DNA of 61,294 nt, the filler included, from Methanobacteriota archaeon (GTDB taxonomy: Archaea > JACRDV01), in assembly GCA_024860865.1 (NCBI GenBank). It is 5 parts of 5 records of this genome, joined end to end, with 100 filler letters (N's around TTAATTAATTAA, not from the genome) between each part and the next. Parts side by side here need not be neighbours in the genome. Positions count along the whole stretch, not along the records: positions 50,546 to 61,294 come from JACRDV010000052.1; 4 more parts are not named here. The stretch is one strand, 5' to 3'. Of the stretch, positions 1 through 61,294 are shown in pieces; positions within the stretch are counted from its first letter, which is position 1; each line of letters begins with the position of its first letter. Position numbers and translations under genes: made by a program. Under the pieces are notes generated by a model, which was not told the origin of the DNA, did no database searches, and saw only the letters and a program-made list of their open reading frames with translations.

Positions 1-131
1 AGAGAGCCTTTCCCAAAAATCCTATCTCAATGCCTCAGTAAAGTTCGAGAATTTCTACTTTTCTGACTATATTCTGGCATATGTCGGACTATTTCTTTCA
101 AAAGCTAGAAAATTGAATTTGAAAAAACGCA

Positions 132-665
132 AAACTTTAGTTTTCAAATAAAAAAGTACGCTCGAAAAGCTGGATTAAAGAAAGAGATATCTCCACACAG
201 CTTTAGGCATGAAGAGCCACGCATTTGGCAACTGTTTTAACCGAAGCACAAATGAGAGAGTTCTTCGGATGGACTAAAGATAGCGATATGTCTTCAATCT
301 ACGTCCATCTGAGCGGAAGAGATGTTGATGAAACTCTATTCAAGCACTATGGAGTCGATTTAGAAGAAGAAATTAAGAAAGAAGAATCGCCAACCAAGCC
401 AAAAACTTGTCCTAGATGTAAATTTGTCAATTCACCAGCAGCAAAGTTCTGTATGCAGTGCTCAGCAGTTTTGGGCATCAAAACAGCTATTGAGTTAGAA
501 AGCAGAGAAAGGGAGTACACTGATATCCGAACGCAAATAACGCAAGAAACTATTAAACGAGTGCCTGACGTACTGGCAGACATTCTCAAAGACCTAGACC
601 TAGAAGAAAAAATCTTAAATCTTAACCAGGGTTTGCAAGCAACCTTGGATAAAAGGAGTAGATAG
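132..665 (+). pseudogene. Tyrosine recombinase/integrase C-terminal fragment with zinc ribbon, frameshifted
   Basis: KKYARKAGLKKEISPHSFRH is read in one frame. After a 1-nt loss near 211 it continues RATHLATVLTEAQMREFFGW...IYVHLS (catalytic Tyr) and a CPRC...CMQC ribbon. No intact N-terminus is visible. Confidence 0.75.
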
Positions 666-1009
666 CAGTATTTTTTTTATTCTACTTGCAATAGTTATTA
701 GTGTGCTTGCTGTGTCAATGTATACTGCAAACTTAGAAAGCAAGCCATCCTAATTAGAATATACTTGCAAGGAGCGACTAAGCTTTTTATTTTGAAAAAA
801 TAGCTCCAAAGTGAAGAAAGCAGCTAAAATTTAATTTTTAAAATTTAAAAAATTGAAAGGGAATAAAACTGCCCAAATATAACTTTTACCCGATTAAACA
901 TTTAAATGGAATAATACCTAAAATAATAAGACTAATTTAGACCATTAATTTATATTTAATACTAAGGATGAATGCTACTTATTGTTGTTATACACATAAT
1001 GGTGATATA

Positions 1010-2869
1010 ATGCCAACCAGAGCAGCCTATAAACGTGGATATAAAGCCGGGAAATCGAAGGGAAAGGATACTACAGTCTGGTGCGAAGGTTGTGGAAGAA
1101 AGTTTCCCAGACATAAAGCCTTTTTAGGTCGCAAATCTTTCCGTATCTTCGATCCAGCCTTGAGCAGGATTATTGATAGAAGCCAGGTTGAAGTAGAGCA
1201 ATATAAGGTGTACTATTGCCCTAAATGCGCGAGGTATTTGGGAATTGTTGAGCCAAGCGGCAGAAGAGCTGAGATACGGGCAATTAAACCCATACTTGCA
1301 AAGTCTAGATTAACCGCTGGAGACATAGTTACATTTTATGTTCCTGAAATTCTATACCGAGGCGGATCCTACACTATTGGCGTTAGCGTCCGCAATAAAA
1401 GTGCGAGTCACGGCAGATTTGTAGTTTTACCGGGCACGATTATACATGGACTTGGTATATCTCCAAATGAAAAGAGGATATTTCTGAAAGCTGGTGGCTC
1501 TGATGCAGTGGCATTTGCGCTCCAAGTTAGGCCAGAAGCGCTAGAAAATGAAAGAGTGCCGATAAGTTTTAATCTAAAGAGTGAAGATGGGCGAATTTTT
1601 GACTCAAAGATAAAATACATTTCAATTAAAACTCCTGAAGTCATGCCAATTGAAGCAGTTAAGGAGATTACAATACTCAAGCAAATAGATAAAGCTGATA
1701 TTGAACTCAACAAAGTTGCGAATGTTACTTTGACTGCAGTAAATCCAGAAAATATTGAGTTAGTTAGCGTGGCAATTGCTGATCATATTCCTGAGATTTT
1801 TAAATTAGTTAATGGAAAAAACGTTTGGACTGGTAAGCTTAAGCCAGGCAAAAGCAAGCAAATTACATATAGAATTAAGGCAACAGCAGCCGGCGCATTT
1901 GAACTCCCACCAGCAGTTTTAACATATGAAGATGAAAAAGGAAACAAGAAAGAACTTAGATCAAAACCGATTAAAATCCAAGTTTCGCAACCACAGCCAA
2001 AAATAATTTTACCTACAATTTATGCGATGTATAATCCAGACGGGAAATTAACTTTAGTCAACCTTCAAAATATTGGGAGAGATTTAGCTAAAGAGGTTAA
2101 TGCTAAAATAATTTTAACACCACTTTCTGGAGAATTAATTGAAGCTGAAGGCAGAGCCCGTGCGCGCGACATTAGACCAGAAAGTTCACTTGAAATAAAA
2201 TTTGAACTTCCAGAACTAAAAGACTTATTTTATCCTTTTGAGTTAAAAGTTAATTACCAAAGTGAAGATGGAGTTCAATATTCAGAAGCATTTAATGGCT
2301 ATATGCTTTATGATATTTCAGCTAAGGTCTCTGCATATACTAAGTTTTTGCAAGGAGATAATGCTCAGCTCAAACCCTATGTAATGCTTAAAACTTCTGC
2401 TATTAAAGAAACAAATCAAATTGTTGAATCTTTTTATAAAGTCGTAACTGAAGGGACGGTGTATACCGAGACAACTGAAGGTATAGAACCCCAAGGATTA
2501 TTGATGCGAATCATATCACCACTAAAAAAGAGACCAGTTGCTTCTTGCTTTGATAGAAGTTTTCTGTTAGCGAGTTTATTAAATGCAAAAGGTCAGTCAG
2601 CTCGTGTAATTATGGGTTACATTTTGAATGGAAGATGGACCAAGCACGCTTGGGTTGAAGTGCACTATGGGAATAGATGGATACCGTTAGAAACAACTTT
2701 GAGCGCTAAAGAACTGCATAGACAGCTAACTAAGTCTGTATATGAAGATGGAAAGTATCTTCCAGTTATAGCCTTGCAAAGGGATGCATCGACTCAATGG
2801 AATCTAAAAACTAGATTTCACGAGAGATTTGAGGAATCAATAAAGAGACTTAAAAGTGAAATAAAATGA
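1010..2869 (+). CDS. Fusion: ribosomal protein eS26-like zinc domain + Ig-like beta-sandwich domains + transglutaminase-like domain
   Basis: ATG at 1010 follows a GGTGA SD. N-terminus MPTR...CEGCGRKFPRHKA...DPAL...YYCPKCARYLGIV matches the S26e pattern. The middle is beta-rich (BatD/CARDB-like). The C-terminus has SCFDRSFLLASLL...KHAWVEV...WIPLETT. Confidence 0.75.
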   Translation: MPTRAAYKRGYKAGKSKGKDTTVWCEGCGRKFPRHKAFLGRKSFRIFDPALSRIIDRSQVEVEQYKVYYCPKCARYLGIVEPSGRRAEIRAIKPILAKSRLTAGDIVTFYVPEILYRGGSYTIGVSVRNKSASHGRFVVLPGTIIHGLGISPNEKRIFLKAGGSDAVAFALQVRPEALENERVPISFNLKSEDGRIFDSKIKYISIKTPEVMPIEAVKEITILKQIDKADIELNKVANVTLTAVNPENIELVSVAIADHIPEIFKLVNGKNVWTGKLKPGKSKQITYRIKATAAGAFELPPAVLTYEDEKGNKKELRSKPIKIQVSQPQPKIILPTIYAMYNPDGKLTLVNLQNIGRDLAKEVNAKIILTPLSGELIEAEGRARARDIRPESSLEIKFELPELKDLFYPFELKVNYQSEDGVQYSEAFNGYMLYDISAKVSAYTKFLQGDNAQLKPYVMLKTSAIKETNQIVESFYKVVTEGTVYTETTEGIEPQGLLMRIISPLKKRPVASCFDRSFLLASLLNAKGQSARVIMGYILNGRWTKHAWVEVHYGNRWIPLETTLSAKELHRQLTKSVYEDGKYLPVIALQRDASTQWNLKTRFHERFEESIKRLKSEIK

Positions 2870-3408
2870 TTCCAGTTCGTGAAGTAATGACAAGACGCGT
2901 AGTTACGGTTAGGCTAGGAACAACTATTTCTGATGCTGCAAAGATTATGAGCGAACGCAGGGTTGGAGGAGTTATAGTTTTAGAAGATAAAATTCCAGTT
3001 GGTATTGTAACTGAGCGCGATATTTTGCTTCATATAGTAGCTCCTGGAAAGAATCCAAATAAAATTCGAGTTAAAGAGATAATGTCTTCTCCGGTTATTA
3101 CAATTGACAAAGAAACTGACATTAACGAAGCAGCAAAACTAATGAAAAAAGCAGAAATTCGAAGACTACCTGTTGTAGAGCGAGGAAAGCTTGTTGGCAT
3201 TGTAACTTCAGCTGACATAATGGCAGTGACTCCAGCTCTAAATGAAATTTTGCTCGAAATGATTAAAACAAAGGCTGATATCGAACCAAAATCAGAAGAA
3301 ATAAAAGGTCCAGGAATTTGCGAAAATTGCGGGAGCTATGTTGAATCATTAGATGAAGTTGATGGCAAGTGGGTTTGCGAAGATTGTAGAGAGGAATTGG
3401 TAGGATAG
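2866..3408 (+). CDS. CBS-pair protein with C-terminal zinc ribbon
   Basis: Two CBS repeats (VGIVTERDI, LVGIVTSADI) and GICENCG...VCEDCRE. Confidence 0.9.
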   Translation: MIPVREVMTRRVVTVRLGTTISDAAKIMSERRVGGVIVLEDKIPVGIVTERDILLHIVAPGKNPNKIRVKEIMSSPVITIDKETDINEAAKLMKKAEIRRLPVVERGKLVGIVTSADIMAVTPALNEILLEMIKTKADIEPKSEEIKGPGICENCGSYVESLDEVDGKWVCEDCREELVG

Positions 3409-3520
3409 CCAACATCAATTTTGGCGATCTGATGCACTTTAATGCAGAATCCAGTTCAAATGGCTAAATAGATACATAAAAGGAAATTGTACTAAGTAAT
3501 GTTTCTTATTTGGTGAGATT

Positions 3521-4540
3521 TTGTTTCGAATTATTCTATTTTTTTTAGTTATAAGCTTGTTTTTATCAAATCTTGGGTTGGCGCAAGAATCAATCGTTCC
3601 AATTTATACAGTCGATGTAGAAATAGATGAAATTGGAAAAGTTTTGATTAATGAAACATGGGTATTTCTAAATATTGGGAATAAAACATTTGCCCCAAAT
3701 ATATTGTTCCAAAAAAGAGGTAATTTACTTTCGACTGAATCAACTCTTGAATTAAACATTAGCCAAACCAACGAGGGTTTTCTTTTAGAATTTAATCCCT
3801 TCCACAAGCCAATTTTTCCCAAAAATTTTTCAATTATGAAAATAGCTTATATTCGAGACGATTTAGTTTTTGCTACTAATTTTACATATCTTTTTCGCCT
3901 AGATATAGGAGACTCTCCACTGCCAATTTACAACACTGATATAAAAATTAAACTGCCTTTTAATTTTCAAGCCGGTCTAATTGAACCCCCTCCATTAAGT
4001 AGATTGTTAGAAAAAAATCGTCAAATCATCAGTTACTTTATAAGAAGTCTTGCTCCAACTGGAAAATTTATAATTCAGATAAAATACGGAAAATTTAGAC
4101 AAATGAGTCTTGAATCTATTGCTAAAGCTGAGGATAGCTTAAAAAAAGCAAATGTTTCTTTAATTGAAATAAAAGAGTTAATAACAAAAAATAATTTGAC
4201 TTCTTTAATCCAAGATTTCAAAACTACAAACGAAACATTTTTCCGCGCAAAGTACATTTTAAACGAATCGAAAATACTATATCAAACAGAACAATATCAA
4301 GACTCACTTGACTCTGCAAGCTCAGGATATCAACTTGCAAACATAGTGATTGATAGAGCTAATGCAATTAAAACAACAGCATTTGTCCTTCAGCAAGAAA
4401 GTACAGAAAAAGAGATCGAAAGTTTAAAAGAAAAATTAAAAAATATAGAGAAAACAAGAAATGTCATGATTTTGTTATTTGTATTAGTGATTTTTTCAGC
4501 CGCAGTAATAGTTTTAGTCAAAAGGAAAGGAGGGGATTAG
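3521..4540 (+). CDS. Membrane-anchored cell-surface protein
   Basis: N-terminal signal peptide, beta-rich domain, helical region and C-terminal TM helix followed by a basic tail. Confidence 0.7.
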   Translation: MFRIILFFLVISLFLSNLGLAQESIVPIYTVDVEIDEIGKVLINETWVFLNIGNKTFAPNILFQKRGNLLSTESTLELNISQTNEGFLLEFNPFHKPIFPKNFSIMKIAYIRDDLVFATNFTYLFRLDIGDSPLPIYNTDIKIKLPFNFQAGLIEPPPLSRLLEKNRQIISYFIRSLAPTGKFIIQIKYGKFRQMSLESIAKAEDSLKKANVSLIEIKELITKNNLTSLIQDFKTTNETFFRAKYILNESKILYQTEQYQDSLDSASSGYQLANIVIDRANAIKTTAFVLQQESTEKEIESLKEKLKNIEKTRNVMILLFVLVIFSAAVIVLVKRKGGD

Positions 4541-4541
4541 C

Positions 4542-4619
4542 ACGAGGGCTAAATGGCGGAAAAAGAAAGCTAGAAGATTGAAAGCAAAAAGAAAGCGGGC
4601 ACGCGGAGAAAAGCGCTAG
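4542..4619 (+). CDS. rpl41e: Ribosomal protein eL41 (L41e), ACG start
   Basis: Translates (M)RAKWRKKKARRLKAKRKRARGEKR*, matching the eL41 pattern MRAKWRKKR..RRLK.KR. A GGAGG SD lies upstream. The first codon is ACG. Absent from the ORF track. Confidence 0.85.
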   Translation, partial: TRAKWRKKKARRLKAKRKRARGEKR

Positions 4620-4804
4620 TTTGAATTTATTTCGCCCTTTAAAATTTCTAATTTTGGGCTTTTAGCCCATTTTAGATTATTTTTCTAGAATTTTAAAATT
4701 GAACTCATTTGATATTTTTCCATTTAGTCGCATAAATAACCACATATTATTTAATGTTTATCCGATAAATAAGCTTAATTTAGTATTATAATTGGTGAGA
4801 ACCT

Positions 4805-4999
4805 TTGAGAGTAGCTGGAATTTGTGCTATTTGTGGAAAGGTAGTGCAATCTTTTAATACTTGTATGCTTTGTGGTCGGAATGTTTGTAACGAATGTTTT
4901 AATTATATCACTGGAACTTGTAAGAGGTGTGTTCCCGTTCACCAACAAAGAAAAGAAGAAATAAAAAACCAGGATGAGCATCCATACGCTAATTTTTAA
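4805..4999 (+). CDS. Small Cys-rich zinc-finger protein
   Basis: Four CxxC motifs in 64 aa, TTG start after a GGTGA SD, directly upstream of cdc48. Confidence 0.7.
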
Positions 5000-5022
5000 T
5001 CAAAGAAGAGCTTAATAATAAT

Positions 5023-7314
5023 TTGAGGGATAGTTTGGCAGAAGAAATTCAACTTCGAGTTGCTGAAGCACTGCAGCCAGATGTTGGAAAAGGTATAATC
5101 CGAATTGATAAGAAGTCACGTGATGAAATTGGGGTTAAGACAGGGGAAATAATTGAGATAACTGGTAAAAGAACCACAGGAGCCATTGTTGGAGAAGCTC
5201 AACCCGCGGACGTTGGATTGAGTATTATCCGAATGGATGGTTTAACCAGAGCGAATGCAGGCACTAGCATCGGCGAGATTATTGCGATTAAAAAAGCAGA
5301 TGTAAAAGAAGCGAAAAAGATTGTACTAGCACCAGCGATGAAAGGCGTTCATATAGTGGTTCCTGGTGATTTGCTTCTTCGCAACCTAATGGGTCGAGTT
5401 GTAGCTAGGGGCGATATAGTAATGCCGATTAGCCCAAGGCGAACTCGCGAGACGTATAGAGAGTTTGCCCCCTCATTTTTTGAAGATTTTTTTGGGGAAG
5501 GTTTCGAATTTGGCCCAATGCCTTTTGCCCTTGGTGAGATTAAATTTACAGTAGTTTCAACTTCACCAAGCGGAATTGTTCGGATTACAGATATGACAGA
5601 AATTGAAGTTCATCCAGAAGCAGTTGAAGTAGTTGAAAAGAAAGTTCCTGAAGTCAGCTATGAGGACATAGGCGGCATGAAAGAAGAAATTCGAAGAGTA
5701 AGGGAAATGATTGAGCTGCCCCTCCGCCATCCAGAATTGTTTGATAGGCTTGGAATCGAGCCTCCTAAAGGAGTTTTGCTGCATGGACCGCCAGGCACAG
5801 GCAAAACTCTGATTGCCAAAGCATTAGCCAACGAGTCTGAAGCTCATTTCATTTCAATTGCGGGTCCAGAGATTATGTCAAAATATTATGGCGAGTCCGA
5901 GCAGAGACTTCGAGAAGTTTTTAAAGAGGCTGAAGAAAGTGCTCCCAGCATAATATTTCTTGATGAGATCGATTCAATTGCACCAAGGCGAGAAGAAGTT
6001 ACTGGAGAAGTTGAGCGAAGAGTTGTTGCGCAGTTGCTATCTCTAATGGACGGTTTAAAAGAGCGCGGGCAAGTTATTGTTATAGGAGCAACAAATCGGC
6101 TTGATGCAGTCGATCCTGCTCTTCGAAGGCCTGGAAGGTTCGACCGTGAGATTGAGTTAAGAGTGCCTGACAGAGAAGGGAGAAAAGAGATAATTCAAAT
6201 TCACACTAGATCAATGCCGTTAACCGATGATGTTAGCCTTGATGAGCTATCAAATATCACTCATGGTTTCGTTGGAGCTGACTTAGCAGCTCTCTGTCGT
6301 GAAGCAGCAATGATTACTCTTCGCAGAGTTTTACCCGAGATAGATTTTAAACAGAAAGTAATTCCTAAAGAGGTAATTGAGAAACTTATAGTTACAAAGC
6401 AAGACTTCATGGAAGCTTTGAAAGGCATTGGACCATCGGCACTTCGCGAAGTTCTAGTTGAAGTACCAAATGTGCACTGGGAGGACATAGGAGGTCTTGA
6501 AAGTGTAAAACAAGCGCTAAGAGAAGCTGTTGAATGGCCTCTAAAATATCCAGACGCTTTTAGAAAAATTGGAGTGCGCGCACCTAAAGGGATTTTATTG
6601 TTTGGGCCACCTGGAACTGGAAAAACTATGCTTGTAAAGGCTGTTGCCACAGAAAGCGAAGCGAATTTTATTTCAGTTAAAGGCAGCGAATTATTGAGCA
6701 AATGGTTTGGGGAAACTGAAAAACGAATTTCTGAAGTTTTTAAAAAGGCCAAACAAACGGCTCCCACTGTGGTCTTTTTCGATGAAATGGACGCTATTGC
6801 TCCTATGCGTGGAACATCAGTTGGTGAACCCAGGGTGGTAGAGCGTATGGTAAACACGCTTCTCTCAGAAATGGATGGCCTAGAAGAACTCCGTGGAGTT
6901 GTGGTAATTGGAGCTACTAACCGGCCTGACATAGTTGATCCGGCTTTATTGCGACCAGGTCGATTCGATGAGTTAATCTTAGCACACGCTCCAGATAGAC
7001 GGGCACGTTTAGAAATATTTAAGGTTCATATGAAAGGAATGTCTTTAGCTGAAGATGTTGATTCAGAGAAGTTTGCTAACGTGACTGAAGGATATACCGG
7101 GGCTGATATAGCCGCTGTTTGCCGTAAGGCAGGTATGCTAGCGCTCCGTGAGGATATTAAATCGGAAAAGGTTTATATGCGACATTTCGAAGAAGCATTG
7201 AAGAAAGTTGGCCCCTCATTGACCACAGAGTTAGTAAGATGGTATGAACGTCTTGGAAAAGATATTGAACGAGGAAAACCCAGGAAGCGAGAAGAAGCAG
7301 TTGAAGTATATTGA
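5023..7314 (+). CDS. cdc48: CDC48/VCP family AAA ATPase
   Basis: N-domain plus two AAA modules (GPPGTGKT twice, [14 protein letters not shown]). Confidence 0.97.
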
Positions 7315-7317
7315 GGA

Positions 7318-8064
7318 TTGTTGATGGTAGAAGATATAGATCGCGTGAGAACTGGTGTACCCGGATTGGATGATATTTTAAATGGCGGATACCCCAAAGG
7401 TTTAGTAATTTTAATCTCTGGCGGAGCCGGAACCGGCAAAAGTATCTACGGTATCCAATTTTTATACACAGGTATTACCAAGTACGAGGAAAATGGCATT
7501 TTGGTGGCTGTTGAGGAGCGACCGCGAGACATCCGGCGTTACATGCTTGGGTTTGGCTGGGATCTTAAAAAACTTGAAGATCAAAATAAGCTCGCAATCA
7601 TAGATGCCTCAGCTGCGAGGCTTGGAATTCCTAGCGGAGAAAAGTATGTGGAGATGCGGCCTTTTGAGCTCGATTCTTTAATAACTACAATCAATAAGAT
7701 AGTAGAAAAAATGAATGCGAAACGCTTAGTAATCGATTCTATTCCATCCCTCTTTTTACAATTTGAACATGAGCTAGCTATACGAAGAGAAATTCTTAGA
7801 CTCGGAAGTCTTGTAGCTGAAACTGGTTGTACAACCATTTTGACGACTGAAGTGGAAGCAGGAGAGAGCAGGCTCAGCAAATTTGGGGTTGAGGAATTCA
7901 TCTGCCAAGGACTTATTCAGTTATTCATGAGGGAACGCGGAAACGAAATGAAGAGAAGTTTAGTAGTTCGGAAGATGAGAGGAACTAAGCATAGTACGCG
8001 AAGATATCCCTTTGACATCACACCAAGTGGAATTGCTGTATTTCCGGGCGAAGAGGTTTATTAG
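7318..8064 (+). CDS. KaiC-like RecA-superfamily ATPase
   Basis: TGVPGLDDILNGG, GGAGTGKS, RLVIDSI, KMRGTKHS. Confidence 0.9.
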   Translation: MLMVEDIDRVRTGVPGLDDILNGGYPKGLVILISGGAGTGKSIYGIQFLYTGITKYEENGILVAVEERPRDIRRYMLGFGWDLKKLEDQNKLAIIDASAARLGIPSGEKYVEMRPFELDSLITTINKIVEKMNAKRLVIDSIPSLFLQFEHELAIRREILRLGSLVAETGCTTILTTEVEAGESRLSKFGVEEFICQGLIQLFMRERGNEMKRSLVVRKMRGTKHSTRRYPFDITPSGIAVFPGEEVY

Positions 8065-8144
8065 CGGCCATTTTTACTTTTTTTAGATTTATTTATTATC
8101 ACTTTTTTGGAATTAAGCCTCGATTAGCAGAGTTATTAAATTAC

Positions 8145-9026
8145 TTGGGAATTCTAATGAAAATTGGTCTGATAACTTGGAAAGTTGACGAAAAAAACTA
8201 TTATGCTATCTCTCGTTTAAAAAAAAGTATTCAGAAGTTTAGAGCGCGACCAATTCAGATTGATTTATCGAATGTTTTGCTTGGAATTACTTCCTCACTT
8301 GAATTCTATAATAAGTCAGAAAAAATTGATCGAATAGATGTTGCTCTAGCCAGAATTACTGCACGAGATTTTTTTGTTATAGATGCACTCAAAAAACTTG
8401 AAGCTCAAAAGACCATAGTGATAAACCAAGCTCAAGTTTTTGAGAAAGCGTACGACAAATTTAGGACTAGTTTAGCCTTAAAGCAAGCAGGATTGCCAAT
8501 CCCCAAAACATATCTCACTAGGAGTTATGAGCAAGCCGTGGAAGCAATAAAAAAAATTGGAACACCTGTTGTATTTAAGCCAACCACTGGCGCTGGAGGT
8601 CAAGGTATTGTTAAAGCTCAAATTTTTGAGGATGCCTGTTCAATTGCTGAGATTTTGGCTAACATAGAGTCTCCGCTTTATATACAAGAGTTGATTCCAA
8701 CCGACCGAGACATTCGAACATTTGTTATTGGAGATGAAGTAATTTCTGCCATTTATCGAGTTGCTGCAAAAAGTTGGAAGACAAGTATCAGCCAAGGAGG
8801 TCGAGCTGAACTTTGCCCATTAACTGATGAACTGACAAACCTCAGCATTAAGGCTGCTAAAGCAATAGGTGCTGAAATTGCAGGGATAGATTTGATTGAA
8901 AGCAAAGATGGATATAAAATTTTAGAAGTGAATACGAGCCCCGGCTTCAGAGGAATCATCAAAGCAACAAAAATCAATCCATCTGATGCAATCGTTAAAT
9001 ACGCCATTTCAAGGGCTAAAAAATAG
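8145..9026 (+). CDS. RimK/LysX-family ATP-grasp ligase
   Basis: VFKP...G.GG.G, YIQE, DIRTFVIG, GIDL, LEVN.SPG. Confidence 0.9.
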   Translation: MGILMKIGLITWKVDEKNYYAISRLKKSIQKFRARPIQIDLSNVLLGITSSLEFYNKSEKIDRIDVALARITARDFFVIDALKKLEAQKTIVINQAQVFEKAYDKFRTSLALKQAGLPIPKTYLTRSYEQAVEAIKKIGTPVVFKPTTGAGGQGIVKAQIFEDACSIAEILANIESPLYIQELIPTDRDIRTFVIGDEVISAIYRVAAKSWKTSISQGGRAELCPLTDELTNLSIKAAKAIGAEIAGIDLIESKDGYKILEVNTSPGFRGIIKATKINPSDAIVKYAISRAKK

Positions 9027-9110
9027 TTTTTTCTTACTTTTAATATAATAGTTAATTGCACGAGCAAAATAAGAGATAAAAATTTCTCCAAATTATATTA
9101 TTTAAGAAAA

Positions 9111-9449
9111 TTAACGTAAGATCATTTTAAAGAAATACCCGCGTGGAGTATAATGATAGTGATATTGGCCTAAGAGCTTCCGTCTAAAAATTTTAAAATC
9201 TTCTATGTGGAGTTCAAAATGAGGAAAAAGATGATGCTTGAAGGATTTGCCGGCCAGCAGAATGCCAGCAACTATTAGAGCAAATCCCATGATCCACCCA
9301 AAAATCAGCACGAATGGAATGAGACCAAACAATCCTAGAGAAACTAAAAATGAGGAAGTTGGGATTTCCCAACTCGGCACTCCTGGCGATATTATCGCCC
9401 CAGCTGATATAAGTATACCGCCCAACTTGATATTTTTCATAGTCTCCAC
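9111..9449 (-). CDS. Hypothetical membrane protein
   Basis: ORF downstream of ftsZ with hydrophobic helices. Confidence 0.5.
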   Translation of the reverse strand: METMKNIKLGGILISAGAIISPGVPSWEIPTSSFLVSLGLFGLIPFVLIFGWIMGFALIVAGILLAGKSFKHHLFPHFELHIEDFKIFRRKLLGQYHYHYTPRGYFFKMILR

Positions 9450-9499
9450 TACTTTTGAATTGAAATTTTAAATAAAATAAAAAATAAAAAAGAAAAAAA

Positions 9500-10606
9500 T
9501 TAGATTGTTAGGAAATCTATCCCTGAACTAACTTGCCTACCGCTTGGACTCCATCCTTCGTGGGCAGATGGACTATGACCAAGAAGTTGCTTAGAATGAA
9601 CGCCTGTCATGATAACCATTATGCGAATCGTGCCTTCAAGGTCTTCTTGTATTCTTGCTCCCCAGATGACATTGGCATTTGGATCAAGCTCTTGAGTCAC
9701 TAATTCACCAATTTTGTTTGCTTCACCAAGGGTTAGATCAGGTCCACCGCTTATGTGAAGAAGTGCACCAACAGCTCCTTGGTAGTCAACATCTAGCAAT
9801 GGACAGTTCATAGCGTCTTTAACCACAGCCTCAACCCGGTTTTGAGCGTTAGATTCTCCAATTCCTATGCTCGAGACTCCACCGCCGCTCATTATTGCTT
9901 TCACATCGGCGTAGTCAAGATTTATTAGACTGGGAATGGTCACTGTTTCAGTTATACCTTTTACCGCTTGAGAAATAATTTCGTCAGCTACACTGAATGC
10001 CTGATCTAGTGGCAAATGGGGTACAAATTGGACTAATCTATTGTTATCAATTACAACTACAGTGTCTGCTGCTTTTCTCAGTTTTTCGATGCCCTCATCC
10101 GCTTTCTTTAGTCTAGCTCGCTCAATCGCGAAGGGATATGTTACCATTCCAATAACAATGCTGCCCATTTGTTTTGCAATCTCTGCAACAACTGGAGCTG
10201 ATCCTGTTCCTGTACCACCTCCCATACCGGCGGTTATAAAGACCATGTCAGCATCTTTCAGTAGCTCTTCAAAAGCTGGTCGTGCAAGTTCAGCCGCCTT
10301 TGCTCCAACCTCTGGATATCCACCAGCACCGAGTCCGCGAGTTAAGTTTTTGCCTATAAGGACTTTTTTATCAGCTTTAACAACATCAAGATGAACTTTA
10401 TCTGTATTGACTGCAATTAGATCTGCACCTTGGACACCTATCTTTGCTAATCGGTTGATTGTATTATTGCCACCTCCACCGCATCCGATGACAACAATCC
10501 TTGGAGTTCCGAAAAGTTCTGGCTCTTGGTCTCCAACACTTACGTCAGCTCTCTTCAATGCATCCTCATGTGCATGAGCCAATGCTTCTTCAATTATTGA
10601 TTTCAT
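9500..10606 (-). CDS. ftsZ: Cell division protein FtsZ (FtsZ2-like)
   Basis: [22 protein letters not shown]; preceded by a GGAGG SD. Confidence 0.97.
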
Positions 10607-10623
10607 TCGTTGACCTCCTCTAG

Positions 10624-10800
10624 TTAGGAAAACTCAGCAGCCTGAACATCTGTGACTGCAACTTCCGGTTTATGCCTAGTTAACAGCTCGCGAATTGCTT
10701 GACGAATGGCTTCACTCTTTGATGTGTATTCACCATCTTGAACTAACAAGTCGATTTGCTCAACTTGTCTTCTTGGAAGACGGATCGTGATTCGTTCCAT
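10624..10800 (-). CDS. cdrS: Ribbon-helix-helix regulator upstream of ftsZ (CdrS-like)
   Basis: MERITIRLP...[15 protein letters not shown] after a GAGGTGA SD, in the cdrS-ftsZ2 arrangement known from Euryarchaeota. Confidence 0.8.
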
Positions 10801-11072
10801 TATTCGGTCACCTCTCCCTGTGTGAATGTGTGAATGAAATAGTGAACGAGCATTATATAAGCGTTTTGCGTTGTTTTTAAAAGAGCAAGCTTTAAATATA
10901 GTTAACAAATTTCTAATTTTGAAGTTAGAACTTAAATTTGCAAATCTTTTTAAGCATAATATTGAGCAAAGTTGCATATGACAGTAGTCAGACAGAAAAC
11001 TACTTACGAATGCTGTTAACAAGTAAATATGTAAATAAAACTGAATTTGTTGATAGTGAAGTTGTGAGTCGA

Positions 11073-11603
11073 ATGGTCAAATATAAACAACGAATTGAAA
11101 TTCCAACGAAGTCAGGAAATAAATTAATTATTACAGCTGAAGCTGAACCAATTGATCATTCTGAGTTAGCTAAATTAGTAAACATCATTCACGCGGAGTT
11201 TGCACCGATTGAAAGTCAGGCTTCGAGTTCAATTGAAACCCCGCTTCAACCTCAACCTCAGAAGCTTTGGAAACCAGATTGGCTTCCATCTGAGCGTGAA
11301 CTTCGGAACCTCAGCCAAAAGGATAAGCTGTGGTTATTAACGCGAAATGAACATCCAGACGATTGGGTTATTTCTCAGGGCTTAAAGCGCGAATACGAAG
11401 CAATCTTCGGTGAGGAAATTAAGCTAACAGCAGTTTCAACTTATTTAGCTAGATTTTTTGAAGAAGGAAAAGTTGAGAGACAGGGTTCAAGGGCTCAACG
11501 AGAGTATCGCCTGCAAGTTAAAGCTGAGACTACTAAACCACCATCGGGTTTTGAAGGGGAGAAAGAGAAACTAAGGTCAGAATTCAATCCTATTTTACGT
11601 TGA
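11073..11603 (+). CDS. Hypothetical protein with C-terminal winged-helix
   Basis: Likely start MVKYK; C-terminus has AVSTYLARFFEEGKVERQG...REYRL. Confidence 0.6.
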   Translation: MVKYKQRIEIPTKSGNKLIITAEAEPIDHSELAKLVNIIHAEFAPIESQASSSIETPLQPQPQKLWKPDWLPSERELRNLSQKDKLWLLTRNEHPDDWVISQGLKREYEAIFGEEIKLTAVSTYLARFFEEGKVERQGSRAQREYRLQVKAETTKPPSGFEGEKEKLRSEFNPILR

Positions 11604-11643
11604 TCCCATTAATTTTATTTAGCGATAGATTTAACTTTATATT

Positions 11644-11956
11644 GGCGGCGAGCTAGGCTGGGCGGCTACCCCTCGCCTCTACGCAAATGGGGTTATGGCG
11701 GGTCGAAGTTCGGGAGGCAGCATTACCAGCCAGTTATGCCCCAAATTTACGACGATGAAATTCTGTCCCACAGGGTTCGTTGTGGCAGAATGCGGGAGGG
11801 AGCTCCTGTGTTACTGCCTTTATCTGCTTAACCAGCTAGGCCTGGAAAGGAGCAACTGTAGGTGGAAGATGGACGCTTGTGGGGAAGCAGGGTAGAGCTC
11901 GGGTTTGGGAGCCATAATTGGAAAAGGGATGTTCACTTCCGTGCGCGCTCGCCGCC
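11644..11956 (+). ncRNA. ffs: SRP (7S) RNA
   Basis: GC-rich 313 nt with a 10-bp terminal helix GGCGGCGAGC/GCTCGCCGCC and the helix-8 motif AGGCCTGGAAAGGAGCA. Confidence 0.92.
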
Positions 11957-12003
11957 GTAAATGCTCTAGGTATTTAAAAAAAGGAAAAAGAATATAGAAT
12001 TGA

Positions 12004-12089
12004 GCCGGGGTGGCCGAGTCTGGTAAGGCGCAGGCCTGCTAAGTCTGTGGTCCGTTTGGACCTCTTGGGTTCAAATCCCAACCCCGGCG
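12004..12089 (+). tRNA. tRNA-Ser(GCT)
   Basis: GCCGGGG/CCCCGGC acceptor stem, CTGCTAA anticodon loop, long variable arm, TTCAAAT T-loop, TTTAAAA box about 30 nt upstream. Confidence 0.95.
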
Positions 12090-12425
12090 CTTTCCAATAA
12101 AGCTGATTTTGAGGGCTTGGATAATTATGGTAATTATGGTAATGATCATTATAGCGAAGTTGAACCTATCGAATCCAATGGGACACAATTAATTGACTCG
12201 AGTGAATTTAAAAGATGGCTGAGAATTAACGAAAACAAAAATGCCGATACAGTCTACCACTATGCGAGACTTGTTGAAAATTCTAAAAGTCTGGAAAAAT
12301 CCTAAGAGAATACATCGAAGGTTTTAAAGAAAAATATCGAAACATATCGCAATCTTTTGAAGGTTTTAAGAGCATATTCAAAATTCTTAGGAGAATCAAA
12401 TTTCAAAAAAGAAGTCGATAGGTAC
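12090..12425 (+). pseudogene. Degraded SSV1-type integrase remnant downstream of tRNA-Ser
   Basis: EFKRWLRINENKNADTVYHY...YRNLLKVLRAYSKFL parallels the start of the 15543 integrase. It has several frameshifts and is cut off by an IS end. Confidence 0.75.
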
Positions 12426-12534
12426 AAAAGGTCTTTTTCAAAGATTATAGCTCTAAGCAAGATGTGGGAAAAAATTTTAAGAGCCCTGAAAATAAAATAG
12501 AAATTACATAGTGTAAAAATGGGGCAAACTTAGG
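12426..12534 (+). mobile_element. Remnant right end of an IS1634-family element
   Basis: Homologous to about 15290-15392 (transposase C-terminus KRSFSKII...KILRALKIK) and ends in TAGTGTAAAAATGGGGCAAACTTAGG. Confidence 0.85.
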
Positions 12535-13080
12535 TTATCTAGTTTTGCCCACATTGACCTCAGTCCGGTTAGTATATCGCCATTCATATGAGGCTGTTCC
12601 TTTGCCTTGCTTTGTCATGTTTGAGATGATTATCAGCTCTTTTGTACCCTTGAAGCTGAGAGTTAGGTTTACTCCAGTGTGACACATTATGCAGGCTATG
12701 GGTTCAGGTTTTGTAGGGACGCTCCCGTGTCCACTTGCATTTATTATAGCCGGGTAAGTTGGATGGCATCCTGAGCGAGAACCACAGAAACCATAGCTTC
12801 GGTTGACATAGTGAGCACCTGCCCCATATTCATGGCAATCCTTACAATTAGAATCTGTCTGCGTTTGTTTATGTGGGCCTGCATTGGTAGTTGAACTAGC
12901 AGCCTCACTGGCAATGTTTTCGTGACATTGGACACAACCGGGACTTTGGTACCAAGTGTGCGAACCCAGGAATCTTGCTGTCACTGAAGGCAGTGCCAAA
13001 ACCATACCAACCGCTAGTGATAGTCCTAACAAAATCACTAATGCAGTAACCCAGATAGCTTGTTCTTTTAATATGCTCAT
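12535..13080 (-). CDS. Membrane-anchored multiheme c-type cytochrome
   Basis: N-terminal TM/signal segment; CVQCH, CKDCH, CIMCH and an atypical CGSRSGCH. Confidence 0.85.
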   Translation of the reverse strand: MSILKEQAIWVTALVILLGLSLAVGMVLALPSVTARFLGSHTWYQSPGCVQCHENIASEAASSTTNAGPHKQTQTDSNCKDCHEYGAGAHYVNRSYGFCGSRSGCHPTYPAIINASGHGSVPTKPEPIACIMCHTGVNLTLSFKGTKELIIISNMTKQGKGTASYEWRYTNRTEVNVGKTR

Positions 13081-13728
13081 CTTTACTAAGCTTCCAAAAA
13101 TTTTATTTCTTAACTCCCAAAGTTTCAGTAGTTCTAGAGTGTCGGGAGTTTCGGCTGGTTAGAGGTAACAAGTACGATGGTATTTTAAATTAATACAAAA
13201 TTTCATGCTATAGTCAACAAAAAAATCTAAAAATCAGATTTTTAGCTAAGTCGTTCTATCGGTTGAAATTCCAAAGAGATTTGTTGCAAGTTGCAAGAGA
13301 ATGAACATCACAAAAAATTACCTCCAAAAAGCGAATGATTTATGAGCAATGCTCAAGGCAAAAACAAAAGGGCTTTGGAATCTGTCTTATTATGTGCTAT
13401 CATTGTGCAATTTTCTGCAAACGATACATACTTAGTGGCGAAGTTTGGATTTAGATCAGCCAACCAAAAACATAGGACGGCATAAGATAGTTAGCAAGCC
13501 AAAACTACTCGCCAGAAGAAGAAGCGGCAAAGCAGCTATCTTGACTTATTACCTTAAAAATAAAGTTAAATATGAAAGCGTTAGGTTAGGCCTAAATAGG
13601 CTGAAAAGGTTCAAAGAAAGCTGCCAAACTTAAAATTTTAAGTTTCTCTGTTATGCTCCATATGGTTTAGAGATACAGAAAACTTATTACAAGAGCAAAA
13701 CTTATCCGAGACAAAAGAAATTAAATCA

Positions 13729-15392
13729 CCTAAGTTTGCCCCATTTTTACACTAGGTTTCAAAATTTAATGTGATTTTTAAATAAGCCTTTCTGCCCTAC
13801 AAAGCCCTTTTAAAACGAATTCTGAACTAAAAAATCAAAAGAAAAATGTTATAAATCAATATAGTGTAATATTTACACTATGCCTTTTGTAAGGAAAATC
13901 AAAACAAAAAGTGGAACATACCTTGTAGAAGTAGAAAACACTTGGCAAAATGGAAAAGTAATTCAAAAGCACATAAGGATGGTCGGAAAGGTTACGGATA
14001 AAGGAATTGTTTACAACGAGCTGGAAAGGTCTGAGGTAAAAAAAGTTCTCTCGCATGCAAATGTTCTTGCACTTCACAAAATTGCAAGCGATATCGGAAT
14101 TGAAGATATTTTAGGAGAAAATTCAAAACAAATTTTAGCTTTAGCATATGCCCACTGCATAGAGCCAAGAAGCATAAATTCAATGAAAATTCTTTTGAGA
14201 AAAGCAAACATTGAAGAAATAATTGGAGAAGAAATCACACCAAAAAAACTTAGGGATGCTGTTCAATCAATTGGTGAAAAAGATCTATTCAAAATTGAGA
14301 TGAAGCTTTTTGAAAGGATTCAAAGTTTTTATTCAGAAATTAATTCAATTGTATACGATGTTACAAGAATTTACTTTTACGGAACTAAGTGCAAGCTAGC
14401 AAAGCCTGGCTATAATCCAAGGCACGCCTTTATTCCTCAAATAAACATAAGCCTCGCTGTAACAATGGAGCATTCATTTCCAATTTTTCACGATGTTTTT
14501 CCTGGCAATGTATACGACTCAAAGACTTTGCTTAGCTTTTTGGCAAAGCTGAACATGCTTGGGATTAGAAACAAGACGCTAATAATAGACAGAGGATCAT
14601 ACTCTGAAGAAAACGTTGGAAATGCCTTGGAAAGCGGATTTGAAGTAATTGCTGGAGTTCCCTTAAGAGGAGAGATGAAAGAAATTGCGAGAGAATTTAA
14701 GGAAAAAATTGCAGATGCAAAAAACAGGCTCAGCCTTAAAACAGTTTCAATCTATGCAAAAGAAATAAGGATTAAAAATAGGAAATTTGTAGTTTGTTTA
14801 AATGAAGAAGATAGAACATCAAGGAGGGAAGCAAGGAGGCTTGAAATAGATCAGGCGATTGAAAGGCTGAGCTCTGGCCTTCCAATAAAAGAGGGAATAA
14901 AAAAGTATTTGATAAAAACAAAAGAAGGATTTGAAATAAACTACGATAGATTAAGGGAAGCAGAAGAATTCGATGGGATATATCTCATTCTTTCCACAAA
15001 AGAAATTTCAAAAGGAGAAATTGTAAAAGCATATTTTGAAAAGGATAAAATAGAAAAGGCTTTTCGCTGCCTGAAAAGCGTGGTGGAAGTTGCTCCTGTA
15101 AGGCACAGGATTTGCAGCAATGTTTATGCTCACATTTTCATATGCTATCTTGCTTACCTTCTCCTCTCTCTTTTTGAGTATAAGCTTGAAAAAGCAGGCC
15201 TTTCTATAAATGGAAGAAAACTGACTGCAAAGAGAGCACTTGAGGAGCTTGAGACAGTTTATAAGGTAGAGATAGAAGATCCAATTACTAAAAGATCATT
15301 TTCAAAAATTATAACCTTAAATAAGTTGCAGGAAAAAATTTTAAGGGCTCTAAAAATTAAATTGCATAGTGTAAAAACAGGGCAAACTTAGG
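13729..15392 (+). mobile_element. IS1634-family insertion sequence, complete
   Basis: 26-bp TIRs (CCTAAGTTTGCCCCATTTTTACACTA; the right copy has 2 mismatches) flanked by direct repeat TAAATCA at 13722-13728 and 15393-15399. Confidence 0.92.
13880..15391 (+). CDS. IS1634-family DDE transposase
   Basis: MPFVRKIK..GTY..EVE N-terminus, YDVTRIYFYG, IIDRG, IEKAFRCLKS, VYAHIFICYLAY. Confidence 0.92.
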   Translation: MPFVRKIKTKSGTYLVEVENTWQNGKVIQKHIRMVGKVTDKGIVYNELERSEVKKVLSHANVLALHKIASDIGIEDILGENSKQILALAYAHCIEPRSINSMKILLRKANIEEIIGEEITPKKLRDAVQSIGEKDLFKIEMKLFERIQSFYSEINSIVYDVTRIYFYGTKCKLAKPGYNPRHAFIPQINISLAVTMEHSFPIFHDVFPGNVYDSKTLLSFLAKLNMLGIRNKTLIIDRGSYSEENVGNALESGFEVIAGVPLRGEMKEIAREFKEKIADAKNRLSLKTVSIYAKEIRIKNRKFVVCLNEEDRTSRREARRLEIDQAIERLSSGLPIKEGIKKYLIKTKEGFEINYDRLREAEEFDGIYLILSTKEISKGEIVKAYFEKDKIEKAFRCLKSVVEVAPVRHRICSNVYAHIFICYLAYLLLSLFEYKLEKAGLSINGRKLTAKRALEELETVYKVEIEDPITKRSFSKIITLNKLQEKILRALKIKLHSVKTGQT

Positions 15393-15407
15393 TAAATCAG
15401 TATATGC

Positions 15408-15480
15408 GGGCCCGTGGTCTAGGGGTTATGACACCTCGTTGACACCGAGGAGGTCGCCGGTTCGAATCCGGCAGGGCCCA
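15408..15480 (+). tRNA. tRNA-Val(GAC)
   Basis: CCTCG-TTGACAC-CGAGG anticodon arm and GCCGG-TTCGAAT-CCGGC T-arm. The acceptor stem has one G.A mismatch. Confidence 0.9.
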
Positions 15481-15542
15481 CTTTTGCCGTTATTAAGGCA
15501 ACCTCGGACACCCAAAATTATAACCATTATAACTATGACACC

Positions 15543-16391
15543 TTGTTTTGCGAAGAGAGGCTTAAAGAGTTTGTTAAGTGGCTTGAGGTCAACGAAAACA
15601 AAGCTCCGATTACCGTTTATAGGTACAAGAACCTCATAATGAAGATAATTAAAAGCAATATTCCAATCCACGAATACATAGAGAATTTCAAAAGAACGCA
15701 CCATCCAAATGGCTATAAGAACTTGTTGAAGGCATTACGAAATTATGCCAAGTTTCTAAAAAACAAAGAATTTGAAGAATTTGTTAAAGGGTTTAGGTTC
15801 CCGAGCGTTCCTTTCCAATACGAGATTTTGCCTTCAAAGGAAGAAATTATCAAATTTTACAACGAGATTAGAGATTCTCAACTAAAAGCAATTTTCCTAA
15901 TGTTGATTTCGAGCGGATTGAGGATAAACGAGCTTCTTGGCATTAGGGCAAAAGACATCGTTTTCAAAAGGAGAATAATTAACGCTTCTTTAATTCACAA
16001 TGGCACGACCAAGTTTTCCTATATCGCATTTTTCAACGAAGAAGCCGAAAAATCCTTGAAAGAATACTTGAACGGCATAAAATTGGATGCCGATTCTAGG
16101 ATTTTCACAGTGAAAGCAAGAAATGTTCAAGAGCTTTTCAATGAAATCTCAAAAAGATTAGGGATTAAAATAACTCCAAAGACCTTGAGAAAGATTTTCA
16201 CCAACGAGTTAGGGAGAAAGAGGATACCCGATAGGTTCATAGATGCTTTTTGTGGAAGAATACCAAATTCGACCATTGCAAAACATTATAGCGATTTTAG
16301 CCCGGAAAACTTGAAACAAATCTACGATGGAGCCGATTTAAAGGTTCTTAGTCGTACGATAGTCGAACACAACGGCGTTGTTTACGGATAA
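15543..16391 (+). CDS. SSV1-type tyrosine integrase, int(C) portion
   Basis: SGLRINEL, PKTLRK (KxxR variant), CGR, KHYS. The frame stays open upstream through the tRNA 3' half (EVAGSNPAGPT). Confidence 0.85.
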   Translation: MFCEERLKEFVKWLEVNENKAPITVYRYKNLIMKIIKSNIPIHEYIENFKRTHHPNGYKNLLKALRNYAKFLKNKEFEEFVKGFRFPSVPFQYEILPSKEEIIKFYNEIRDSQLKAIFLMLISSGLRINELLGIRAKDIVFKRRIINASLIHNGTTKFSYIAFFNEEAEKSLKEYLNGIKLDADSRIFTVKARNVQELFNEISKRLGIKITPKTLRKIFTNELGRKRIPDRFIDAFCGRIPNSTIAKHYSDFSPENLKQIYDGADLKVLSRTIVEHNGVVYG

Positions 16392-16509
16392 TTTGACAAA
16401 TTTTAGTATACACTTAGTATTCGTTTTTACGAATTTTTCGAAGAAAAAATAGTTATCGCTTTAGTATAGAAATAGAAAATTAAGGTAGATTTTTAAAACC
16501 TTGTCTTGT

Positions 16510-16712
16510 TCACATACTCTTATCGGAAAATTCGAATTTTACTTTGTAATATTTCAATGACAAGTTATCATAAGCCGCCACGGCGGAGTCAAGAAATTTA
16601 TCAAACTTATTAACTATTATAACACCTCGAACCCGTTGTCCTTGCTGAGCTAAGTTTCTCCTCACCCAACCGATATATCTCGAAATTTGACCAACTACTT
16701 TATTCGAACTCC
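16510..16712 (-). CDS. NucS/DUF91-like endonuclease domain, C-terminal partial
   Basis: VVGQISRYIGWVRRNLA...VRGVII...YYKVKFEF*, cut by the contig end. Confidence 0.7.
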
Positions 16713-16812
16713 NNNNNNNNNNNNNNNNNNNNNNNNNNNNNNNNNNNNNNNNNNNNTTAATTAATTAANNNNNNNNNNNNNNNNNNNNNNNNNNNNNNNN
16801 NNNNNNNNNNNN
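16713..16812. other. Artificial contig linker
   Basis: N-run, TTAATTAATTAA, N-run (stop codons in all frames). Confidence 0.99.
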
Positions 16813-17712
16813 AAGCATTCCAGCATTTGCATGAATAGTTATATTCGGTCTAAGAACATATTTAAAGAGCTGATCAATTGCCATTTCAGCTTCAATGCGA
16901 TTGGTAACGATAAGCGAACCTGGTTGACAAGCAACGCAACCTCGATAAATTTTTTCAGCTGAAATGCCAGTTATGTGCATTCCAACTCGATCGCCAACTT
17001 TTGCTTCAGCTCGGCTTTCCTTAAAAGTCTGAATCGATTTAATTTTACATTCATTTCCAATGGGTTGAATTTGAATTTTGTCTCCTACTCTTATTTCACC
17101 GCGCAAAATCGTTCCTGTGATGACAGTACCAATACCTTTAATTTCAAAAGCATGATCAATTGGCATTTTAAAAGGTCCTGCTTGCCTTACAGGAGGCTTA
17201 ATTTGTTTATAAAGAATTTCCTTAAGCTGAAGAATCCCTTCTCCAGTTTTTGCTGAAATAGGAACAATAGGGGCATTTTCAAAAATAGTTCCAATTAGAA
17301 CTTTTTTTATTTGAGAGCCGACCTTTTCGGTTTGATCTTTATTGACTAAATCGACCTTATTTAGAGCAACAACTAAATTTTTAATTCCAAAATAATTTAG
17401 AATTAAAATATGCTCGCCAGTCTGGACCTCGGGACCTTTTTGTGCATCTATAACTAAGATTGCAGCATCAATAATATCTGCTCCTGCTACTACATTTCTA
17501 ATTAGATCAGCATGGCCGGGAACATCGACTAATGTAACTATATACTCATTTAAAATAAAACTAGTGAAACCTAAGTCAATCGTTATCCCTCTGCGTTGAG
17601 CTTCCGGGTGTTTATCTAAACCTGCAGTTGAGACTATTTCTGTCAATCGTCTTGCAACTTCAGTTTTACCGTGATCTATATGCCCAAAAAGACCAACATT
17701 GATAGATGTCAA
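16813..17712 (-). CDS. selB: Selenocysteine-specific elongation factor SelB, 3' partial
   Basis: INVGLFGHIDHGKT...EIVSTAGLDKHPEAQRRGITIDLGF, DVPGHADLI, QTGEH, NKVD, IDHAF. This is the archaeal SelB pattern, not EF-1a or aIF2g. Confidence 0.9.
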
Positions 17713-17914
17713 CCCATTATACGTGATTTTTCACCTCGTACATGTCTATGAGCTATCCATCTTTGATCTTTCATTGAAGTTAATTTTTTTCTCTTCTTAA
17801 TTTATTAAATTAGATTGTAGTTAGCTCATATCTATTATGCCTTTATACATAACTAGATAGATAAAAGAATATAGAAAAAACTATTAACAATTTTAAAACT
17901 AACAAACTATTGAC

Positions 17915-18043
17915 GCGATAAGAGAAAAGTTATTCACTATAATTTTAGTCACTCACGACCCAAGAGTCAGTGAGCTAACGGAAAGGATAATTTACCTTCA
18001 AGATGGAAGAATTGCAGGAGAAGAAATAAGAAATAAATTATGA
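17915..18043 (+). pseudogene. C-terminal remnant of a LolD/MacB-type ABC ATPase
   Basis: TIILVTHDPRVSELTERIIYLQDGRI* with no upstream ORF. Confidence 0.65.
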
Positions 18044-18053
18044 AAAATTATTT

Positions 18054-19676
18054 TTAACGCCGCCACAACATGTTAATTCGATTGCTAAAATGCTGACGCA
18101 ATAGGTTAATTCGATTGCTTAAACCACGCTGTTTTTGCCTGTTTTTGTTATAAATCCTTTCAATAATTTTTTCTGGCGACTCTCTTAGGTATCCACGAAG
18201 CCCAAATCTAATACCGTGTGCTACAAATTTTAGCCCAGCTCTTGCTGCAATATTGATTTGATTCATTTTGGTGTACTCTTTAAGAAGACAGTCCACCCAA
18301 TAAAGATCATGTTTAAAACAAACTTTTAGTAGTTCCACATGTTCAGGTAGCATCGCCTCTTTTGTAAACGACGATGCTCCATTAAGTCTAGAAGTATCTA
18401 TCGGCACAAAAAGCAGCGGGACTATAAGGCTCTTATAAGGCTTTAAAGATTCGATCAATTCAACAGTCTTTATTACATCATTACTAGTTTCTCCAGGTAA
18501 TCCTAAGATTAAAGTTGCGGCTGGCACCCAATGATTATCATGTAACAAAGCAAAGGCCTCTTCAACCACTTTAGGCCAGTCTTCAACGTTAAATGGAAGG
18601 ACTTTCCCAGGCATATATTTTTCAATAAGTGCAGGGCTACCGGTTTCTACTCCAGTTTGAACGCCTATCCACAATCTATCCTTTGATCCTAAATTCATTA
18701 ATTCAGATAGTTGAACTAAAAGTTTAAAGTTAGAACATACCGAGGCAAGAGCGATATGGCTGACCGAGATATCAGTTACTCCTGGGAAATTTAGAATTGA
18801 GCTAAATAAATCTAAAACTGCTTCAGAGTTAGCTTTAAGCCCTCTAGCTTGATAACGCAGTATATCTTCTGAATGAAGCAAAATTTTGCAACTTTTTCCT
18901 TTTTCTACATTTACTTTTACTTCTCTGAGTATTCTCTCCCTAGGCAAACTTCTAAATTTTAACAATGTTGGGCTACAAAACCGGCAGTCACGGCCACACC
19001 CTCTTGAAATCTCAATAAACCCGTCTACAGCAGGATTCCTTATCACTGGAATTTCATCAACTTCAGCTACATCTCCATATACTAAACCCGGAAGTGGTTC
19101 ATTACCAATTGCTTTTTTAAAAAGAGGGCCAACAACCTTTTCGCCCTCTCCAATCACAACAGTATCTATCCCTAATTGCTTTCGAATAGATTCGGACTCA
19201 AGTTGCCAAGCCCCTGGTCCACCGACAATTATTTTTGGTCGAAAGCGACGTATTGCTGGATGATTTAAAAGCTCTTTAAATTTAAAGGCCATCTGCGTTT
19301 CTCCGCCAAATATATTTGTAAAGGTAGAACTGGCCGGACCTATTCCAAGGGGATCCATCTCTGAAATTCCAACGACTTTAGTATCGCTTCCAACTGCCTC
19401 ATGCAAGCGCTCTGGATGGGTTACAACCAACTCTTCTTCCTTAAAACCGTAATCTAACAGCGCAGCTTCAATTTTGCGCAAACTATAAGGGGCTAGCAAA
19501 GGTTTACCATCCTTTTCAGGAACTGAAGGACAAAATATCCAATAATAAAGCCAGTCTGGGATGTGCCCTCTCGGAAAGCATGCGCTAAACCCTAAAAAAA
19601 TACCGCCTCGATAGGTGCTCATTAAGGTACGATCTGCAGTTAGTACGATTTTGTAACCGCTATTCATATCCAGCAC
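18054..19676 (-). CDS. B12-binding-domain radical SAM protein
   Basis: IIVGGPGAW, EISRGCGRDCRFC, GVETGS. Confidence 0.88.
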   Translation of the reverse strand: MLDMNSGYKIVLTADRTLMSTYRGGIFLGFSACFPRGHIPDWLYYWIFCPSVPEKDGKPLLAPYSLRKIEAALLDYGFKEEELVVTHPERLHEAVGSDTKVVGISEMDPLGIGPASSTFTNIFGGETQMAFKFKELLNHPAIRRFRPKIIVGGPGAWQLESESIRKQLGIDTVVIGEGEKVVGPLFKKAIGNEPLPGLVYGDVAEVDEIPVIRNPAVDGFIEISRGCGRDCRFCSPTLLKFRSLPRERILREVKVNVEKGKSCKILLHSEDILRYQARGLKANSEAVLDLFSSILNFPGVTDISVSHIALASVCSNFKLLVQLSELMNLGSKDRLWIGVQTGVETGSPALIEKYMPGKVLPFNVEDWPKVVEEAFALLHDNHWVPAATLILGLPGETSNDVIKTVELIESLKPYKSLIVPLLFVPIDTSRLNGASSFTKEAMLPEHVELLKVCFKHDLYWVDCLLKEYTKMNQINIAARAGLKFVAHGIRFGLRGYLRESPEKIIERIYNKNRQKQRGLSNRINLLRQHFSNRINMLWRR

Positions 19677-20077
19677 CTCCTAGCAGGCTAGTTTTATTAG
19701 ATTGAATGATTTAATAAACAAAGCTAAAAACTAAAATTTTTTACTTATTTGTTTTGTTTATATTTAAAAATTACTAAATTATAAATTATTAAAATAAATT
19801 ACAACTGTATTGCTTCAGAAAATTTTGATATTGCCGAATAAAAAAAACACATCTCCAAGAGAAGGAATGGATCGCAAAAAAATATCCCAATTGTTTTCGA
19901 TTCCAACTTGCTAAAACTAAGAGGGGAAATCAGTAATATTACTTAAAGCCATCGAAAAAAAGAGATTTTGTTAGCCAAATTTCCTACTCTACAATTTTTT
20001 TGTTTGTAAGCAATGCAGAAAATTATTATAGCCCCTCAAGTAGCACAAATATCAACGATAGTAAGAGAAATTCTAAA

Positions 20078-20400
20078 ATGAAAGAGATATTAAAAGAGAT
20101 ATTGAAAGCTTATAAAAAGCGTGTTTTATTTACTGTACACGCATTAAATCAAATGAACTTAATTGAAAGAATGATATCAAAAGATGAAGTCTATGAGGTT
20201 ATTGAAAAAGGGGAAGTGATAGAAGATTATCCAGATGATCCGAGAGGCCATAGTTGTTTATTAGGAGGAAAAACTAAAAATGAAAGATGGGTTCATGTAT
20301 TATTGCCCCAAAGGATGAATACCTAGCAATAATTACCGCATATTTACCGGACCCAGAGGAATGGGAAGTAGATATGAAAACAAGGAGGAGGAAAAAATGA
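20078..20400 (+). pseudogene. DUF4258-family protein (putative toxin), single frameshift
   Basis: FTVHALNQM...IEDYPDDPRGHSCL...HV, then after a 1-nt loss near 20305 APKDEYLAIITAYLPDPEEW...*. Confidence 0.75.
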
Positions 20401-20615
20401 AATGCCATTATTGTGGAGGAAAAATGGCCAAAGGAAAGACGACTTATAGCATAAATAAGAAAGGATATCACTTGCTTGTAGACGATATCCCAGCCTGGAT
20501 TTGCTCCCAATGTAAGGAGATATACTTTGAAGGAGATGCTGTAGATATAATTCAGAATGTTATTAAAAATATAGATGTAGGAGTAGCAAAATTAAAAGAG
20601 GAAATAACAGCTTAA
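20397..20615 (+). CDS. YgiT/MqsA-type zinc finger antitoxin
   Basis: MKCHYCGG...VDDIPAWICSQCKEIYF, ATGA-coupled to the DUF4258 gene. Confidence 0.85.
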   Translation: MKCHYCGGKMAKGKTTYSINKKGYHLLVDDIPAWICSQCKEIYFEGDAVDIIQNVIKNIDVGVAKLKEEITA

Positions 20616-21016
20616 TGTCAAAATCTTTAATTACCCGCCGTGGAGAAGATGTAGTTGGTATGAAAAAAGATTGAATTGATTGTGGCCTATTTAGCTTCAA
20701 TCTGCTTTAAAATGGCTGATTTAGTCCTTCAATTTTTTTCATTTTTCTTCTAATGGCGCAGCCAATGTTTTGTTTATTGTAATCCTTTAGTAAGGCTTAT
20801 TACCTGCCATTCCAATGTCAAATTGTTTAGTGCACCACTAAATTAGTCGCTCCCACTATAAATGGGGTGACCTACTAACTTTCCTTGTACTTTATATTAC
20901 AATAAAAAATAAATAATTTTCAAATTTTCAAAATTCTTGTAAGTGCCTACAAAAATCGAAGCCTTATAGCCTGCAGGTTGCAAATTTCTAAAATATTGCT
21001 TTATTGTTAATTAATT

Positions 21017-21754
21017 CTAGATTTTTTTCTGATGGTGTTTCCTACATTTTAAAACTAAGCTTGCACCTAAAAATGGCGGGTGGACTTTATTTTCAAGGTG
21101 TTTAAAATAAAATAAAAGTGATTTATTTAACCACGAGTTTGCAATGTCCTTTTGAGAGTAATTCTTATGCAGCAACCCGACTTTAATTCCCATTAAAACT
21201 AAAGCTCCTACACTATTCCAGTATCTCACCATCTGAATTAAAAAACCAGCTTTTATTAGTTTGTTTATTATTTCCTTTTTAGTGTATCGACGCTCATGTC
21301 CCACTAGATCATCATGTTCCGTCCATAGCCTAGGTAATGCAGGCACAGTCACTATCAAAACTCCATCACTTTTTAATGCCCGATAGGATTCGCTGAGTAC
21401 AAAGTTATCATCTTTAGTATGTTCAAGCACATCTGAGAGTATAATACAATCAAAAGGTGTAAAAAAATTCCACGGTCTTTCAGCATCTAAATTCACAAAA
21501 TTGATTTCATTAGATCCTCCATTATTTAACAACGAATTGCTAATATCCATAACATCTGCAGCTGTTACTTTGCATCCTTTTTTTGCAAGAGCTACCGCTA
21601 AAGAGCCGGTACCGCATCCCATATCTAGCACAGTCTTTCCTTCAATTAGGCTGAGAATTAATTCTTGTTTGGCTGATATCCAAAAGTAACTGAGATTTTC
21701 TAACTCTTGCAGTTCTTTAAGAGTTGTTAAGTTTTCTTTTAAAATACTCTCCAT
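21017..21754 (-). CDS. Class I SAM-dependent methyltransferase
   Basis: VLDMGCGTG, DVLEH, TVPA...W..HD...H.RRY. Confidence 0.88.
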   Translation of the reverse strand: MESILKENLTTLKELQELENLSYFWISAKQELILSLIEGKTVLDMGCGTGSLAVALAKKGCKVTAADVMDISNSLLNNGGSNEINFVNLDAERPWNFFTPFDCIILSDVLEHTKDDNFVLSESYRALKSDGVLIVTVPALPRLWTEHDDLVGHERRYTKKEIINKLIKAGFLIQMVRYWNSVGALVLMGIKVGLLHKNYSQKDIANSWLNKSLLFYFKHLENKVHPPFLGASLVLKCRKHHQKKI

Positions 21755-22030
21755 GAAATATTGTAAAAATTACAGACAATATAAATTTTTTGGGTTAAAA
21801 CTAGCAAAGTATAAAATCAAGAGAAAATTTCCTAAAAACTCACTCTAAAGACCTCTTATTCAATATTCCATAAAAATTACCAATATCTCTCGAATGTCGG
21901 AACATAGTTTCTATAAACTTCGGGATGAGTTATTGTTCCGAAAAGCATATACTAACAAAAGAAATAGAAAACTCAAATAAGTAAAATTTTTTGGTTAATA
22001 AAAGTCGAAACAAATCATTGAGGGCACCGT

Positions 22031-22777
22031 TTGCGAAAACATAATATTACGCTTGAAGTGAGCAACTTAACCAAGAAATATAATGATTTTATAGCCATCG
22101 ATCATGTGAATTTTACGGTTTTTAATGGCGAATTTTTAGGTTTATTAGGTCCCAACGGTGCTGGAAAAACCACATTGGTAAAGATCATTTCAGCAGCAAT
22201 CAAACCATCAGAAGGCATAATCACAATTAACGGTCATAAAATCCATGAAGAACCTGGAGAAGTTAAAAAATCAATAGGTGTTGTGTCTCATAATTCTTAT
22301 TTATATGAAGAACTAACTGCTTATGAAAATCTCGAATTCTTTGGCAAAATTTACGGCATCCCAAGCAAAGAATTGGATGAGCACATTAAATGGGCTCTCG
22401 AAAGTGTAAACTTGCAACATCGCTCTCATGATGCAGTATCTACTTTTTCCCGCGGAATGAAACAAAGGTTATCAATTGCAAGAGCAATGATACATCATCC
22501 TAAACTGTTAATTCTCGATGAACCTACTGTTGGTTTAGATCTTCAGAGCAAAAACATATTTTATGATTTAATCAAAGAAATCAACAAATCTGGGAGCACT
22601 ATCTTTCTAACCACCCACTATATACTTGAAGCCGAAACTCTTTGTGATAGAATAATTATCCTCTCAAGGGGAAAAGTTGTACTTGAAGGTAAAGTCACTT
22701 CTATTAAAGAGCAATATCCCAATATGACATTTGAAGACATATATCTTGAAGTTACAAAATCAGGAGCAAAGCTGTAG
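22031..22777 (+). CDS. ccmA: Heme exporter ATPase CcmA
   Basis: GPNGAGKTT, FSRGMKQR, LDEP; first gene of the ccm cluster. Confidence 0.85.
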   Translation: MRKHNITLEVSNLTKKYNDFIAIDHVNFTVFNGEFLGLLGPNGAGKTTLVKIISAAIKPSEGIITINGHKIHEEPGEVKKSIGVVSHNSYLYEELTAYENLEFFGKIYGIPSKELDEHIKWALESVNLQHRSHDAVSTFSRGMKQRLSIARAMIHHPKLLILDEPTVGLDLQSKNIFYDLIKEINKSGSTIFLTTHYILEAETLCDRIIILSRGKVVLEGKVTSIKEQYPNMTFEDIYLEVTKSGAKL

Positions 22778-23452
22778 TTGATAAATGAAATTTTAATCGT
22801 TGCATCAAAAGATTTACGAGTGGAATTTAGATCTAAAAGCACAATCAATTCAATGGTATTATTTGCGATGATAACCATCATAATATTTAGCTTTGGTTTG
22901 GGTCCATTTCCACCTTATATTGGAGAAGTAGGCCCAGGTTTATTATGGTTAGTGTTTCTATTTACAGGCATGTTAGGATTTGCTAGAACATTTGTTCATG
23001 AAAAAGAAATGGGAACATTTGAAGGGCTTAAAATCTCCCCCTTAAGCACTCTTTCAATTCTCATTGGAAAAGCTATCTTTAATTTTACATTAATGTTGAT
23101 AGTAGAAATTTTAGCATTCCCGCTCTTTCTTGTAATGACCGGTTATAATGTAAAAGGAAGCTTAGTATTAGCATTTTTTTTAATTGTACTCGGCACTATA
23201 GGTTTTGTTATCATCGGGTCTATGATGTCTGCGCTTATAATCAACGCTAGAACTCGAGAAATGCTTCTACCAATTATTACATTTCCGTTGGCAGTTCCAC
23301 TAGTTATTGCTGCAACACTATCGCTCAAAAAAGTTTTAGCAGATGGTTCAGGCTTTAGTGAAGTTTTTGTAGAAGTTGAGTTTATGTTTATATACATTGT
23401 GATAATGAGTATAGTATCTATGCTAACGTTTGATTACGCTGTTGAAGAGTGA
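22778..23452 (+). CDS. ccmB: Heme exporter permease CcmB
   Basis: KDLRVEFR, E.E.GT.EGL, LLPII.FPL.VP, six TM helices. Confidence 0.9.
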   Translation: MINEILIVASKDLRVEFRSKSTINSMVLFAMITIIIFSFGLGPFPPYIGEVGPGLLWLVFLFTGMLGFARTFVHEKEMGTFEGLKISPLSTLSILIGKAIFNFTLMLIVEILAFPLFLVMTGYNVKGSLVLAFFLIVLGTIGFVIIGSMMSALIINARTREMLLPIITFPLAVPLVIAATLSLKKVLADGSGFSEVFVEVEFMFIYIVIMSIVSMLTFDYAVEE

Positions 23453-24186
23453 TTTCTGCAAGAACAATGGGTGATATAGTGAAACTCGAAAGAAAATATG
23501 CGTTCCTACTACTTTGCGCTTTGTATGTAATAATTCTAATTGGCATGTATGAAGCACTAATAGTTTTAGGGCCACTTAGCCCAGAATCCTTGAGGTGGAT
23601 AGGAGACCCAATGGAGCAAGGTTACAGGATATTTTTTTTCTCAATGCCAAATGCTGCTGTGGTTTATCTTGCATTTTTTGTTATACTAATAGCTAGCATA
23701 ATGTATCTAAGAGATAGACAAATTAGGTGGGATTTAATAGCATCGGGCTCTGCCAAACTCGGTTTAGTGTTTTGCACAATTCTCTTAATCACAGGGTCAA
23801 TATTTTCTAACCTAGCATGGGGTGCATATTGGAACTGGGATCCTCAACAAACAGCGGCACTTGTGCTTTGGTTTATACTCGCTGGCTACCTTTCTTTACG
23901 CTCAGCTATTGAAGACGACGAGGCGAGAGCAAGACTTTCAGCCATATTTGGCATATTTGGATTTTTAGGTGTTCCCTTAAGCTATGTTTCTGCGGTGATT
24001 TGGTCATCTATCCATCCACGATTTGCGACTGGTTTCAGCTTAGATCCCTTAGGTAAATTAGTTACAATAATCATAGTACTTGGCCTTCTCATACTTTTTG
24101 CTTACTTACTTTGGCTCGAAGTTAGCGCCAAAAAACTAGAAAAGGAGTACCAAAGGCTACTGTCTAAAGCTAAGAGAGAGGAGTAA
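23449..24186 (+). CDS. ccmC: Cytochrome c biogenesis protein CcmC
   Basis: WWD motif WGAYWNWDP and SIHP; the first His motif is altered (see findings). Confidence 0.88.
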   Translation: MISARTMGDIVKLERKYAFLLLCALYVIILIGMYEALIVLGPLSPESLRWIGDPMEQGYRIFFFSMPNAAVVYLAFFVILIASIMYLRDRQIRWDLIASGSAKLGLVFCTILLITGSIFSNLAWGAYWNWDPQQTAALVLWFILAGYLSLRSAIEDDEARARLSAIFGIFGFLGVPLSYVSAVIWSSIHPRFATGFSLDPLGKLVTIIIVLGLLILFAYLLWLEVSAKKLEKEYQRLLSKAKREE

Positions 24187-24276
24187 GTATTTGTTAAGTT
24201 AGAATATAACAATTTTCACGATAAAAAACGAATTTTGGAAAAGTTATTTAAATCATATAAAAAATAATAGTTTTCT

Positions 24277-24414
24277 ATGCCTGAGTTTGAGAGCATTCTA
24301 GCAGTAGCAATAATACTGTGGTCTGGTTTAATATTATATGCGATATATTTGGACTCAAGAGTTAGAGATTTGGCCAAAAAAATATCGAATTTGGAAAAAA
24401 TGTTTGAGAAATGA
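24277..24414 (+). CDS. ccmD: CcmD-like small membrane protein
   Basis: 45 aa (MPEFESILAVAIILWSGLIIYAIYLDSRVRDLAKKI...) with one TM and a charged tail, between ccmC and ccmE. Not in the ORF track. Confidence 0.75.
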   Translation: MPEFESILAVAIILWSGLILYAIYLDSRVRDLAKKISNLEKMFEK

Positions 24415-24437
24415 AGTCAGTGACAATTATGGTTAAG

Positions 24438-24833
24438 ATGAGTAAAAACTTAAAAATTGGAATTGGTATTTTGTTAATTGCAGTGTGCATTGCAATTGGA
24501 TATAGCACTGTCTTCAAATTTTTTAATCCATACCATTTTGTCAGCAACTTAACTGCAAATCCAGATCAATATATGAACAAACAAGTGCAAGTAATAGGGG
24601 TTGTAGTTCCGGGCACTATTGAACTGGCTTCTGGTACCTTGAAATTTGATATCACAGATGGTAACTCAAGAATAAAAGTTGCATATGGCGGATCTCCTGT
24701 TCCAATAAGAGAGAGTATAAATGTTGTTGTTATTGGATCACTTATATCCCCAACTCAATTTCAAGCTACAAAAATTCTAACCCAATGTCCATCAAAGTAT
24801 GAACAAACATTAAGCGCTGCTAATAAGACTTAA
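24438..24833 (+). CDS. ccmE: Heme chaperone CcmE, CxxxY type
   Basis: N-terminal TM, OB-fold-like body, ILTQCPSKY (System I* variant). Confidence 0.9.
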   Translation: MSKNLKIGIGILLIAVCIAIGYSTVFKFFNPYHFVSNLTANPDQYMNKQVQVIGVVVPGTIELASGTLKFDITDGNSRIKVAYGGSPVPIRESINVVVIGSLISPTQFQATKILTQCPSKYEQTLSAANKT

Positions 24834-24870
24834 ACAGGCAACCACATGCTACTTTTTTAAATTTTAGGAT

Positions 24871-26856
24871 TTGATAAGAATGACATTAGGGTCTATACTA
24901 TTAATAATAAGCTGGCTTGCTGGTTTTGCATCGTTAGCTTTGCTATTTCTGCTAGATTTGCGTTTTAATGAATACTTGAAAGATAAAACAATAAATTATA
25001 TGATTGAAAGTTTAAAAAATAAATATACAATTTCAATTCGCGCATACACTTTGTTATTAACATCATGTTCTATTCTTCTTTTCAACGCATTTTTATACTC
25101 AGATTTTTCACTTGCGTATGTATTTGAATACAGCAGCTCAGAACTTTTATGGTTTTATAAAATTTCAGCATTCTGGGCAGGAACATCTGGCTCTCTTTTA
25201 TTATGGGCATGGTTGATTTCTCTATTCATTTGGTGGTGGAGTGAAAAAGTAGACTTTAATTCCCAATTTGTTAGAAGAACTACAATTTTTTCAATAATAA
25301 TTGGATTATTTTTCTTAACAATAACGCTGGTTGATTCGCCCTTTAGATCAATCACAGGCTCGGTCCTAGAAAATCTCTGGCGTGCCGGAGTTGATGGGAT
25401 GGGGCTAAACCCTTTGCTTCGTGACCCCTGGATGGTTATTCACCCTCCAATTTTATTCGTTGGATATGCTGCGATAACGCTACCTGCTGCTGCGGCTATT
25501 GCGTATCTAATTAATCCCGATGAAAGTTGGGAAAAACTTACGCGGCAATGGTCTAGAATTGCTTGGATATTCTTGATGGCTGGCATTGCTATTGGCGGAT
25601 TTTGGTCGTATAAGGTATTAGGGTGGGGTGGATTCTGGGCCTGGGATCCAGTTGAAACTACTTCATTCATCCCATGGCTTACGATGACGGCATTTTTACA
25701 CGGAACGGTTCAATACCGCAAGAATAGAAAGTTTAATTTCATAACTCCGCTTTTAGGAATCGTATCACTTCTATTAGTTGTATATGCTACGTTTGTTACT
25801 AGAAGTGGAATTCATGAATCCTTCCATTCTTTTGGCGAAAGTGCTACATCACCATTTTTCTTGATATTTATAGCAGCTGTAATTATTGCAACAATAGCGT
25901 CTGCTATCCGATTTATAAGCAAACAAATAAAATTGACTGGCGAAGAAAGTATTTCGCTACTCTCTAAACAAAATTTAATTTTACTTACAATTATCGCATT
26001 TGTTATGTTAACATTCATATCTTTATGGGGAACAACCTATCCAGTAATTTATGAGATCTTAACAGGCATGAAAATTTCAATTGAAAAATCATTTTTTAAC
26101 TTTTGGAGCCTTCCATTCACTATTATATTGTTTTTAACTATGTGGGCATGCATGTTATTTGGTTTCCTTAAAGAAGGTCTATTAGTAAAAACTTTAATGT
26201 TGTTAATTGCGGCCACAGTAGGTTCTATACTTATCAAACCTACTGAAAATTTCTATGCTAATGCCTTGTTACCCTCAGCATTTCTAGTAATTGGCGGGGT
26301 TATATTTGGGCTATTAAAAATTATTAAAACTCCAAGAAGTTTTGCTAGATCTATTAAATTAATCTCTCCTTATGTGATTCATTTAGGAGTTGCATTTATA
26401 ATAATTGGTATTGTGGTGAGCACGGCATTTCAAAAAGAGATTTTTGAGAAATTTAACATCGGCGAAAATAAAGAAATCGGTCGAGAATACGGTCTGAGTG
26501 TAACTAATATTAGCGCGTATGTTAATTGGCAAGATTTTACTTGGGCACAAAAAACTGATTTATTTTTAAATAAAAACGGTGTTAGAGTTGGAGAAGGTAA
26601 CCCATTAATCTATTATAATTTAAGACCAATGCTGTGGGGGGGCGAGTCAGAGGGTCCCTTCGCAAAAGTATACATCCATCGCACTCTGCTCTTCGATATT
26701 TACGTAGCTTTCGAAGGTGTAGGCTCAGAAGAGGAAATTGAACAAGGTATCCCGTTGAGAATTAAAATGTTTCCACTAGTTAATTTTCTATGGTTTGGGG
26801 TCATACTTGTATCATTAGGTGGAGCGCTGTTGATAATTTCAGAGCCAAAAAAGTAA
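24871..26856 (+). CDS. ccmF: Cytochrome c heme lyase CcmF
   Basis: GLNPLL, HPP, WGGFWAWDPVE, TRSG..SFHSF. Confidence 0.95.
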   Translation: MIRMTLGSILLIISWLAGFASLALLFLLDLRFNEYLKDKTINYMIESLKNKYTISIRAYTLLLTSCSILLFNAFLYSDFSLAYVFEYSSSELLWFYKISAFWAGTSGSLLLWAWLISLFIWWWSEKVDFNSQFVRRTTIFSIIIGLFFLTITLVDSPFRSITGSVLENLWRAGVDGMGLNPLLRDPWMVIHPPILFVGYAAITLPAAAAIAYLINPDESWEKLTRQWSRIAWIFLMAGIAIGGFWSYKVLGWGGFWAWDPVETTSFIPWLTMTAFLHGTVQYRKNRKFNFITPLLGIVSLLLVVYATFVTRSGIHESFHSFGESATSPFFLIFIAAVIIATIASAIRFISKQIKLTGEESISLLSKQNLILLTIIAFVMLTFISLWGTTYPVIYEILTGMKISIEKSFFNFWSLPFTIILFLTMWACMLFGFLKEGLLVKTLMLLIAATVGSILIKPTENFYANALLPSAFLVIGGVIFGLLKIIKTPRSFARSIKLISPYVIHLGVAFIIIGIVVSTAFQKEIFEKFNIGENKEIGREYGLSVTNISAYVNWQDFTWAQKTDLFLNKNGVRVGEGNPLIYYNLRPMLWGGESEGPFAKVYIHRTLLFDIYVAFEGVGSEEEIEQGIPLRIKMFPLVNFLWFGVILVSLGGALLIISEPKK

Positions 26857-27015
26857 ACAACCCTAATTCCTAAAACCAACTCTACCAATATCATGGTTCC
26901 TATGAAAAAGTATTTGTGGAAATTTAGTTTATTATGCTAACTTTTATGAGCAAGCAAAATTTCAGAGTCAAGCAAAATAAAGAAATTAATAGGCATCCTT
27001 CAAAAATGTTAAATT

Positions 27016-28074
27016 TTAACTTTTAGCACTTACTTTTTTCGGCTGGTACATACAATAAGGTTCTTCGGCTAGATAATCGTTATAGCGCGAATAGGCTCTT
27101 GCCCTGCAACCACCGCAAATATTTTTAAATTCACAATATCCACATTTTCCCTCTAGCTTGCTGGTATCTCTAAGATCGGTAAAAAGTTTGGAATTTAACC
27201 ATATTTCCTTAAATGTCAAATCTCTAACGTTGCCAGCTTTAACTGGTAAATAACCGCAGGGATAAACATCGCCTACGTATGAAACAAAACAAAAGCCAGT
27301 TCCAGCAAGACAACCCTTAGTCATTGCGTGCATGCCTTCTCTTTGTAACTTAAGAGTTGTCCCTTCGGCTTTAGCTCTTTGGAGCATTATTCTAAAATAA
27401 TGTGGAGCACATGTTACTTTAACATGCATGTTAACTTTTTTCTGCACATCGTATAGCCAATTCAATGCGCGCTCATATTCTTCAGGAGGTAGCTCTTTTT
27501 CTTCAATTAACTTTCCACGTCCCGTTGGCACGAGAAAGAAAACATGCCATGCGTCTACTCCAAGTTTAATTACTAAGTCTAAAATTTTTTCAATTTCCTC
27601 AATGTTTTGTTTCGTGACAGTAGTATTAACCTGAAGACTTATACCCGCTTGTCTACAAGCTTCAATCCCTTTTAAAGTGCTTTCAAATGCACCAGGAACC
27701 TTTCTAAAATTATCATGAGACTGGGGTGAGGCTCCATCTAAACTAGCAGTGACGCGCTTTATTCCAGCTTCCTTTAATTTTTTAGCAATTTCAGGTGTGA
27801 TAAGTGTTGCATTTGTACCCAGTACTACTCTTAATCCTTTTTTCGTGCCATATTCTGTTAATTCAAAAATGTCTTTTCTAAATAATGGCTCGCCACCAGT
27901 CATAATTAATATAGGCTTACTGAAGCTTGCTATGTTATCGATCAATTGCTTAGCTTCTTGTGTAGTTAACTCATTTGGATCGGGTTCTGTTATTGCTGAA
28001 GCTCTGCAATGAATGCAGGCCAAGTTGCATGCGCGAGTAAGCTCCCATGCAATTAGTCTAGGCAGATATTCCAT
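27016..28074 (-). CDS. ahbD: Radical SAM/SPASM protein, AhbD-like heme b synthase
   Basis: WELTRACNLACIHCRA, TCAPHY, GCLAG.GF, CGGCRARAY; next to ccm. Confidence 0.78.
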   Translation of the reverse strand: MEYLPRLIAWELTRACNLACIHCRASAITEPDPNELTTQEAKQLIDNIASFSKPILIMTGGEPLFRKDIFELTEYGTKKGLRVVLGTNATLITPEIAKKLKEAGIKRVTASLDGASPQSHDNFRKVPGAFESTLKGIEACRQAGISLQVNTTVTKQNIEEIEKILDLVIKLGVDAWHVFFLVPTGRGKLIEEKELPPEEYERALNWLYDVQKKVNMHVKVTCAPHYFRIMLQRAKAEGTTLKLQREGMHAMTKGCLAGTGFCFVSYVGDVYPCGYLPVKAGNVRDLTFKEIWLNSKLFTDLRDTSKLEGKCGYCEFKNICGGCRARAYSRYNDYLAEEPYCMYQPKKVSAKS

Positions 28075-28881
28075 TTAAAAAACCTTATGATGTTCTTTTA
28101 ATAATTTTTTAGCTTTACCTACAAATAATGTTTTAGCTTGTTCTATTTTCATTGTCTTAGATAATGCGGTTTGTATAATTTCTCTCCTTAGTTTGCTCAA
28201 CTTTTGACCTAATTCTTTCGATTTGTATTTTTTCATCAATTCACTCATGACTCTTCTAGTCATAACATCAATCTTCTCAGCACGAGTTATTTTTGGTCTC
28301 AGTTTTCTCTTTTTGATTTCACAAACTTTTTCGCCTTTTTCCCTTTTGAATAGCTCAACAAAAGCTGAAGCAATTAAGGTTCCTGCTTTTCCCGGATCAG
28401 TTGAACCCGAATCAATAATAAGATTAGGTCTATCCCATCTATATTTGCCAGGTATGTCAAATTTACGAGAAATATCGCTAATTACTTCAGGCGGAATTGG
28501 TTCGCCTCTTTGTTTGTTTCTTTTAAGAGCAATTTCAGTTGAACATTGAATGAAGACAATTTTATAGGGAACTCTCAATTTTTGAGCGATTCTGATCAAA
28601 TCACGCCTCATGGTCGTGTAATAATTAGTATCATCGCAGATTGCGACATACCCTGCTTTTAATGCGAGCTTTATGAGTTCTTTCATAGTATTGCGGATAA
28701 ATGGTTCGTGGATGGGATTGAATTTTTCAGTATCAGCTGGTATCATCTCTCTTATATTGTCTGTTCCAACAACTAAGGCCGGCATTTTATGCTGTAGCTC
28801 TAACTTTTTGGCAGCTGAATAGGCTATCTCACTTTTGCCTGCCCCCGGAATTCCGCAAAAGATAATAAGCAATGTGCTCAC
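28075..28881 (-). CDS. pstK: O-phosphoseryl-tRNA(Sec) kinase
   Basis: GIPGAGKS, D.IRE, DDTNYY..MRRDL, RN..RG..IP.EVI, KFD.PG.Y.WD.P, and a C-terminal KID..TR domain as in methanococcal PSTK. Confidence 0.88.
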   Translation of the reverse strand: MSTLLIIFCGIPGAGKSEIAYSAAKKLELQHKMPALVVGTDNIREMIPADTEKFNPIHEPFIRNTMKELIKLALKAGYVAICDDTNYYTTMRRDLIRIAQKLRVPYKIVFIQCSTEIALKRNKQRGEPIPPEVISDISRKFDIPGKYRWDRPNLIIDSGSTDPGKAGTLIASAFVELFKREKGEKVCEIKKRKLRPKITRAEKIDVMTRRVMSELMKKYKSKELGQKLSKLRREIIQTALSKTMKIEQAKTLFVGKAKKLLKEHHKVF

Positions 28882-28894
28882 TCGATATTGAGAA

Positions 28895-29167
28895 TTAACT
28901 TAACTTTAATTTCATAAATTTAATTTCAAGTTCTGCCAATTCTTTCTGTTTAATTTCTAACGCCTTTTCTAATTCTTCTCTAGCAATTATACCGCTTCGG
29001 AAATCTCTCACTAATTTAGTTACTTCATCTCTCTTAACTTTAATTTGTGCTTTTAAGCTTTCAAATTCCTCATCTTTCCCAATACCTTTCTTTGAAGCTT
29101 CTCCCTTTCTCTCTTTAAGATTTTTGATATACTCTTTTAATTGCTTTTCAATTTCTTCTTTAGACAT
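28895..29167 (-). CDS. Hypothetical coiled-coil protein
   Basis: 90-aa K/E-rich ORF in line with pstK. Confidence 0.6.
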   Translation of the reverse strand: MSKEEIEKQLKEYIKNLKERKGEASKKGIGKDEEFESLKAQIKVKRDEVTKLVRDFRSGIIAREELEKALEIKQKELAELEIKFMKLKLS

Positions 29168-29250
29168 TTTTAATTCCAGACTAAAATCGATTGGTCAATG
29201 AGATAACCATGTGCCTAGTTATGGGCACAATAATTAGGCAAATATTCCTA

Positions 29251-30123
29251 CTATAGAACCTTCACTACATTGGAGTTAAGCGCAACACCTAAATTAGTTG
29301 CAACTGGATTACATTTTGCTTTTAAAATAAAAACAATCTTTTGTTGCAATGAACTATCTCCTAAAGACTCATAATTGCCCATACCTTTACAAATTACTAA
29401 GTCAGACGACTTAAGCTTTTGAATGAATTCAGTTGAACACTCTTCGAGAATGGTTCCAATTGTATTAGTTCCGGTGGTAATTAGCTCATCTATAACTTCT
29501 GTAATACCGGCTATTTGAGCGTCCTCAATTGTAGCATCATTCAAAATTGGATCTCCTTTCACTGCACCAATTACCCTAACTTTAAATTGGCGTTTAATCT
29601 GCTCGATTAGTAAACGATCAAATACTATCTCAGCTGCATTATCAAAAACATAAAATATATTTTTAGATTTATTGAGAAGATCTAACATAACTTCAGTTTC
29701 ATCAATTGCAAACTTTTCATTCAAAGCTTTTTCAAACTCGCTTTCAATATTATAATCCTTCCCTACTGCAAAATCCACAGAGTTGCCCGCTAATGCAGCT
29801 TTTAAAGCTACTTGAAATGGAGCCGAACTACTACTGATTATTTCCTGAATATCAGGAAGCAATTCTAAAGCCTTTAGGTTGCTGATGTGCTTTTCCTCGC
29901 GATAAGGGTCTGGATTATCTAGAGCTTGGCTAACAAATCGATGAATTGTTGTTCCTAATTCGGCTGGCACCCCGTTAAGATCAAAAAGATAGTTTAGTTC
30001 AAATAACGCTTTTTCAAATACCTTTAGCTGAAGGCTTTTGTCAGATGTTGCATAATTTGCAACCCTAATCACTTGGCGCAACAAGCATGGTAAACACTCA
30101 TACATAGCTTTCATACATATCAA
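29251..30123 (-). CDS. DUF89/ARMT1-like phosphatase
   Basis: ECLPC, DPY, GN..DF, DNAAEIVFD, NDAT, KGMGNYE, KC. Confidence 0.9.
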   Translation of the reverse strand: MICMKAMYECLPCLLRQVIRVANYATSDKSLQLKVFEKALFELNYLFDLNGVPAELGTTIHRFVSQALDNPDPYREEKHISNLKALELLPDIQEIISSSSAPFQVALKAALAGNSVDFAVGKDYNIESEFEKALNEKFAIDETEVMLDLLNKSKNIFYVFDNAAEIVFDRLLIEQIKRQFKVRVIGAVKGDPILNDATIEDAQIAGITEVIDELITTGTNTIGTILEECSTEFIQKLKSSDLVICKGMGNYESLGDSSLQQKIVFILKAKCNPVATNLGVALNSNVVKVL

Positions 30124-30364
30124 TTATTTAGTAGGCCCTATTTAGTTTTTAAATAAGCTCTTAAAATGTTCCTATATCACTTATTTATTAGTAGTTTTAT
30201 GATTCGTAAAAAATATCTACCACTTGACTATGCTTGAGTCCAATTTTTAATTGGAATAGCTTTAGCAATATTCATAATTGGTGCAGTTACCTGGTTCAAT
30301 AGAGAAATATGAATACCATACTGCTCAGTTAGCCAACTCAGGATGCAGTATTCCATTTTTTTCG

Positions 30365-31627
30365 CTAAGGTATCTCTTTGAAAACCGGAAGTTCTGGGGG
30401 ATTAGTAGAGAGTATCAAAATTATGAGTAAAAAAATTGCGAGGATTTTTCTTTTGTTGTCGATTTTACTTGCATCATTCAGAGGGCGCGGATGTTCATAC
30501 CAAGAAAGCCAAAATACCAATAAAGCCATTATCCACCATCCAGTCATAAAAAGCCAAAAAATAACAGGAAAAGTGAGCCACTTATGCGATTTTGGTCTAA
30601 ATATAGCTCTAGCAACATGACCGCCATCGAGTTGACCAGCTGGCATTAAATTAAGCATAGTAACAATTAACCCTGCCCAACCAGCAAAAGCAAGGGGATG
30701 CAAGTACAAAACTTGCCCTTCTGCTGGACCAAATCCCATTATTTTTGCTAACAACATCATCAATACAGGTATAGGAATACGTATGGCTTCTGCTATAGGT
30801 TCTCCAATTATTGACATTTTAAGACCAATTATCACTATGGGCAAAGTTACTAACAATCCAGCAATTGGCCCAGCAGCTCCTATATCAAATAGAGCCTTTC
30901 TGCTTGGTATTGGCGAGCGCATACTGATAACAGCTCCAAATGTTCCTAGCGGAAATGGTAGTGGAGGAGCTGGAACAAAAAAGGGCAGAGTTGCTTTAAC
31001 ACCGTATTTTCTAGCCATGATTGTATGCCCTAGTTCATGAAAACCAATTATTGCCATTAATCCAAAGGCAAAGAGCAATGCATTCTCAAATTGAGGGGCC
31101 CATCTTTCCGAGAGAATATAGCCAGCAACAAAAGTAGTTCCGAGCGTAACTATCAACAAACCAAGATTTATCAAGGGGCTTCTCATTTTTGGCTCAACTT
31201 TGGGCCTAGGAAGGACAGCAACTAGAAGTTTCCCATTTTCCTCGGCAATCATCGGCAAATATCCGAGATTCGTAAATTTGAGCTTAAGGCGTTCAAACGA
31301 TTGCTCAATATCATAGCGAGGCTGAACTCTAAACAAAACGGCATTATTTTCTATCTTTTTAGAAGCTATTACAAACTCTGCATTTACTGATTGTTCTATT
31401 TGTTCAAGCACAACGAACTCAGGAGCTTTGGTTACGTCACCAGTAAATTCGTAGATACCGGTTATCACTAAGTCGCTCTTGCAGAGAGGACATGCGTTTG
31501 GTAGTGTTTTTCCAACATAATCACCAACACCAAATGGTTGGAGTTTAGAATATTTACAAGAGATGCACTTGATCTCACTGGCTGTTTGTGTCTTTTCTTG
31601 TTTCTCTTTTGTGCCCAAACTATTCAC
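30365..31627 (-). CDS. Site-2 protease (M50) with N-terminal zinc ribbon
   Basis: [23 protein letters not shown]-terminal CISC...CPLC. Confidence 0.92.
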
Positions 31628-32027
31628 CTATTTCTACTGTTCCCTCGGTAGCATTCACCCTCACAAAATTATTTGTTTTAATTACTTCAACTGGATTTTG
31701 GTCAAGCTTATCTATTAATGGAATGTTTGATATAATTGCTCCAATTGCAACTATTGGTTCAGCTTCATAATTAATTATTGCTTTAGGAGCGGTTCCAATT
31801 TTTTTCATTTGAAATAGGACATATGAACCTACAGTTGATCCTTTGCCGAATGGGAACACTATGATTTTGTTTGTTATATTTTTGTTTTTAAGCTCATGCG
31901 TTCTTTCTATTATTGTCCCCGTTTTGGGGTCGACACTTCCTAGAAACGAGATTGGCTTTGATGTAACCAGCGCATGGCCTTCAGCAGTTCCCTTTGAAAT
32001 ACATCTGCCTCTAAGAATAACTTTCAT
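31620..32027 (-). CDS. Aconitase X small subunit (DUF126; phosphomevalonate dehydratase small subunit-like)
   Basis: [20 protein letters not shown]. Confidence 0.88.
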
Positions 32028-32553
32028 TTGAATCCCCCGTTTAATGCTACTTGAAGGCAATTAGATGTTGATACGAATGCCACGTCGGTTTTGCAAAGAG
32101 AAGGTGCATAGTGAGCAGCTTTTGCTGAATTTGTAACTATATTTTTGATTCCTAACTCTTCCACAGGTGAAACAATCATACAGGTATCACAAAGGACTTT
32201 TCCGCCAGCTTTTTCGATGACCTCAACCTCATATTTTGCTTTTTCTTTTATAGCTCTTGAAGTGCAAACCCAAAGTTGAGTTTTCACGCGCTTTCCCCTC
32301 AGTTCATTTGCAATAGCACTTAGTTCTTTTGCCGAGCAGTGAGGACAACCAATTGCTACTAAATCAATATTCTTTGGTCTAGAAGAAGTTAATTTTTCGT
32401 ATGTTTTATCTATTTCAGCTTTACTAACTGTAACTCGCTCGATTTGTTTCTCTTTAAAGATTTTTTTCTCTAATTTAGCTTCCGGTGTTTCACCGAGTAC
32501 ATGGTAAAGCGCAATAGCTCCCCCGGCTGCAAGTGCAGCGCCTAATGCTTTAT
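32024..32553 (-). CDS. Aconitase X large subunit (DUF521), 5' partial
   Basis: [10 protein letters not shown]...[32 protein letters not shown]. Confidence 0.88.
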
Positions 32554-32653
32554 NNNNNNNNNNNNNNNNNNNNNNNNNNNNNNNNNNNNNNNNNNNNTTA
32601 ATTAATTAANNNNNNNNNNNNNNNNNNNNNNNNNNNNNNNNNNNNNNNNNNNN
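32554..32653. other. Artificial contig linker
   Basis: N-run with TTAATTAATTAA. Confidence 0.99.
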
Positions 32654-32853
32654 TAAATGAAGATTTAAGCGATTATATCTGCAAATTTGCTTATGGAAAA
32701 GAGCAGGCAACATTTGTTTGTGAAAGTACACTTGTTCCAGGGAAAGTAATAGAAAGTGGTTTAGGGCATCCTGCCTTTACTAAAGTACTCGAAGAATATC
32801 TAAGAAGTAAGGGAGCAAAAATAATAATTTTAACTGAAGAAGAAAAGACTTAA
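32654..32853 (+). CDS. Hypothetical protein, tandem paralog of 32913-33152, 5' partial
   Basis: NEDLSDYICKFAYGKEQATFVCESTLVPGKVIESGLGHPAF...EEEKT*. Confidence 0.7.
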
Positions 32854-32912
32854 TTTTAGCAAAATTTACATTTCTTTAACCATGTTAAACAATTTATTAA
32901 AGAGAGACCAAC

Positions 32913-33152
32913 ATGGCCAATAAAAAAGATAACCAAACTAGAAATCTCAAAATAAATGAAGATTTAAGCGATTATATCTGCAAATTTGCTTATGGAAAAG
33001 AGCAGGCAACATTTGTTTGTGAAAGTACACTTGTTCCGGGGAAAGTTATAGATAGCAACTTAGGTCAACCTACTTTTGTTAAAGTTATCGAAGAAGATTT
33101 AAGAAAAAGAGGCGCAAAGATAGTCATTCTAACTGAAAAAGAAAAGGCCTAA
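32913..33152 (+). CDS. Hypothetical 79-aa protein
   Basis: ORF whose paralog directly upstream keeps the same frame, which supports coding status. Confidence 0.75.
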   Translation: MANKKDNQTRNLKINEDLSDYICKFAYGKEQATFVCESTLVPGKVIDSNLGQPTFVKVIEEDLRKRGAKIVILTEKEKA

Positions 33153-33237
33153 GTTTACCATTTACCACATCTTAAACTGTATTATAAATTCTAAATAATG
33201 ATAATTATTTATCCTTCAAGTATTATTTTTTCTTGGT

Positions 33238-33822
33238 GTGAATTTGCGCACGGCTAGTGTTGAAAGAAAAACTAAAGAAACTGAAATTAAAATTAATCTC
33301 CATTTAGATGGGCAAGGTAAAACTCAAATTAAAACCGGAGTTAATTTTTTAGATCACATGTTAGAGTCTTTTGCTAAACATGGAATTTTTGACTTAAATG
33401 TCGAGGCCAAAGAAGTAACCAGCCAACATCACTTAGTTGAGGATATAGCAATAGCCTTTGGGCAAGCCTTTGATAAAGCGCTTGGCGATCGATCTGACAT
33501 AAATCGATTTGGGCATGCTATTATTCCGATGGATGACGCGTTAGTTGTGCTTGCAGTAGATATAGGTGGCAGGAGTCATGTGATATACGATGTACCTTTA
33601 GAGAGTGAAAAAATTGATGACTTAGAAGCTAATTTAGTTTCTCACTTTATTGAATCATTTGCAGCACAAATTAAAGCAAACATTCATGTTAGCCTAATCT
33701 ATGGCGAGAAAGACCACCACATAGTTGAAGCATTGTTCAAAGCGCTTGGCCAAGCTCTTGAAATGGCAACTAGGATTAATCCACGAAAAAAAGGAATTCC
33801 AAGCACAAAAGAGATAATCTAA
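33238..33822 (+). CDS. hisB: Imidazoleglycerol-phosphate dehydratase
   Basis: RKTKET, FLDHML, HHLVED, PMDD, HHIVEALFKA, PSTK. Confidence 0.95.
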   Translation: MNLRTASVERKTKETEIKINLHLDGQGKTQIKTGVNFLDHMLESFAKHGIFDLNVEAKEVTSQHHLVEDIAIAFGQAFDKALGDRSDINRFGHAIIPMDDALVVLAVDIGGRSHVIYDVPLESEKIDDLEANLVSHFIESFAAQIKANIHVSLIYGEKDHHIVEALFKALGQALEMATRINPRKKGIPSTKEII

Positions 33823-33826
33823 TTTT

Positions 33827-35503
33827 TCATTGTGCTCTTTCTAATTTTTCACGCATTTTTCTGATTGAAGTTTCGTCAACTTTATTAAATAATATTGTCG
33901 GCTCCATTATTTTATGTCCCGAAGGAATTTGATTTAGCGCTTCTTCCCAGGTTTGCTCATGAATACTTCCAGGTTGATTTAATAGGCTCCATATTTTTTC
34001 CGCTGTAAATGGAAGAAAGGGCTCTAACAAAATAGCAAGTGCCTTAGTTATTTGTATAGAAACGAAAAGAGCATTAGCCGCTATCTCCGGGTTAGTTTTG
34101 ATAGTTTTCCACGGTTCTTTATCATTTATGTATTTATTCCCAACTCGCGCTATTTCAAGCACGGTTGAAAGTGCAGCCTGAAGTTTAAATTTTTCTATGT
34201 TAGATGCAACTTCCTTTTGTTTAGTTTTAATTAACTCTAAGACTTGTCTATCATAATCATCAAATTCACTTGGTTTAGGCACGGTTGCATTAAAATAGCG
34301 GTAGATAAACACTAGCGTTCTGTGCAGGAAATTTCCTATTGTATCATTTAAATCTGAATTTACTTTTTCAATAAATGTTTGCCATGTAAAACTAGCATCT
34401 TTAGTTTCTGGTCTAATAGAAATCAAAACATATCTCCAATAATCAGTTGGAAACATATCTAATGCTTCATCAATCCAGACCCCAATTCTCCGGCTTTTTG
34501 AGAATTTTTGTCCTTGAATCATTAAGAATTCAGTAGAATTTACAGCCCAAGGCAAAACATAGCCTTTTTTAGCAGCCATCAATAAAGCAGGGAATATCAG
34601 GGTATGGAATGGTATGTTATCCTTCGCTATGAAATATAGCGTTCTAGTTGAGCTATCTAACCAACGTTCTTTCCACTTGTCCAACCTACCTTTATTTTGG
34701 AAATACTCCACAGTCGCTGAAATGTACCCCAACACAGCTTCCATCCAAACATAAATGGTTTTGTCTTCAGCACCTGGAAATGGTGCAGGGATACCCCACG
34801 CACTATCGCGAGTTAGTGAGCGCGGCCTTAATCCCTCTTTTATCAAGTTTAAGCTGAAATTTATTGCATTTTCAGATAAGTTCTCATTTTGAACAATATA
34901 GTTGTATAATTCTTCAGAAAATTTAGGCAAATCAAAGTACCAATGTTTTGTTACTTTCGGTATAGGTGTAGTTCGACAGATTACACAATATGGAGTTATT
35001 AATTTGACAGCTTCTAAAAGACGCCCGCATTCATCACATTGATCCCCGCGCGCTTCTTCATATCCACAATGTGGGCACTTACCTTCTACAAATCTATCCG
35101 GTAAAAATCGATTGCATTTTGGGCAGAAAAATAACTCAGTATCTTCAGTGAATATATATCCATTTTTTTGGACTTCTAGATAAAATTCTCGTACAAACTT
35201 CTTATGAATTTCATTTTCTGTGCGAGTATAATTGTCGAAGGATATTCCCCATTTTTGAATAAGTTCTTTGACTTTTTTGTGATTCTTATCTGTCAGTGCT
35301 TTAGGGTCCATTCCTTGTCTTACAGCTTCAACTTCAATAGGGGTTCCGTGTTCATCCGACCCGCTTACGAATACTATGTCTTCCCCTTTTAACCGCAAGT
35401 ACCTCGCAACTATATCTGCTGATAACATCGAACCAATCATAGTTCCTAGGTGTGGCATATAGTTAATATACGGCCAAGCCGCTGTGACTACCCATTTTAC
35501 CAT
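33827..35503 (-). CDS. metG: Methionyl-tRNA synthetase (short form, no C-terminal OB domain)
   Basis: AWPYIN..PHLG, GSDEHG, Zn knuckles, KDNIPFH, KFSKS. Confidence 0.97.
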   Translation of the reverse strand: MVKWVVTAAWPYINYMPHLGTMIGSMLSADIVARYLRLKGEDIVFVSGSDEHGTPIEVEAVRQGMDPKALTDKNHKKVKELIQKWGISFDNYTRTENEIHKKFVREFYLEVQKNGYIFTEDTELFFCPKCNRFLPDRFVEGKCPHCGYEEARGDQCDECGRLLEAVKLITPYCVICRTTPIPKVTKHWYFDLPKFSEELYNYIVQNENLSENAINFSLNLIKEGLRPRSLTRDSAWGIPAPFPGAEDKTIYVWMEAVLGYISATVEYFQNKGRLDKWKERWLDSSTRTLYFIAKDNIPFHTLIFPALLMAAKKGYVLPWAVNSTEFLMIQGQKFSKSRRIGVWIDEALDMFPTDYWRYVLISIRPETKDASFTWQTFIEKVNSDLNDTIGNFLHRTLVFIYRYFNATVPKPSEFDDYDRQVLELIKTKQKEVASNIEKFKLQAALSTVLEIARVGNKYINDKEPWKTIKTNPEIAANALFVSIQITKALAILLEPFLPFTAEKIWSLLNQPGSIHEQTWEEALNQIPSGHKIMEPTILFNKVDETSIRKMREKLERAQ

Positions 35504-35722
35504 TTTCTCACTTTTCTGTTTTTAGTTTAAACTACTCTACTTACTTTTGTGACATAATCGTGATAATTCTTAGATAAACATAAATAAATTGCTCTATTTT
35601 ACCTTTTCAGGCAGAGATTGACCGAAAGTATTATTGAGATACAAGTTAATCAATTTAGATAAATTTAGATGTTTAAAATAAAGCGCTAAAGCATTAATGA
35701 AATAAAGCTTTTATTTTCTAAT

Positions 35723-36106
35723 TTGATAGAGAGTTGTTTAAAAAGAATTAAAGAGCTAATTAAATTGCAACAGCAAAAAACTGAGATCGCTTCGATACAG
35801 GATTTTGAAAAACTTGATATTAGAGTAGGACAAATCCAAATGGCCGAGGCAGTTAAAGGCTCAACTAAACTCTTGCGGTTAGAGATAAATATCGGAGAAA
35901 AAACTATCCAAACAGTGGCAGGAATTGCTGCTGCTTATAATAAAGAGGAACTTTTTAATAAAAAAGTAGCTGTCCTGACCAATCTTCAACCAACAGAGAT
36001 ATTTGGAGTTCTTTCTGAATGTATGGTTTTAGCAGCAATCGAAGATAAAAATATAGTTTTGTTAGTTCCAGACAAAAACGTCAAAATAGGAGCTAAGATT
36101 AGATAA
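35723..36106 (+). CDS. Stand-alone tRNA-binding OB-fold protein (MetRS C-terminal/Trbp111-like)
   Basis: DFEKLDIRVG, KLL, VAGI, NLQP..IFGV.SE.M; divergent from metG. Confidence 0.85.
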   Translation: MIESCLKRIKELIKLQQQKTEIASIQDFEKLDIRVGQIQMAEAVKGSTKLLRLEINIGEKTIQTVAGIAAAYNKEELFNKKVAVLTNLQPTEIFGVLSECMVLAAIEDKNIVLLVPDKNVKIGAKIR

Positions 36107-36126
36107 TTAGAATTTTTGGTGTAATT

Positions 36127-37149
36127 ATGAAAACGAGAGTTGCAGTTATTGGTGCAACCGGTTATACTGGCGGAGAGCTTCTTAGATTTTTAGTTATCCA
36201 TCCTAAAGTAGAAATAAGAGCGATTACTTCTCGCGAGCCGAGTAAATTAATTTATGATGTTCATCCTGCTTTGCGAGGATTTAGTAACATAAAATTCGAA
36301 AATATTTCCCCTAAAGAAGTTTCCGAGCGCGTAGAATTTGTGTTCGTTGCAACTCCACACGGAGTTTCCATGGAAGTAGTTCCAGATTTAATTAGCAACG
36401 GGGTTCGAGTGGTTGATTTGAGCGCAGATTATAGACTTGATGACGTTTCAATTTTCGAGAGAACGTATGGAATAAAACATAAAAATCCAACCTATAAAGC
36501 AGTTTACGGCTTACCAGAACTCCATAGAGATGAAATTAGAAAGGCAAAGTTAGTGGCAAATCCAGGATGTTTCCCAACTGGAGCAATTTTAGCTGCTGCA
36601 CCAGCAGTTGAAGCTGGGATTGTTGAGCATGTAATATTCGATTCTAAAACAGGGAGTTCGGGGGCAGGACGCACTCCTTCTGAATTTACTCACCACCCAG
36701 AGTTAGATGAGAATGTGAAAGCATACAAAGTGGCTACTCACCGGCATGCTCCAGAAATGGAACAGGAGCTAAATAAGCTTGGAAAAGTGAAGGTTTCCTT
36801 TACTCCACATTTAGTTCCAGTTATTAGGGGAATTCTAACAACATCTCATTTACTTTTGAGCAAAGAAATTTCTAGTCAAGATCTACAGAAAATGTACTTT
36901 GATTATTATAGGGATGAACCATTCGTCAGAGTGCTCAATTTTAAAGAGCTGCCCTCACTAAGCTCGGTAAAAGGCTCGAATTTCTGCGATATTGGTTGCT
37001 TTGAAATCGATACTACTGGCAGAGCCATTGTAATTTCAGCAATTGATAACCTTGTAAAGGGAGCCTCAGGGCAAGCTATACAAAATATGAACATAATGTT
37101 AGGCTTTGATGAAACACTTGGACTAATGTTACCTGGTCTCCGGCCGTGA
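36127..37149 (+). CDS. argC: N-acetyl-gamma-glutamyl-phosphate reductase
   Basis: GATGYTG, DLSADYR, NPGCFPT, DNLVKGASGQA. Confidence 0.96.
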   Translation: MKTRVAVIGATGYTGGELLRFLVIHPKVEIRAITSREPSKLIYDVHPALRGFSNIKFENISPKEVSERVEFVFVATPHGVSMEVVPDLISNGVRVVDLSADYRLDDVSIFERTYGIKHKNPTYKAVYGLPELHRDEIRKAKLVANPGCFPTGAILAAAPAVEAGIVEHVIFDSKTGSSGAGRTPSEFTHHPELDENVKAYKVATHRHAPEMEQELNKLGKVKVSFTPHLVPVIRGILTTSHLLLSKEISSQDLQKMYFDYYRDEPFVRVLNFKELPSLSSVKGSNFCDIGCFEIDTTGRAIVISAIDNLVKGASGQAIQNMNIMLGFDETLGLMLPGLRP

Positions 37150-37153
37150 TATT

Positions 37154-38377
37154 ATGGAGGTAATAAGCGGTGGAATAGTTGCAACTGCCGGAATTAAGGC
37201 AGCCGGAATTAAAACAGATAAAATTGGAGTTGCAATTATTACTAACGAAGGTGGGCCAGCAACAGCAGTTGGAGCTTTTACTACAAACAAAGTGAAAGCA
37301 GCACCAGTTGAAGTTACAGCAAAAAAGATTAGAAAAGGAAAAATTTCAGCAATTGTTGCAAACTCTGGTTGTGCAAATGCTTTTACTGGTGAACTCGGTC
37401 TAAAGAATGCTCACAAAATGGCAGAAATTTTAGCGAGAGAATTAAATCTAAATGCTGAAGAAATTGCAGTTGCATCAACAGGCATAATTGGCAGACAACT
37501 TCCATTAGATACAATTGAAGAAAAAATTAAAATTCTATCAAAACAATTGAGTTCAACTCCTGAAGCTAGTCTAAATGCTGCAAAAGCAATTATGACTACT
37601 GATAAATTTCCAAAGGAAATCGCTGTTAAAACAGTTCTTGAGGATGGAACTGAAATCCACATTGGCGGGATTGCAAAAGGCGCAGGGATGATTGGCCCCA
37701 GGTTAAAGACGGCTACTATGCTCTGTTTTTTAACAACTGATGCAGCAATTTCTAGAGCAGCTCTCAAGCGATCTCTTCAAGAGGCACTTGGTCAAAGCCT
37801 GAATATGGCAGTAGTTGAGGGCGATTTAAGTACAAATGATGCTGTTTTGTTGCTCGCAAATGGTAGAGCTAAAAATCAAATGATTAAAGTGCGAAGCGAA
37901 AAATTCCAGGAAGCTTTAAACTATGTCACACAAGAGATTGCTAAAATGATAATTAAGAATGCGGAAGGGGCAACGAAATTTATTGAAGTGCAGGTTTTGA
38001 ATGCAAGAACGAAGATCGATGCAAAGAAAATTGCGCTTGCTATAGTTGGGTCACCATTAGTTAAAGCTGCTTTTTTTGGAGAAGATCCAAACTGGGGTAG
38101 AATTGCAGCAGCTGCTGGAAGTGTAAGCGCAGCCATGATTCCTGAAAAACTTTCGATTACATATGAAAATTCTAAGGGGCAGATCGCAAAAGCGGTAGAA
38201 AAAGGAAAAATAATTGTTAACGAAGGGACCAGGGAGCTTTTACTAGCAAGAGAATTGTTGAAAGATAAAGAACTAAAAGTATTGGTTGATTTAGGCATTG
38301 GTAAATCCAAAGCAATTGCTTGGGGCTGTGATTTAAGTTACGATTACATAAAAGCTAATGCTGTTTTCACTACTTAG
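37154..38377 (+). CDS. argJ: Ornithine acetyltransferase ArgJ
   Basis: NSGCANA, STGIIG, KGAGMI.P...ATML, D.STND, DPNWGRI. Confidence 0.95.
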   Translation: MEVISGGIVATAGIKAAGIKTDKIGVAIITNEGGPATAVGAFTTNKVKAAPVEVTAKKIRKGKISAIVANSGCANAFTGELGLKNAHKMAEILARELNLNAEEIAVASTGIIGRQLPLDTIEEKIKILSKQLSSTPEASLNAAKAIMTTDKFPKEIAVKTVLEDGTEIHIGGIAKGAGMIGPRLKTATMLCFLTTDAAISRAALKRSLQEALGQSLNMAVVEGDLSTNDAVLLLANGRAKNQMIKVRSEKFQEALNYVTQEIAKMIIKNAEGATKFIEVQVLNARTKIDAKKIALAIVGSPLVKAAFFGEDPNWGRIAAAAGSVSAAMIPEKLSITYENSKGQIAKAVEKGKIIVNEGTRELLLARELLKDKELKVLVDLGIGKSKAIAWGCDLSYDYIKANAVFTT

Positions 38378-39268
38378 GTGGAGAATTTGTCTGTTACTTT
38401 AATTAAACCCGTAATTTTTCCGACTGAAATGCTGCGCGAAAGATTTGTTGTGATTAAAATAGGCGGTCATGCATTAGAAAAAAAAGAAGCTAGAGAGTGG
38501 GTGGCGCAGGATGTTATTCTACTTAGAGTTAGAGGACTCAAACCTGTAATTGTACATGGAGGTGGCCCTGAAATTTCCGATATTATGAAAAAACTCGGAA
38601 AAGAACCCACTTTTGTTGAAGGGTTAAGGGTCACGGATGAAGAAACAATGGATTTAGTTGAGATGACTCTAATTGGAAAAGTTAATACAGAGATAGTGAG
38701 CGCAATCCAGAAATTTGGTGGCAAAGCTGTTGGGCTCTCTGGTAAAGATGCAGCTATGCTTCGATCTAGCAGACAACCTCCAAAAAGTATTGTGACAGAG
38801 AGCGGCGAGGAAAAAGTAGTTGATCTAGGTTTAGTCGGAGAAATTGAAGAAATAAATACATCAATAATTGAAGTTTTATGTAACCACGGTTATATTCCAG
38901 TTGTTGCTCCAATTGGGATTAACAGCGAGGGTAAAAGCCTTAACATTAATGCAGATATTGCTGCAGGTGAAATCGCAGCTGTATTAGAAGCAACTAAACT
39001 GATAATATTAACCGATGTTCCTGGAGTATTAAGAGACCTAAAGAATAGAGAAAGTTTAATCAGCGAGCTAACAATAACTGAAGCAAAAAATTTGATTAAG
39101 GAAGGAATTGCCGGAGCAGGGATGGTCCCTAAAATCGATGCTTGCATTAGAGCGCTTGAAGGCGGAGTTGAGAAAGCGCATATAGTCGATGGTAAAATAC
39201 CACATGTAATCCTATCTGTATTTACTGAAAGGAGCATTGGAACAACTATCGTACCTGAGGGAGTCTAG
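38378..39268 (+). CDS. argB: Acetylglutamate kinase
   Basis: VIKIGG, VHGGGP, GLRVTD, NINAD, GMVPK. Confidence 0.95.
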   Translation: MENLSVTLIKPVIFPTEMLRERFVVIKIGGHALEKKEAREWVAQDVILLRVRGLKPVIVHGGGPEISDIMKKLGKEPTFVEGLRVTDEETMDLVEMTLIGKVNTEIVSAIQKFGGKAVGLSGKDAAMLRSSRQPPKSIVTESGEEKVVDLGLVGEIEEINTSIIEVLCNHGYIPVVAPIGINSEGKSLNINADIAAGEIAAVLEATKLIILTDVPGVLRDLKNRESLISELTITEAKNLIKEGIAGAGMVPKIDACIRALEGGVEKAHIVDGKIPHVILSVFTERSIGTTIVPEGV

Positions 39269-40494
39269 TGGTTGAAGTAAAAGAAATTGAACTCAAAGGG
39301 CATATTATTGATTCTCTTATTTTGCCAAAGGTATTCGATATTATAATGGATTTGCGTGGAGATTTTGAGGTCTTAGAATTTAACATAGGAAAAAAGAAAA
39401 CTGACTACAGTTTTGCTAGAATGTTGGTAAAGGGGAGGGATAGAGAACATCTAGATCGGATCCTTGGAGAGCTTCATAAACTTGGGGCAGGTGTTCCAGA
39501 GATAGAAGAGGTAGAGTTGATTCCAGCTCTAGCTGACAAGGTTTTGCCTGACAATTTTTATTCAACTACACATCACCCAACATATGTTAGAGTTGGAAAG
39601 AAGTTGATACCAGTTGAAAACATCGAGATGGATGGGGTTATTGTGGTTGATAAACAGCAAAATAAAGCCTTTTGCAAAAAAATAGGAAAAATTAAGCAAG
39701 GGGAATTAATTGTAGTTGGGTCAAAGGGAGTTAGAGTTGAGCCGCCCGAGCGCCCAAGAAGGGGTGTTGGTGTTTTCGAGTTTATGGGGAGCAGAATTTC
39801 GACAGAAAAACCATCAAAGTCTTTAGTTAAACACATTGCAAAAGAAATAATCACTGTGAAAAAAAAAGGCGGTAAAATTGCAGTTGTTGCCGGACCAGCT
39901 GTTATTCATACTGGAGCAGCGTCTCACTTAGCTGAGATGATAAAAGAAGGGATGGTCGATGCGTTGCTGGCTGGAAATGCGCTTGCAGTTCATGATGTTG
40001 AGCAGTCTTTATTTGGGACTTCCCTTGGAATGAACATTGAAACAGGTTTGCCTGCTGAGGCTGGCCACAGACACCACATCCGCGCAATAAATGAAATCAT
40101 GAAAACAGGATCTATTAAAGCAGCTGTTGAGAAAGGGATTTTAAAATCCGGCATTATGTACGAGTGTATAAGGAAAAATATTCCATTCGTTTTAGCTGGG
40201 TCGATTAGAGATGATGGCCCATTACCTGACGTGATAACTGATGTAACTCTTGCTCAGGAGAAAATGAGAGAAGCTCTGCGAAATACACAAATTGTTATTA
40301 TGTTAGCCAGCATTTTGCATGGAGTTGCAACTGGCAACATGTTGTCCTCGACAGTAAAAACTATTTTTGTAGACATTAATCCAGCTTCAGTTACAAAGTT
40401 AATGGACAGAGGGACAGCACAAGCACTTGGAATTGTAACTGATGTTGGGGTTTTCTTACCCATGTTGGTTGAGGAGCTCAGGAAATTGAAATAG
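39268..40494 (+). CDS. TIGR00300-family protein (methanogen-type ornithine cyclodeaminase-like)
   Basis: GHIIDS, FYSTTHHPT, EMD, GNALAVHD.E, LAGSIRDDGPLPD, KLMDRG; follows argCJB. Confidence 0.82.
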   Translation: MVEVKEIELKGHIIDSLILPKVFDIIMDLRGDFEVLEFNIGKKKTDYSFARMLVKGRDREHLDRILGELHKLGAGVPEIEEVELIPALADKVLPDNFYSTTHHPTYVRVGKKLIPVENIEMDGVIVVDKQQNKAFCKKIGKIKQGELIVVGSKGVRVEPPERPRRGVGVFEFMGSRISTEKPSKSLVKHIAKEIITVKKKGGKIAVVAGPAVIHTGAASHLAEMIKEGMVDALLAGNALAVHDVEQSLFGTSLGMNIETGLPAEAGHRHHIRAINEIMKTGSIKAAVEKGILKSGIMYECIRKNIPFVLAGSIRDDGPLPDVITDVTLAQEKMREALRNTQIVIMLASILHGVATGNMLSSTVKTIFVDINPASVTKLMDRGTAQALGIVTDVGVFLPMLVEELRKLK

Positions 40495-40553
40495 CTCTTT
40501 TCGATTTCAGGATGAAAGATAAACCAGTCATCAAAAAATCTAAAAAGTAAATA

Positions 40554-40676
40554 AATGTACCAAGTCCAGCTTGAATCAGGAGTGAAAAACTTTGCATGCA
40601 CGATTGGATCTTTCACATTCTCCTGCGAGTATAAGGGTGGAAGTTTTTTTCTCAGTTCCTCTGTCATTAATTCCAT
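40554..40676 (-). pseudogene. DUF2958-like N-terminal fragment
   Basis: LMTEELRKKLPPLYSQE...KFFTPDSSWTWY, after which similarity is lost. Confidence 0.6.
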
Positions 40677-40770
40677 GCTTTAGAAATTGGAATGATAGAA
40701 AATAAAAGTGAAGAGATAGTAGATTGCAAACTTTAGTTCAAAATGTTAACTTTATAAGTTTGTAAAACAA

Positions 40771-41082
40771 ATGTTATACAAGATGTTTTGTATGAAGGAA
40801 GAAACTATCGCTTTGAGGGTTGAACCGAAACTAAAGAGAGAAGTTGAGTTGATAGCGAAAGTATTGCACATCTCTCCTTCTGAATGGCTCAGAACAAGGA
40901 TGGCCTACGAAGTAAAGCATTTGGTTGAAGATCTGAAATCCCAGATAGTGTTGGAATATACGAAGGGGAACTTGACAAAAGAAGAACTCAAAGAACTATT
41001 CGGAAAGACTGCAGAAGATATAGATTTCATTGTAAAGAAGACAAGAAAAGACTTGCTGAAAGCAAGAAAGCTTGCGAAGTAA
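40771..41082 (+). CDS. Small RHH-like DNA-binding/antitoxin-like protein
   Basis: TIALRVEPKLKREVE...SEWLR pattern. Confidence 0.55.
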   Translation: MLYKMFCMKEETIALRVEPKLKREVELIAKVLHISPSEWLRTRMAYEVKHLVEDLKSQIVLEYTKGNLTKEELKELFGKTAEDIDFIVKKTRKDLLKARKLAK

Positions 41083-41084
41083 AG

Positions 41085-41300
41085 TCATGCAAATTCAGGA
41101 ATTGCAATTTCTTTTGGTGCAATGCCAAACTTCTTCGAAAAATTGACGACAGTTAATCCAACCAGTTTCCTTGATTTTGGATCATACCTAGCAAAAACCC
41201 CTTCTTCTATTTCTTCTCCCTCTGCTTTTATTGGCTCTCCAAAACTGATGTATACCACATCTGCTTCTTTGTCAAAGCTTATTGAGATTTTTCTTTCCAT
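41085..41300 (-). CDS. DUF2283-family protein
   Basis: FDKEADVVYISF...LVGLTVVNFS. Confidence 0.8.
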   Translation of the reverse strand: MERKISISFDKEADVVYISFGEPIKAEGEEIEEGVFARYDPKSRKLVGLTVVNFSKKFGIAPKEIAIPEFA

Positions 41301-41343
41301 AAATCAACACCTTATTTTTTGTCCTTACTTTCGAGACGAAAAA

Positions 41344-41443
41344 NNNNNNNNNNNNNNNNNNNNNNNNNNNNNNNNNNNNNNNNNNNNTTAATTAATTAAN
41401 NNNNNNNNNNNNNNNNNNNNNNNNNNNNNNNNNNNNNNNNNNN
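41344..41443. other. Artificial contig linker
   Basis: N-run with TTAATTAATTAA. Confidence 0.99.
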
Positions 41444-41716
41444 AAACCTTGGAAATTCTTCACTTCTTAGGAATTCAACAGCAGGGATTTGGTTTTTAGC
41501 AAAGGCCGATGAACTGGATAAAGAGACCCAGATTCTTAGGTTAAAAGCTGCCGAGGTACAAGAGATTCTCAGAAAGACTTCAGAATATCGCTGAGGTTAA
41601 TCTAACTATTTTCGTTCCATTCTTAGAGACATAAATCTCAGTGTTTTTAAACTGCTAATTTTTTATATTTGAGCGCTGTAATGTAGACAGGCAATTTTAG
41701 AATTAGCAGGGATATA

Positions 41717-42325
41717 ATGGAAATTATAGTTATTTCGCCCCATCCAGACGATTGTGTGCTCGGGTGTAGCGGAATTACAGCTCTCCACGCCGAAAAAGGC
41801 GATAACGTTCATGTTTTAATCCTATCAAATGGCGAAGGTGGCGGCAATCCTAAAATTCGAGTTAAAGAAGCAAAGGAATCTGCGAAAATTCTAAAGATTA
41901 AATCAATCAAATTTTTCGGATTGCCCGATGGAAAAATTTCAGATGATATTGATACTATTTCATTAATTGAAAAAGAAATAGAAAAAATTAAACCCCAAAG
42001 AGTTTATTCAAACTCCCTGCACGATAGGCACCAGGATCATAGGAACACATCTTTAGCATCCCTCTCAGCAGCGCGAGCAGTTCCAGAAATTTTTCTCTAC
42101 GAAACTCCGAGCACACTTTTTAATTTCTCTCCAACTATTTTTATTGATATCTCAAAGAGTATTGATTTAAAAATTCAAGCTATTAAAGCTCACAAATCTC
42201 AGATTAAAAAAGCGTACACAAAACCAGATGCAATTAGAGGACTCGCTCAATTTCGAGGGCATCAAAGCCGACTAACTTTTGCAGAAGCTTTCGAACTAGG
42301 GCATATTATAGTAAAAGAACTTTAG
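41717..42325 (+). CDS. PIG-L/LmbE family deacetylase
   Basis: SPHPDD, R..EA, HQDH, H.SQ, AEAF. Confidence 0.9.
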   Translation: MEIIVISPHPDDCVLGCSGITALHAEKGDNVHVLILSNGEGGGNPKIRVKEAKESAKILKIKSIKFFGLPDGKISDDIDTISLIEKEIEKIKPQRVYSNSLHDRHQDHRNTSLASLSAARAVPEIFLYETPSTLFNFSPTIFIDISKSIDLKIQAIKAHKSQIKKAYTKPDAIRGLAQFRGHQSRLTFAEAFELGHIIVKEL

Positions 42326-42360
42326 TTTTAACTTCAAAATTCTTTCAAAGGCTAAAAGCG

Positions 42361-42531
42361 CTAGTACGGCAGCATGTTCGGTATTCCATCTTCAATTGGA
42401 TATTTTTTGTTGCATTTTTTGCAGTAAAATTCGCCTTCTAGTATTTCATCGCTTTCTTCCTTAGCAACTTTTAAATCTAAATCGCCTTTGCAAATTGGAC
42501 AACATAGAATTTCGATTAAATCTTTCCTCAT
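42361..42531 (-). CDS. Trm112-family methyltransferase activator
   Basis: 56 aa, MRKDLIEILCCPICKGDL...C..C...YPIEDGIPNML; below the ORF-track cutoff. Confidence 0.88.
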   Translation of the reverse strand: MRKDLIEILCCPICKGDLDLKVAKEESDEILEGEFYCKKCNKKYPIEDGIPNMLPY

Positions 42532-42567
42532 AAATGATTCTCCAGCAATTACTCTTTTTTTGATATA

Positions 42568-42990
42568 TCAGGCTTTAATTAATTTCTTACAATTGCTATA
42601 TACTCGTTCCGCTTCTTTTAGCGCTTTAATCCCGTCAGGTTCGTTAAAAAGCATCGATGGTGGCTTTTGGCTAGATTCATCCCCATAAAAAGCTGGACCC
42701 CTTTTCTTAGCTAAGTCAATAGAAGAATTTACCATAAAATCAACTTCAACTTTGAACCAATCAGGAAGATTTCTAATCTTCACTGCCTGAAGCAAAATAT
42801 CTCCTACATCATGGTCTTTAGGATATTCTATCGCTAAATATCTTAAAACAGCTTTTAACGAGAGCTCTACTGTTTCTTGTGATCTTTTAATTGTTAAAGG
42901 ATAATCTTTACTTAATAAAGCATTCTTCGCTTCATTCAGCGTCCTTTCAGCTCTGGTAATATAGTCTAATGCCATTTCACTGCTTTTCAA
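42568..42990 (-). CDS. HEPN domain protein
   Basis: SQETVELSLKA, PKDHDV, R.PAFYGDE. Confidence 0.88.
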   Translation of the reverse strand: MKSSEMALDYITRAERTLNEAKNALLSKDYPLTIKRSQETVELSLKAVLRYLAIEYPKDHDVGDILLQAVKIRNLPDWFKVEVDFMVNSSIDLAKKRGPAFYGDESSQKPPSMLFNEPDGIKALKEAERVYSNCKKLIKA

Positions 42991-43505
42991 ATCTCAACTA
43001 CCTCTCCTAGCTTATAATCTGGCTTTAGATCCCAGTACCATTTTCCAGGTTTGAGAAAAATTTTTTTAGCACCGATTTTCTCAAGTTTTTTTTCAAGTTC
43101 TTTTAAATGATTTTTTATGAAATCATTTTTATCGTACAAAATAATGCCGTCAGTGATTATATCCAGCAGAATTGGCGGATTTTTTATTATTTCATCAGGT
43201 GTGAGTGGAACTGGGCTAATCAATGTACCAAACTTCAGCTCTTTTAGCTTTTGATAGGCTTCAGTTTGTCTAAGCTTTTTTTCAATTTCATTAAAGACCT
43301 CGAATCTACTGCCGAAAGAACTGGCAAAACTTTTTGAAACAACTAAAAAATCAAGATCGCTACCTTCTCCAGCTTCTTCTCTAGCTACACTACCATACAA
43401 AACTAAAGAAATTAAATTTTCTTTAAAATAGCCTTTTATTGATTTAACAATCAAAGTTATATAATCTCGATATTCGCTTTGAATTGAACTGCTATTTCCC
43501 ACCAT
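42987..43505 (-). CDS. Minimal nucleotidyltransferase (MNT), HEPN partner
   Basis: LYGSVAR...SDLDFLVV, WYWDLKP. Confidence 0.88.
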   Translation of the reverse strand: MVGNSSSIQSEYRDYITLIVKSIKGYFKENLISLVLYGSVAREEAGEGSDLDFLVVSKSFASSFGSRFEVFNEIEKKLRQTEAYQKLKELKFGTLISPVPLTPDEIIKNPPILLDIITDGIILYDKNDFIKNHLKELEKKLEKIGAKKIFLKPGKWYWDLKPDYKLGEVVEI

Positions 43506-43511
43506 CTCACC

Positions 43512-44243
43512 CTAAACTTGCTCAAATTTCACAAATGCCCCATTACTAAAAATAGGAACAACATCGGTTAAATTAGCTTTTGAGCAATATTCAATATCTT
43601 CAATATTTTTAAAGGATTTTAATCTTTCACCCGTTTCCGAGCTTTCAATGAAACTCTTAATTTTATTTTGGTCATAATTAGCATAAATAGCGGCAGATTT
43701 TGCCCTTTCAGTTAACTGGTTGATTTCAAATCGACTCGCAATTAAACCCGCTCCAATCCAATCCTCAATTGCAAATTTTCCGATCCTTCCAACTGCCAAA
43801 ATAGTGACGTTAGTTCGATATTTATTTGCAAGGGTTTTAGCTACATTTGCTACTGCATATGTATTGATAAGAGCACCGATTAAAATTTCCTTAGCAAAGG
43901 GCTTAATTGCATTTATTGCTCTAGTACCATTTGTAGTGGTTAAAACTATTGTTTTATTTTTAACATCGCTTTTTGAAAGCTTAGCTGGAGAGTTGTTTAA
44001 ATCAAAAGTAGGTATTTCTACTCCAAATCTTTCTCCAGCAAGAATTGCACCCTCAAATTCTTTAGCAATTGTCTTGGCTTCCTCGATATCGCCAACAGCG
44101 ACTACTCTTTGGGCTCCATTTGCTAAAGCTGTTATAATAGTTGAGCTCGTTCTTAAAACATCAACTAAAATGAAAATATTTCGATCAAAAAAAGGTTGTG
44201 CTTCAAGATAAGGGATAGCGTCAATAACAATATCAAAGGCCAA
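43512..44243 (-). CDS. comB: 2-phosphosulfolactate phosphatase
   Basis: DVLRTSSTI, GER, NSP, TTTNGT, ED..GAG. Confidence 0.92.
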   Translation of the reverse strand: MAFDIVIDAIPYLEAQPFFDRNIFILVDVLRTSSTIITALANGAQRVVAVGDIEEAKTIAKEFEGAILAGERFGVEIPTFDLNNSPAKLSKSDVKNKTIVLTTTNGTRAINAIKPFAKEILIGALINTYAVANVAKTLANKYRTNVTILAVGRIGKFAIEDWIGAGLIASRFEINQLTERAKSAAIYANYDQNKIKSFIESSETGERLKSFKNIEDIEYCSKANLTDVVPIFSNGAFVKFEQV

Positions 44244-44259
44244 CTTAAACTCCTATTTA

Positions 44260-45042
44260 CTATTTGTTTAGCACGTCTGCCCTTAAACCTCGGCGAAGGG
44301 TTTCAAGTGGAATCACTTCTTCAGGTCTAATGTTTCCTAAGTTTACATCAGGTCCAAACCTTTTAATTAAAAACACTTGTTGGTTCTTCAATGGGGCTTC
44401 AAAAATTAAATCCTTAATGTCAACTTGTTTAACTATTGATATTACTCGAGGAAGCACGACCTCTCCATGTTCATTAAAAATACCTGTTGTTCCAGTTTCT
44501 CTAGCCTCAAGCGATACTTTTTCCGCTCCTAAATTGAGATATTCTTTTATTAATCTAATTCGCTCGTCAACTGTAATAGTTTGATCTTTTTCATAGCTTT
44601 TTTTTCCCACTTCAGCAAAAACTTTAAACCCAAGGCTTTTTGCAGTTTTAAGTATTTCGCTTCTTTGCTCCGGTGTTAGATCTATTACGCCTTCAGAAAT
44701 CTCAAATGCAGTTAATCCAAGTTCTTTTACCTCTGTTAAAAAATTCTTAACTTTACCCTGTAAAAGCGCTATTTCAAAGGAAGTTCCACCATTCATCACA
44801 TAAATTTTATTTTTTCTATAAAGTTCAATTTTTTGTTTGAGTAAATCTTTTGAAAATAGTTGCCATGTTCCCCAACCAAGTTTTATAACATCGATAAATT
44901 CTCCTGCTGTTGAAAGTAAATCTTCGGCGCCACGAATTCCCAATCCTTTATCTAGAACTATGGTGAGGCCTTGAGCCCTTGGTTTTGAGTTCCGGTTAGG
45001 AACTTGTATATCGCCTAAAATTGTCCTCATTTTAAACCTCAT
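44260..45042 (-). CDS. comA: Phosphosulfolactate synthase
   Basis: KPR..GLT.V.DKG, KLGWGT, EVGKK, EARE.G, FEAP.K.QQ, VNLGNI, LETLRRGLR.D. Confidence 0.95.
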   Translation of the reverse strand: MRFKMRTILGDIQVPNRNSKPRAQGLTIVLDKGLGIRGAEDLLSTAGEFIDVIKLGWGTWQLFSKDLLKQKIELYRKNKIYVMNGGTSFEIALLQGKVKNFLTEVKELGLTAFEISEGVIDLTPEQRSEILKTAKSLGFKVFAEVGKKSYEKDQTITVDERIRLIKEYLNLGAEKVSLEARETGTTGIFNEHGEVVLPRVISIVKQVDIKDLIFEAPLKNQQVFLIKRFGPDVNLGNIRPEEVIPLETLRRGLRADVLNK

Positions 45043-45077
45043 TCAATAAATTTTTTAAATGGTTAGTTTCCTGCTGG

Positions 45078-46478
45078 CTAGTTTTTCTTAAGGAGATCTT
45101 TAAGTTCTAGGATAACATAGCCTTGCTTGGAAAGTTCTTCTTTACCTTGGACCTTCTTGGCGAACAGGCCCAAGTATTCTGTCCGGTTTTCTTTCCTCCA
45201 TCTAAAGTCTTGAACCTTTCGCTCGAGCATTTGAAGTATCTTTTTGGCCTCAGCCTCTTTTAGACTGCTCCACTTTACTTCGAAGAACATTGCCGAGGGT
45301 TGGGCTTCATCTAGGGCTACACCATCGATTTCTATGTCTCTAAACCACCATCTTCCCACACTTTTCGGACGGATGGGCAAAAGGCCCTTTACTGTGAGGT
45401 GCCATAGGTTTTCTCTGAAAAGCTGCTCAAAGACTGTTCCAAGGTATACTTTATAGTCCCGTTGTACTTTCTCTATGATTGGCCCTATGTTCCCTAGCTC
45501 TAAGTCGGATTTGTTTGGGAAGAGGTATCGGAACCAGAAGGCCATGTAGGGATCGGCTATGCAATGGAGGGCCTTCCGTGGCTTAAGCCTCTCTCCGACT
45601 GGGTAGAGACGCTCCACCCAACCAAGTTCTTCCAGCACATTCACATATTTTGAAAGGAGGCTTTTTTCAAGACCTGTAGAGTTAGCTATCTCGCCGAAGG
45701 ATGATGCGCCTAAGGCTACGGCCCTGAGTATGGCTGAGTAGAACCTTGGCTCACGAAGCTCCTCCCTAAGCAGAAACTCAGCCTCACCATAGAGGAACTC
45801 CCCTTTCCTAAGGAACCTTTCCGATACGTTAGCCCAAAAGGAAACGTTGGGGTCGAACTTGAGGAGATACGCTGGAATCCCGCCGAGGCACCCGTAAACC
45901 CTGACGAGATCTTCTTCACTGTATTTGGGGAAGAACTCACTGAGGTATTGGAAACGTAAAGGTATGAGCTTCCATTGCCCAGTCCTTCTGCCGTAGAGAG
46001 GACTTCTGTAGCCCAACACCTCTGTCTCCATTATGCCCACGGATGAACCGAGGAGAATGAGCATAACTCGGCTGTTTTTAAGCTTCAGGTCCCAGATCTT
46101 CTGAAAAATAGACGGTATGGCCTTGTTGCCCTCGATGAGAGCGGGAAACTCGTCTAGGGCTACAATGATCCTGCCTCCCTTCCACCATTTTAGGAACTCT
46201 TCAAAAAGCTCCAGCCAGCCTTTCACCTCGAGCTTTGCGAAGGATTCATCTTTAAGCACCTGGGCCATTTTTGCTCGTAACTCGAGAAGTAGGTCCTTTT
46301 CAGGTCTCCTATCAGCCAGAAAATATAGAGCGGGCTTTCCCTTGATGAATCTTGCGACAAGCTCGGTCTTACCGACCCTTCTACGCCCATATATAACTAC
46401 AAGCTCGGGGCCCGTAGTATTGAATTTTTCCTCTAAGAACTGGAGCTCTTGATCCCTATTAACGAATAGTTGAATCAT
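45078..46478 (-). CDS. Archaeal ATPase with DUF234 and C-terminal nuclease-like domain
   Basis: FVNR..EL, YGRRRVGKT, DEFP, FEQ, WW...EID, FEVKW; visibly more GC-rich than its neighbours. Confidence 0.9.
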   Translation of the reverse strand: MIQLFVNRDQELQFLEEKFNTTGPELVVIYGRRRVGKTELVARFIKGKPALYFLADRRPEKDLLLELRAKMAQVLKDESFAKLEVKGWLELFEEFLKWWKGGRIIVALDEFPALIEGNKAIPSIFQKIWDLKLKNSRVMLILLGSSVGIMETEVLGYRSPLYGRRTGQWKLIPLRFQYLSEFFPKYSEEDLVRVYGCLGGIPAYLLKFDPNVSFWANVSERFLRKGEFLYGEAEFLLREELREPRFYSAILRAVALGASSFGEIANSTGLEKSLLSKYVNVLEELGWVERLYPVGERLKPRKALHCIADPYMAFWFRYLFPNKSDLELGNIGPIIEKVQRDYKVYLGTVFEQLFRENLWHLTVKGLLPIRPKSVGRWWFRDIEIDGVALDEAQPSAMFFEVKWSSLKEAEAKKILQMLERKVQDFRWRKENRTEYLGLFAKKVQGKEELSKQGYVILELKDLLKKN

Positions 46479-46732
46479 GAGTATAATACTCGTAATTCAA
46501 CTATTTAAGCTTAAGGTCCATGTTGACGACAACGATTGATCGGGATGCGATGCGGCCTCTTTATGTGTTTTTGTGGTTGAAGATCAAAACCTCCAGTTAT
46601 ATTCTTAAGAATACTTCATCCTCTGCATTGTCTTTCAATTCCCTTTTAATGGGATTTACCTTTTACATTCCATTGGAAAGTACAAAAGTTAAAGTCTACA
46701 TTAAGCGAATTAGCTATAGGTATTTGGATACC

Positions 46733-47233
46733 ATGAAAAAAAGCACTTTGGCAATCCTTCAGGGATTAAAAAGCGTAGGCATCAACTTTATCGTGAGTTT
46801 TCCATGCGTTTTACTAGAAGAGGTTATCAGAGCAATCGATTCAGAAAGAACTTTTAAGCACGTTCGTGTTACAAGAGAGGAAGAAGGGGTCGGAATTTCT
46901 GCAGGAGCCTACTTGGGTGGAAAAAAACCAGCTATATTAATGCAAAATTCCGGTTTAGGCAATTCAATAAATGCATTTGCTTCTTTGATTAATTTTTATA
47001 GAATTCCGTTGCTTCTATTAATAAGTCATAGAGGGGTTTTAGGTGAAGAAGTAGCAGCTCAAATTCCAATGGGTTTAGCTACGCCAAAGTTGCTCCAGGT
47101 ATTGGGAATTCCTTTCTTTGAACCCTTTTCAGCTGAAGAAATAAGTAAAACAATAAAAAAGGCTCAAGCTGTTGCTGAGTCCAATCAAAAACCTTTTGCA
47201 ATCTTATTAACTAAACCGGTGTTGGCAAAGTGA
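46733..47233 (+). CDS. comD: Sulfopyruvate decarboxylase alpha subunit
   Basis: PC, REEEGVGISAGAYLGG, MQNSGLGNS, SHRG...E...AQ.PMG. Confidence 0.85.
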   Translation: MKKSTLAILQGLKSVGINFIVSFPCVLLEEVIRAIDSERTFKHVRVTREEEGVGISAGAYLGGKKPAILMQNSGLGNSINAFASLINFYRIPLLLLISHRGVLGEEVAAQIPMGLATPKLLQVLGIPFFEPFSAEEISKTIKKAQAVAESNQKPFAILLTKPVLAK

Positions 47234-47796
47234 AAAGATTCGATGCAATTAAATCCATTGTTGAAGAATTAACTGATGAACTCGTTGTTTGTAATTTAGG
47301 TTATCCATGTCGCGAACTTTTTGCTATAAAAGATTCTCCAACTCACTTTTATATGCTCGGAAGCATGGGCTTGGCTTCTTCTATTGGATTGGGACTAGCT
47401 CTAGCTCTTCCCAAACGCAAAATTATAGTGTTAGATGGAGATGGGAGCTTATTGATGAATCTAGGCTCGTTTGCCACAATTGCAAATCAAAATCCAAGCA
47501 ATTTGGTATTAGTTGTTTTAGATAATGAAGCCCATGGTTCAACTGGTTTCCAACCTACTGCTACGGGAGGTTTAACTGATCTTGAAAGAGTTGCAAAAGG
47601 TGCAGGAATCGCAAATTCAATTACAGTAAAGAATAAGAAAAACCTTAAAAATTCATTAAAAAAAGCATTAAGAGACAAACAGATGCATCTAATTGTTGTG
47701 AAAATTGAAAAAGGAAATGCTAATGTTCCGCACGTCAATTTATCTCCTATTGAGATTAAAAATAGATTCATAAACGAAATAAAAAAATCAAAATAA
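47230..47796 (+). CDS. comE: Sulfopyruvate decarboxylase beta subunit
   Basis: NLGYPCREL, FYMLGSMGLASSIGLG, DGDGSLLMN, DN..HGSTG.Q. Confidence 0.88.
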   Translation: MKRFDAIKSIVEELTDELVVCNLGYPCRELFAIKDSPTHFYMLGSMGLASSIGLGLALALPKRKIIVLDGDGSLLMNLGSFATIANQNPSNLVLVVLDNEAHGSTGFQPTATGGLTDLERVAKGAGIANSITVKNKKNLKNSLKKALRDKQMHLIVVKIEKGNANVPHVNLSPIEIKNRFINEIKKSK

Positions 47797-47805
47797 TTTG
47801 TGAGA

Positions 47806-48219
47806 TTACAAGAAAGAATTCCAAGTTGCTTTTTTCAGATAATTTAATCCTTTTTTACGGTATTTCTCAGAAATTTCTGAATAATGGAGCTCGCCAGTTA
47901 AGAAATATTGTTGCAAATTATATACGGAGTTTTTATAGCATTCAATTGCTTTTCCATAATTATTGTGTGCTTTTTCAAGGGATTTAGGTGGGTTTAAAAT
48001 TTTAAGTTCTTCGTAAATAGTGGTTAATTCAGCATATACTTCGCTGCATGTCTTTACTATCTTTTCTGTATTTTCCGGATCTATTTTCCCATCTATTAAA
48101 TCGCGAATTCTTTTGATACAGATATTGGTAAGATTAGAAACAATCGCTTGTGCATTTCTTGATAATTTAAATGCTTTCTTTAAATATTCAATTTCATGCG
48201 ATTGACTGTCATGCCTCAT
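47806..48219 (-). CDS. Hypothetical helical protein
   Basis: 137-aa ORF with no recognised motif. Confidence 0.55.
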   Translation of the reverse strand: MRHDSQSHEIEYLKKAFKLSRNAQAIVSNLTNICIKRIRDLIDGKIDPENTEKIVKTCSEVYAELTTIYEELKILNPPKSLEKAHNNYGKAIECYKNSVYNLQQYFLTGELHYSEISEKYRKKGLNYLKKATWNSFL

Positions 48220-48303
48220 GAAAATCCCACTAATCGAGATATTTTTAAAGCAACACCACTATGTTTTTAAACAAATTGTACAAGTACTTTATGTGGTTGG
48301 AAA

Positions 48304-49293
48304 ATGCCTAAGATAACAGTGCTTTTAAGTGGTTCAGGTGGCCCAGCAGGCCTTGGAGCAATTAAAAGTTTAAAAGAAATTAAAGAGCGAAAAATTGGAA
48401 TTATTGGAGTTGATGCAGACCCCTTCGCTCCCGGCTCTTTCTTAGTTGATAAATTTTATACTGTTCCTAAAGCTTTTGAACAAAATTTTGTGGATAAGTT
48501 ATTTAGAATTTGCAAACGAGAAAAAATCGATGTGATCATTCCAACTGTTGATGATGAAATCTTTGTCCTATCGAATATAAAACAAAAATTTGAATCTGAA
48601 GATATTAGATTGTTAATACCCGATCATAAAACTTTTTTAAAAGCATATGATAAAGGACTAACCGTTAAAACAGCAGAAGAAAACGGCATCGATGTTCCAA
48701 AAACTTTCTTTCCAAATAATTCAATTGAACTGAAAAAAATATCTAAACAGTTGGGATCTCCATTTGTTGTTAGACCTAGAATTTCACATGGAGGGCGGGG
48801 GATATTCTATGTAGAGACAATTGCCGAAGCAACTGCCGCATTTAATTGGTTAAAACGAGAGGGTTCAATACCAATGGTCCAGCAATATGTTAAGAGAGGC
48901 TCTGTTTATTCCGTTGCAACGTTATTTGATAGAAGAAGCGAGCTGGTTGCAGTAGGAACAATGAAAAAGTTGAGAGAAAAACCGCCAAGCGGCGGAGTAG
49001 CATGGGCTGGCGAGACTGTAAAGAATCCTAAAATTCAAAAGCTTGGGATTAAAATCATAAAATCGTTTGAGAATTGGGTTGGTCCTGCAACTGCTGAAAT
49101 AAAATTTGATGGGAAAAATGCATATTTAATGGAAGTTAATCCCAGGCTTTGGGGGTATAACTATCTAATGACAAAAGCAGGAATTAATTTTCCATATCTT
49201 ACTGTTAAGCTTGCACTAAATGAAAAAGTTAAAGTTGGTAATTATAGGACAGGTTTAAAATTCGTAAGAGTCTGGGAAGATGTTGTATATTGA
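48304..49293 (+). CDS. ATP-grasp protein (CarB-like, often in glycan loci)
   Basis: GSGGPAG, IPTVDDE, DK, RPR...GGRG, EVNPR. Confidence 0.85.
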   Translation: MPKITVLLSGSGGPAGLGAIKSLKEIKERKIGIIGVDADPFAPGSFLVDKFYTVPKAFEQNFVDKLFRICKREKIDVIIPTVDDEIFVLSNIKQKFESEDIRLLIPDHKTFLKAYDKGLTVKTAEENGIDVPKTFFPNNSIELKKISKQLGSPFVVRPRISHGGRGIFYVETIAEATAAFNWLKREGSIPMVQQYVKRGSVYSVATLFDRRSELVAVGTMKKLREKPPSGGVAWAGETVKNPKIQKLGIKIIKSFENWVGPATAEIKFDGKNAYLMEVNPRLWGYNYLMTKAGINFPYLTVKLALNEKVKVGNYRTGLKFVRVWEDVVY

Positions 49294-49314
49294 AAAAATT
49301 TTTAGGATTCAATT

Positions 49315-50004
49315 ATGCAAGCTTTAATTTTAGTAGGTGGCAAAGGAGAGCGTTTGCGCCCGTTAACTGAAAGTTGTCCTAAAGCACTTTTAAAAGTTGG
49401 TGACAAGCCGTTACTCCAACATATAATAGAGTACCTTAAAGGGTATGAATTTAAAGAAATCATTCTTTGTGTAGGGTATCTTGGGGACCAAATTGTGAAA
49501 TATTTTGGGGATGGGTCGAAATATGGCGTAAAGATAACTTATTCTCGCGAACATAGGCCTCTTGGGACAGGCGGACCAGTAAAAAAGGCTGAGAAGTATA
49601 TAAACAGAACTTTTCTTACAATGAATGGCGATATCTTAACTGACCTGCCCCTTAACAAAATGATTGCATTTCACCAGAAGAATAAATGTATAGGAACTAT
49701 CGCCCTTGTTAAGATGCCCTCTCCTTATGGCGTAATCCACCTTACAAAATCTAAAATCAAATCCTTTGAAGAAAAACCAGTTTTGCCTTATTTTATTAAT
49801 GCTGGCGTCTATTTATTCCAACCTGAAATCTTAAAATTTTTCCCAAATGGGCCATCATCTATTGAATATGATGTTTTTCCAAAAGTTATAAAAGCAAAAA
49901 AGAAACTCTGCGGATTTAGAGCAGAAAATATTTCTTGGCTAGATATTGGGAGTTTTAAAGATTACAAACTTGCAAACGAGCTTTTTCGAGTTAAGCGCGA
50001 ATAG
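49315..50004 (+). CDS. NDP-sugar pyrophosphorylase-family nucleotidyltransferase
   Basis: GGKGERLRPLT...PK, LGTGG, NGD, INAGVY, WLDIG. Confidence 0.9.
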   Translation: MQALILVGGKGERLRPLTESCPKALLKVGDKPLLQHIIEYLKGYEFKEIILCVGYLGDQIVKYFGDGSKYGVKITYSREHRPLGTGGPVKKAEKYINRTFLTMNGDILTDLPLNKMIAFHQKNKCIGTIALVKMPSPYGVIHLTKSKIKSFEEKPVLPYFINAGVYLFQPEILKFFPNGPSSIEYDVFPKVIKAKKKLCGFRAENISWLDIGSFKDYKLANELFRVKRE

Positions 50005-50174
50005 TCAAGGTGTAAGACTTAACGGTGGAAACTTTCTAAAAAACATTAAAGAATCATAAAATGGATGACCCTAAAAAAATTCAAGCATGAACAAATGAAA
50101 TCTATAACAATGGATTAAATTTGGTCAGACTTAGGTAGACAAAAAAACTCAGCTACACTTTCTTAACATGAGCC

Positions 50175-50445
50175 TTAGCTTAATATCATTCGCGCATCTA
50201 TTGCTAATACACCATGATTTTTCTCATATACAAATAGTGGATTAACATCTAGCTCTTTTATTTGTGGTTGTTCGATCGCAAGTCTAGAAATCTTGAGCAA
50301 AGTATCAACAATCGCTTCGATATCAGCAGGCGGCCTCCCTCTAAACCCTTTTAAAATTGGGTATCCTTTTATCTCTTGAATCATCTCTTGAGCATCAGTT
50401 TTAGCAATTGGTGCAACTCTCATTGAAACATCTCTCATTATTTCT
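50175..50445 (-). CDS. ADP-forming acyl-CoA synthetase beta subunit, C-terminal partial
   Basis: DVS.RVAP, L.GFRG.PPAD, ELDVNP, DAR. Confidence 0.85.
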
Positions 50446-50545
50446 NNNNNNNNNNNNNNNNNNNNNNNNNNNNNNNNNNNNNNNNNNNNTTAATTAATTA
50501 ANNNNNNNNNNNNNNNNNNNNNNNNNNNNNNNNNNNNNNNNNNNN
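50446..50545. other. Artificial contig linker
   Basis: N-run with TTAATTAATTAA. Confidence 0.99.
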
Positions 50546-50674
50546 CCCCTCCGGGGAAATAAGACTGTTGTTTATCCAGTTCTTTTGTTGAAGGGATAAT
50601 TGTTGTTTTTATTTTTTAACAATATTAGAAATTCTAAATTGATCCTATGTCAACAATTAAATGATTCTACTTAA

Positions 50675-50699
50675 ATTGACCGGTCACTGACCGGTCAAT
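50675..50699. promoter_or_regulatory. Perfect 25-bp palindrome, probable operator
   Basis: ATTGACCGGTCA-C-TGACCGGTCAAT; each half contains the palindrome TGACCGGTCA. Confidence 0.6.
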
Positions 50700-50956
50700 C
50701 CCGGATAAGTATACTTACCATGGTTTGGTAATCGGGGGATATACTTTATAAAACAACAAGAATTCGAGGATACAATTCTAAATTGTCTTTATGAATTCGC
50801 AGCAGGATTAAAATTAACTAAGAAATGGAAACACGGACTAGAAGAAGAAATTGAAGGGTTTAAAAGTAAATTGGTTACGACGCAGTAAGAGATGGAAGAT
50901 GACCCGCCCGCCACCAACAGAAACATTTATTAGCCGGCTAATAGACATAAACTAAC

Positions 50957-51190
50957 ATGAACGTGAGCATAGAACTTACAGACAATCTGCTCGAATATGT
51001 TGATAGAATGGTCAAAAGCGGCATCTACAAGAGCAGAAGCGAAGTGGTTAGGGAAGCCATAAGGACAATGATACAGAATGACCTGAGAGAGCAAATCAAG
51101 GCGAAAGGTTTAACTCTAAAGGAGTTTAACCGAGTGCGAGAAGAGGTATCAGGTGAACTCATCAAGAAGAAGTACAGGAACAAGATTTAG
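50957..51190 (+). CDS. RHH (CopG-like) antitoxin
   Basis: VSIEL...VKSG.YKSRSEVVREAIR. Confidence 0.85.
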   Translation: MNVSIELTDNLLEYVDRMVKSGIYKSRSEVVREAIRTMIQNDLREQIKAKGLTLKEFNRVREEVSGELIKKKYRNKI

Positions 51191-51632
51191 GATCGTGGTA
51201 GATTCGAACATCCTCTATTCTGCAATAAATTTCCCACGTGGCAACGAGTATAAACTTTTTCTAAAAGCAGATGCGGGTAAGGTTGAAATCGTAATCCCAG
51301 ACTATGTCTATGACGAGACTAGAGCAGCATTCGAAAAGAGGGGCATTAATCCACAACTCGTAACTGATTTTCTCGATACATTTCACAATATCCATATCGA
51401 GGAAAGGGACATCTTGGGAGAGACAAAGACTATCAGAAAGGCAGAGGAGATAGTTCGAGACAGAAAAGACATACCAGTATTTGTATTTGCAAAAGTCGTT
51501 ATGGGGGAAGATGAAAACACCTACCTTGTGTCGGGAGATGAGGACTTGCTGACCTCTCTCGTGAAAGAGGAGTTATTCGGCAGGGTCAAGAAGGCGAGGA
51601 TGATGCTTAAACTCATTGAAAAAAGAGAATAA
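51153..51632 (+). CDS. PIN-domain (VapC-like) toxin
   Basis: IVVDSNIL, RD.KD, LVSGDEDLL; start uncertain. Confidence 0.85.
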   Translation: MNSSRRSTGTRFRIVVDSNILYSAINFPRGNEYKLFLKADAGKVEIVIPDYVYDETRAAFEKRGINPQLVTDFLDTFHNIHIEERDILGETKTIRKAEEIVRDRKDIPVFVFAKVVMGEDENTYLVSGDEDLLTSLVKEELFGRVKKARMMLKLIEKRE

Positions 51633-51695
51633 ACCTTGTTGTTCCATTCTATTCGTCCCGGTGTCTTTAACCTAGAGTCGTTTCCCTTCCGAGAC

Positions 51696-51890
51696 TTATT
51701 GCCAAGATAAGGATGTACTAGAGTCTGACGGAAGGACTTCGAACTTTGATGGTGGGCCTCCTAAGCTTAAGTGCTTTCTGAGAAAGTTGTAAAAGAGCAC
51801 GAATATTCTTAGGAAAGCTTTGATGTTGCTCAAGCCTTTTAAATTTATGTTGTTGCAATGTTTTGTTTTTACCTTAATAATAGGTAACAA
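51696..51890 (-). pseudogene. DDE transposase C-terminal remnant
   Basis: KG....AFLRIFVLFYNFLRKHLSLGG.P tail typical of IS integrase-core ends. Confidence 0.55.
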
Positions 51891-52080
51891 AGACGGCTCT
51901 TAAATTAAAGTGCGGTTATTTGCCTGAGATTAAAGAAAACACTATAGTTTCAAAAAGTAGATCGTAAAATGCTGATAAGAGCTCCATTGCTAATAACCAT
52001 TTAGGTTTGAGTTTTGACTAAAGAACCATAGCTGCCCCCATAGTTAACAAGAAACTTAAAACGCATAGAGCATTTCAAAG

Positions 52081-53616
52081 TTGTTAGGGAATTTGATGCA
52101 GAAAACTGATGTGGCAACTGGCAGCTTCATAATGTTGGCAGCAAGTTGTAATGCATTTGTTCTAGGCTACATTTATCAAGTGGCTATGGGTTGGTTCTTA
52201 GGACCAACAGGTTATGGTGTTCTTGGAGTTTCATTAGCAATTATGAACATTCTTGCCCTATTCTCAGAATTAGGTATTCCTGTTGCCGTAACAAAATATG
52301 TTTCAGAATATGAAGCAAAAAAGGAATGGAAGAATGTAAGCGGAGTAATTCAAAGTGGAATTAAATTTACTGCTTACCTAGGAATTGCTACAGCAACAAT
52401 TTTCGCCTTTTTTATTCCGATTTTATCAGACTATTTTAAAAATCAAGAATATTTATTTACATTATCAGTTGTCGCAGCTACTATCCCAGTAATTTCTATC
52501 CTCGCAACTTATCGAGGAGCATTACAAGGGTTTCAACTAATCAAAGAATACAGCATGCTTAGTATAGCTGAAGCTGTTGTAAGAGTTGTTATAGCAATTG
52601 TTTTAGTTTACATTGGGTTTTATGTCCTTGGAGCGATATTGGCTTTTGCCATTTGTATTTTAATAACTGTTAGTCTAGCATTTTTCTTCTTGAGAAAAAT
52701 ATCGCTTGAAAAAAATGCAACTTTTCCAATAAAGAAATCATTATTATTTGCAATTCCTGTGACTGTAGCCTCAGCAGCTTTGTTAATATTAACAAATACC
52801 GATATCCTTTGTATAAAACTACTTAGTCCAAAATTACTCTCTGATACTTTAGCAGGCTATTACAATGCAGCCGCTATCATAGCAAGAATCCCAGTCTATA
52901 TACTAAGCCCGCTTTTGATTGTTTTATTGCCCGCTGTTTCTAGTGTTTACGCAATAGATGACCAAAACAAGCTAAAACTATACACAGAAACAGCCTTTCG
53001 ATATGTTATCTTGCTCATCATTCCGATGTGCGTTGGACTAATCGTATTATCTAAAGATTTAATCTCTCTATTGTATCCGCGTGCTTTTCTATATGGAGCA
53101 CCCGCTTTAGCAGTCTTGGCATTTGGCTCAATATTTTCAGCTTTGTTTAGTATAGCCTCTACATTGATAATCGGTATTGGAAAACCTCAAATTACAATGA
53201 GAATATTAGCTTTAGCTGCGATAATTAATATCCCTTTGAACATAATATTGGTCTCAAAATTCAGTATTATTGGAGCGGCCTTTGCCACAACAATTTCTTG
53301 TCTTTTTGCTGCTGTTTTAACCCTTTTTTATATTGTAAGAGTGATCAAAGTTGAATTTGGAATTAGAAGTTATGCAAGGCCGATCTTTGCAGCTGCAATT
53401 ATGGGTGTGTTTGTTTTTTTCTTTCCTCATTGGAATAGAATCCTAACTTTAATCGATGTGTTGTTTGGAGCAGTTATTTATTTTGTGTTATTGTTAGCTT
53501 TGCAAGCGCTCAAAAAAGAAGATGTAGAGATTTTGCGGCACATCCTATCGCTTTTGCGCGTTTCAGAAAAAACTTCTTCAAAACTTGTTGGCTTTCTGTC
53601 TAGATTTATTCGCTAA
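52081..53616 (+). CDS. Wzx-like polysaccharide flippase (MOP family)
   Basis: LGP.GYG, LGIP.AVTKY, D..., GYYNAA, IIGAA.AT; many TM helices. Confidence 0.9.
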   Translation: MLGNLMQKTDVATGSFIMLAASCNAFVLGYIYQVAMGWFLGPTGYGVLGVSLAIMNILALFSELGIPVAVTKYVSEYEAKKEWKNVSGVIQSGIKFTAYLGIATATIFAFFIPILSDYFKNQEYLFTLSVVAATIPVISILATYRGALQGFQLIKEYSMLSIAEAVVRVVIAIVLVYIGFYVLGAILAFAICILITVSLAFFFLRKISLEKNATFPIKKSLLFAIPVTVASAALLILTNTDILCIKLLSPKLLSDTLAGYYNAAAIIARIPVYILSPLLIVLLPAVSSVYAIDDQNKLKLYTETAFRYVILLIIPMCVGLIVLSKDLISLLYPRAFLYGAPALAVLAFGSIFSALFSIASTLIIGIGKPQITMRILALAAIINIPLNIILVSKFSIIGAAFATTISCLFAAVLTLFYIVRVIKVEFGIRSYARPIFAAAIMGVFVFFFPHWNRILTLIDVLFGAVIYFVLLLALQALKKEDVEILRHILSLLRVSEKTSSKLVGFLSRFIR

Positions 53617-53726
53617 TTAGGAAACTTACTTACGACTTTTTAATAAGACAATAAGTTTTTATCTAAATGATGTGCTATTCACTCAAGATTAATAGCAATT
53701 GGAAATTAAAATATGAAGGTATTCTA

Positions 53727-54917
53727 TTGAAATACGATTATCCTGACAAATATGGTAGATTCGGAAAGTTTGGCGGGCAATATGTGCCCGAAGTATTAAT
53801 GCCTGTGATCCAAGAATTGACTGGAGCTTATGAAAAACATAAAAAATCTGCAAGTTTTAAAGACGAGCTATCTTATTATCTCAAGGATTATGCTGGAAGA
53901 CCAACTCCACTTTATTTTGCAAGAAGGTTGACTGAAAGACTTGGTGGACCAAAAATTTACATAAAAAGAGAAGACCTTGCGCACGGAGGTGCTCATAAAA
54001 TTAATAACACCCTCGGACAAGTTTTGCTCGCTAAAAAAATGGGAAAAACTAGAGTGATTGCAGAGACCGGAGCTGGGCAGCATGGTATTGCAACAGCTAT
54101 GGCAGCAAGTATGTTCGGTTTGAAGTGTGAGATTTACATGGGCACTGAAGATATGGAGCGCCAAAAACTAAACGTTTTTAGAATGGAATTAATGGGAGCA
54201 GAATTACATCCTGTATCAAGTGGAACTAAAAGGCTAAAAGATGCAATTGATGATGCAATGCGGGACTGGGTTACAAACGTTGAAACAACTTACTATGTGA
54301 TTGGTTCAGTTGTGGGGCCACATCCATATCCTATGATGGTTAGAGATTTCCAAAGTGTGATTGGAAAAGAAACGAAACAGCAAATTATGGAAAAGGAAAA
54401 CAGATTGCCGGATGCAATTGTTGCGTGCATTGGTGGCGGGTCAAATGCAATGGGGATATTCTATAATTTTATAGAAAATGAAGAAGTAGGATTGATTGGA
54501 GTCGAAGCTGGAGGCCTTGGTCCAGAACCTGGTAAGCATGGAGCTACTTTATGTTATGGAACTGAAGGCGCGCTCCATGGATCTTACTCCTATGTCCTTC
54601 AAAATGGCAGCGGTCAAATTTTAGATTCACACTCAATTGCAGCTGGACTTGATTACCCAGGGGTTGGACCTGAGCCTGCATTTCTAAAATCAATAGGTAG
54701 ATTAAAAGCAGTATCGATAACTGATGCTGAAGCTGTTAAAGGATTTCAATTATTATGCGAAACAGAGGGAATTTTGCCTGCACTAGAATCTGCGCATGCA
54801 ATTGCTTATACAGAAAAAATTGCAAAAAATTATGATAAGAACCAAATTGTAGTGATTAATCTCTCTGGCCGTGGAGATAAAGATGTTGAAGTTGTTGCAA
54901 AGTACTTAAGTAAATGA
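53727..54917 (+). CDS. trpB: Tryptophan synthase beta chain
   Basis: [48 protein letters not shown]; probable TTG start. Confidence 0.97.
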
Positions 54918-55013
54918 AATAACTCTCCGCTTGCACACGAAGTTAGTAGTTGACCTGAGTACCCGTGTAGATGAGTTCTTTTGGAGAGATTTGGGCGAGA
55001 TGACCCCATTCAA

Positions 55014-55275
55014 AGTTGTCCCCTCGGAGGCTTGGAACACTTTCGATCGAAATCCTCCAAATCGAAAACCAGGTAGCCTTCTTCCCTCATTTTCTCTTTT
55101 TCACCGATTTTTTAGCTATCAGCCCGTAGAATTCCTTCCTTTTTCCAAGAAGTATAGTCCTCCTAGTCTTCCCAACCCTTCTAGCGTATATGGCGGTGAT
55201 CCAAAGTTTTCTCTTTGAGAGTTCCTCTATCTCTGATAGGGTTTTGAGTTCGGTTTCCCTGTCGATAAATCTCAT
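55014..55275 (-). pseudogene. Internally deleted archaeal ATPase relic
   Basis: N-terminus FIDRETEL...RRVGKT is joined to C-terminus EFYGLIAKK...EGYLVFDLEDF; same family as 45078-46478. Confidence 0.7.
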
Positions 55276-55389
55276 TTATTCACCTACTGAATAACCTGGA
55301 TTTGAACCCAAGTCTCTGGATCCCCCTGGGGAAGGGTCAATGTCAATACATATATATGCCATTTTACCATAATTTATTTATGTGGTATT

Positions 55390-55656
55390 ATGGTTGAAAT
55401 AGTTGAAGCTGACAGGTCCGGAAGGATAGTAATCCCCAAAAGCCTACGTAAAGAGTTCGGCATCCAGGAGAGGACGAAATTTCTCCTGACCAAAAGAGGC
55501 GCGGGGCAGCTGCTGCTCCAAAAGCTGGATGTTGAGGAGATAGCTCGGAGGCTTGAGGAAGAGCTATCTGGGGAAAACGTCGATGCCGCAGTCAAAACTA
55601 TCAGGAAGGAAATCCGTGCGAAAATCAAGGCGAAATACCCGGACCTTCTTGCTTGA
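55390..55656 (+). CDS. AbrB/MazE-type antitoxin
   Basis: DRSGRIVIPKSLRKEFGI. Confidence 0.88.
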   Translation: MVEIVEADRSGRIVIPKSLRKEFGIQERTKFLLTKRGAGQLLLQKLDVEEIARRLEEELSGENVDAAVKTIRKEIRAKIKAKYPDLLA

Positions 55657-56056
55657 CACCAATGTGTTCATATCCGCAATAAAGGAGCCCAAAAAACAGA
55701 CGGCGGCCTTAAAACTTATCCTTAAGATAGCGGAAGACCCAAGCATAAAGCTAGTTGGAAATGATCTTTTGGCCGAGGAAATGCTCCGCTACATCGAGCT
55801 CTTGAAATCCGAGACAGCTGTTATGATCCTTTCGACATTGTTGGCCAAGATGGAAATCGTCAAAGTTTCTGGGAACTACAGAAAAATATGCAAGATATAT
55901 ATCGAAACGCCCGACAAGGCAGATATTCTGCATGCTGCAACTTGTTTGCAAACAGGTTCTATTCTGATAACAAATGACCGTCACTTCGATAAGATAGCCG
56001 ATGAACGCATAATCGATGTATGGAACATCGGCGAGGCCCTCAAGAGGCTACTTTAG
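55553..56056 (+). CDS. PIN-domain toxin
   Basis: LLDTNVFI, D..HAA, LITNDRHF; the true start is probably near 55620. Confidence 0.85.
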   Translation: MRKSYLGKTSMPQSKLSGRKSVRKSRRNTRTFLLDTNVFISAIKEPKKQTAALKLILKIAEDPSIKLVGNDLLAEEMLRYIELLKSETAVMILSTLLAKMEIVKVSGNYRKICKIYIETPDKADILHAATCLQTGSILITNDRHFDKIADERIIDVWNIGEALKRLL

Positions 56057-56200
56057 TTCCCATTTCTGGCGCCGATTTTGAATTTTTAAGTGGGGTCGCC
56101 TAGCTTGTAATTTTCATTTGCACCATCCCAGATCAACATTAAATTTAAAATCCAATATAGAACAAACTTGCATCTACGTTAGCGAAGAGAGAGTGATTGG

Positions 56201-57021
56201 ATGTCTCGTATAGAAAACAAGTTCAAAGAACTTAAAGAGCGAAGAGAAGGCGCGCTAATCCCTTATATAACATTAGGCGATCCTTCTATAGAAAAAAGCA
56301 TAGAAATTGCCCAAGCATTAGGGTCTAAAGCGGACATACTTGAACTCGGTATACATTTGCGCTAGAGCGCATATGGCCGAAACCGTTTTCAGATCCAATT
56401 GCAGACGGCCCGACTATTCAAGCTTCGGCTCAAAGGGCTTTAAAGGCAGGAATGATGCCTAAACTAGCTTTTGAAGCTGTTAAAAAAATTAAATCACCTA
56501 TCCCAATTGTATTCCTAACTTATTACAATATTATTTTGAGATACGGAATTGAAAAATTTGTAAAAGATTGCAAAAATTCAAACGTTGATGGCTTAATAGT
56601 AGCAGAGTTACCTATTGAAGAGGCAAATAGCCTTTACAATGCATGCAAAGATAATGATGTTGATTTAATTTTCTTGATTGCTCCAACTACAACTGAAGAG
56701 CGCCTTAAGAAAATTATTGATAAGGCAAGCGGGTTTTTGTATTTAGTTTCATTGCTCGGAGTAACAGGAGTTAGAGAAACTGTTGGTGAGATTACTAAGA
56801 AAACGATTGCAAGAGTTATAAAATATACTAAAGGCAGAATTCCAGTTTGTATTGGGTTTGGTATTTCAAAACCAGAACATGTGAAAGAGGTTATTCAAGC
56901 GGGAGCAGAAGGAGCAATTGTAGGAAGTGCCTTGGTCAAGTTGATTGAAAGAGAAGAAAAATTAGAGAAAATTGTTGAGTTTGTCTCTCAATTAAAAAGT
57001 GGTTCTAGATTTACTGTTTAG
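56201..57021 (+). CDS. trpA: Tryptophan synthase alpha chain, split by a 29-nt insertion: join(56201..56352,56382..57021), 263 aa
   Basis: Exon 1 reads MSRIENKF...PYITLGDP...ILELGI. Exon 2 reads PFSDPIADGPTIQ...YYN...GVTG...GFGIS...IVGSA. Both parts are otherwise intact. Confidence 0.92.
56353..56381 (+). other. Putative bulge-helix-bulge mRNA intron in trpA
   Basis: CGGT/GCCG 4-bp helix, 3-nt bulges ATA and AAA, inner hairpin CATTTGCGC-TAGA-GCGCATATG. Removal restores the frame exactly. Confidence 0.82.
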
Positions 57022-57023
57022 TG

Positions 57024-57173
57024 CTAAAGCTCTTTTTTAAGGACTTTATAGATTACATAAGCAAGAACTAAAATTACTATTAGCACAACTATTTCCCATA
57101 GAAATTTAACTACCACAGCAGCTATTATTAGAGCTAAAATTATCAGAATAAAGTCGCGAAAAGTTAAAGGCAT
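57024..57173 (-). CDS. Small membrane protein (49 aa)
   Basis: MPLTFRDFILIILALIIAAVVVKFLWEIVVLIVILVLAYVIYKVLKKEL*; AGGT upstream. Confidence 0.65.
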   Translation of the reverse strand: MPLTFRDFILIILALIIAAVVVKFLWEIVVLIVILVLAYVIYKVLKKEL

Positions 57174-57343
57174 ACCTAAGACTCTGTTTCCTTTATTAAA
57201 ATTTTTTGATTAAAGATTAAAAAGTTACATAACTAAAGTTGCATGGGTTTGAAATTACAAAAAAGCAGATTGAAGGCATTAAACCCTGAAATCATTACAA
57301 AAGAGAGGAGGAAAAAATTGCACAAAGGGAAAAATTACATAAT

Positions 57344-58687
57344 TTAGTTATAACCCCCGCTTTCTGGAATCTTTTCTAAGTAAAACTGCTCAAGTTTTTT
57401 AATATCTTCTTTAAGGATATTGGCTCTCTCTTCATATTCTTCCTTTGAAATTTCTCCTTGCTTAAAGCGAGTTTCCAGAATTTCTAACACTAAAGATTTT
57501 TCTTTTCGCTTGGCTTTAAATTCCCCAAGTAATTCTTCTCCAGAAAGCTTTTTTTCGATTACAGGTTCTGGCTTAAAAAATATTTTTGGCTTTACTCTGC
57601 GGTTCCGTAGTATCCAAGTTGTCCCAACTAATGCCGCACATATCAAACCTATTAAGCTAAAGATTATAAAATCTTTATTTTCAAAACTTATCTTATATTT
57701 TTGCTCAGATTCAGACTCAGTTTTTGGGATAACTTTTGTTTCTTTAACTTCTGTTGTTGGTTTTTCAGCAACTTGTGCAATTTGCGTAGACATCATTGCT
57801 AGTTCAGCCATGTCCTTTGCTCTATTTGCCTCACTAACAGCAACTGAATACTCTTTATTAGAAAAGGCTAGGTAAGCATTAGCCAAATGCGCCTTTGCAC
57901 TTTCAAATAACTTAAGCGTTGGATTGCTAGCATTGAGACCCTGTTCAAAAGTAGGCTTGAACGAAACTATGGTATTGTTAGCAGCTTTAATCGCTACTCT
58001 AGCGTTCACGCGCTGTTCAATTGTTTGAGCTAAACTGCTTGCATCATTTGCCTTTAATATGGCATTTTCATAATTATTCTGATCAAAAGCCTGCCTTGCA
58101 TCACTTAAACCTCTATAAGCATCTTGAAGTAATCCTTCTTCAGTACTGATATCAACATTTGCATCTTTGGCAGCATTGACTTTTTTCACAGCTAAATCAA
58201 TCTTAGTTTGTGCTTCAGAAATAGTTTGTTGAGTTATAGATACGTACGCCAAACCAGTAACATTGAAAGAGATTGAGGTTGCGCTAGTATATCCCTCAAA
58301 ATATTTGGAAATTAATATAGCAAGTGTATGCTTCCCAACTGGAGCATTATTTTTTACAAAAATAGTAAGTTTTTCTTCCCAGCTTTGGTTTGTATCTAAA
58401 TAGTATAATCTATAATCCTCTTTGAAAGTGATAAATTGCACATTCTTAAATGCTGGATTATATTTAGTAGCAATTAAGATTCCTTCATCAGCAATTATTG
58501 TTAAGTTTAGATAAGCTAATCCTTTACCTAGATTTATCATATTCACGGTACAAGTAGTCTGAGTTCCCTGTTGGGCAACTGGATGTTCGATTGAAACATT
58601 AATTTTGATATCAATTTGCGATTGTGCAAATGCGCTCGAAAAAACTAAAATTAAAAATGATAATATAAAAACAAACACCTTTTGCAT
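57344..58687 (-). CDS. Membrane-anchored surface protein with C-terminal SHOCT-like motif
   Basis: Signal peptide, Ig-like domain, Ala-rich helical repeats, TM, then RFKQGEISKEEYE. Confidence 0.75.
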   Translation of the reverse strand: MQKVFVFILSFLILVFSSAFAQSQIDIKINVSIEHPVAQQGTQTTCTVNMINLGKGLAYLNLTIIADEGILIATKYNPAFKNVQFITFKEDYRLYYLDTNQSWEEKLTIFVKNNAPVGKHTLAILISKYFEGYTSATSISFNVTGLAYVSITQQTISEAQTKIDLAVKKVNAAKDANVDISTEEGLLQDAYRGLSDARQAFDQNNYENAILKANDASSLAQTIEQRVNARVAIKAANNTIVSFKPTFEQGLNASNPTLKLFESAKAHLANAYLAFSNKEYSVAVSEANRAKDMAELAMMSTQIAQVAEKPTTEVKETKVIPKTESESEQKYKISFENKDFIIFSLIGLICAALVGTTWILRNRRVKPKIFFKPEPVIEKKLSGEELLGEFKAKRKEKSLVLEILETRFKQGEISKEEYEERANILKEDIKKLEQFYLEKIPESGGYN

Positions 58688-58811
58688 AAAAAATCACTTG
58701 AATCTTAACTACGATACTTAGGCTTGAGAAAATTATGGATTAAAACCTTTTTATTTGAGTATTTTTAAAAAATTTTATTATTTACTTATGTAGTAGGCTT
58801 AGTAGATCATA

Positions 58812-59501
58812 ATGGAAGAGCTAATTGAAAGAGAGATTATTCAAGTCCTAAAAAGGCTTGAAAGGGCTTCTCAAGGCATTCCCCCATCTGTTTTAATAAA
58901 AAACAAACCTGAAAGAGAGAGAATTTTACAGTTTCTTACCTCACAAGAATTAATTAAGCCTGTCCAACTTAAGCCTAGAAGCAATCGCTATTATATTACA
59001 GAGAAAGGAAAACAATTACTTTTGCAAAAAAGATCACCAGAAGAACTCACAGAGCAAATTACAAGAGGATTTAAAAATCTTTTCGAGAGATTTTCTAATT
59101 TTCAAGAGTCTACAAAGAAAGAATTCGAAGAAATGTGGAAAGAGCTTAATGACATTCGAACCTTTATTGAATTTTTAAAAACAAAGCAAAAAGAAAATCT
59201 ACAAATTCCAGTTGAAGCAGCGGTTACAAAAGAAGATTTCCTCAGAATCTTAAAAGAGGAATATGAGAAATTAATACCTGATAAGAGGTTAAATCCAGCG
59301 GTTAAAATAGTTCTGTTGAGAAAATCTATCCTTCAACGAATTCCAACTTTAACTAGAGAGTTGTTTGATGAGTGGTTAACAGAATTACACATGAAACAAA
59401 AATTGCAAATGATAACAGGAGATACTAATGACCAAAATGTTTCAGAACTAATAAAAGGCCCACCCGGTCATTGGTTTGTATATCTTATCATTCCAGCATA
59501 A
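58812..59501 (+). CDS. Winged-helix / coiled-coil protein
   Basis: N-terminal wHTH (YYITEKGK), central coiled coil and a second wHTH-like C-terminal domain. Confidence 0.7.
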   Translation: MEELIEREIIQVLKRLERASQGIPPSVLIKNKPERERILQFLTSQELIKPVQLKPRSNRYYITEKGKQLLLQKRSPEELTEQITRGFKNLFERFSNFQESTKKEFEEMWKELNDIRTFIEFLKTKQKENLQIPVEAAVTKEDFLRILKEEYEKLIPDKRLNPAVKIVLLRKSILQRIPTLTRELFDEWLTELHMKQKLQMITGDTNDQNVSELIKGPPGHWFVYLIIPA

Positions 59502-59509
59502 GTGAGTTC

Positions 59510-61294
59510 ATGAAAGAGAAATGTATGGAAATACTTAAAAAGTCTTTTGATGACGGCACAGCGCCCTTTTTTCGAGATATATCAAAAGATGACTTTTTTG
59601 AAGACATTGATGTTTCTATACCGCACATTGAGGTTGAAAAAACTATATTCGATAAACTAGATGGAGTTAGAAATAAAAATTTAACCAATACTATGGCTAT
59701 TTTAGCAGCACCTGGCGGCGGCAAAACTCACTTATTTAAGATACTTAAGAACAAAGAAGATCTATTAAATTGTAAAGTAGTTCGCATTTCCACTATTAAG
59801 GACCCCTCAAGACCTTTCTATAGCATCTACAACAGCCTTATTGAGGGTCTAGGAGAGAAATTACTTTTAAAAATTGTGCGCTCTCATATAGAGAATAAGC
59901 TTAAGTCTAGATCTATTGAAAAATTCTCTCAACCTTCTGAAAAACTAATTAGAGCATTATGTGATGAAGCTGCCAAAACTTTGGCAGGTTTTGATTTAGC
60001 ATTTTATCGCGCATTTTTAAACATAGCTAATGATAAACTAAATGCTTTATCGCTGAGATGGCTAAAGTGCGACTATTTAAATGATAATGAACTTAAACAA
60101 CTTGGAATCAATGGGGTTCTTATCGATGGTGATGATGTAGCATATGCAGCAATAAAAATTATAGGCAATTATGCAATGATTCCGATCTGTATTTATTTTG
60201 ATCAATTAGAGATGTATACAAACTTAGGTCAAGAGTTTGTTAAAAGATTTTTTGATGCTATAATGGAGCTTCGTGATACAACTAAAAGCTACTTGGTAAT
60301 ACTTGCTTGCAGGCAGGATGAATGGGAAAACCTCTATCATATGGCAAGAGAAGCTGCGAGAGATAGGATAGAAGAACAGAAATATCTAAAAAATTTCACG
60401 CTCGATGATGCATTTGAATTCACGATATATTCGATGGGTAGTTTTTGGAGAAATAAAGGCATTTTTATCCATGAGCAAGCTAGTACGCCTGAAAGCATGA
60501 TGTTCCCCCTCAGAATGTCTGATGTTTCAGATGCTTGGATAGAATCTAAAGGCATCCCTAGGCATCTCATAAGAAGCTTAAAGACTAAACTTCACAAACA
60601 TTTAATTGAATGGAAACCACTTCTACCAAAAGTTCCAAGTGTATCTGTGTTCAACATGAAAGGAGAAAGGATTCTGCCAGGGGATACTATATTACTATCA
60701 ATAGGAGAAAAAATAAAAATAACAGAATCCGATGGAGATTTTTCATTAGTGCAATTAAATTGCGAAGGTGATATTTCTATAGAAAGCACGCTATCACCAG
60801 ACAATAATGCCAAAGAGACATATCTCTCATGCAATAACTCAGGAACAATTCGAATTGGTTTAGTAGCTGGAGATGCAAAAAAAGAACTAGGTTATGGAAA
60901 CTACTATATTCAAATATTAACTCCTTGGTATGTTGCAATTAATTCTTTATTGAAAGGTGTAAAGGATAGTATATTTGGTTGGAAAATTTTAACTGAAAGT
61001 TTTGTGCAACCTTTTATGTTTGAAGCAAAAGACGATTTTGGGCTAAAAAGAACTTACATAATGGCTTGTTTTTTTGTCGCTCAGAAAGAAAATAAAAAGG
61101 TAAAAGTAGTTTTAGATACACTTTATGAAGGTGGAAAGGGTCCTATTGAACAAGCTGCTAAGCGACTTAGTGGGGTTCTTAGTGAAAAAGTAGCAGATTA
61201 TGCAATCCTCATCAAACCAGAAGAAATTGGCAAAGATTCAAAAATTCTCGAAGATTTTGAATCCGGATGGAAAGACAAAGGTCATGTAATTAGC
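59510..61294 (+). CDS. Large AAA+/P-loop ATPase, 3' partial
   Basis: Open to the window end (so missing from the ORF track); AAPGGGKTH, LRWL, IYFDQLE, ARDRI, GIPRHLI. Confidence 0.85.
   Translation, partial: MKEKCMEILKKSFDDGTAPFFRDISKDDFFEDIDVSIPHIEVEKTIFDKLDGVRNKNLTNTMAILAAPGGGKTHLFKILKNKEDLLNCKVVRISTIKDPSRPFYSIYNSLIEGLGEKLLLKIVRSHIENKLKSRSIEKFSQPSEKLIRALCDEAAKTLAGFDLAFYRAFLNIANDKLNALSLRWLKCDYLNDNELKQLGINGVLIDGDDVAYAAIKIIGNYAMIPICIYFDQLEMYTNLGQEFVKRFFDAIMELRDTTKSYLVILACRQDEWENLYHMAREAARDRIEEQKYLKNFTLDDAFEFTIYSMGSFWRNKGIFIHEQASTPESMMFPLRMSDVSDAWIESKGIPRHLIRSLKTKLHKHLIEWKPLLPKVPSVSVFNMKGERILPGDTILLSIGEKIKITESDGDFSLVQLNCEGDISIESTLSPDNNAKETYLSCNNSGTIRIGLVAGDAKKELGYGNYYIQILTPWYVAINSLLKGVKDSIFGWKILTESFVQPFMFEAKDDFGLKRTYIMACFFVAQKENKKVKVVLDTLYEGGKGPIEQAAKRLSGVLSEKVADYAILIKPEEIGKDSKILEDFESGWKDKGHVIS

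Follow-up and report, generated by a model that had tools for sequence, protein, structure and literature searches.

An eS26-like zinc-ribbon module joined in frame to Ig-like domains and a transglutaminase-like domain in a Methanobacteriota archaeon

The protein described here, P0001, carries an eS26-like zinc-ribbon module that runs in a single open frame into a flexible basic linker, three Ig-like domains and a transglutaminase-like (TGase-like) domain. The eS26 module, the linker and two basic Ig-like domains make up the conserved core of the fusion, and the lineage analysed here has a longer form that adds an acidic third Ig-like domain and the TGase-fold domain. We tentatively suggest, with somewhat less than even confidence, that P0001 serves as the eS26 of its lineage, bound to the 30S subunit with its extension attached. 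The window referred to below is the whole stretch of DNA analysed, 61,294 nucleotides in five contigs from a groundwater metagenome-assembled genome (MAG).

The gene and the domains of its product

The P0001 gene lies within contig 1 (1-16712) of the five-contig window, in a single open frame, 968..2869 on the plus strand, without interruption. Starting at ATG 1010, the product is 619 aa long (ORF 1010-2869, plus strand). We favour this start because the homologues begin with MP..(A)PYKRG, the same as P0001 from ATG 1010, because a Shine-Dalgarno-like GGTGAT precedes it, and because indels at 968 and 994 in the independent strain X2 disrupt the frame that would open further upstream, at ATG 968. 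These frame-breaking indels also lead us to treat the upstream stretch as non-coding. The features are as follows.

949..1009, plus strand: upstream region of the P0001 gene, read directly from the DNA sequence
949-959, plus strand: TATA-like AT-rich TTTATATTTAA, read directly from the DNA sequence
1001-1006, plus strand: Shine-Dalgarno-like GGTGAT
1010..1264, plus strand: eS26-like zinc-ribbon module, residues 1-85 (from NF006816, PDB and stand-alone relatives)
1082-1084, 1091-1093, 1217-1219 and 1226-1228, plus strand: predicted zinc ligands Cys25, Cys28, Cys70 and Cys73
1265..1309, plus strand: basic disordered linker, residues 86-100 (pLDDT <50 at 86-99; pI 11.7)
1310..1645, plus strand: Ig-like domain 1, residues 101-212, an MG/CARDB/HAP2-domain-3-like beta-sandwich (pLDDT 89-98)
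1646..2005, plus strand: Ig-like domain 2, residues 213-332, BatD/DUF11-type (BatD above gathering score; pLDDT 95-98)
2006..2314, plus strand: Ig-like domain 3, residues 333-435, acidic (pI 4.6), boundaries approximate
2315..2494, plus strand: connecting region, residues 436-495, partly helical (helix 469-481, low-confidence model)
2495..2869, plus strand: transglutaminase-like core with helices at the C-terminus, residues 496-619, and the stop codon (Pfam Transglut_core)
2546-2548, 2645-2647 and 2690-2692, plus strand: candidate catalytic residues Cys513, His546 and Glu561 (aligned to P0085 and P0125)
2866..3408, plus strand: CBS-pair protein of the next gene, with a zinc ribbon at its C-terminus

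The TATA-like TTTATATTTAA is a putative promoter element of the P0001 gene. Downstream, the ATG of the CBS-pair gene overlaps the TGA stop of the P0001 gene (ATGA), and the two are therefore probably co-transcribed. It should be noted that no CBS-pair gene lies beside the fused genes in two other MAGs, G001 and G002, and that its place in the P0001 transcription unit is doubtful. A neighbourhood comparison found no genes common to the window locus and the G001 and G002 loci, nor did we find a translation-related gene neighbourhood around the fused genes. A scan of the window for a second eS26 gave none; a stand-alone copy may lie elsewhere in the genome.

An AF2 model of residues 1-340 (mean pLDDT 87.7, pTM 0.47) consists of separate domains with residues 86-99 of the linker disordered, a predicted arrangement that would fit a tethered extension. 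Within it, residues 21-80 of the eS26 module have pLDDT 75-94. The eS26 part was outside the VIA-align match list, and its fold is thus assigned from sequence.

Ig-like domain 1 aligned in VIA-align with domain 3 of HAP2 (Z 14.1, rmsd 1.8, 101 aligned), an MG domain of C3 (Z 13.2) and CARDB 3idu (Z 10.2). It occurs mainly in fused proteins and is conserved in P0002, P0003, P0007 and L001. The second domain is all-beta in the model, with Z 12.3 against the pilin BcpA. Pfam BatD (PF13584) matches it at residues 226-325 above the gathering score (30.6 bits vs 24.1), and DUF11 (PF01345) scores 17.1 bits, under its cut-off of 24.6. In G001 and G002 this domain has paralogues of 24-31% identity. A Foldseek search against the PDB gave generic tandem beta-sandwich matches alone (TM 0.21-0.27). 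For the third domain, a single-sequence model places beta-strands at 338-433 with a pLDDT of just 50-70, and P0007 has a third domain that aligns with it. The single-sequence AF2 model of full-length P0001 (pLDDT 38.6) is too poor to use, so for domain 3 and the TGase-like domain the structural assignment was made by sequence comparison.

Pfam Transglut_core (PF01841) matches residues 498-561 with E 2.6e-8 and 34.5 bits, above the gathering score of 23, and the motifs S512CFD, H546AWVE and W557IPLETT are present. The region connecting the core to the third Ig-like domain aligns with the N-terminal part of a small TGase-like protein, P0085. In alignments with P0085 and P0125, Cys513 and His546 fall on the catalytic Cys and His, and Glu561, the third residue, faces Asp in P0085 and Glu in P0125. 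The domain therefore carries a putative Cys-His-Glu triad in place of the Cys-His-Asp of the superfamily, from which it also differs in being joined to eS26 and Ig-like domains. P0001 has five cysteines, the four zinc ligands and Cys513, the sole one outside the zinc ribbon. In a feature search with the TGase part, the nearest clusters were archaeal Transglut_core/DUF553 proteins of 140-197 aa, which resemble the C-terminal 125 aa of P0001. A word-indexed protein search with residues 430-619 returned the query itself only, with no close relative of similar length.

The preliminary description, made from the DNA alone, had proposed that an eS26-like N-terminus of about 85 aa runs in frame into beta-sandwich domains and a Cys/His/acidic core with Glu for the usual Asp, without a signal peptide. 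Each of these points held: three Ig-like domains follow the linker (BatD match, AF2 model, alignment), Cys513, His546 and Glu561 lie in a domain that matches Transglut_core, and the N-terminus, judged by hydropathy, is basic and not hydrophobic. No membrane or hydrophobic segment was detected anywhere in P0001 (maximum 19-residue Kyte-Doolittle mean 1.29).

The eS26-like module and its stand-alone relatives

All the eS26 motifs previously listed for the N-terminus are present, as C25EGCGRKFPRHKA, D48PAL and Y69CPKCARYLGIV. The HMM searches that the preliminary description had called for score it as S26e. NCBIfam S26e (NF006816) matches residues 8-83 over model positions 7-83 of 96 (E 4.2e-10, 39.8 bits), and Pfam Ribosomal_S26e (PF01283) gives E 0.0047 and 17.8 bits on whole P0001 and 22.1 bits on the isolated 100 aa, for which it is the best Pfam family. 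The match is thus significant and spans most of the model, with no better family. In a phmmer search of the PDB, 40 of the 41 matches listed are eS26 chains, the best being 9e71_BX (E 4.5e-7). All these HMM scores lie below curated cut-offs, which are 118 bits for NF006816, a crenarchaeal equivalog model, and 27 bits (gathering score) for Pfam. We therefore class the module as a divergent member of the eS26 family and not as an equivalog. The same cut-offs are seldom reached by seven close stand-alone relatives, two of which pass the Pfam score and none the 118 bits.

The four cysteines are invariant in 25/25 stand-alone and 4/4 fused sequences. Of the 28 columns with 75% conservation or more across 25 stand-alone eS26-family sequences, the four fused modules keep 25, 25, 26 and 26 (P0001, 25/28). 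Three of the four fused modules carry G43S and R75K, at positions invariant in 25/25 stand-alone sequences. In the eS26 domain tree the fused modules do not sit on long branches: theirs measure 0 to 0.57, and the median is 0.33.

Stand-alone archaeal eS26, as in Saccharolobus solfataricus 30S initiation complexes (PDB 9fs6_b, 9e71_BX; E as above for 9e71_BX, and 7.6e-5), belongs to the same fold family and shares the basic N-terminal arm, the CxxC...CxxC ribbon and the PR.KA and YC..CA..GI motifs. It is 95-100 aa long and ends some 10-15 residues past the ribbon, whereas P0001 runs 530 residues further. In length neither P0001 nor the fused proteins of G001 (325 aa) and G002 (319 aa) fit the small stand-alone protein of ~90-120 aa expected of the family.

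The closest relatives are stand-alone proteins of 87-124 aa without an extension, 18 among the 150 matches listed, of euryarchaeal and DPANN type. They are 36-51% identical to P0001 over residues 1-90, share the 25-26/28 column pattern and score similarly low with the S26e models (23.8-42.9 bits). Their clusters hold Archaeoglobus profundus WP_012940130, named 'eS26 family ribosomal protein', and Methanopyrus kandleri Q8TZ16 (IMG: S26e); these names are source annotations. Both species' proteins are among the stand-alone relatives that are 40-51% identical to the P0001 N-terminus.

The preliminary description had held eS26 to be typical of TACK and Asgard archaea and not of Euryarchaeota. That agrees with reviews, which give eS26 as absent from Euryarchaeota and use it as a marker joining TACK/Asgard archaea to eukaryotes. 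It does not agree with the databases, in which the annotated eS26-family proteins of Archaeoglobus and Methanopyrus indicate that eS26 is not confined to TACK/Asgard. The stand-alone relatives in A. profundus and M. kandleri further indicate that the P0001 module is the eS26 of the local, euryarchaeal type, not one brought in from TACK archaea. The literature searched yielded no description of a euryarchaeal eS26 for Methanopyrus or Archaeoglobus, and no eS26 fused to a transglutaminase. Euryarchaeal S26e genes may be listed in the supplements of PMC3353972 and PMC11698992.

Distribution and constraint of the fused genes

The junction between the eS26 module and the first Ig-like domain is found in three further proteins and in two complete MAG genes. 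In G001 and G002 the complete genes encode eS26 and the first two Ig-like domains, without the TGase-like domain. The fusion is carried by the groundwater MAG of the window, by two further MAGs (one bears the label Ca. Hydrothermarchaeota) and by two short contigs from metagenomes, and the architectures vary (two Ig, three Ig, or three Ig and TGase). A search of G001 with the TGase part of P0001 found nothing, and the same search of G002 gave one weak match (E 0.0012).

A contig of 3664 nt from another study (run X2) spans 900-2624 with 23 substitutions, none of which creates a stop. Its indels all lie upstream of 1010 except for an in-frame AGG after 1014, so that it covers the junction without a stop or frameshift. 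The preliminary description had named a stop codon separating two genes, in reads or in relatives, as the observation that would speak against a fusion; neither X2 nor the relatives have one.

Word-indexed searches of whole P0001 against near-length proteins returned the query only (a singleton at 90% clustering), and residues 1-215 against shorter proteins returned only P0002. The domain tree of 32 sequences is unresolved and compatible with one origin of the fusion or more; the shared first Ig-like domain argues for a single origin.

In both genomes with a complete fused gene (2/2), which are MAGs of unstated completeness, that gene is the only eS26-like match, whether the family model or the window's own module is the query. 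Among the 38 other genomes of the sample, 16 have an eS26-like match, located in short open frames (88-226 aa); the weaker ones may represent other types of eS26. An eS26-like match is absent in 22/40 sampled genomes. In genomes G001-G005 (E <= 0.01), the eS25 model gave one weak match, in G003 (E 2.5e-4, under the cut-off), and the eS30 model gave none.

Between G001 and G002 the eS26 module and the first Ig-like domain are conserved to the level of core ribosomal proteins. Their dN values are 0.016 and 0.030, with 0.116 for the second Ig-like domain (dN/dS 0.028, 0.036 and 0.109, respectively). For comparison, dN is 0.04 for uS11, 0.082 for uS4, 0.118 for uS13 and 0.124 for RpoD, and the genes next to the fused gene have 0.12-0.16. 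The linker-equivalent stretch is the fastest-evolving part (dN 0.37).

The first two Ig-like domains of the fused proteins are mostly basic. In five of these proteins the first Ig-like domain has a pI of 8.9-9.4, and the second lies at 9.1-9.4 in three of four (P0007, 5.0). In P0001 the first (9.35), the second (9.44) and the TGase-like domain each exceed pI 9, against a median whole-protein pI of 5.19 for the 129 matches listed that have at least 170 aa and lack the full eS26 motif (125 Ig-type, three TGase-type and the N-truncated fused P0007). From its sequence, P0001 appears cytoplasmic and nucleic-acid-friendly in character.

Possible roles of the fused protein

We suggest as the best explanation that P0001 is a cytoplasmic, lineage-specific elaboration of a euryarchaeal-type ribosomal protein eS26. 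Of the roles raised in the preliminary description, a ribosome-tethered enzyme, a self-cleaving precursor and a co-opted zinc domain are all still candidates. In brief, eS26 is located at the mRNA exit channel, its C-terminus faces solvent, and yeast Rps26 tolerates tags at that end. The module of P0001 would keep the role of stand-alone eS26 and dock on the platform of the 30S subunit, on the mRNA exit side, around the 16S rRNA 3' end. The Ig-like domains, and in the window's lineage the TGase-like enzyme, would then be presented on the small subunit or brought to it, where they could bind or act on neighbouring ribosomal or mRNA-associated components. The eS26 homology, the closest stand-alone relatives, the sole copy in G001 and G002, the kept columns, the low dN, the model and the charge count for this ribosomal reading, to which we give a probability just short of one half. 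More doubtful is the wider proposal that in a small euryarchaeal-grade clade the only eS26 is a protein of 320-620 aa, giving a 30S subunit with two to three Ig-like domains at the mRNA exit and, in the window's lineage, a Cys-His-Glu enzyme as well.

Several observations stand against the ribosomal reading. The homologues of the Ig-like and TGase-like domains are typically secreted or membrane-anchored surface proteins, the eS26 scores lie far under curated cut-offs, G43S and R75K alter otherwise invariant positions, and no translation-linked neighbourhood was found. The lack of an eS26-like match in 22 of the 40 sampled genomes also counts against it. A complex prediction for the eS26 module and uS11 of G001 gave a score of 0.02 and weighs neither way. 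In S. solfataricus, according to PMC11698992, eS26 is loosely bound and factor-like, and it competes with the SD:anti-SD duplex and is incompatible with it. Permanent occupancy of the eS26 site would thus be awkward, since the P0001 gene itself has the SD-like GGTGAT.

It is possible, though rather unlikely, that the zinc ribbon has been co-opted and works off the ribosome, as the RNA- or protein-binding head of a cytoplasmic Ig/TGase protein such as a protease, deamidase or scaffold. The 22 sampled genomes without a match indicate that eS26 is patchy and dispensable in that part of the tree, so that a surviving copy could be freed for another role; reviews, which count eS26 as absent from Euryarchaeota, lead to the same thought. 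The two substitutions at otherwise invariant positions, the low model scores, the neighbourhoods without a translation link and the variable architecture of the extension point the same way. A domain released from the ribosome would be expected to drift, however, and the module instead keeps most family-conserved columns and evolves as slowly as uS11; no other eS26-like sequence was found in G001 or G002.

Small zinc or basic ribosomal proteins in frame with an unrelated folded domain are known from Ub-eS31, Ub-eL40 and FUBI-eS30, in which the extra domain is N-terminal, ubiquitin-like and cleaved off. P0001 might likewise be a precursor, cut in the linker to free an eS26 of normal size, which we consider improbable. 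The linker is disordered, basic and fast-evolving, and it begins where the stand-alone relatives end. In the window's lineage the TGase-fold Cys-His-Glu domain could cut in cis, its three candidate residues being in place and prokaryotic TGase-fold domains being widely predicted to be cysteine proteases; the Ig part would have a chaperone role or a separate one of its own. Self-cleavage by the TGase-like domain cannot be the general logic of the fused family, since the complete G001 and G002 genes end after two Ig-like domains. The dN/dS of the first Ig-like domain, conserved like eS26, suggests joint function and not a disposable pro-part, and unlike the known fused ribosomal precursors, P0001 has its extra part, Ig-like and TGase-like, at the C-terminus.

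Very improbably, P0001 is a surface or secreted protein whose basic N-terminus is an odd export or anchor signal that merely resembles eS26. Its second Ig-like domain scores with BatD and DUF11, and its Ig folds resemble pilin, MG and CARDB domains (Z 10-14), as found in archaeal DUF11/BatD/CARDB surface proteins. Among relatives of the Ig part, P0004, P0010 and P0012 bear signal peptides and DUF11 repeats and are anchored in the membrane at the C-terminus; of the TGase relatives, P0085 and P0125 have the look of secreted or membrane-bound proteins. Such surface proteins are acidic, however, and P0001 has no signal, anchor or hydrophobic stretch, and its first two Ig-like domains and TGase-like domain are basic. 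Its nearest TGase clusters are the small proteins noted above, and at its N-terminus it has true eS26 homology, including the zinc site of four cysteines.

An assembly or sequencing error joining an eS26 gene to an Ig/TGase gene, as the singleton status of P0001 and the joined contigs of the window might suggest, is effectively refuted by the gene's place inside one contig, by the independent X2 contig and by the same junction in divergent relatives from other assemblies.

The locus suggests that a divergent eS26 family exists outside TACK/Asgard, with members in Archaeoglobus, Methanopyrus, DPANN MAGs and the window's lineage; the reviews consulted make no mention of it. It shows an eS26 module built into a much larger, strongly conserved Ig-like protein, with an enzyme domain added once. 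If the ribosomal reading is true, P0001 would give a prokaryote a ribosomal protein that includes its own catalytic domain, and the enzyme could modify, cleave or cross-link ribosome or mRNA partners, or control the use of the exit channel. If the module docks on the 30S subunit, this would be a rare natural ribosomal protein with folded accessory and catalytic domains, and it would give a direct handle on the decoration or regulation of the archaeal exit channel. If it does not dock, the fusion would show, in clean form, a ribosomal protein taken over for a different function.

The eS26-Ig fusion and its relatives

A single open frame spans window positions 968..2869 on the plus strand and, translated from the ATG at 1010, encodes a protein of 619 aa, P0001. 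We favour this start because homologues share the N-terminal MP..(A)PYKRG, because GGTGAT lies upstream at 1001-1006, and because deletions of 1 nt and 4 nt at 968 and 994 in a second strain disrupt the frame of the upstream ATG.

The preliminary description read the protein as an eS26-like domain fused to Ig-like and transglutaminase-like (TGase) domains, and every motif it listed was found in the translation. The TGase assignment held in Pfam, where Transglut_core (residues 498-561, 34.5 bits, gathering score (GA) 23) scores above threshold, as does BatD (residues 226-325, 30.6 bits, GA 24.1). The eS26 assignment held by E-value but fell short of the curated cut-offs: the NCBIfam crenarchaeal S26e equivalog (NF006816) matches residues 8-83 with E 4.2e-10 and 39.8 bits (cut-off 118), and Pfam Ribosomal_S26e matches residues 13-83 with 17.8 bits (GA 27). 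A phmmer search of the PDB gave eS26 chains for 40 of 41 matched sequences, the top two being archaeal eS26 (E 4.5e-7 and 7.6e-5). Judged by its NCBIfam and PDB matches, the N-terminus is a true yet divergent eS26 homologue.

The fusion of eS26 and Ig domains in P0001 is real. The window consists of five contigs of one bin joined by N runs (joints at 16713-16812, 32554-32653, 41344-41443 and 50446-50545, each a pair of 44-N runs with 12 bases between them), so gene order over the joints is no evidence of linkage; the fused gene lies well within contig 1 (1-16712), whose length agrees with that on record for the contig of P0001. Logan contigs of four sequencing runs were compared with window 900-3000; one of these runs, X1, probably represents the source sample. 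A 3664-nt contig from run X2, a different study, spans 900-2624 with 23 substitutions and crosses the eS26/Ig junction with no sign of the stop codon that the preliminary description had considered, and with no frame-breaking indel within the ORF. In the fused gene, 12 of the substitutions are silent and the other 11 change 9 codons, none to a stop. The sole indel within the ORF is an in-frame AGG after 1014, which adds one residue precisely where P0001 runs one residue short of its relatives.

A HMMER search of 1.84 billion representatives gave 286 proteins at E <= 1e-3. Among the best 150 of these, which were examined, three have the eS26 module leading into the Ig domain that comes first in P0001 (Ig1):

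P0002, 216 aa, 51% identity, eS26 module running into Ig1
P0003, 319 aa, 30% identity, eS26 module running into Ig1
P0007, 388 aa, without the N-terminal half of the eS26 module, running into Ig1

The ends of P0002 and P0007 are uncertain, since their source contigs are just 939 and 1752 nt. The complete gene for P0003 is found in the MAG G002 (locus L002, 319 aa), and a 325-aa orthologue in G001 (L001; MAG labelled Candidatus Hydrothermarchaeota) makes the same join, so that relatives bear out the eS26-Ig fusion independently. The stop codons of L001 and L002 are internal to long contigs, and metagenome contig L012 matches the L002 gene throughout the stretch compared. Aligned fused proteins have invariant columns in the eS26 and Ig parts alike.

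Architecture and predicted structure

The core conserved in the family comprises the eS26 module, linker, Ig1 and Ig2. The G001 and G002 proteins end after Ig2, P0007 appears to have an additional third Ig domain, and the TGase domain is present only in P0001 among the fused proteins found. An AF2 model of P0001 residues 1-340, built from a 35-row alignment, has a mean pLDDT of 87.7. In brief, the zinc-ribbon module (residues 21-80) has pLDDT 75-94, the linker (86-99) is disordered at pLDDT <50, and Ig1 (101-210) and Ig2 (221-330) reach 89-98 and 95-98. The pTM of 0.47 is consistent with domains that are independent of one another. VIA-align assigned Ig1 to the MG/CARDB/HAP2-domain-3 type of sandwich, aligning 101 residues at rmsd 1.8 (Z 14.1), with Z 13.2 against a C3 MG domain and 10.2 against a CARDB domain; Ig2 fell with DUF11/pilin-type domains (Z 12.3 against BcpA). 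Foldseek gave nothing specific beyond this, the Ig1 and Ig2 folds being generic. A weak single-sequence model suggests one more sandwich at residues 333-435.

The C-terminal domain aligns to small TGase-like proteins, and a feature search placed it nearest to 140-197-aa archaeal Transglut_core/DUF553 proteins. Cys513 and His546 coincide with the catalytic Cys and His of these relatives in the alignment; Glu561 stands opposite Asp in P0085 and opposite Glu in P0125, both TGase-like relatives. P0001 has five cysteines in all, the four zinc ligands and Cys513.

The eS26 family in Euryarchaeota

Passages of reviews up to 2026 (PMC11698992, PMC7531240, PMC3082918, PMC12993045) restrict eS26 to eukaryotes, TACK and Asgard archaea. 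The preliminary description likewise held it typical of TACK/Asgard rather than Euryarchaeota, which is contradicted by stand-alone eS26-family genes in Archaeoglobus, Methanopyrus and MAGs. Among the best 150 of 286 matches, 18 are proteins of 67-124 aa covering residues 1-101 only, at 36-51% identity. The clusters of P0013 and P0021 include WP_012940130 of Archaeoglobus profundus, which carries the annotation 'eS26 family ribosomal protein', and Q8TZ16 of Methanopyrus kandleri, a 'Zn-ribbon containing protein' that IMG calls S26e. MAGs with the labels Methanobacteriota, Methanopyri and Aenigmatarchaeota have more such genes (stand-alone loci L003-L009 and L020-L027; 87-124 aa). The stand-alone proteins score 23.8-42.9 bits on NF006816, low like the fused module, and 17.5-36.3 bits on Pfam S26e, where two of seven pass GA. 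Searches of the genomes G001 to G005 with eS25 and eS30 models at E <= 0.01 gave a single match, a weak one to eS25 in G003 (E 2.5e-4) that stays under the cut-off.

Other features of the window are:

2866-3408, CBS-pair protein with a C-terminal CxxC...CxxC ribbon, its start overlapping the fused-gene stop (ATGA)
4805-4999, 64-aa Cys-rich ORF upstream of a CDC48-like ATPase gene (5023-7314)
7318-8064, KaiC-like ATPase
8145-9026, RimK-like ATP-grasp gene, 5 kb downstream of the fused gene on the same contig
9500-10606 (-), FtsZ
11646-11954 (+), archaeal SRP RNA, 157 bits
12535-13080 and 22031-26856, multihaem c-type cytochrome and cytochrome c maturation set (ABC ATPase, CcmB, CcmC-like, CcmF), in an archaeal bin
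13880-15391, DDE transposase; 15408-15480, tRNA; 15543-16391, tyrosine integrase

Bacterial RimK attaches glutamates to the ribosomal protein bS6. The last three features, at the end of contig 1 (13880-16391), are probably an integrated element at the tRNA gene. The FtsZ shares 66% identity with its counterparts in G001 and G002, against 53-55% for three genomes with stand-alone eS26-family genes; with the SRP RNA, this confirms an archaeal origin of the window, related to the G001/G002 lineage. By these comparisons, the fused module is the local, euryarchaeal-type eS26 and no import from TACK.

A T2SSE/PilB3-like ATPase (490-612 aa) lies directly 3' of the stand-alone eS26-like gene in four loci of different genomes:

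L003, 4294-6129
L009, 4246-6006
L022, 1769-3238
L026, 2-1708

In L009, L024 and L025, a KaiC-like ATPase is encoded close to the eS26-like gene.

A possible ribosomal role

P0001 and the other fused proteins are conserved and cytoplasmic-looking; a flexible basic linker tethers an eS26 module to basic Ig-like domains and, in one lineage, additionally to a TGase-fold domain bearing a putative Cys-His-Glu triad. Searches of G001 and G002 found no eS26-like match other than the fused gene, both by family model and with the P0001 module as query. Comparison of these two MAGs gives dN values of 0.016 (eS26 module), 0.030 (Ig1) and 0.116 (Ig2), with the linker saturated (0.37), compared with 0.04 for uS11 (98% identity across a 130-aa core), 0.082 for uS4, 0.118 for uS13, 0.124 for RpoD and 0.12-0.16 for neighbouring genes. 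By these values the module and Ig1 are as constrained as core ribosomal proteins, and purifying selection acts on the entire fusion. Paralogues of Ig2 occur within G001 and G002 (24-31% identity) and no separate Ig1 homologue was found in the 38 other genomes searched, pointing to DUF11 domains already present in the organism as the source of Ig2.

We tentatively propose, at somewhat under even chances, that the fused module docks on the ribosome. It would occupy the usual eS26 site, with the Ig/TGase extension hanging off the 30S on its platform side. In the alignment, the linker starts where stand-alone relatives terminate; the C-terminal end of eS26 is exposed to solvent and accepts tags. 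As eS26 of S. solfataricus is described as loosely bound and as excluding the SD duplex (PMC11698992), a bulky eS26 could also be a regulator of exit-channel use instead of a permanent subunit.

A zinc ribbon co-opted away from the ribosome is less likely, though a serious contender. In a 40-genome sample eS26 is patchy: 22 genomes lack an eS26-like match, and 16 of the 38 other than G001 and G002 have one that lies in a short ORF of 88-226 aa. Of the 28 columns conserved to 75% or more across 25 stand-alone sequences, the four fused modules retain 25, 25, 26 and 26, which tells against co-option. Their departures include G43S and R75K, where the stand-alone sequences do not vary; these two changes favour co-option, as do the variable extension and the absence of translation-linked neighbours from the loci compared. 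Cleavage after synthesis, for which the linker and a protease-like domain would be at hand, is improbable, as the G001 and G002 genes have no TGase and Ig1 is tightly conserved. An exported surface protein is very unlikely. Homologues inspected among 129 matches of at least 170 aa without the full eS26 motif (125 Ig-type, 3 TGase-type and truncated P0007, among the best 150 of 286) are surface proteins with signal peptide and membrane anchor, and whole-protein pI in this set has a median of 5.19, with 10% above 8.5. P0001 has no hydrophobic segment; Ig1 is basic (pI 8.9-9.4) in the five fused proteins examined, and Ig2 has pI 9.1-9.4 in P0001, L001 and P0003 and 5.0 in P0007. An artefact is hardly credible.

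By homology the N-terminal part of P0001 belongs to the eS26 family, yet it is under curated cut-offs and not stand-alone; other parts belong to BatD/DUF11 and Transglut_core, with Glu replacing Asp in the latter. The nearest analogy is ubiquitin-fused eS31 and eL40, which differ in fusion side and domain type and for which cleavage is known. Literature searches covering main texts gave, among the papers listed, none linking eS26 with transglutaminase and no description of a euryarchaeal or fused eS26. The individual parts come from known families; their combination appears new to us. Conserved and well supported as an observation, with a function that is wholly predicted, the fusion bears on an active question: what eS26 does in archaea and how widely it occurs there.

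Follow-up and report, generated by a model that had tools for sequence, protein, structure and literature searches.

A probable bulge-helix-bulge mRNA intron interrupts trpA in an archaeal genome

Introduction

The DNA analysed here (the window, 61,294 nucleotides in all) is scaffolded, contains stretches of N, and carries a trpA gene on the plus strand at positions 56201-57021. Within the ELG-I-PFSDP motif this gene is interrupted by 29 extra nucleotides, which raises the question whether trpA is dead, whether the extra nucleotides are an artefact, or whether they are removed from the transcript so that an intact protein can be made. Of these possible explanations we favour the last. The insert is best explained as an mRNA intron of the archaeal bulge-helix-bulge (BHB) kind, spliced by the endonuclease EndA and the ligase RtcB, a reading to which we give a probability of roughly three in four.

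Structure of the interrupted gene

Exon 1 (56201-56352; all features described here are on the plus strand) runs from the ATG to AU, the first two bases of a split Ile codon 51, and covers positions 1-44 of the Pfam model Trp_syntA. Exon 2 (56382-57021) supplies the third base of this Ile, continues with PFSDP and reaches the stop codon TAG at 57019-57021; it covers positions 46-248 of the same model, so that the one position left over corresponds to the split Ile. Between them lies the intervening sequence of 29 nt (56353-56381), which would be a phase-2 intron. Bounds of 56354-56382 yield an identical product, the boundaries being ambiguous (A/A). When 56201-56352 and 56382-57021 are joined, a reading frame of 792 nt and 263 codons without any further lesion results, while the unspliced exon-1 ORF amounts to just 54 aa and ends at an in-frame TAG (56363-65). 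When the 10 trpA loci that match best at class level are aligned, all 10 show a single clean gap of 29 nt at the place of the insert. Exon 2 has homologues at 49-59% identity. The preliminary description of this DNA had proposed that exactly 29 extra nucleotides break trpA in this motif, that the unspliced gene stops at the TAG, and that excision gives a 263-aa TrpA free of other lesions; the sequence and the homologues bear out all three. Gene callers split the gene in the window into ORFs of 54 aa (P0241) and 189 aa (P0001), and these two separately predicted proteins, as well as a third (P0242, from a diverged relative), all break at this site.

The insert has no features of a mobile element. 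No direct repeat or target-site duplication was found around it, the 29-mer, even with up to 3 mismatches allowed, has no second copy in the window, and a 26-mer of it is absent, again at up to 3 mismatches, from all 14 genomes of the nearest order. A transposon or MITE footprint was rejected for these reasons, and a recurrence of the 29-mer, which had been named as a finding that would speak against an intron, is not observed within the window. A search of Rfam with positions 56150-56550 (E up to 1) matched no family.

Upstream of trpA lies trpB (53667-54917), encoding a protein of 416 aa with a PALP domain. Between the two genes lie a vapBC-like gene pair and a fragment of an ORF, and Pfam searches detected no trp genes in the window besides these two. 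This setting lends some support to the view that trpA is a pseudogene, inactivated by a hairpin-forming insertion of 29 nt, in a cell that takes up tryptophan or uses indole via TrpB alone; the likeness to a BHB motif would then be coincidental. The insert does disrupt the frame and adds a stop codon, the sequences acquired between trpB and trpA point to a disturbed locus, and the window has no trp gene beyond trpA and trpB. Against this, the insertion left no target-site duplication, and we consider inactivation unlikely in view of the selection, the diverged relative and the fold described in the following sections.

The insert is real and the gene is under selection

Runs of N in the scaffold could be taken as a warning that the insert is an error of assembly or sequencing. 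However, two Logan contigs, assembled independently from two runs belonging to two studies, both contain it without a single gap, which settles in the affirmative whether independent DNA carries the insertion. The first (X1) differs from the window by 3 substitutions. The second (X2, 3113 nt, from another study) spans 56141-57060 with 34 substitutions (3.7% of sites); the stretch between 56244 and 56411 is free of them, so that the insert is identical. No contigs were found that join trpA directly across the insert site, and contigs from two further runs (X3 and X5) match outside the insert only, save for pieces of about 40 nt from trpA of other organisms. As P0001, P0241 and P0242 also show the same break, an artefact is extremely unlikely: the insert is real DNA, carried unchanged by the diverged X2 strain.

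The same comparison reveals how the gene evolves. Between the window and X2, trpA shows 24 synonymous and 8 non-synonymous differences, a dN/dS of 0.089 (binomial p = 4e-10) that counts the 32 listed coding differences and leaves one of the 34 X2 differences uncounted; the two wrong frames give values of 1.26 and 1.96. Because of this ratio, we conclude that the apparently broken trpA is under purifying selection. Relaxed selection, which the preliminary description regarded as a mark of a dead gene, is thus contradicted. Neither strain has a further stop or frameshift across the 263 codons, and translation of the rebuilt X2 variant contains P0001 exactly. A pseudogene is difficult to reconcile with these data.

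The unchanged intron in X2 is by itself no evidence of constraint, because the differences are clustered (20 of them in 56676-56826), leaving three tracts of 139-168 nt without any difference. On the X2 data alone, the tract around the insert could reflect recombination, and if this was recent it would fit a pseudogene.

Predicted folding of the RNA

The RNA of the insert and its flanks is predicted to form a relaxed BHB motif of the HBh' type. The central helix (H) consists of CGGU at the end of exon 1 (56347-56350) and GCCG within the intron (56376-56379), with 4 of 4 positions paired, one as G.U. It is followed by the 3-nt 5' bulge AUA (56351-56353) and by the intronic hairpin h' (56354-56375), the stem of which (56354-62 with 56367-75) has 8 of 9 pairs, with U57xU72 as the mismatch, and carries the loop UAGA (56363-66) that holds the TAG at 56363-65. 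Beyond the 3' strand of H lies the 3' cleavage region, AAA followed by CC (56380-56384, with AAA at 56380-82). The helix, both AUA and AAA bulges, the stem and the loop had been described beforehand and are present in the sequence as described, as is the imperfection of the outer exon-exon helix, which at the canonical register has 0 bp.

A strict motif requires 3-nt bulges on both strands, opposite each other, that are closed by outer helices h (exonic) and h' (intronic) of at least 2 Watson-Crick pairs each, as defined in PMC7714728, whereas in the relaxed form, as outlined in the relevant part of PMC5829648, H is combined with one intact 3-nt bulge and h' while the other site lies in a disrupted bulge or loop. 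The trpA insert has the 4-bp H of the strict hBHBh' form and one of its two closed bulges, as h' closes AUA and AAA on the 3' side is unclosed; H, the intact 5' AUA bulge and h' together place it in the relaxed HBh'/BHL form. Segments of exon 1 between 56327 and 56345 could close the motif, and closure of AAA then needs either extra unpaired bases (GAAC 56342-45 with GUUU 56385-88) or a non-contiguous strand (AAAGCGG 56327-33 with CCGUUUU 56383-89). Since no contiguous exonic helix closes AAA, the 3' site has to be classed as a loop instead of a strict bulge of 3 nt.

The hairpin h' alone was computed at -10.0 kcal/mol and the BHB core at -14.4 kcal/mol. A fold constrained to contain the core reaches -18.1 compared with -18.9 for the minimum free energy (MFE) structure. 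A competing partner for CGGU 56347-50 exists in ACCG (56382-56385), and this pairing, which excludes the BHB fold, occurs in the MFE structure of a 71-nt segment with a pair probability of 0.70-0.76 versus 0.24 for H. In contexts of 131 and 231 nt the BHB core lies within the MFE structure, to which the pairing of 56327-33 with 56383-89 also belongs.

Such an arrangement rarely arises by chance. For a fixed interval of 29 nt, a 4-bp H together with an intronic helix of at least 3 bp at the required register was found 142 times among 122,448 positions of the window (1.2e-3), and 100,000 shufflings of 56330-56400 produced it in 87 cases. A coincidental likeness, as the pseudogene explanation demands, would hence have a probability of about 1e-3.

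Any symmetric pair of cuts in the bulges excises 29 nt, and excision at symmetric bulge positions produces an open reading frame for a TrpA of functional type. Cuts after the second or third bulge nucleotide lead to Ile as the junction codon, in agreement with the I/L/V consensus. The preliminary description stated that EndA cuts after the second nucleotide of each bulge, which predicts AU/A at the 5' and AA/A at the 3' site; one control is in accordance with this rule, a hand-checked tRNA-Ile that fits only a cut after bulge nucleotide 2. Further controls for the cut geometry were sought with ARAGORN, which reported no intron-bearing tRNA in 39 loci. On 400 kb of another genome (G443), it assigned putative introns to 9 of 13 tRNA calls, with boundaries that disagree with strict geometry.

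The gap holds a stop codon as well as a stable hairpin, which might also suggest recoding, either by a -1/+2 frameshift in 56344-56362, giving a TrpA with about 10 additional residues in the active-site loop, or by a bypass of the hairpin as in gene 60. The frame of exon 2 is open from 56344, the last upstream stop being TGA at 56341-43. Nevertheless, no slippery heptamer (X XXY YYZ) is present in 56344-56365, and about 10 extra residues would have to be accommodated between ELG and PFSDP, where none of the 10 homologues varies in length and where the flanks keep a fixed 3-nt spacer in 10 of 10 class-level loci. Bypassing of the gene 60 type (T4) needs matching take-off and landing codons around the skipped segment. 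The codon before CCG 56383 is AAA, unlike AUA or GGU, and a landing at GGC 56375-77 would be out of frame. The introns of cbf5 were first taken for frameshift sites, as mentioned in PMC2738675; for trpA we regard recoding as very improbable.

Interrupted genes in other genomes

A 55-aa ORF on an ENA contig of 7151 bp, P0242, is 69% identical to exon 1 of trpA, from which it is set apart by 16 substitutions and an indel of one codon that keeps the frame. It ends in ELGIHMR-stop where the window has ELGIHLR-stop, a read-through of four residues into the insert, and because of this match it shares both the site and the start of the intron with the window. Interruption at the same site is thus observed in a diverged relative. 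From P0242 a single intron change can be deduced, a U replaced by A at 56357, and it affects the sole mismatched position of the stem, a result that concerns the 5' arm only. All 11 exon-1 columns conserved at 90% or more among 60 TrpAs are retained in P0242. An exon 1 that has stayed open at this divergence, with no indel other than an in-frame one and with its conserved positions intact, is not what a pseudogene would be expected to show. The best 120 matches did not include its exon-2 partner, and the gene could for this reason be cut off or decayed downstream, which would be in line with inactivation.

Two other broken TrpAs were encountered. P0256, a 195-aa protein on a JGI contig of 59,303 bp, begins with the conserved Met at which P0001 also starts, is 60-64% identical to other TrpAs versus 53% to that of the window, and therefore represents another lineage. 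P0243 has a frameshift after ELGIPF.

Searches for further carriers gave negative results throughout. When exon 2 was compared with 401 genomes of the class, 192 matched, and none of the 150 matches listed has an insert at the TrpA site; among these 150, only three lack an open frame of 252 aa or more. One of the three (G578) was rejected, its frame being broken by 2 inserted nucleotides at three codons upstream of ELG and not by an intron, and the frames of the other two (G558 and G656) are short through contig ends. A search for the gap pattern found no case in 401 genomes of the phylum; as a control, the window itself was hit by this pattern, and the flanks of the pattern were recognised in 10 of 10 class-level and 39 of 80 diverse loci. 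The reading across the intron start was absent from 14 genomes of the order and from the same 401 class genomes as used for exon 2. Searching genome contigs with exon 2 confirmed no relative, and a second contig scan by trpA alignment returned at least 80 loci, those listed having an identity of 52% or less and none of them being close. In a metagenome scan with exon 1, 65 loci were aligned at no more than 60% identity, of which 63 are uninterrupted at the site and 2 end before it.

The preliminary description had also suggested that other apparent pseudogenes of this genome hide micro-introns. This suggestion is unsupported, as nothing comparable was found within the window: a scan for the HBh' geometry combined with the merging of ORFs gave 1147 candidates that are mostly fusions of neighbouring genes. 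Eight MetRS matches with one internal stop each, encountered among 401 genomes of the phylum, were rejected since they result from reading through natural C-terminal stop codons.

Splicing enzymes and proposed mechanism

The host, an uncultured member of a groundwater community, looks like a Bathyarchaeia-type archaeon of the TACK group, and its nearest sampled relatives are distant (63-65% identity in MetRS). Neither EndA nor RtcB genes were found in the window, Pfam searches included. Each of the five nearest sampled genomes has two EndA genes and also RtcB. One EndA paralogue carries the crenarchaeal specificity loop, over which it can be aligned gap-free to chain 3p1z_B, and has a Lys at the position of K44. 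The type of enzyme that accepts relaxed motifs is thus seen in the relatives, and the host may have it too.

We propose that in the pre-mRNA CGGU, the four bases of exon 1 that immediately precede the Ile codon, would form a helix with GCCG, which is located close to the insert's 3' end. AUA would thereby be displayed as a bulge of 3 nt, with the intronic stem of 9 positions behind it. The second cut site, AAA, would lie four base pairs away on the opposite strand in a looser loop, which corresponds to the relaxed HBh' form. A hetero-oligomeric (alpha-beta)2 splicing endonuclease could then cut AU/A and AA/A, and RtcB would ligate the exons and probably circularise the 29-mer. The mature mRNA would encode a normal TrpA of 263 aa with ELG-I-PFSDP restored, and the unspliced mRNA the 54-aa peptide only. 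Taken together, the real insert, the selection, P0242, the HBh' geometry and the enzymes of the relatives support the core of the preliminary description, namely that this is a relaxed BHB intron and that trpA probably depends on splicing of the tRNA type.

A working gene, as indicated by the selection, does not of necessity imply these particular enzymes. The 29 nt might be removed by some other structure-specific nuclease and ligase, or the two halves of the gene might function together as separate TrpA fragments; the 3' site has no canonical bulge. A split protein is hard to envisage, though, as the first start codon in the exon-2 frame is ATG 56452, so that a separate C-terminal fragment would be devoid of the PFSDPIADGP loop. 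The 5' site is a textbook H-B-h' arrangement, and no other archaeal system is known to us in which short RNA segments are cut out at bulges that flank a hairpin with a spacing of exactly 4 bp. Such a solution without EndA and RtcB appears distinctly unlikely to us.

Discussion

If the trpA insert is spliced as we propose, it would be the second case within a coding sequence after cbf5, of a kind that is known but very rare. As far as the available text of the cited reports extends, endonuclease-spliced introns inside archaeal protein-coding sequences are confined to cbf5, the intron of HVO_1309 being located in a 5' UTR. Our literature searches retrieved no work that combines tryptophan synthase with the bulge-helix-bulge motif (older work may list other predicted coding introns), and no census of BHB mRNA introns in metagenomes. 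A core metabolic enzyme from a different TACK lineage, with an intron kept across substantial divergence, would imply that splicing of mRNA by the tRNA machinery is more than a curiosity of cbf5. There is also a practical consequence: gene callers split trpA into ORFs of 54 and 189 aa, and metabolic reconstructions from MAGs of this kind would for this reason list the tryptophan pathway, in error, as broken. As a minimal natural substrate of 29 nt, the insert may help to explain how EndA of broad specificity recognises RNAs other than tRNA, and it may have a bearing on the origin of introns in protein genes prior to any spliceosome.

The closest parallel is the intron in the cbf5 pre-mRNA of Crenarchaeota (Desulfurococcales, Sulfolobales), which is likewise short, situated in the coding sequence and flanked by a BHB motif (PMC2738675, PMC10485636). 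According to these accounts, the cbf5 interruption was initially taken for a frameshift or a pseudogene, its hosts have a hetero-oligomeric (alpha-beta)2 EndA, and this intron is confined to certain lineages, with gain as well as loss (PMC2738675, PMC10485636); the BHB motif is described as frequently relaxed (PMC2738675). In contrast to cbf5, which codes for an RNA-modification enzyme and is found interrupted in Thermoprotei, trpA codes for a metabolic enzyme, its host is Bathyarchaeia-like, and the insert splits an invariant active-site motif; the trpA intron is predicted from its sequence.

An mRNA intron with BHB flanks has likewise been described for HVO_1309 of Haloferax volcanii, where the splicing endonuclease cuts and a circular RNA was recovered (PMC7714728). 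According to the same report, this intron differs in being 46 nt long, in lying in the 5' UTR so that no reading frame is interrupted, and in being processed by an enzyme of the euryarchaeal type (PMC7714728). Sequencing of circular RNAs disfavours short molecules, as is also pointed out there. The same relaxed class as in trpA, with a 4-bp helix, one 3-nt bulge, a closing helix and the other cut site placed in a loop or a disrupted bulge, is represented by the non-canonical tRNA introns (HBh', hBH, BHL) of TACK archaea and ARMAN, and the available descriptions attribute their cleavage to the specificity loop of an (alpha-beta)2 or epsilon2 EndA (PMC5829648, PMC3241643). Unlike in these introns, the RNA that hosts the trpA insert is an mRNA, without a tRNA body to aid recognition.

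In eukaryotes, the messages of HAC1/XBP1 contain a very short, frame-shifting intron that is cut at stem-loops by a protein endonuclease, after which a tRNA ligase joins the exons. The unspliced message encodes a different or truncated product, and the event serves as a regulated stress switch. The endonuclease there is IRE1 and not a tRNA-splicing endonuclease, and a regulated switch is established for that system only. This unconventional splicing of HAC1/XBP1 mRNA is mentioned in PMC13149111. One may speculate that the trpA intron is a switch as well, in which the splice-competent fold competes with the almost isoenergetic fold pairing CGGU with ACCG (56382-85), so that the amount of TrpA is set post-transcriptionally by EndA/RtcB splicing, and that similar micro-introns lie behind apparent pseudogenes across this uncultured TACK lineage. 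We consider this extension unlikely; if it were true, the switch would be an archaeal counterpart of HAC1/XBP1 splicing acting on a gene of amino-acid biosynthesis.

The interrupted trpA gene

The trpA gene (56201-57021, +) starts at 56201 and remains open through ...ADILELG, whereupon it reads I-H-L-R and terminates at a TAG (56363-65), an unspliced ORF of 54 aa. A second frame from 56383 begins with PFSDPIADGP..., stops at 57019-21, and shares 49–59% identity with many full-length TrpAs (258–284 aa). When 56201-56352 is joined to 56382-57021, the result is 792 nt (263 codons) with no other lesion. Positions 1–44 of the Pfam profile Trp_syntA fall in exon 1 and 46–248 in exon 2, which leaves exactly one position, for the split Ile codon. 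In a DNA alignment, a single clean 29-nt gap lies between GGTAT and ACCG in all 10 of the best class-level homologues. Upon re-reading the sequence, the coordinates and pairings of the preliminary description proved correct, and its two claims, a break by exactly 29 nt and a 263-aa TrpA upon excision, are borne out by the gap and by the intact joined frame.

Of several possible explanations, we favour, with a probability of about 0.75, a micro-intron with a relaxed bulge-helix-bulge (BHB) motif, spliced by the archaeal tRNA-splicing endonuclease EndA and the ligase RtcB. Recoding across the insert, by frameshift or bypass, would be an alternative, but there is no slippery heptamer, the take-off and landing codons do not match, and a frameshift product would carry about 10 added residues in a loop that shows no length variation. 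The two halves of TrpA might also be made as separate proteins; however, the exon-2 frame has no start codon before ATG 56452, which lies past the PFSDPIADGP loop.

The genes trpB and trpA are neighbours in many organisms. Here, a toxin-antitoxin-like pair lies between them (55390-56056, +), in which an 88-aa ORF for an AbrB/MazE-type antitoxin overlaps with a PIN-domain ORF listed at 167 aa. A 62-aa ORF (55087-55275, -) is similar by eye to the N-terminal end of archaeal ATPases of the family encoded at 45078-46478; it has no Pfam match and may be what remains of a gene in this interval.

The insert in independent DNA

Contigs of four public sequencing runs (X1, X2, X3, X5) were compared over 56100-57060. 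The X2 contig (3113 nt), which is from another study, spans 56141-57060 with 34 substitutions, none of them between 56244 and 56411, while the X1 contig (1764 nt), from a run that may be of the source sample, shows 3 substitutions; neither has a gap. The X3 and X5 contigs cover sequence outside the insert, and none of the contigs of these runs on this interval joins across it. Short contigs from other organisms match from 56382/56383 onward only and have uninterrupted ELG-I/L codons before that point. Public gene callers split the X2 gene as in the window, into two predicted proteins of the 3113-nt contig, P0241 (54 aa) and P0001 (189 aa). As the insert occurs in contigs of two independent runs, X1 and X2, an assembly or sequencing artefact is excluded. 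A mobile-element footprint was also rejected: there is no flanking repeat, and the 29-mer, whose recurrence the preliminary description had considered, is unique in the window and has no match in the nearest order (14 genomes).

Selection and a distant carrier

The 33 listed X2 differences were put into the spliced frame (the 34th is not counted), and 32 of them are coding (24 synonymous, 8 non-synonymous). The frame has 177.7 synonymous and 611.3 non-synonymous sites, which yields a dS of 0.149, a dN of 0.013 and a dN/dS of 0.089 (binomial p = 4e-10), as compared to 1.26 and 1.96 in the two wrong frames of exon 2. The translation rebuilt from these differences contains P0001 exactly. Selection on trpA, for which a relaxation had been considered, is thus purifying. 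The differences are clustered, with three difference-free tracts of 139–168 nt, so that the unchanged intron in X2 is no evidence of constraint; from X2 alone, it could be argued that recombination carried a recent insert from strain to strain.

Searching with the 54-aa exon-1 ORF for short relatives retrieved three proteins: P0241, the X2 copy of exon 1; P0243, a frameshift after ELGIPF in another organism; and P0242 (55 aa, on a 7151-bp ENA contig), with 69% identity to the exon-1 ORF. P0242 ends with ...ADILELGIHMR-stop vs ...ADILELGIHLR-stop in the window. Because I-H-(L/M)-R-stop after ELG is beyond coincidence, we infer that the P0242 lineage has an insert at the same site, with its first ten bases nearly identical. 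Between exon 1 of P0242 and that of the window there are 16 substitutions and an in-frame indel of one codon; the 11 columns with 90% or more conservation in a set of 60 full-length TrpAs are all kept, as they are in the window. Only one difference is deduced for the intron: at 56357, the only mismatched stem position, Leu UUG is replaced by Met AUG, which would give an A-U pair if the 3' arm in P0242 is unchanged. The existence of this carrier makes the insert old relative to strain divergence and speaks strongly against a decaying gene. Both the selection signal and P0242 contradict the reading of trpA as a pseudogene. An exon-2 ORF of the P0242 contig is not among the best 120 TrpA exon-2 matches; it may run off the end of the contig or be damaged.

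Predicted RNA fold and cut sites

The BHB core, comprising the central helix H (CGGU 56347-50/GCCG 56376-79) and the intronic stem h' (56354-62/56367-75), has a computed energy of -14.4 kcal/mol, the hairpin alone -10.0. In a 71-nt segment, the minimum free energy (MFE) fold (-18.9 kcal/mol, z = -2.1) pairs CGGU with ACCG 56382-85, not GCCG (probability 0.70–0.76 vs 0.24). This competing helix excludes the splice-competent fold and is slightly favoured at 71 nt, but not at 131 or 231 nt. With the core enforced, the best 71-nt fold reaches -18.1 kcal/mol and shows U46-A80 as a fifth pair, an AACC bulge and an outer helix of GAAC/GUUU. The MFE folds in 131- and 231-nt contexts contain the core together with an exon-exon helix (AAAGCGG 56327-33/CCGUUUU 56383-89) and 13 unpaired nt opposite AAA (56380-82). 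The exonic helix at the canonical register is 0 bp, so that the motif is not a strict hBHBh'; on the modelled fold it is a relaxed HBh' form, with H, a proper 5' bulge (AUA 56351-53), h', and the 3' site in a loop, consistent with the relaxed BHB and imperfect exon-exon helix proposed previously. With the interval fixed at 29 nt, 142 of 122,448 window positions and 87 of 100,000 shuffles show a 4-bp H together with an h' of 3 bp or more.

The splicing enzyme cuts after the second bulge nucleotide. As a control of this rule, one tRNA-Ile with an intron at the canonical position in the relative genome G443 was used, where only that register gives a 5-bp anticodon stem and the best H. The choice hardly matters for trpA, as any symmetric cut takes out 29 nt, and cutting after nucleotide 2 or after nucleotide 3 makes no difference to the mRNA, which has Ile where the exons meet. 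ARAGORN in intron mode (G443:C1:1-398100, L177-L196) called 13 tRNA genes in that genome, 9 of them with putative introns, several at non-canonical positions and with candidate boundaries.

Host lineage and splicing enzymes of its relatives

An Archaea_SRP RNA (11646-11954) marks the window as archaeal. The best named MetRS matches are all from Bathyarchaeia, Bathyarchaeota or Thermoproteota (60–69% identity), and the best among 401 sampled phylum genomes (63–65%) belong to one order of 14 genomes, which also holds the best TrpA match (58%); at such identities the host lineage is poorly represented. MetRS itself (33827-35503, -) is devoid of the C-terminal tRNA-binding domain, fused in many relatives (proteins of 650–690 aa), and is adjoined on the opposite strand by a separate 127-aa PF01588 gene (35723-36106, +).

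Neither an EndA search nor Pfam revealed EndA in the window. The five genomes nearest by MetRS all have two separate EndA-family genes, and all have RtcB. Group one has its best PDB matches to 3p1z_B, 3ajv_B, 2cv8 and 2zyz_B. Against 3p1z_B it aligns without gaps through the crenarchaea-specific loop region (placed according to an excerpt of PMC3241643), with Lys at the K44 position and [PS]KPK at the loop in all five sequences. Group two is closest to 5x89_A and 1a79_A and, by eye, lacks the catalytic His. According to excerpts of PMC5829648 and PMC7714728, HBh', hBH and BHL motifs are cut only by (alpha-beta)2 and epsilon2 enzymes, broad specificity is conferred by the loop lysine, and TACK archaea, among which a footnote of PMC7714728 places Bathyarchaeota, typically have the (alpha-beta)2 form. 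The enzyme type for relaxed motifs thus appears, from sequence comparison, to be present in the nearest relatives, a proxy for the host.

Other features of the window

A DDE transposase (503 aa) and a tyrosine integrase (282 aa) on either side of tRNA-Val (15408-15481) probably represent an element integrated at a tRNA gene (13880-16391). Beside the integrase is an EF-Tu-family GTPase of only 315 aa (16765-17712, -), which matches GTP_EFTU and domain 2 but not domain 3 and may be truncated. Runs of N, from which the window was read as a scaffold, occur at ~32555-32650, cutting an ORF beside the AcnX swivel-domain gene (31620-32060), and at ~50445-50550, cutting a 104-aa ORF. Two tandem 83-aa ORFs (32602-32853 and 32901-33152, +) are near-identical in sequence. 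Cytochrome c maturation genes (22031-26856, +; 12535-13080, -), encoding an ABC ATPase, CcmB, a CcmC-like protein, CcmE and CcmF, are present in this Bathyarchaeia-like genome, together with an ORF having a weak MtrC/MtrF-like multihaem match. Genes of the coenzyme M biosynthesis type (43512-45042, -; 46520-47796, +) encode ComA (phosphosulfolactate synthase), ComB (2-phosphosulfolactate phosphatase) and two TPP-enzyme halves resembling sulfopyruvate decarboxylase.

Distribution and known mRNA introns

None of the 150 TrpA matches listed (401 class genomes) is interrupted at this site. The only short open frame among them, in G578, another genome of the Bathyarchaeia class, was rejected as an intron: two extra nt (AG), three codons before ELG, make it a plain frameshift that reflects either an error or a pseudogene (L099, G578:C15:147600-149600, minus strand, ~nt 773-776 of the reverse complement). 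Metagenome trpA loci read through the site in 63 of 65 cases, and the other two end before it. A pattern for the gap matched none of 401 phylum genomes; the same pattern matches the window, and its flanks match 10 of 10 class loci. Given the absence of other carriers, the intron looks, by sequence, like a lineage-restricted gain. P0256, a predicted TrpA ORF of another lineage (195 aa, on a 59,303-bp JGI contig), is 60–64% identical to euryarchaeal-type TrpAs and 53% to the window; its start is the conserved Met at which the truncated window ORF also begins, and, as this lies inside a long contig, its upstream part must be interrupted somehow.

A literature search returned no report of a trpA intron, in line with the preliminary description, which knew of none. 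In the excerpts available of PMC2738675, PMC7714728 and PMC10485636, endonuclease splicing of archaeal mRNA is documented inside the coding sequence of cbf5 in Crenarchaeota, often with a relaxed motif, and in the 5' UTR of HVO_1309; the conclusion of PMC2738675 treats other archaeal protein-coding introns as predictions only. If spliced, the trpA intron would be the second case within a coding sequence, here that of a metabolic gene, and would come from a TACK lineage other than that of cbf5, the intron of which, as described in part of PMC2738675, shows a similar lineage restriction.
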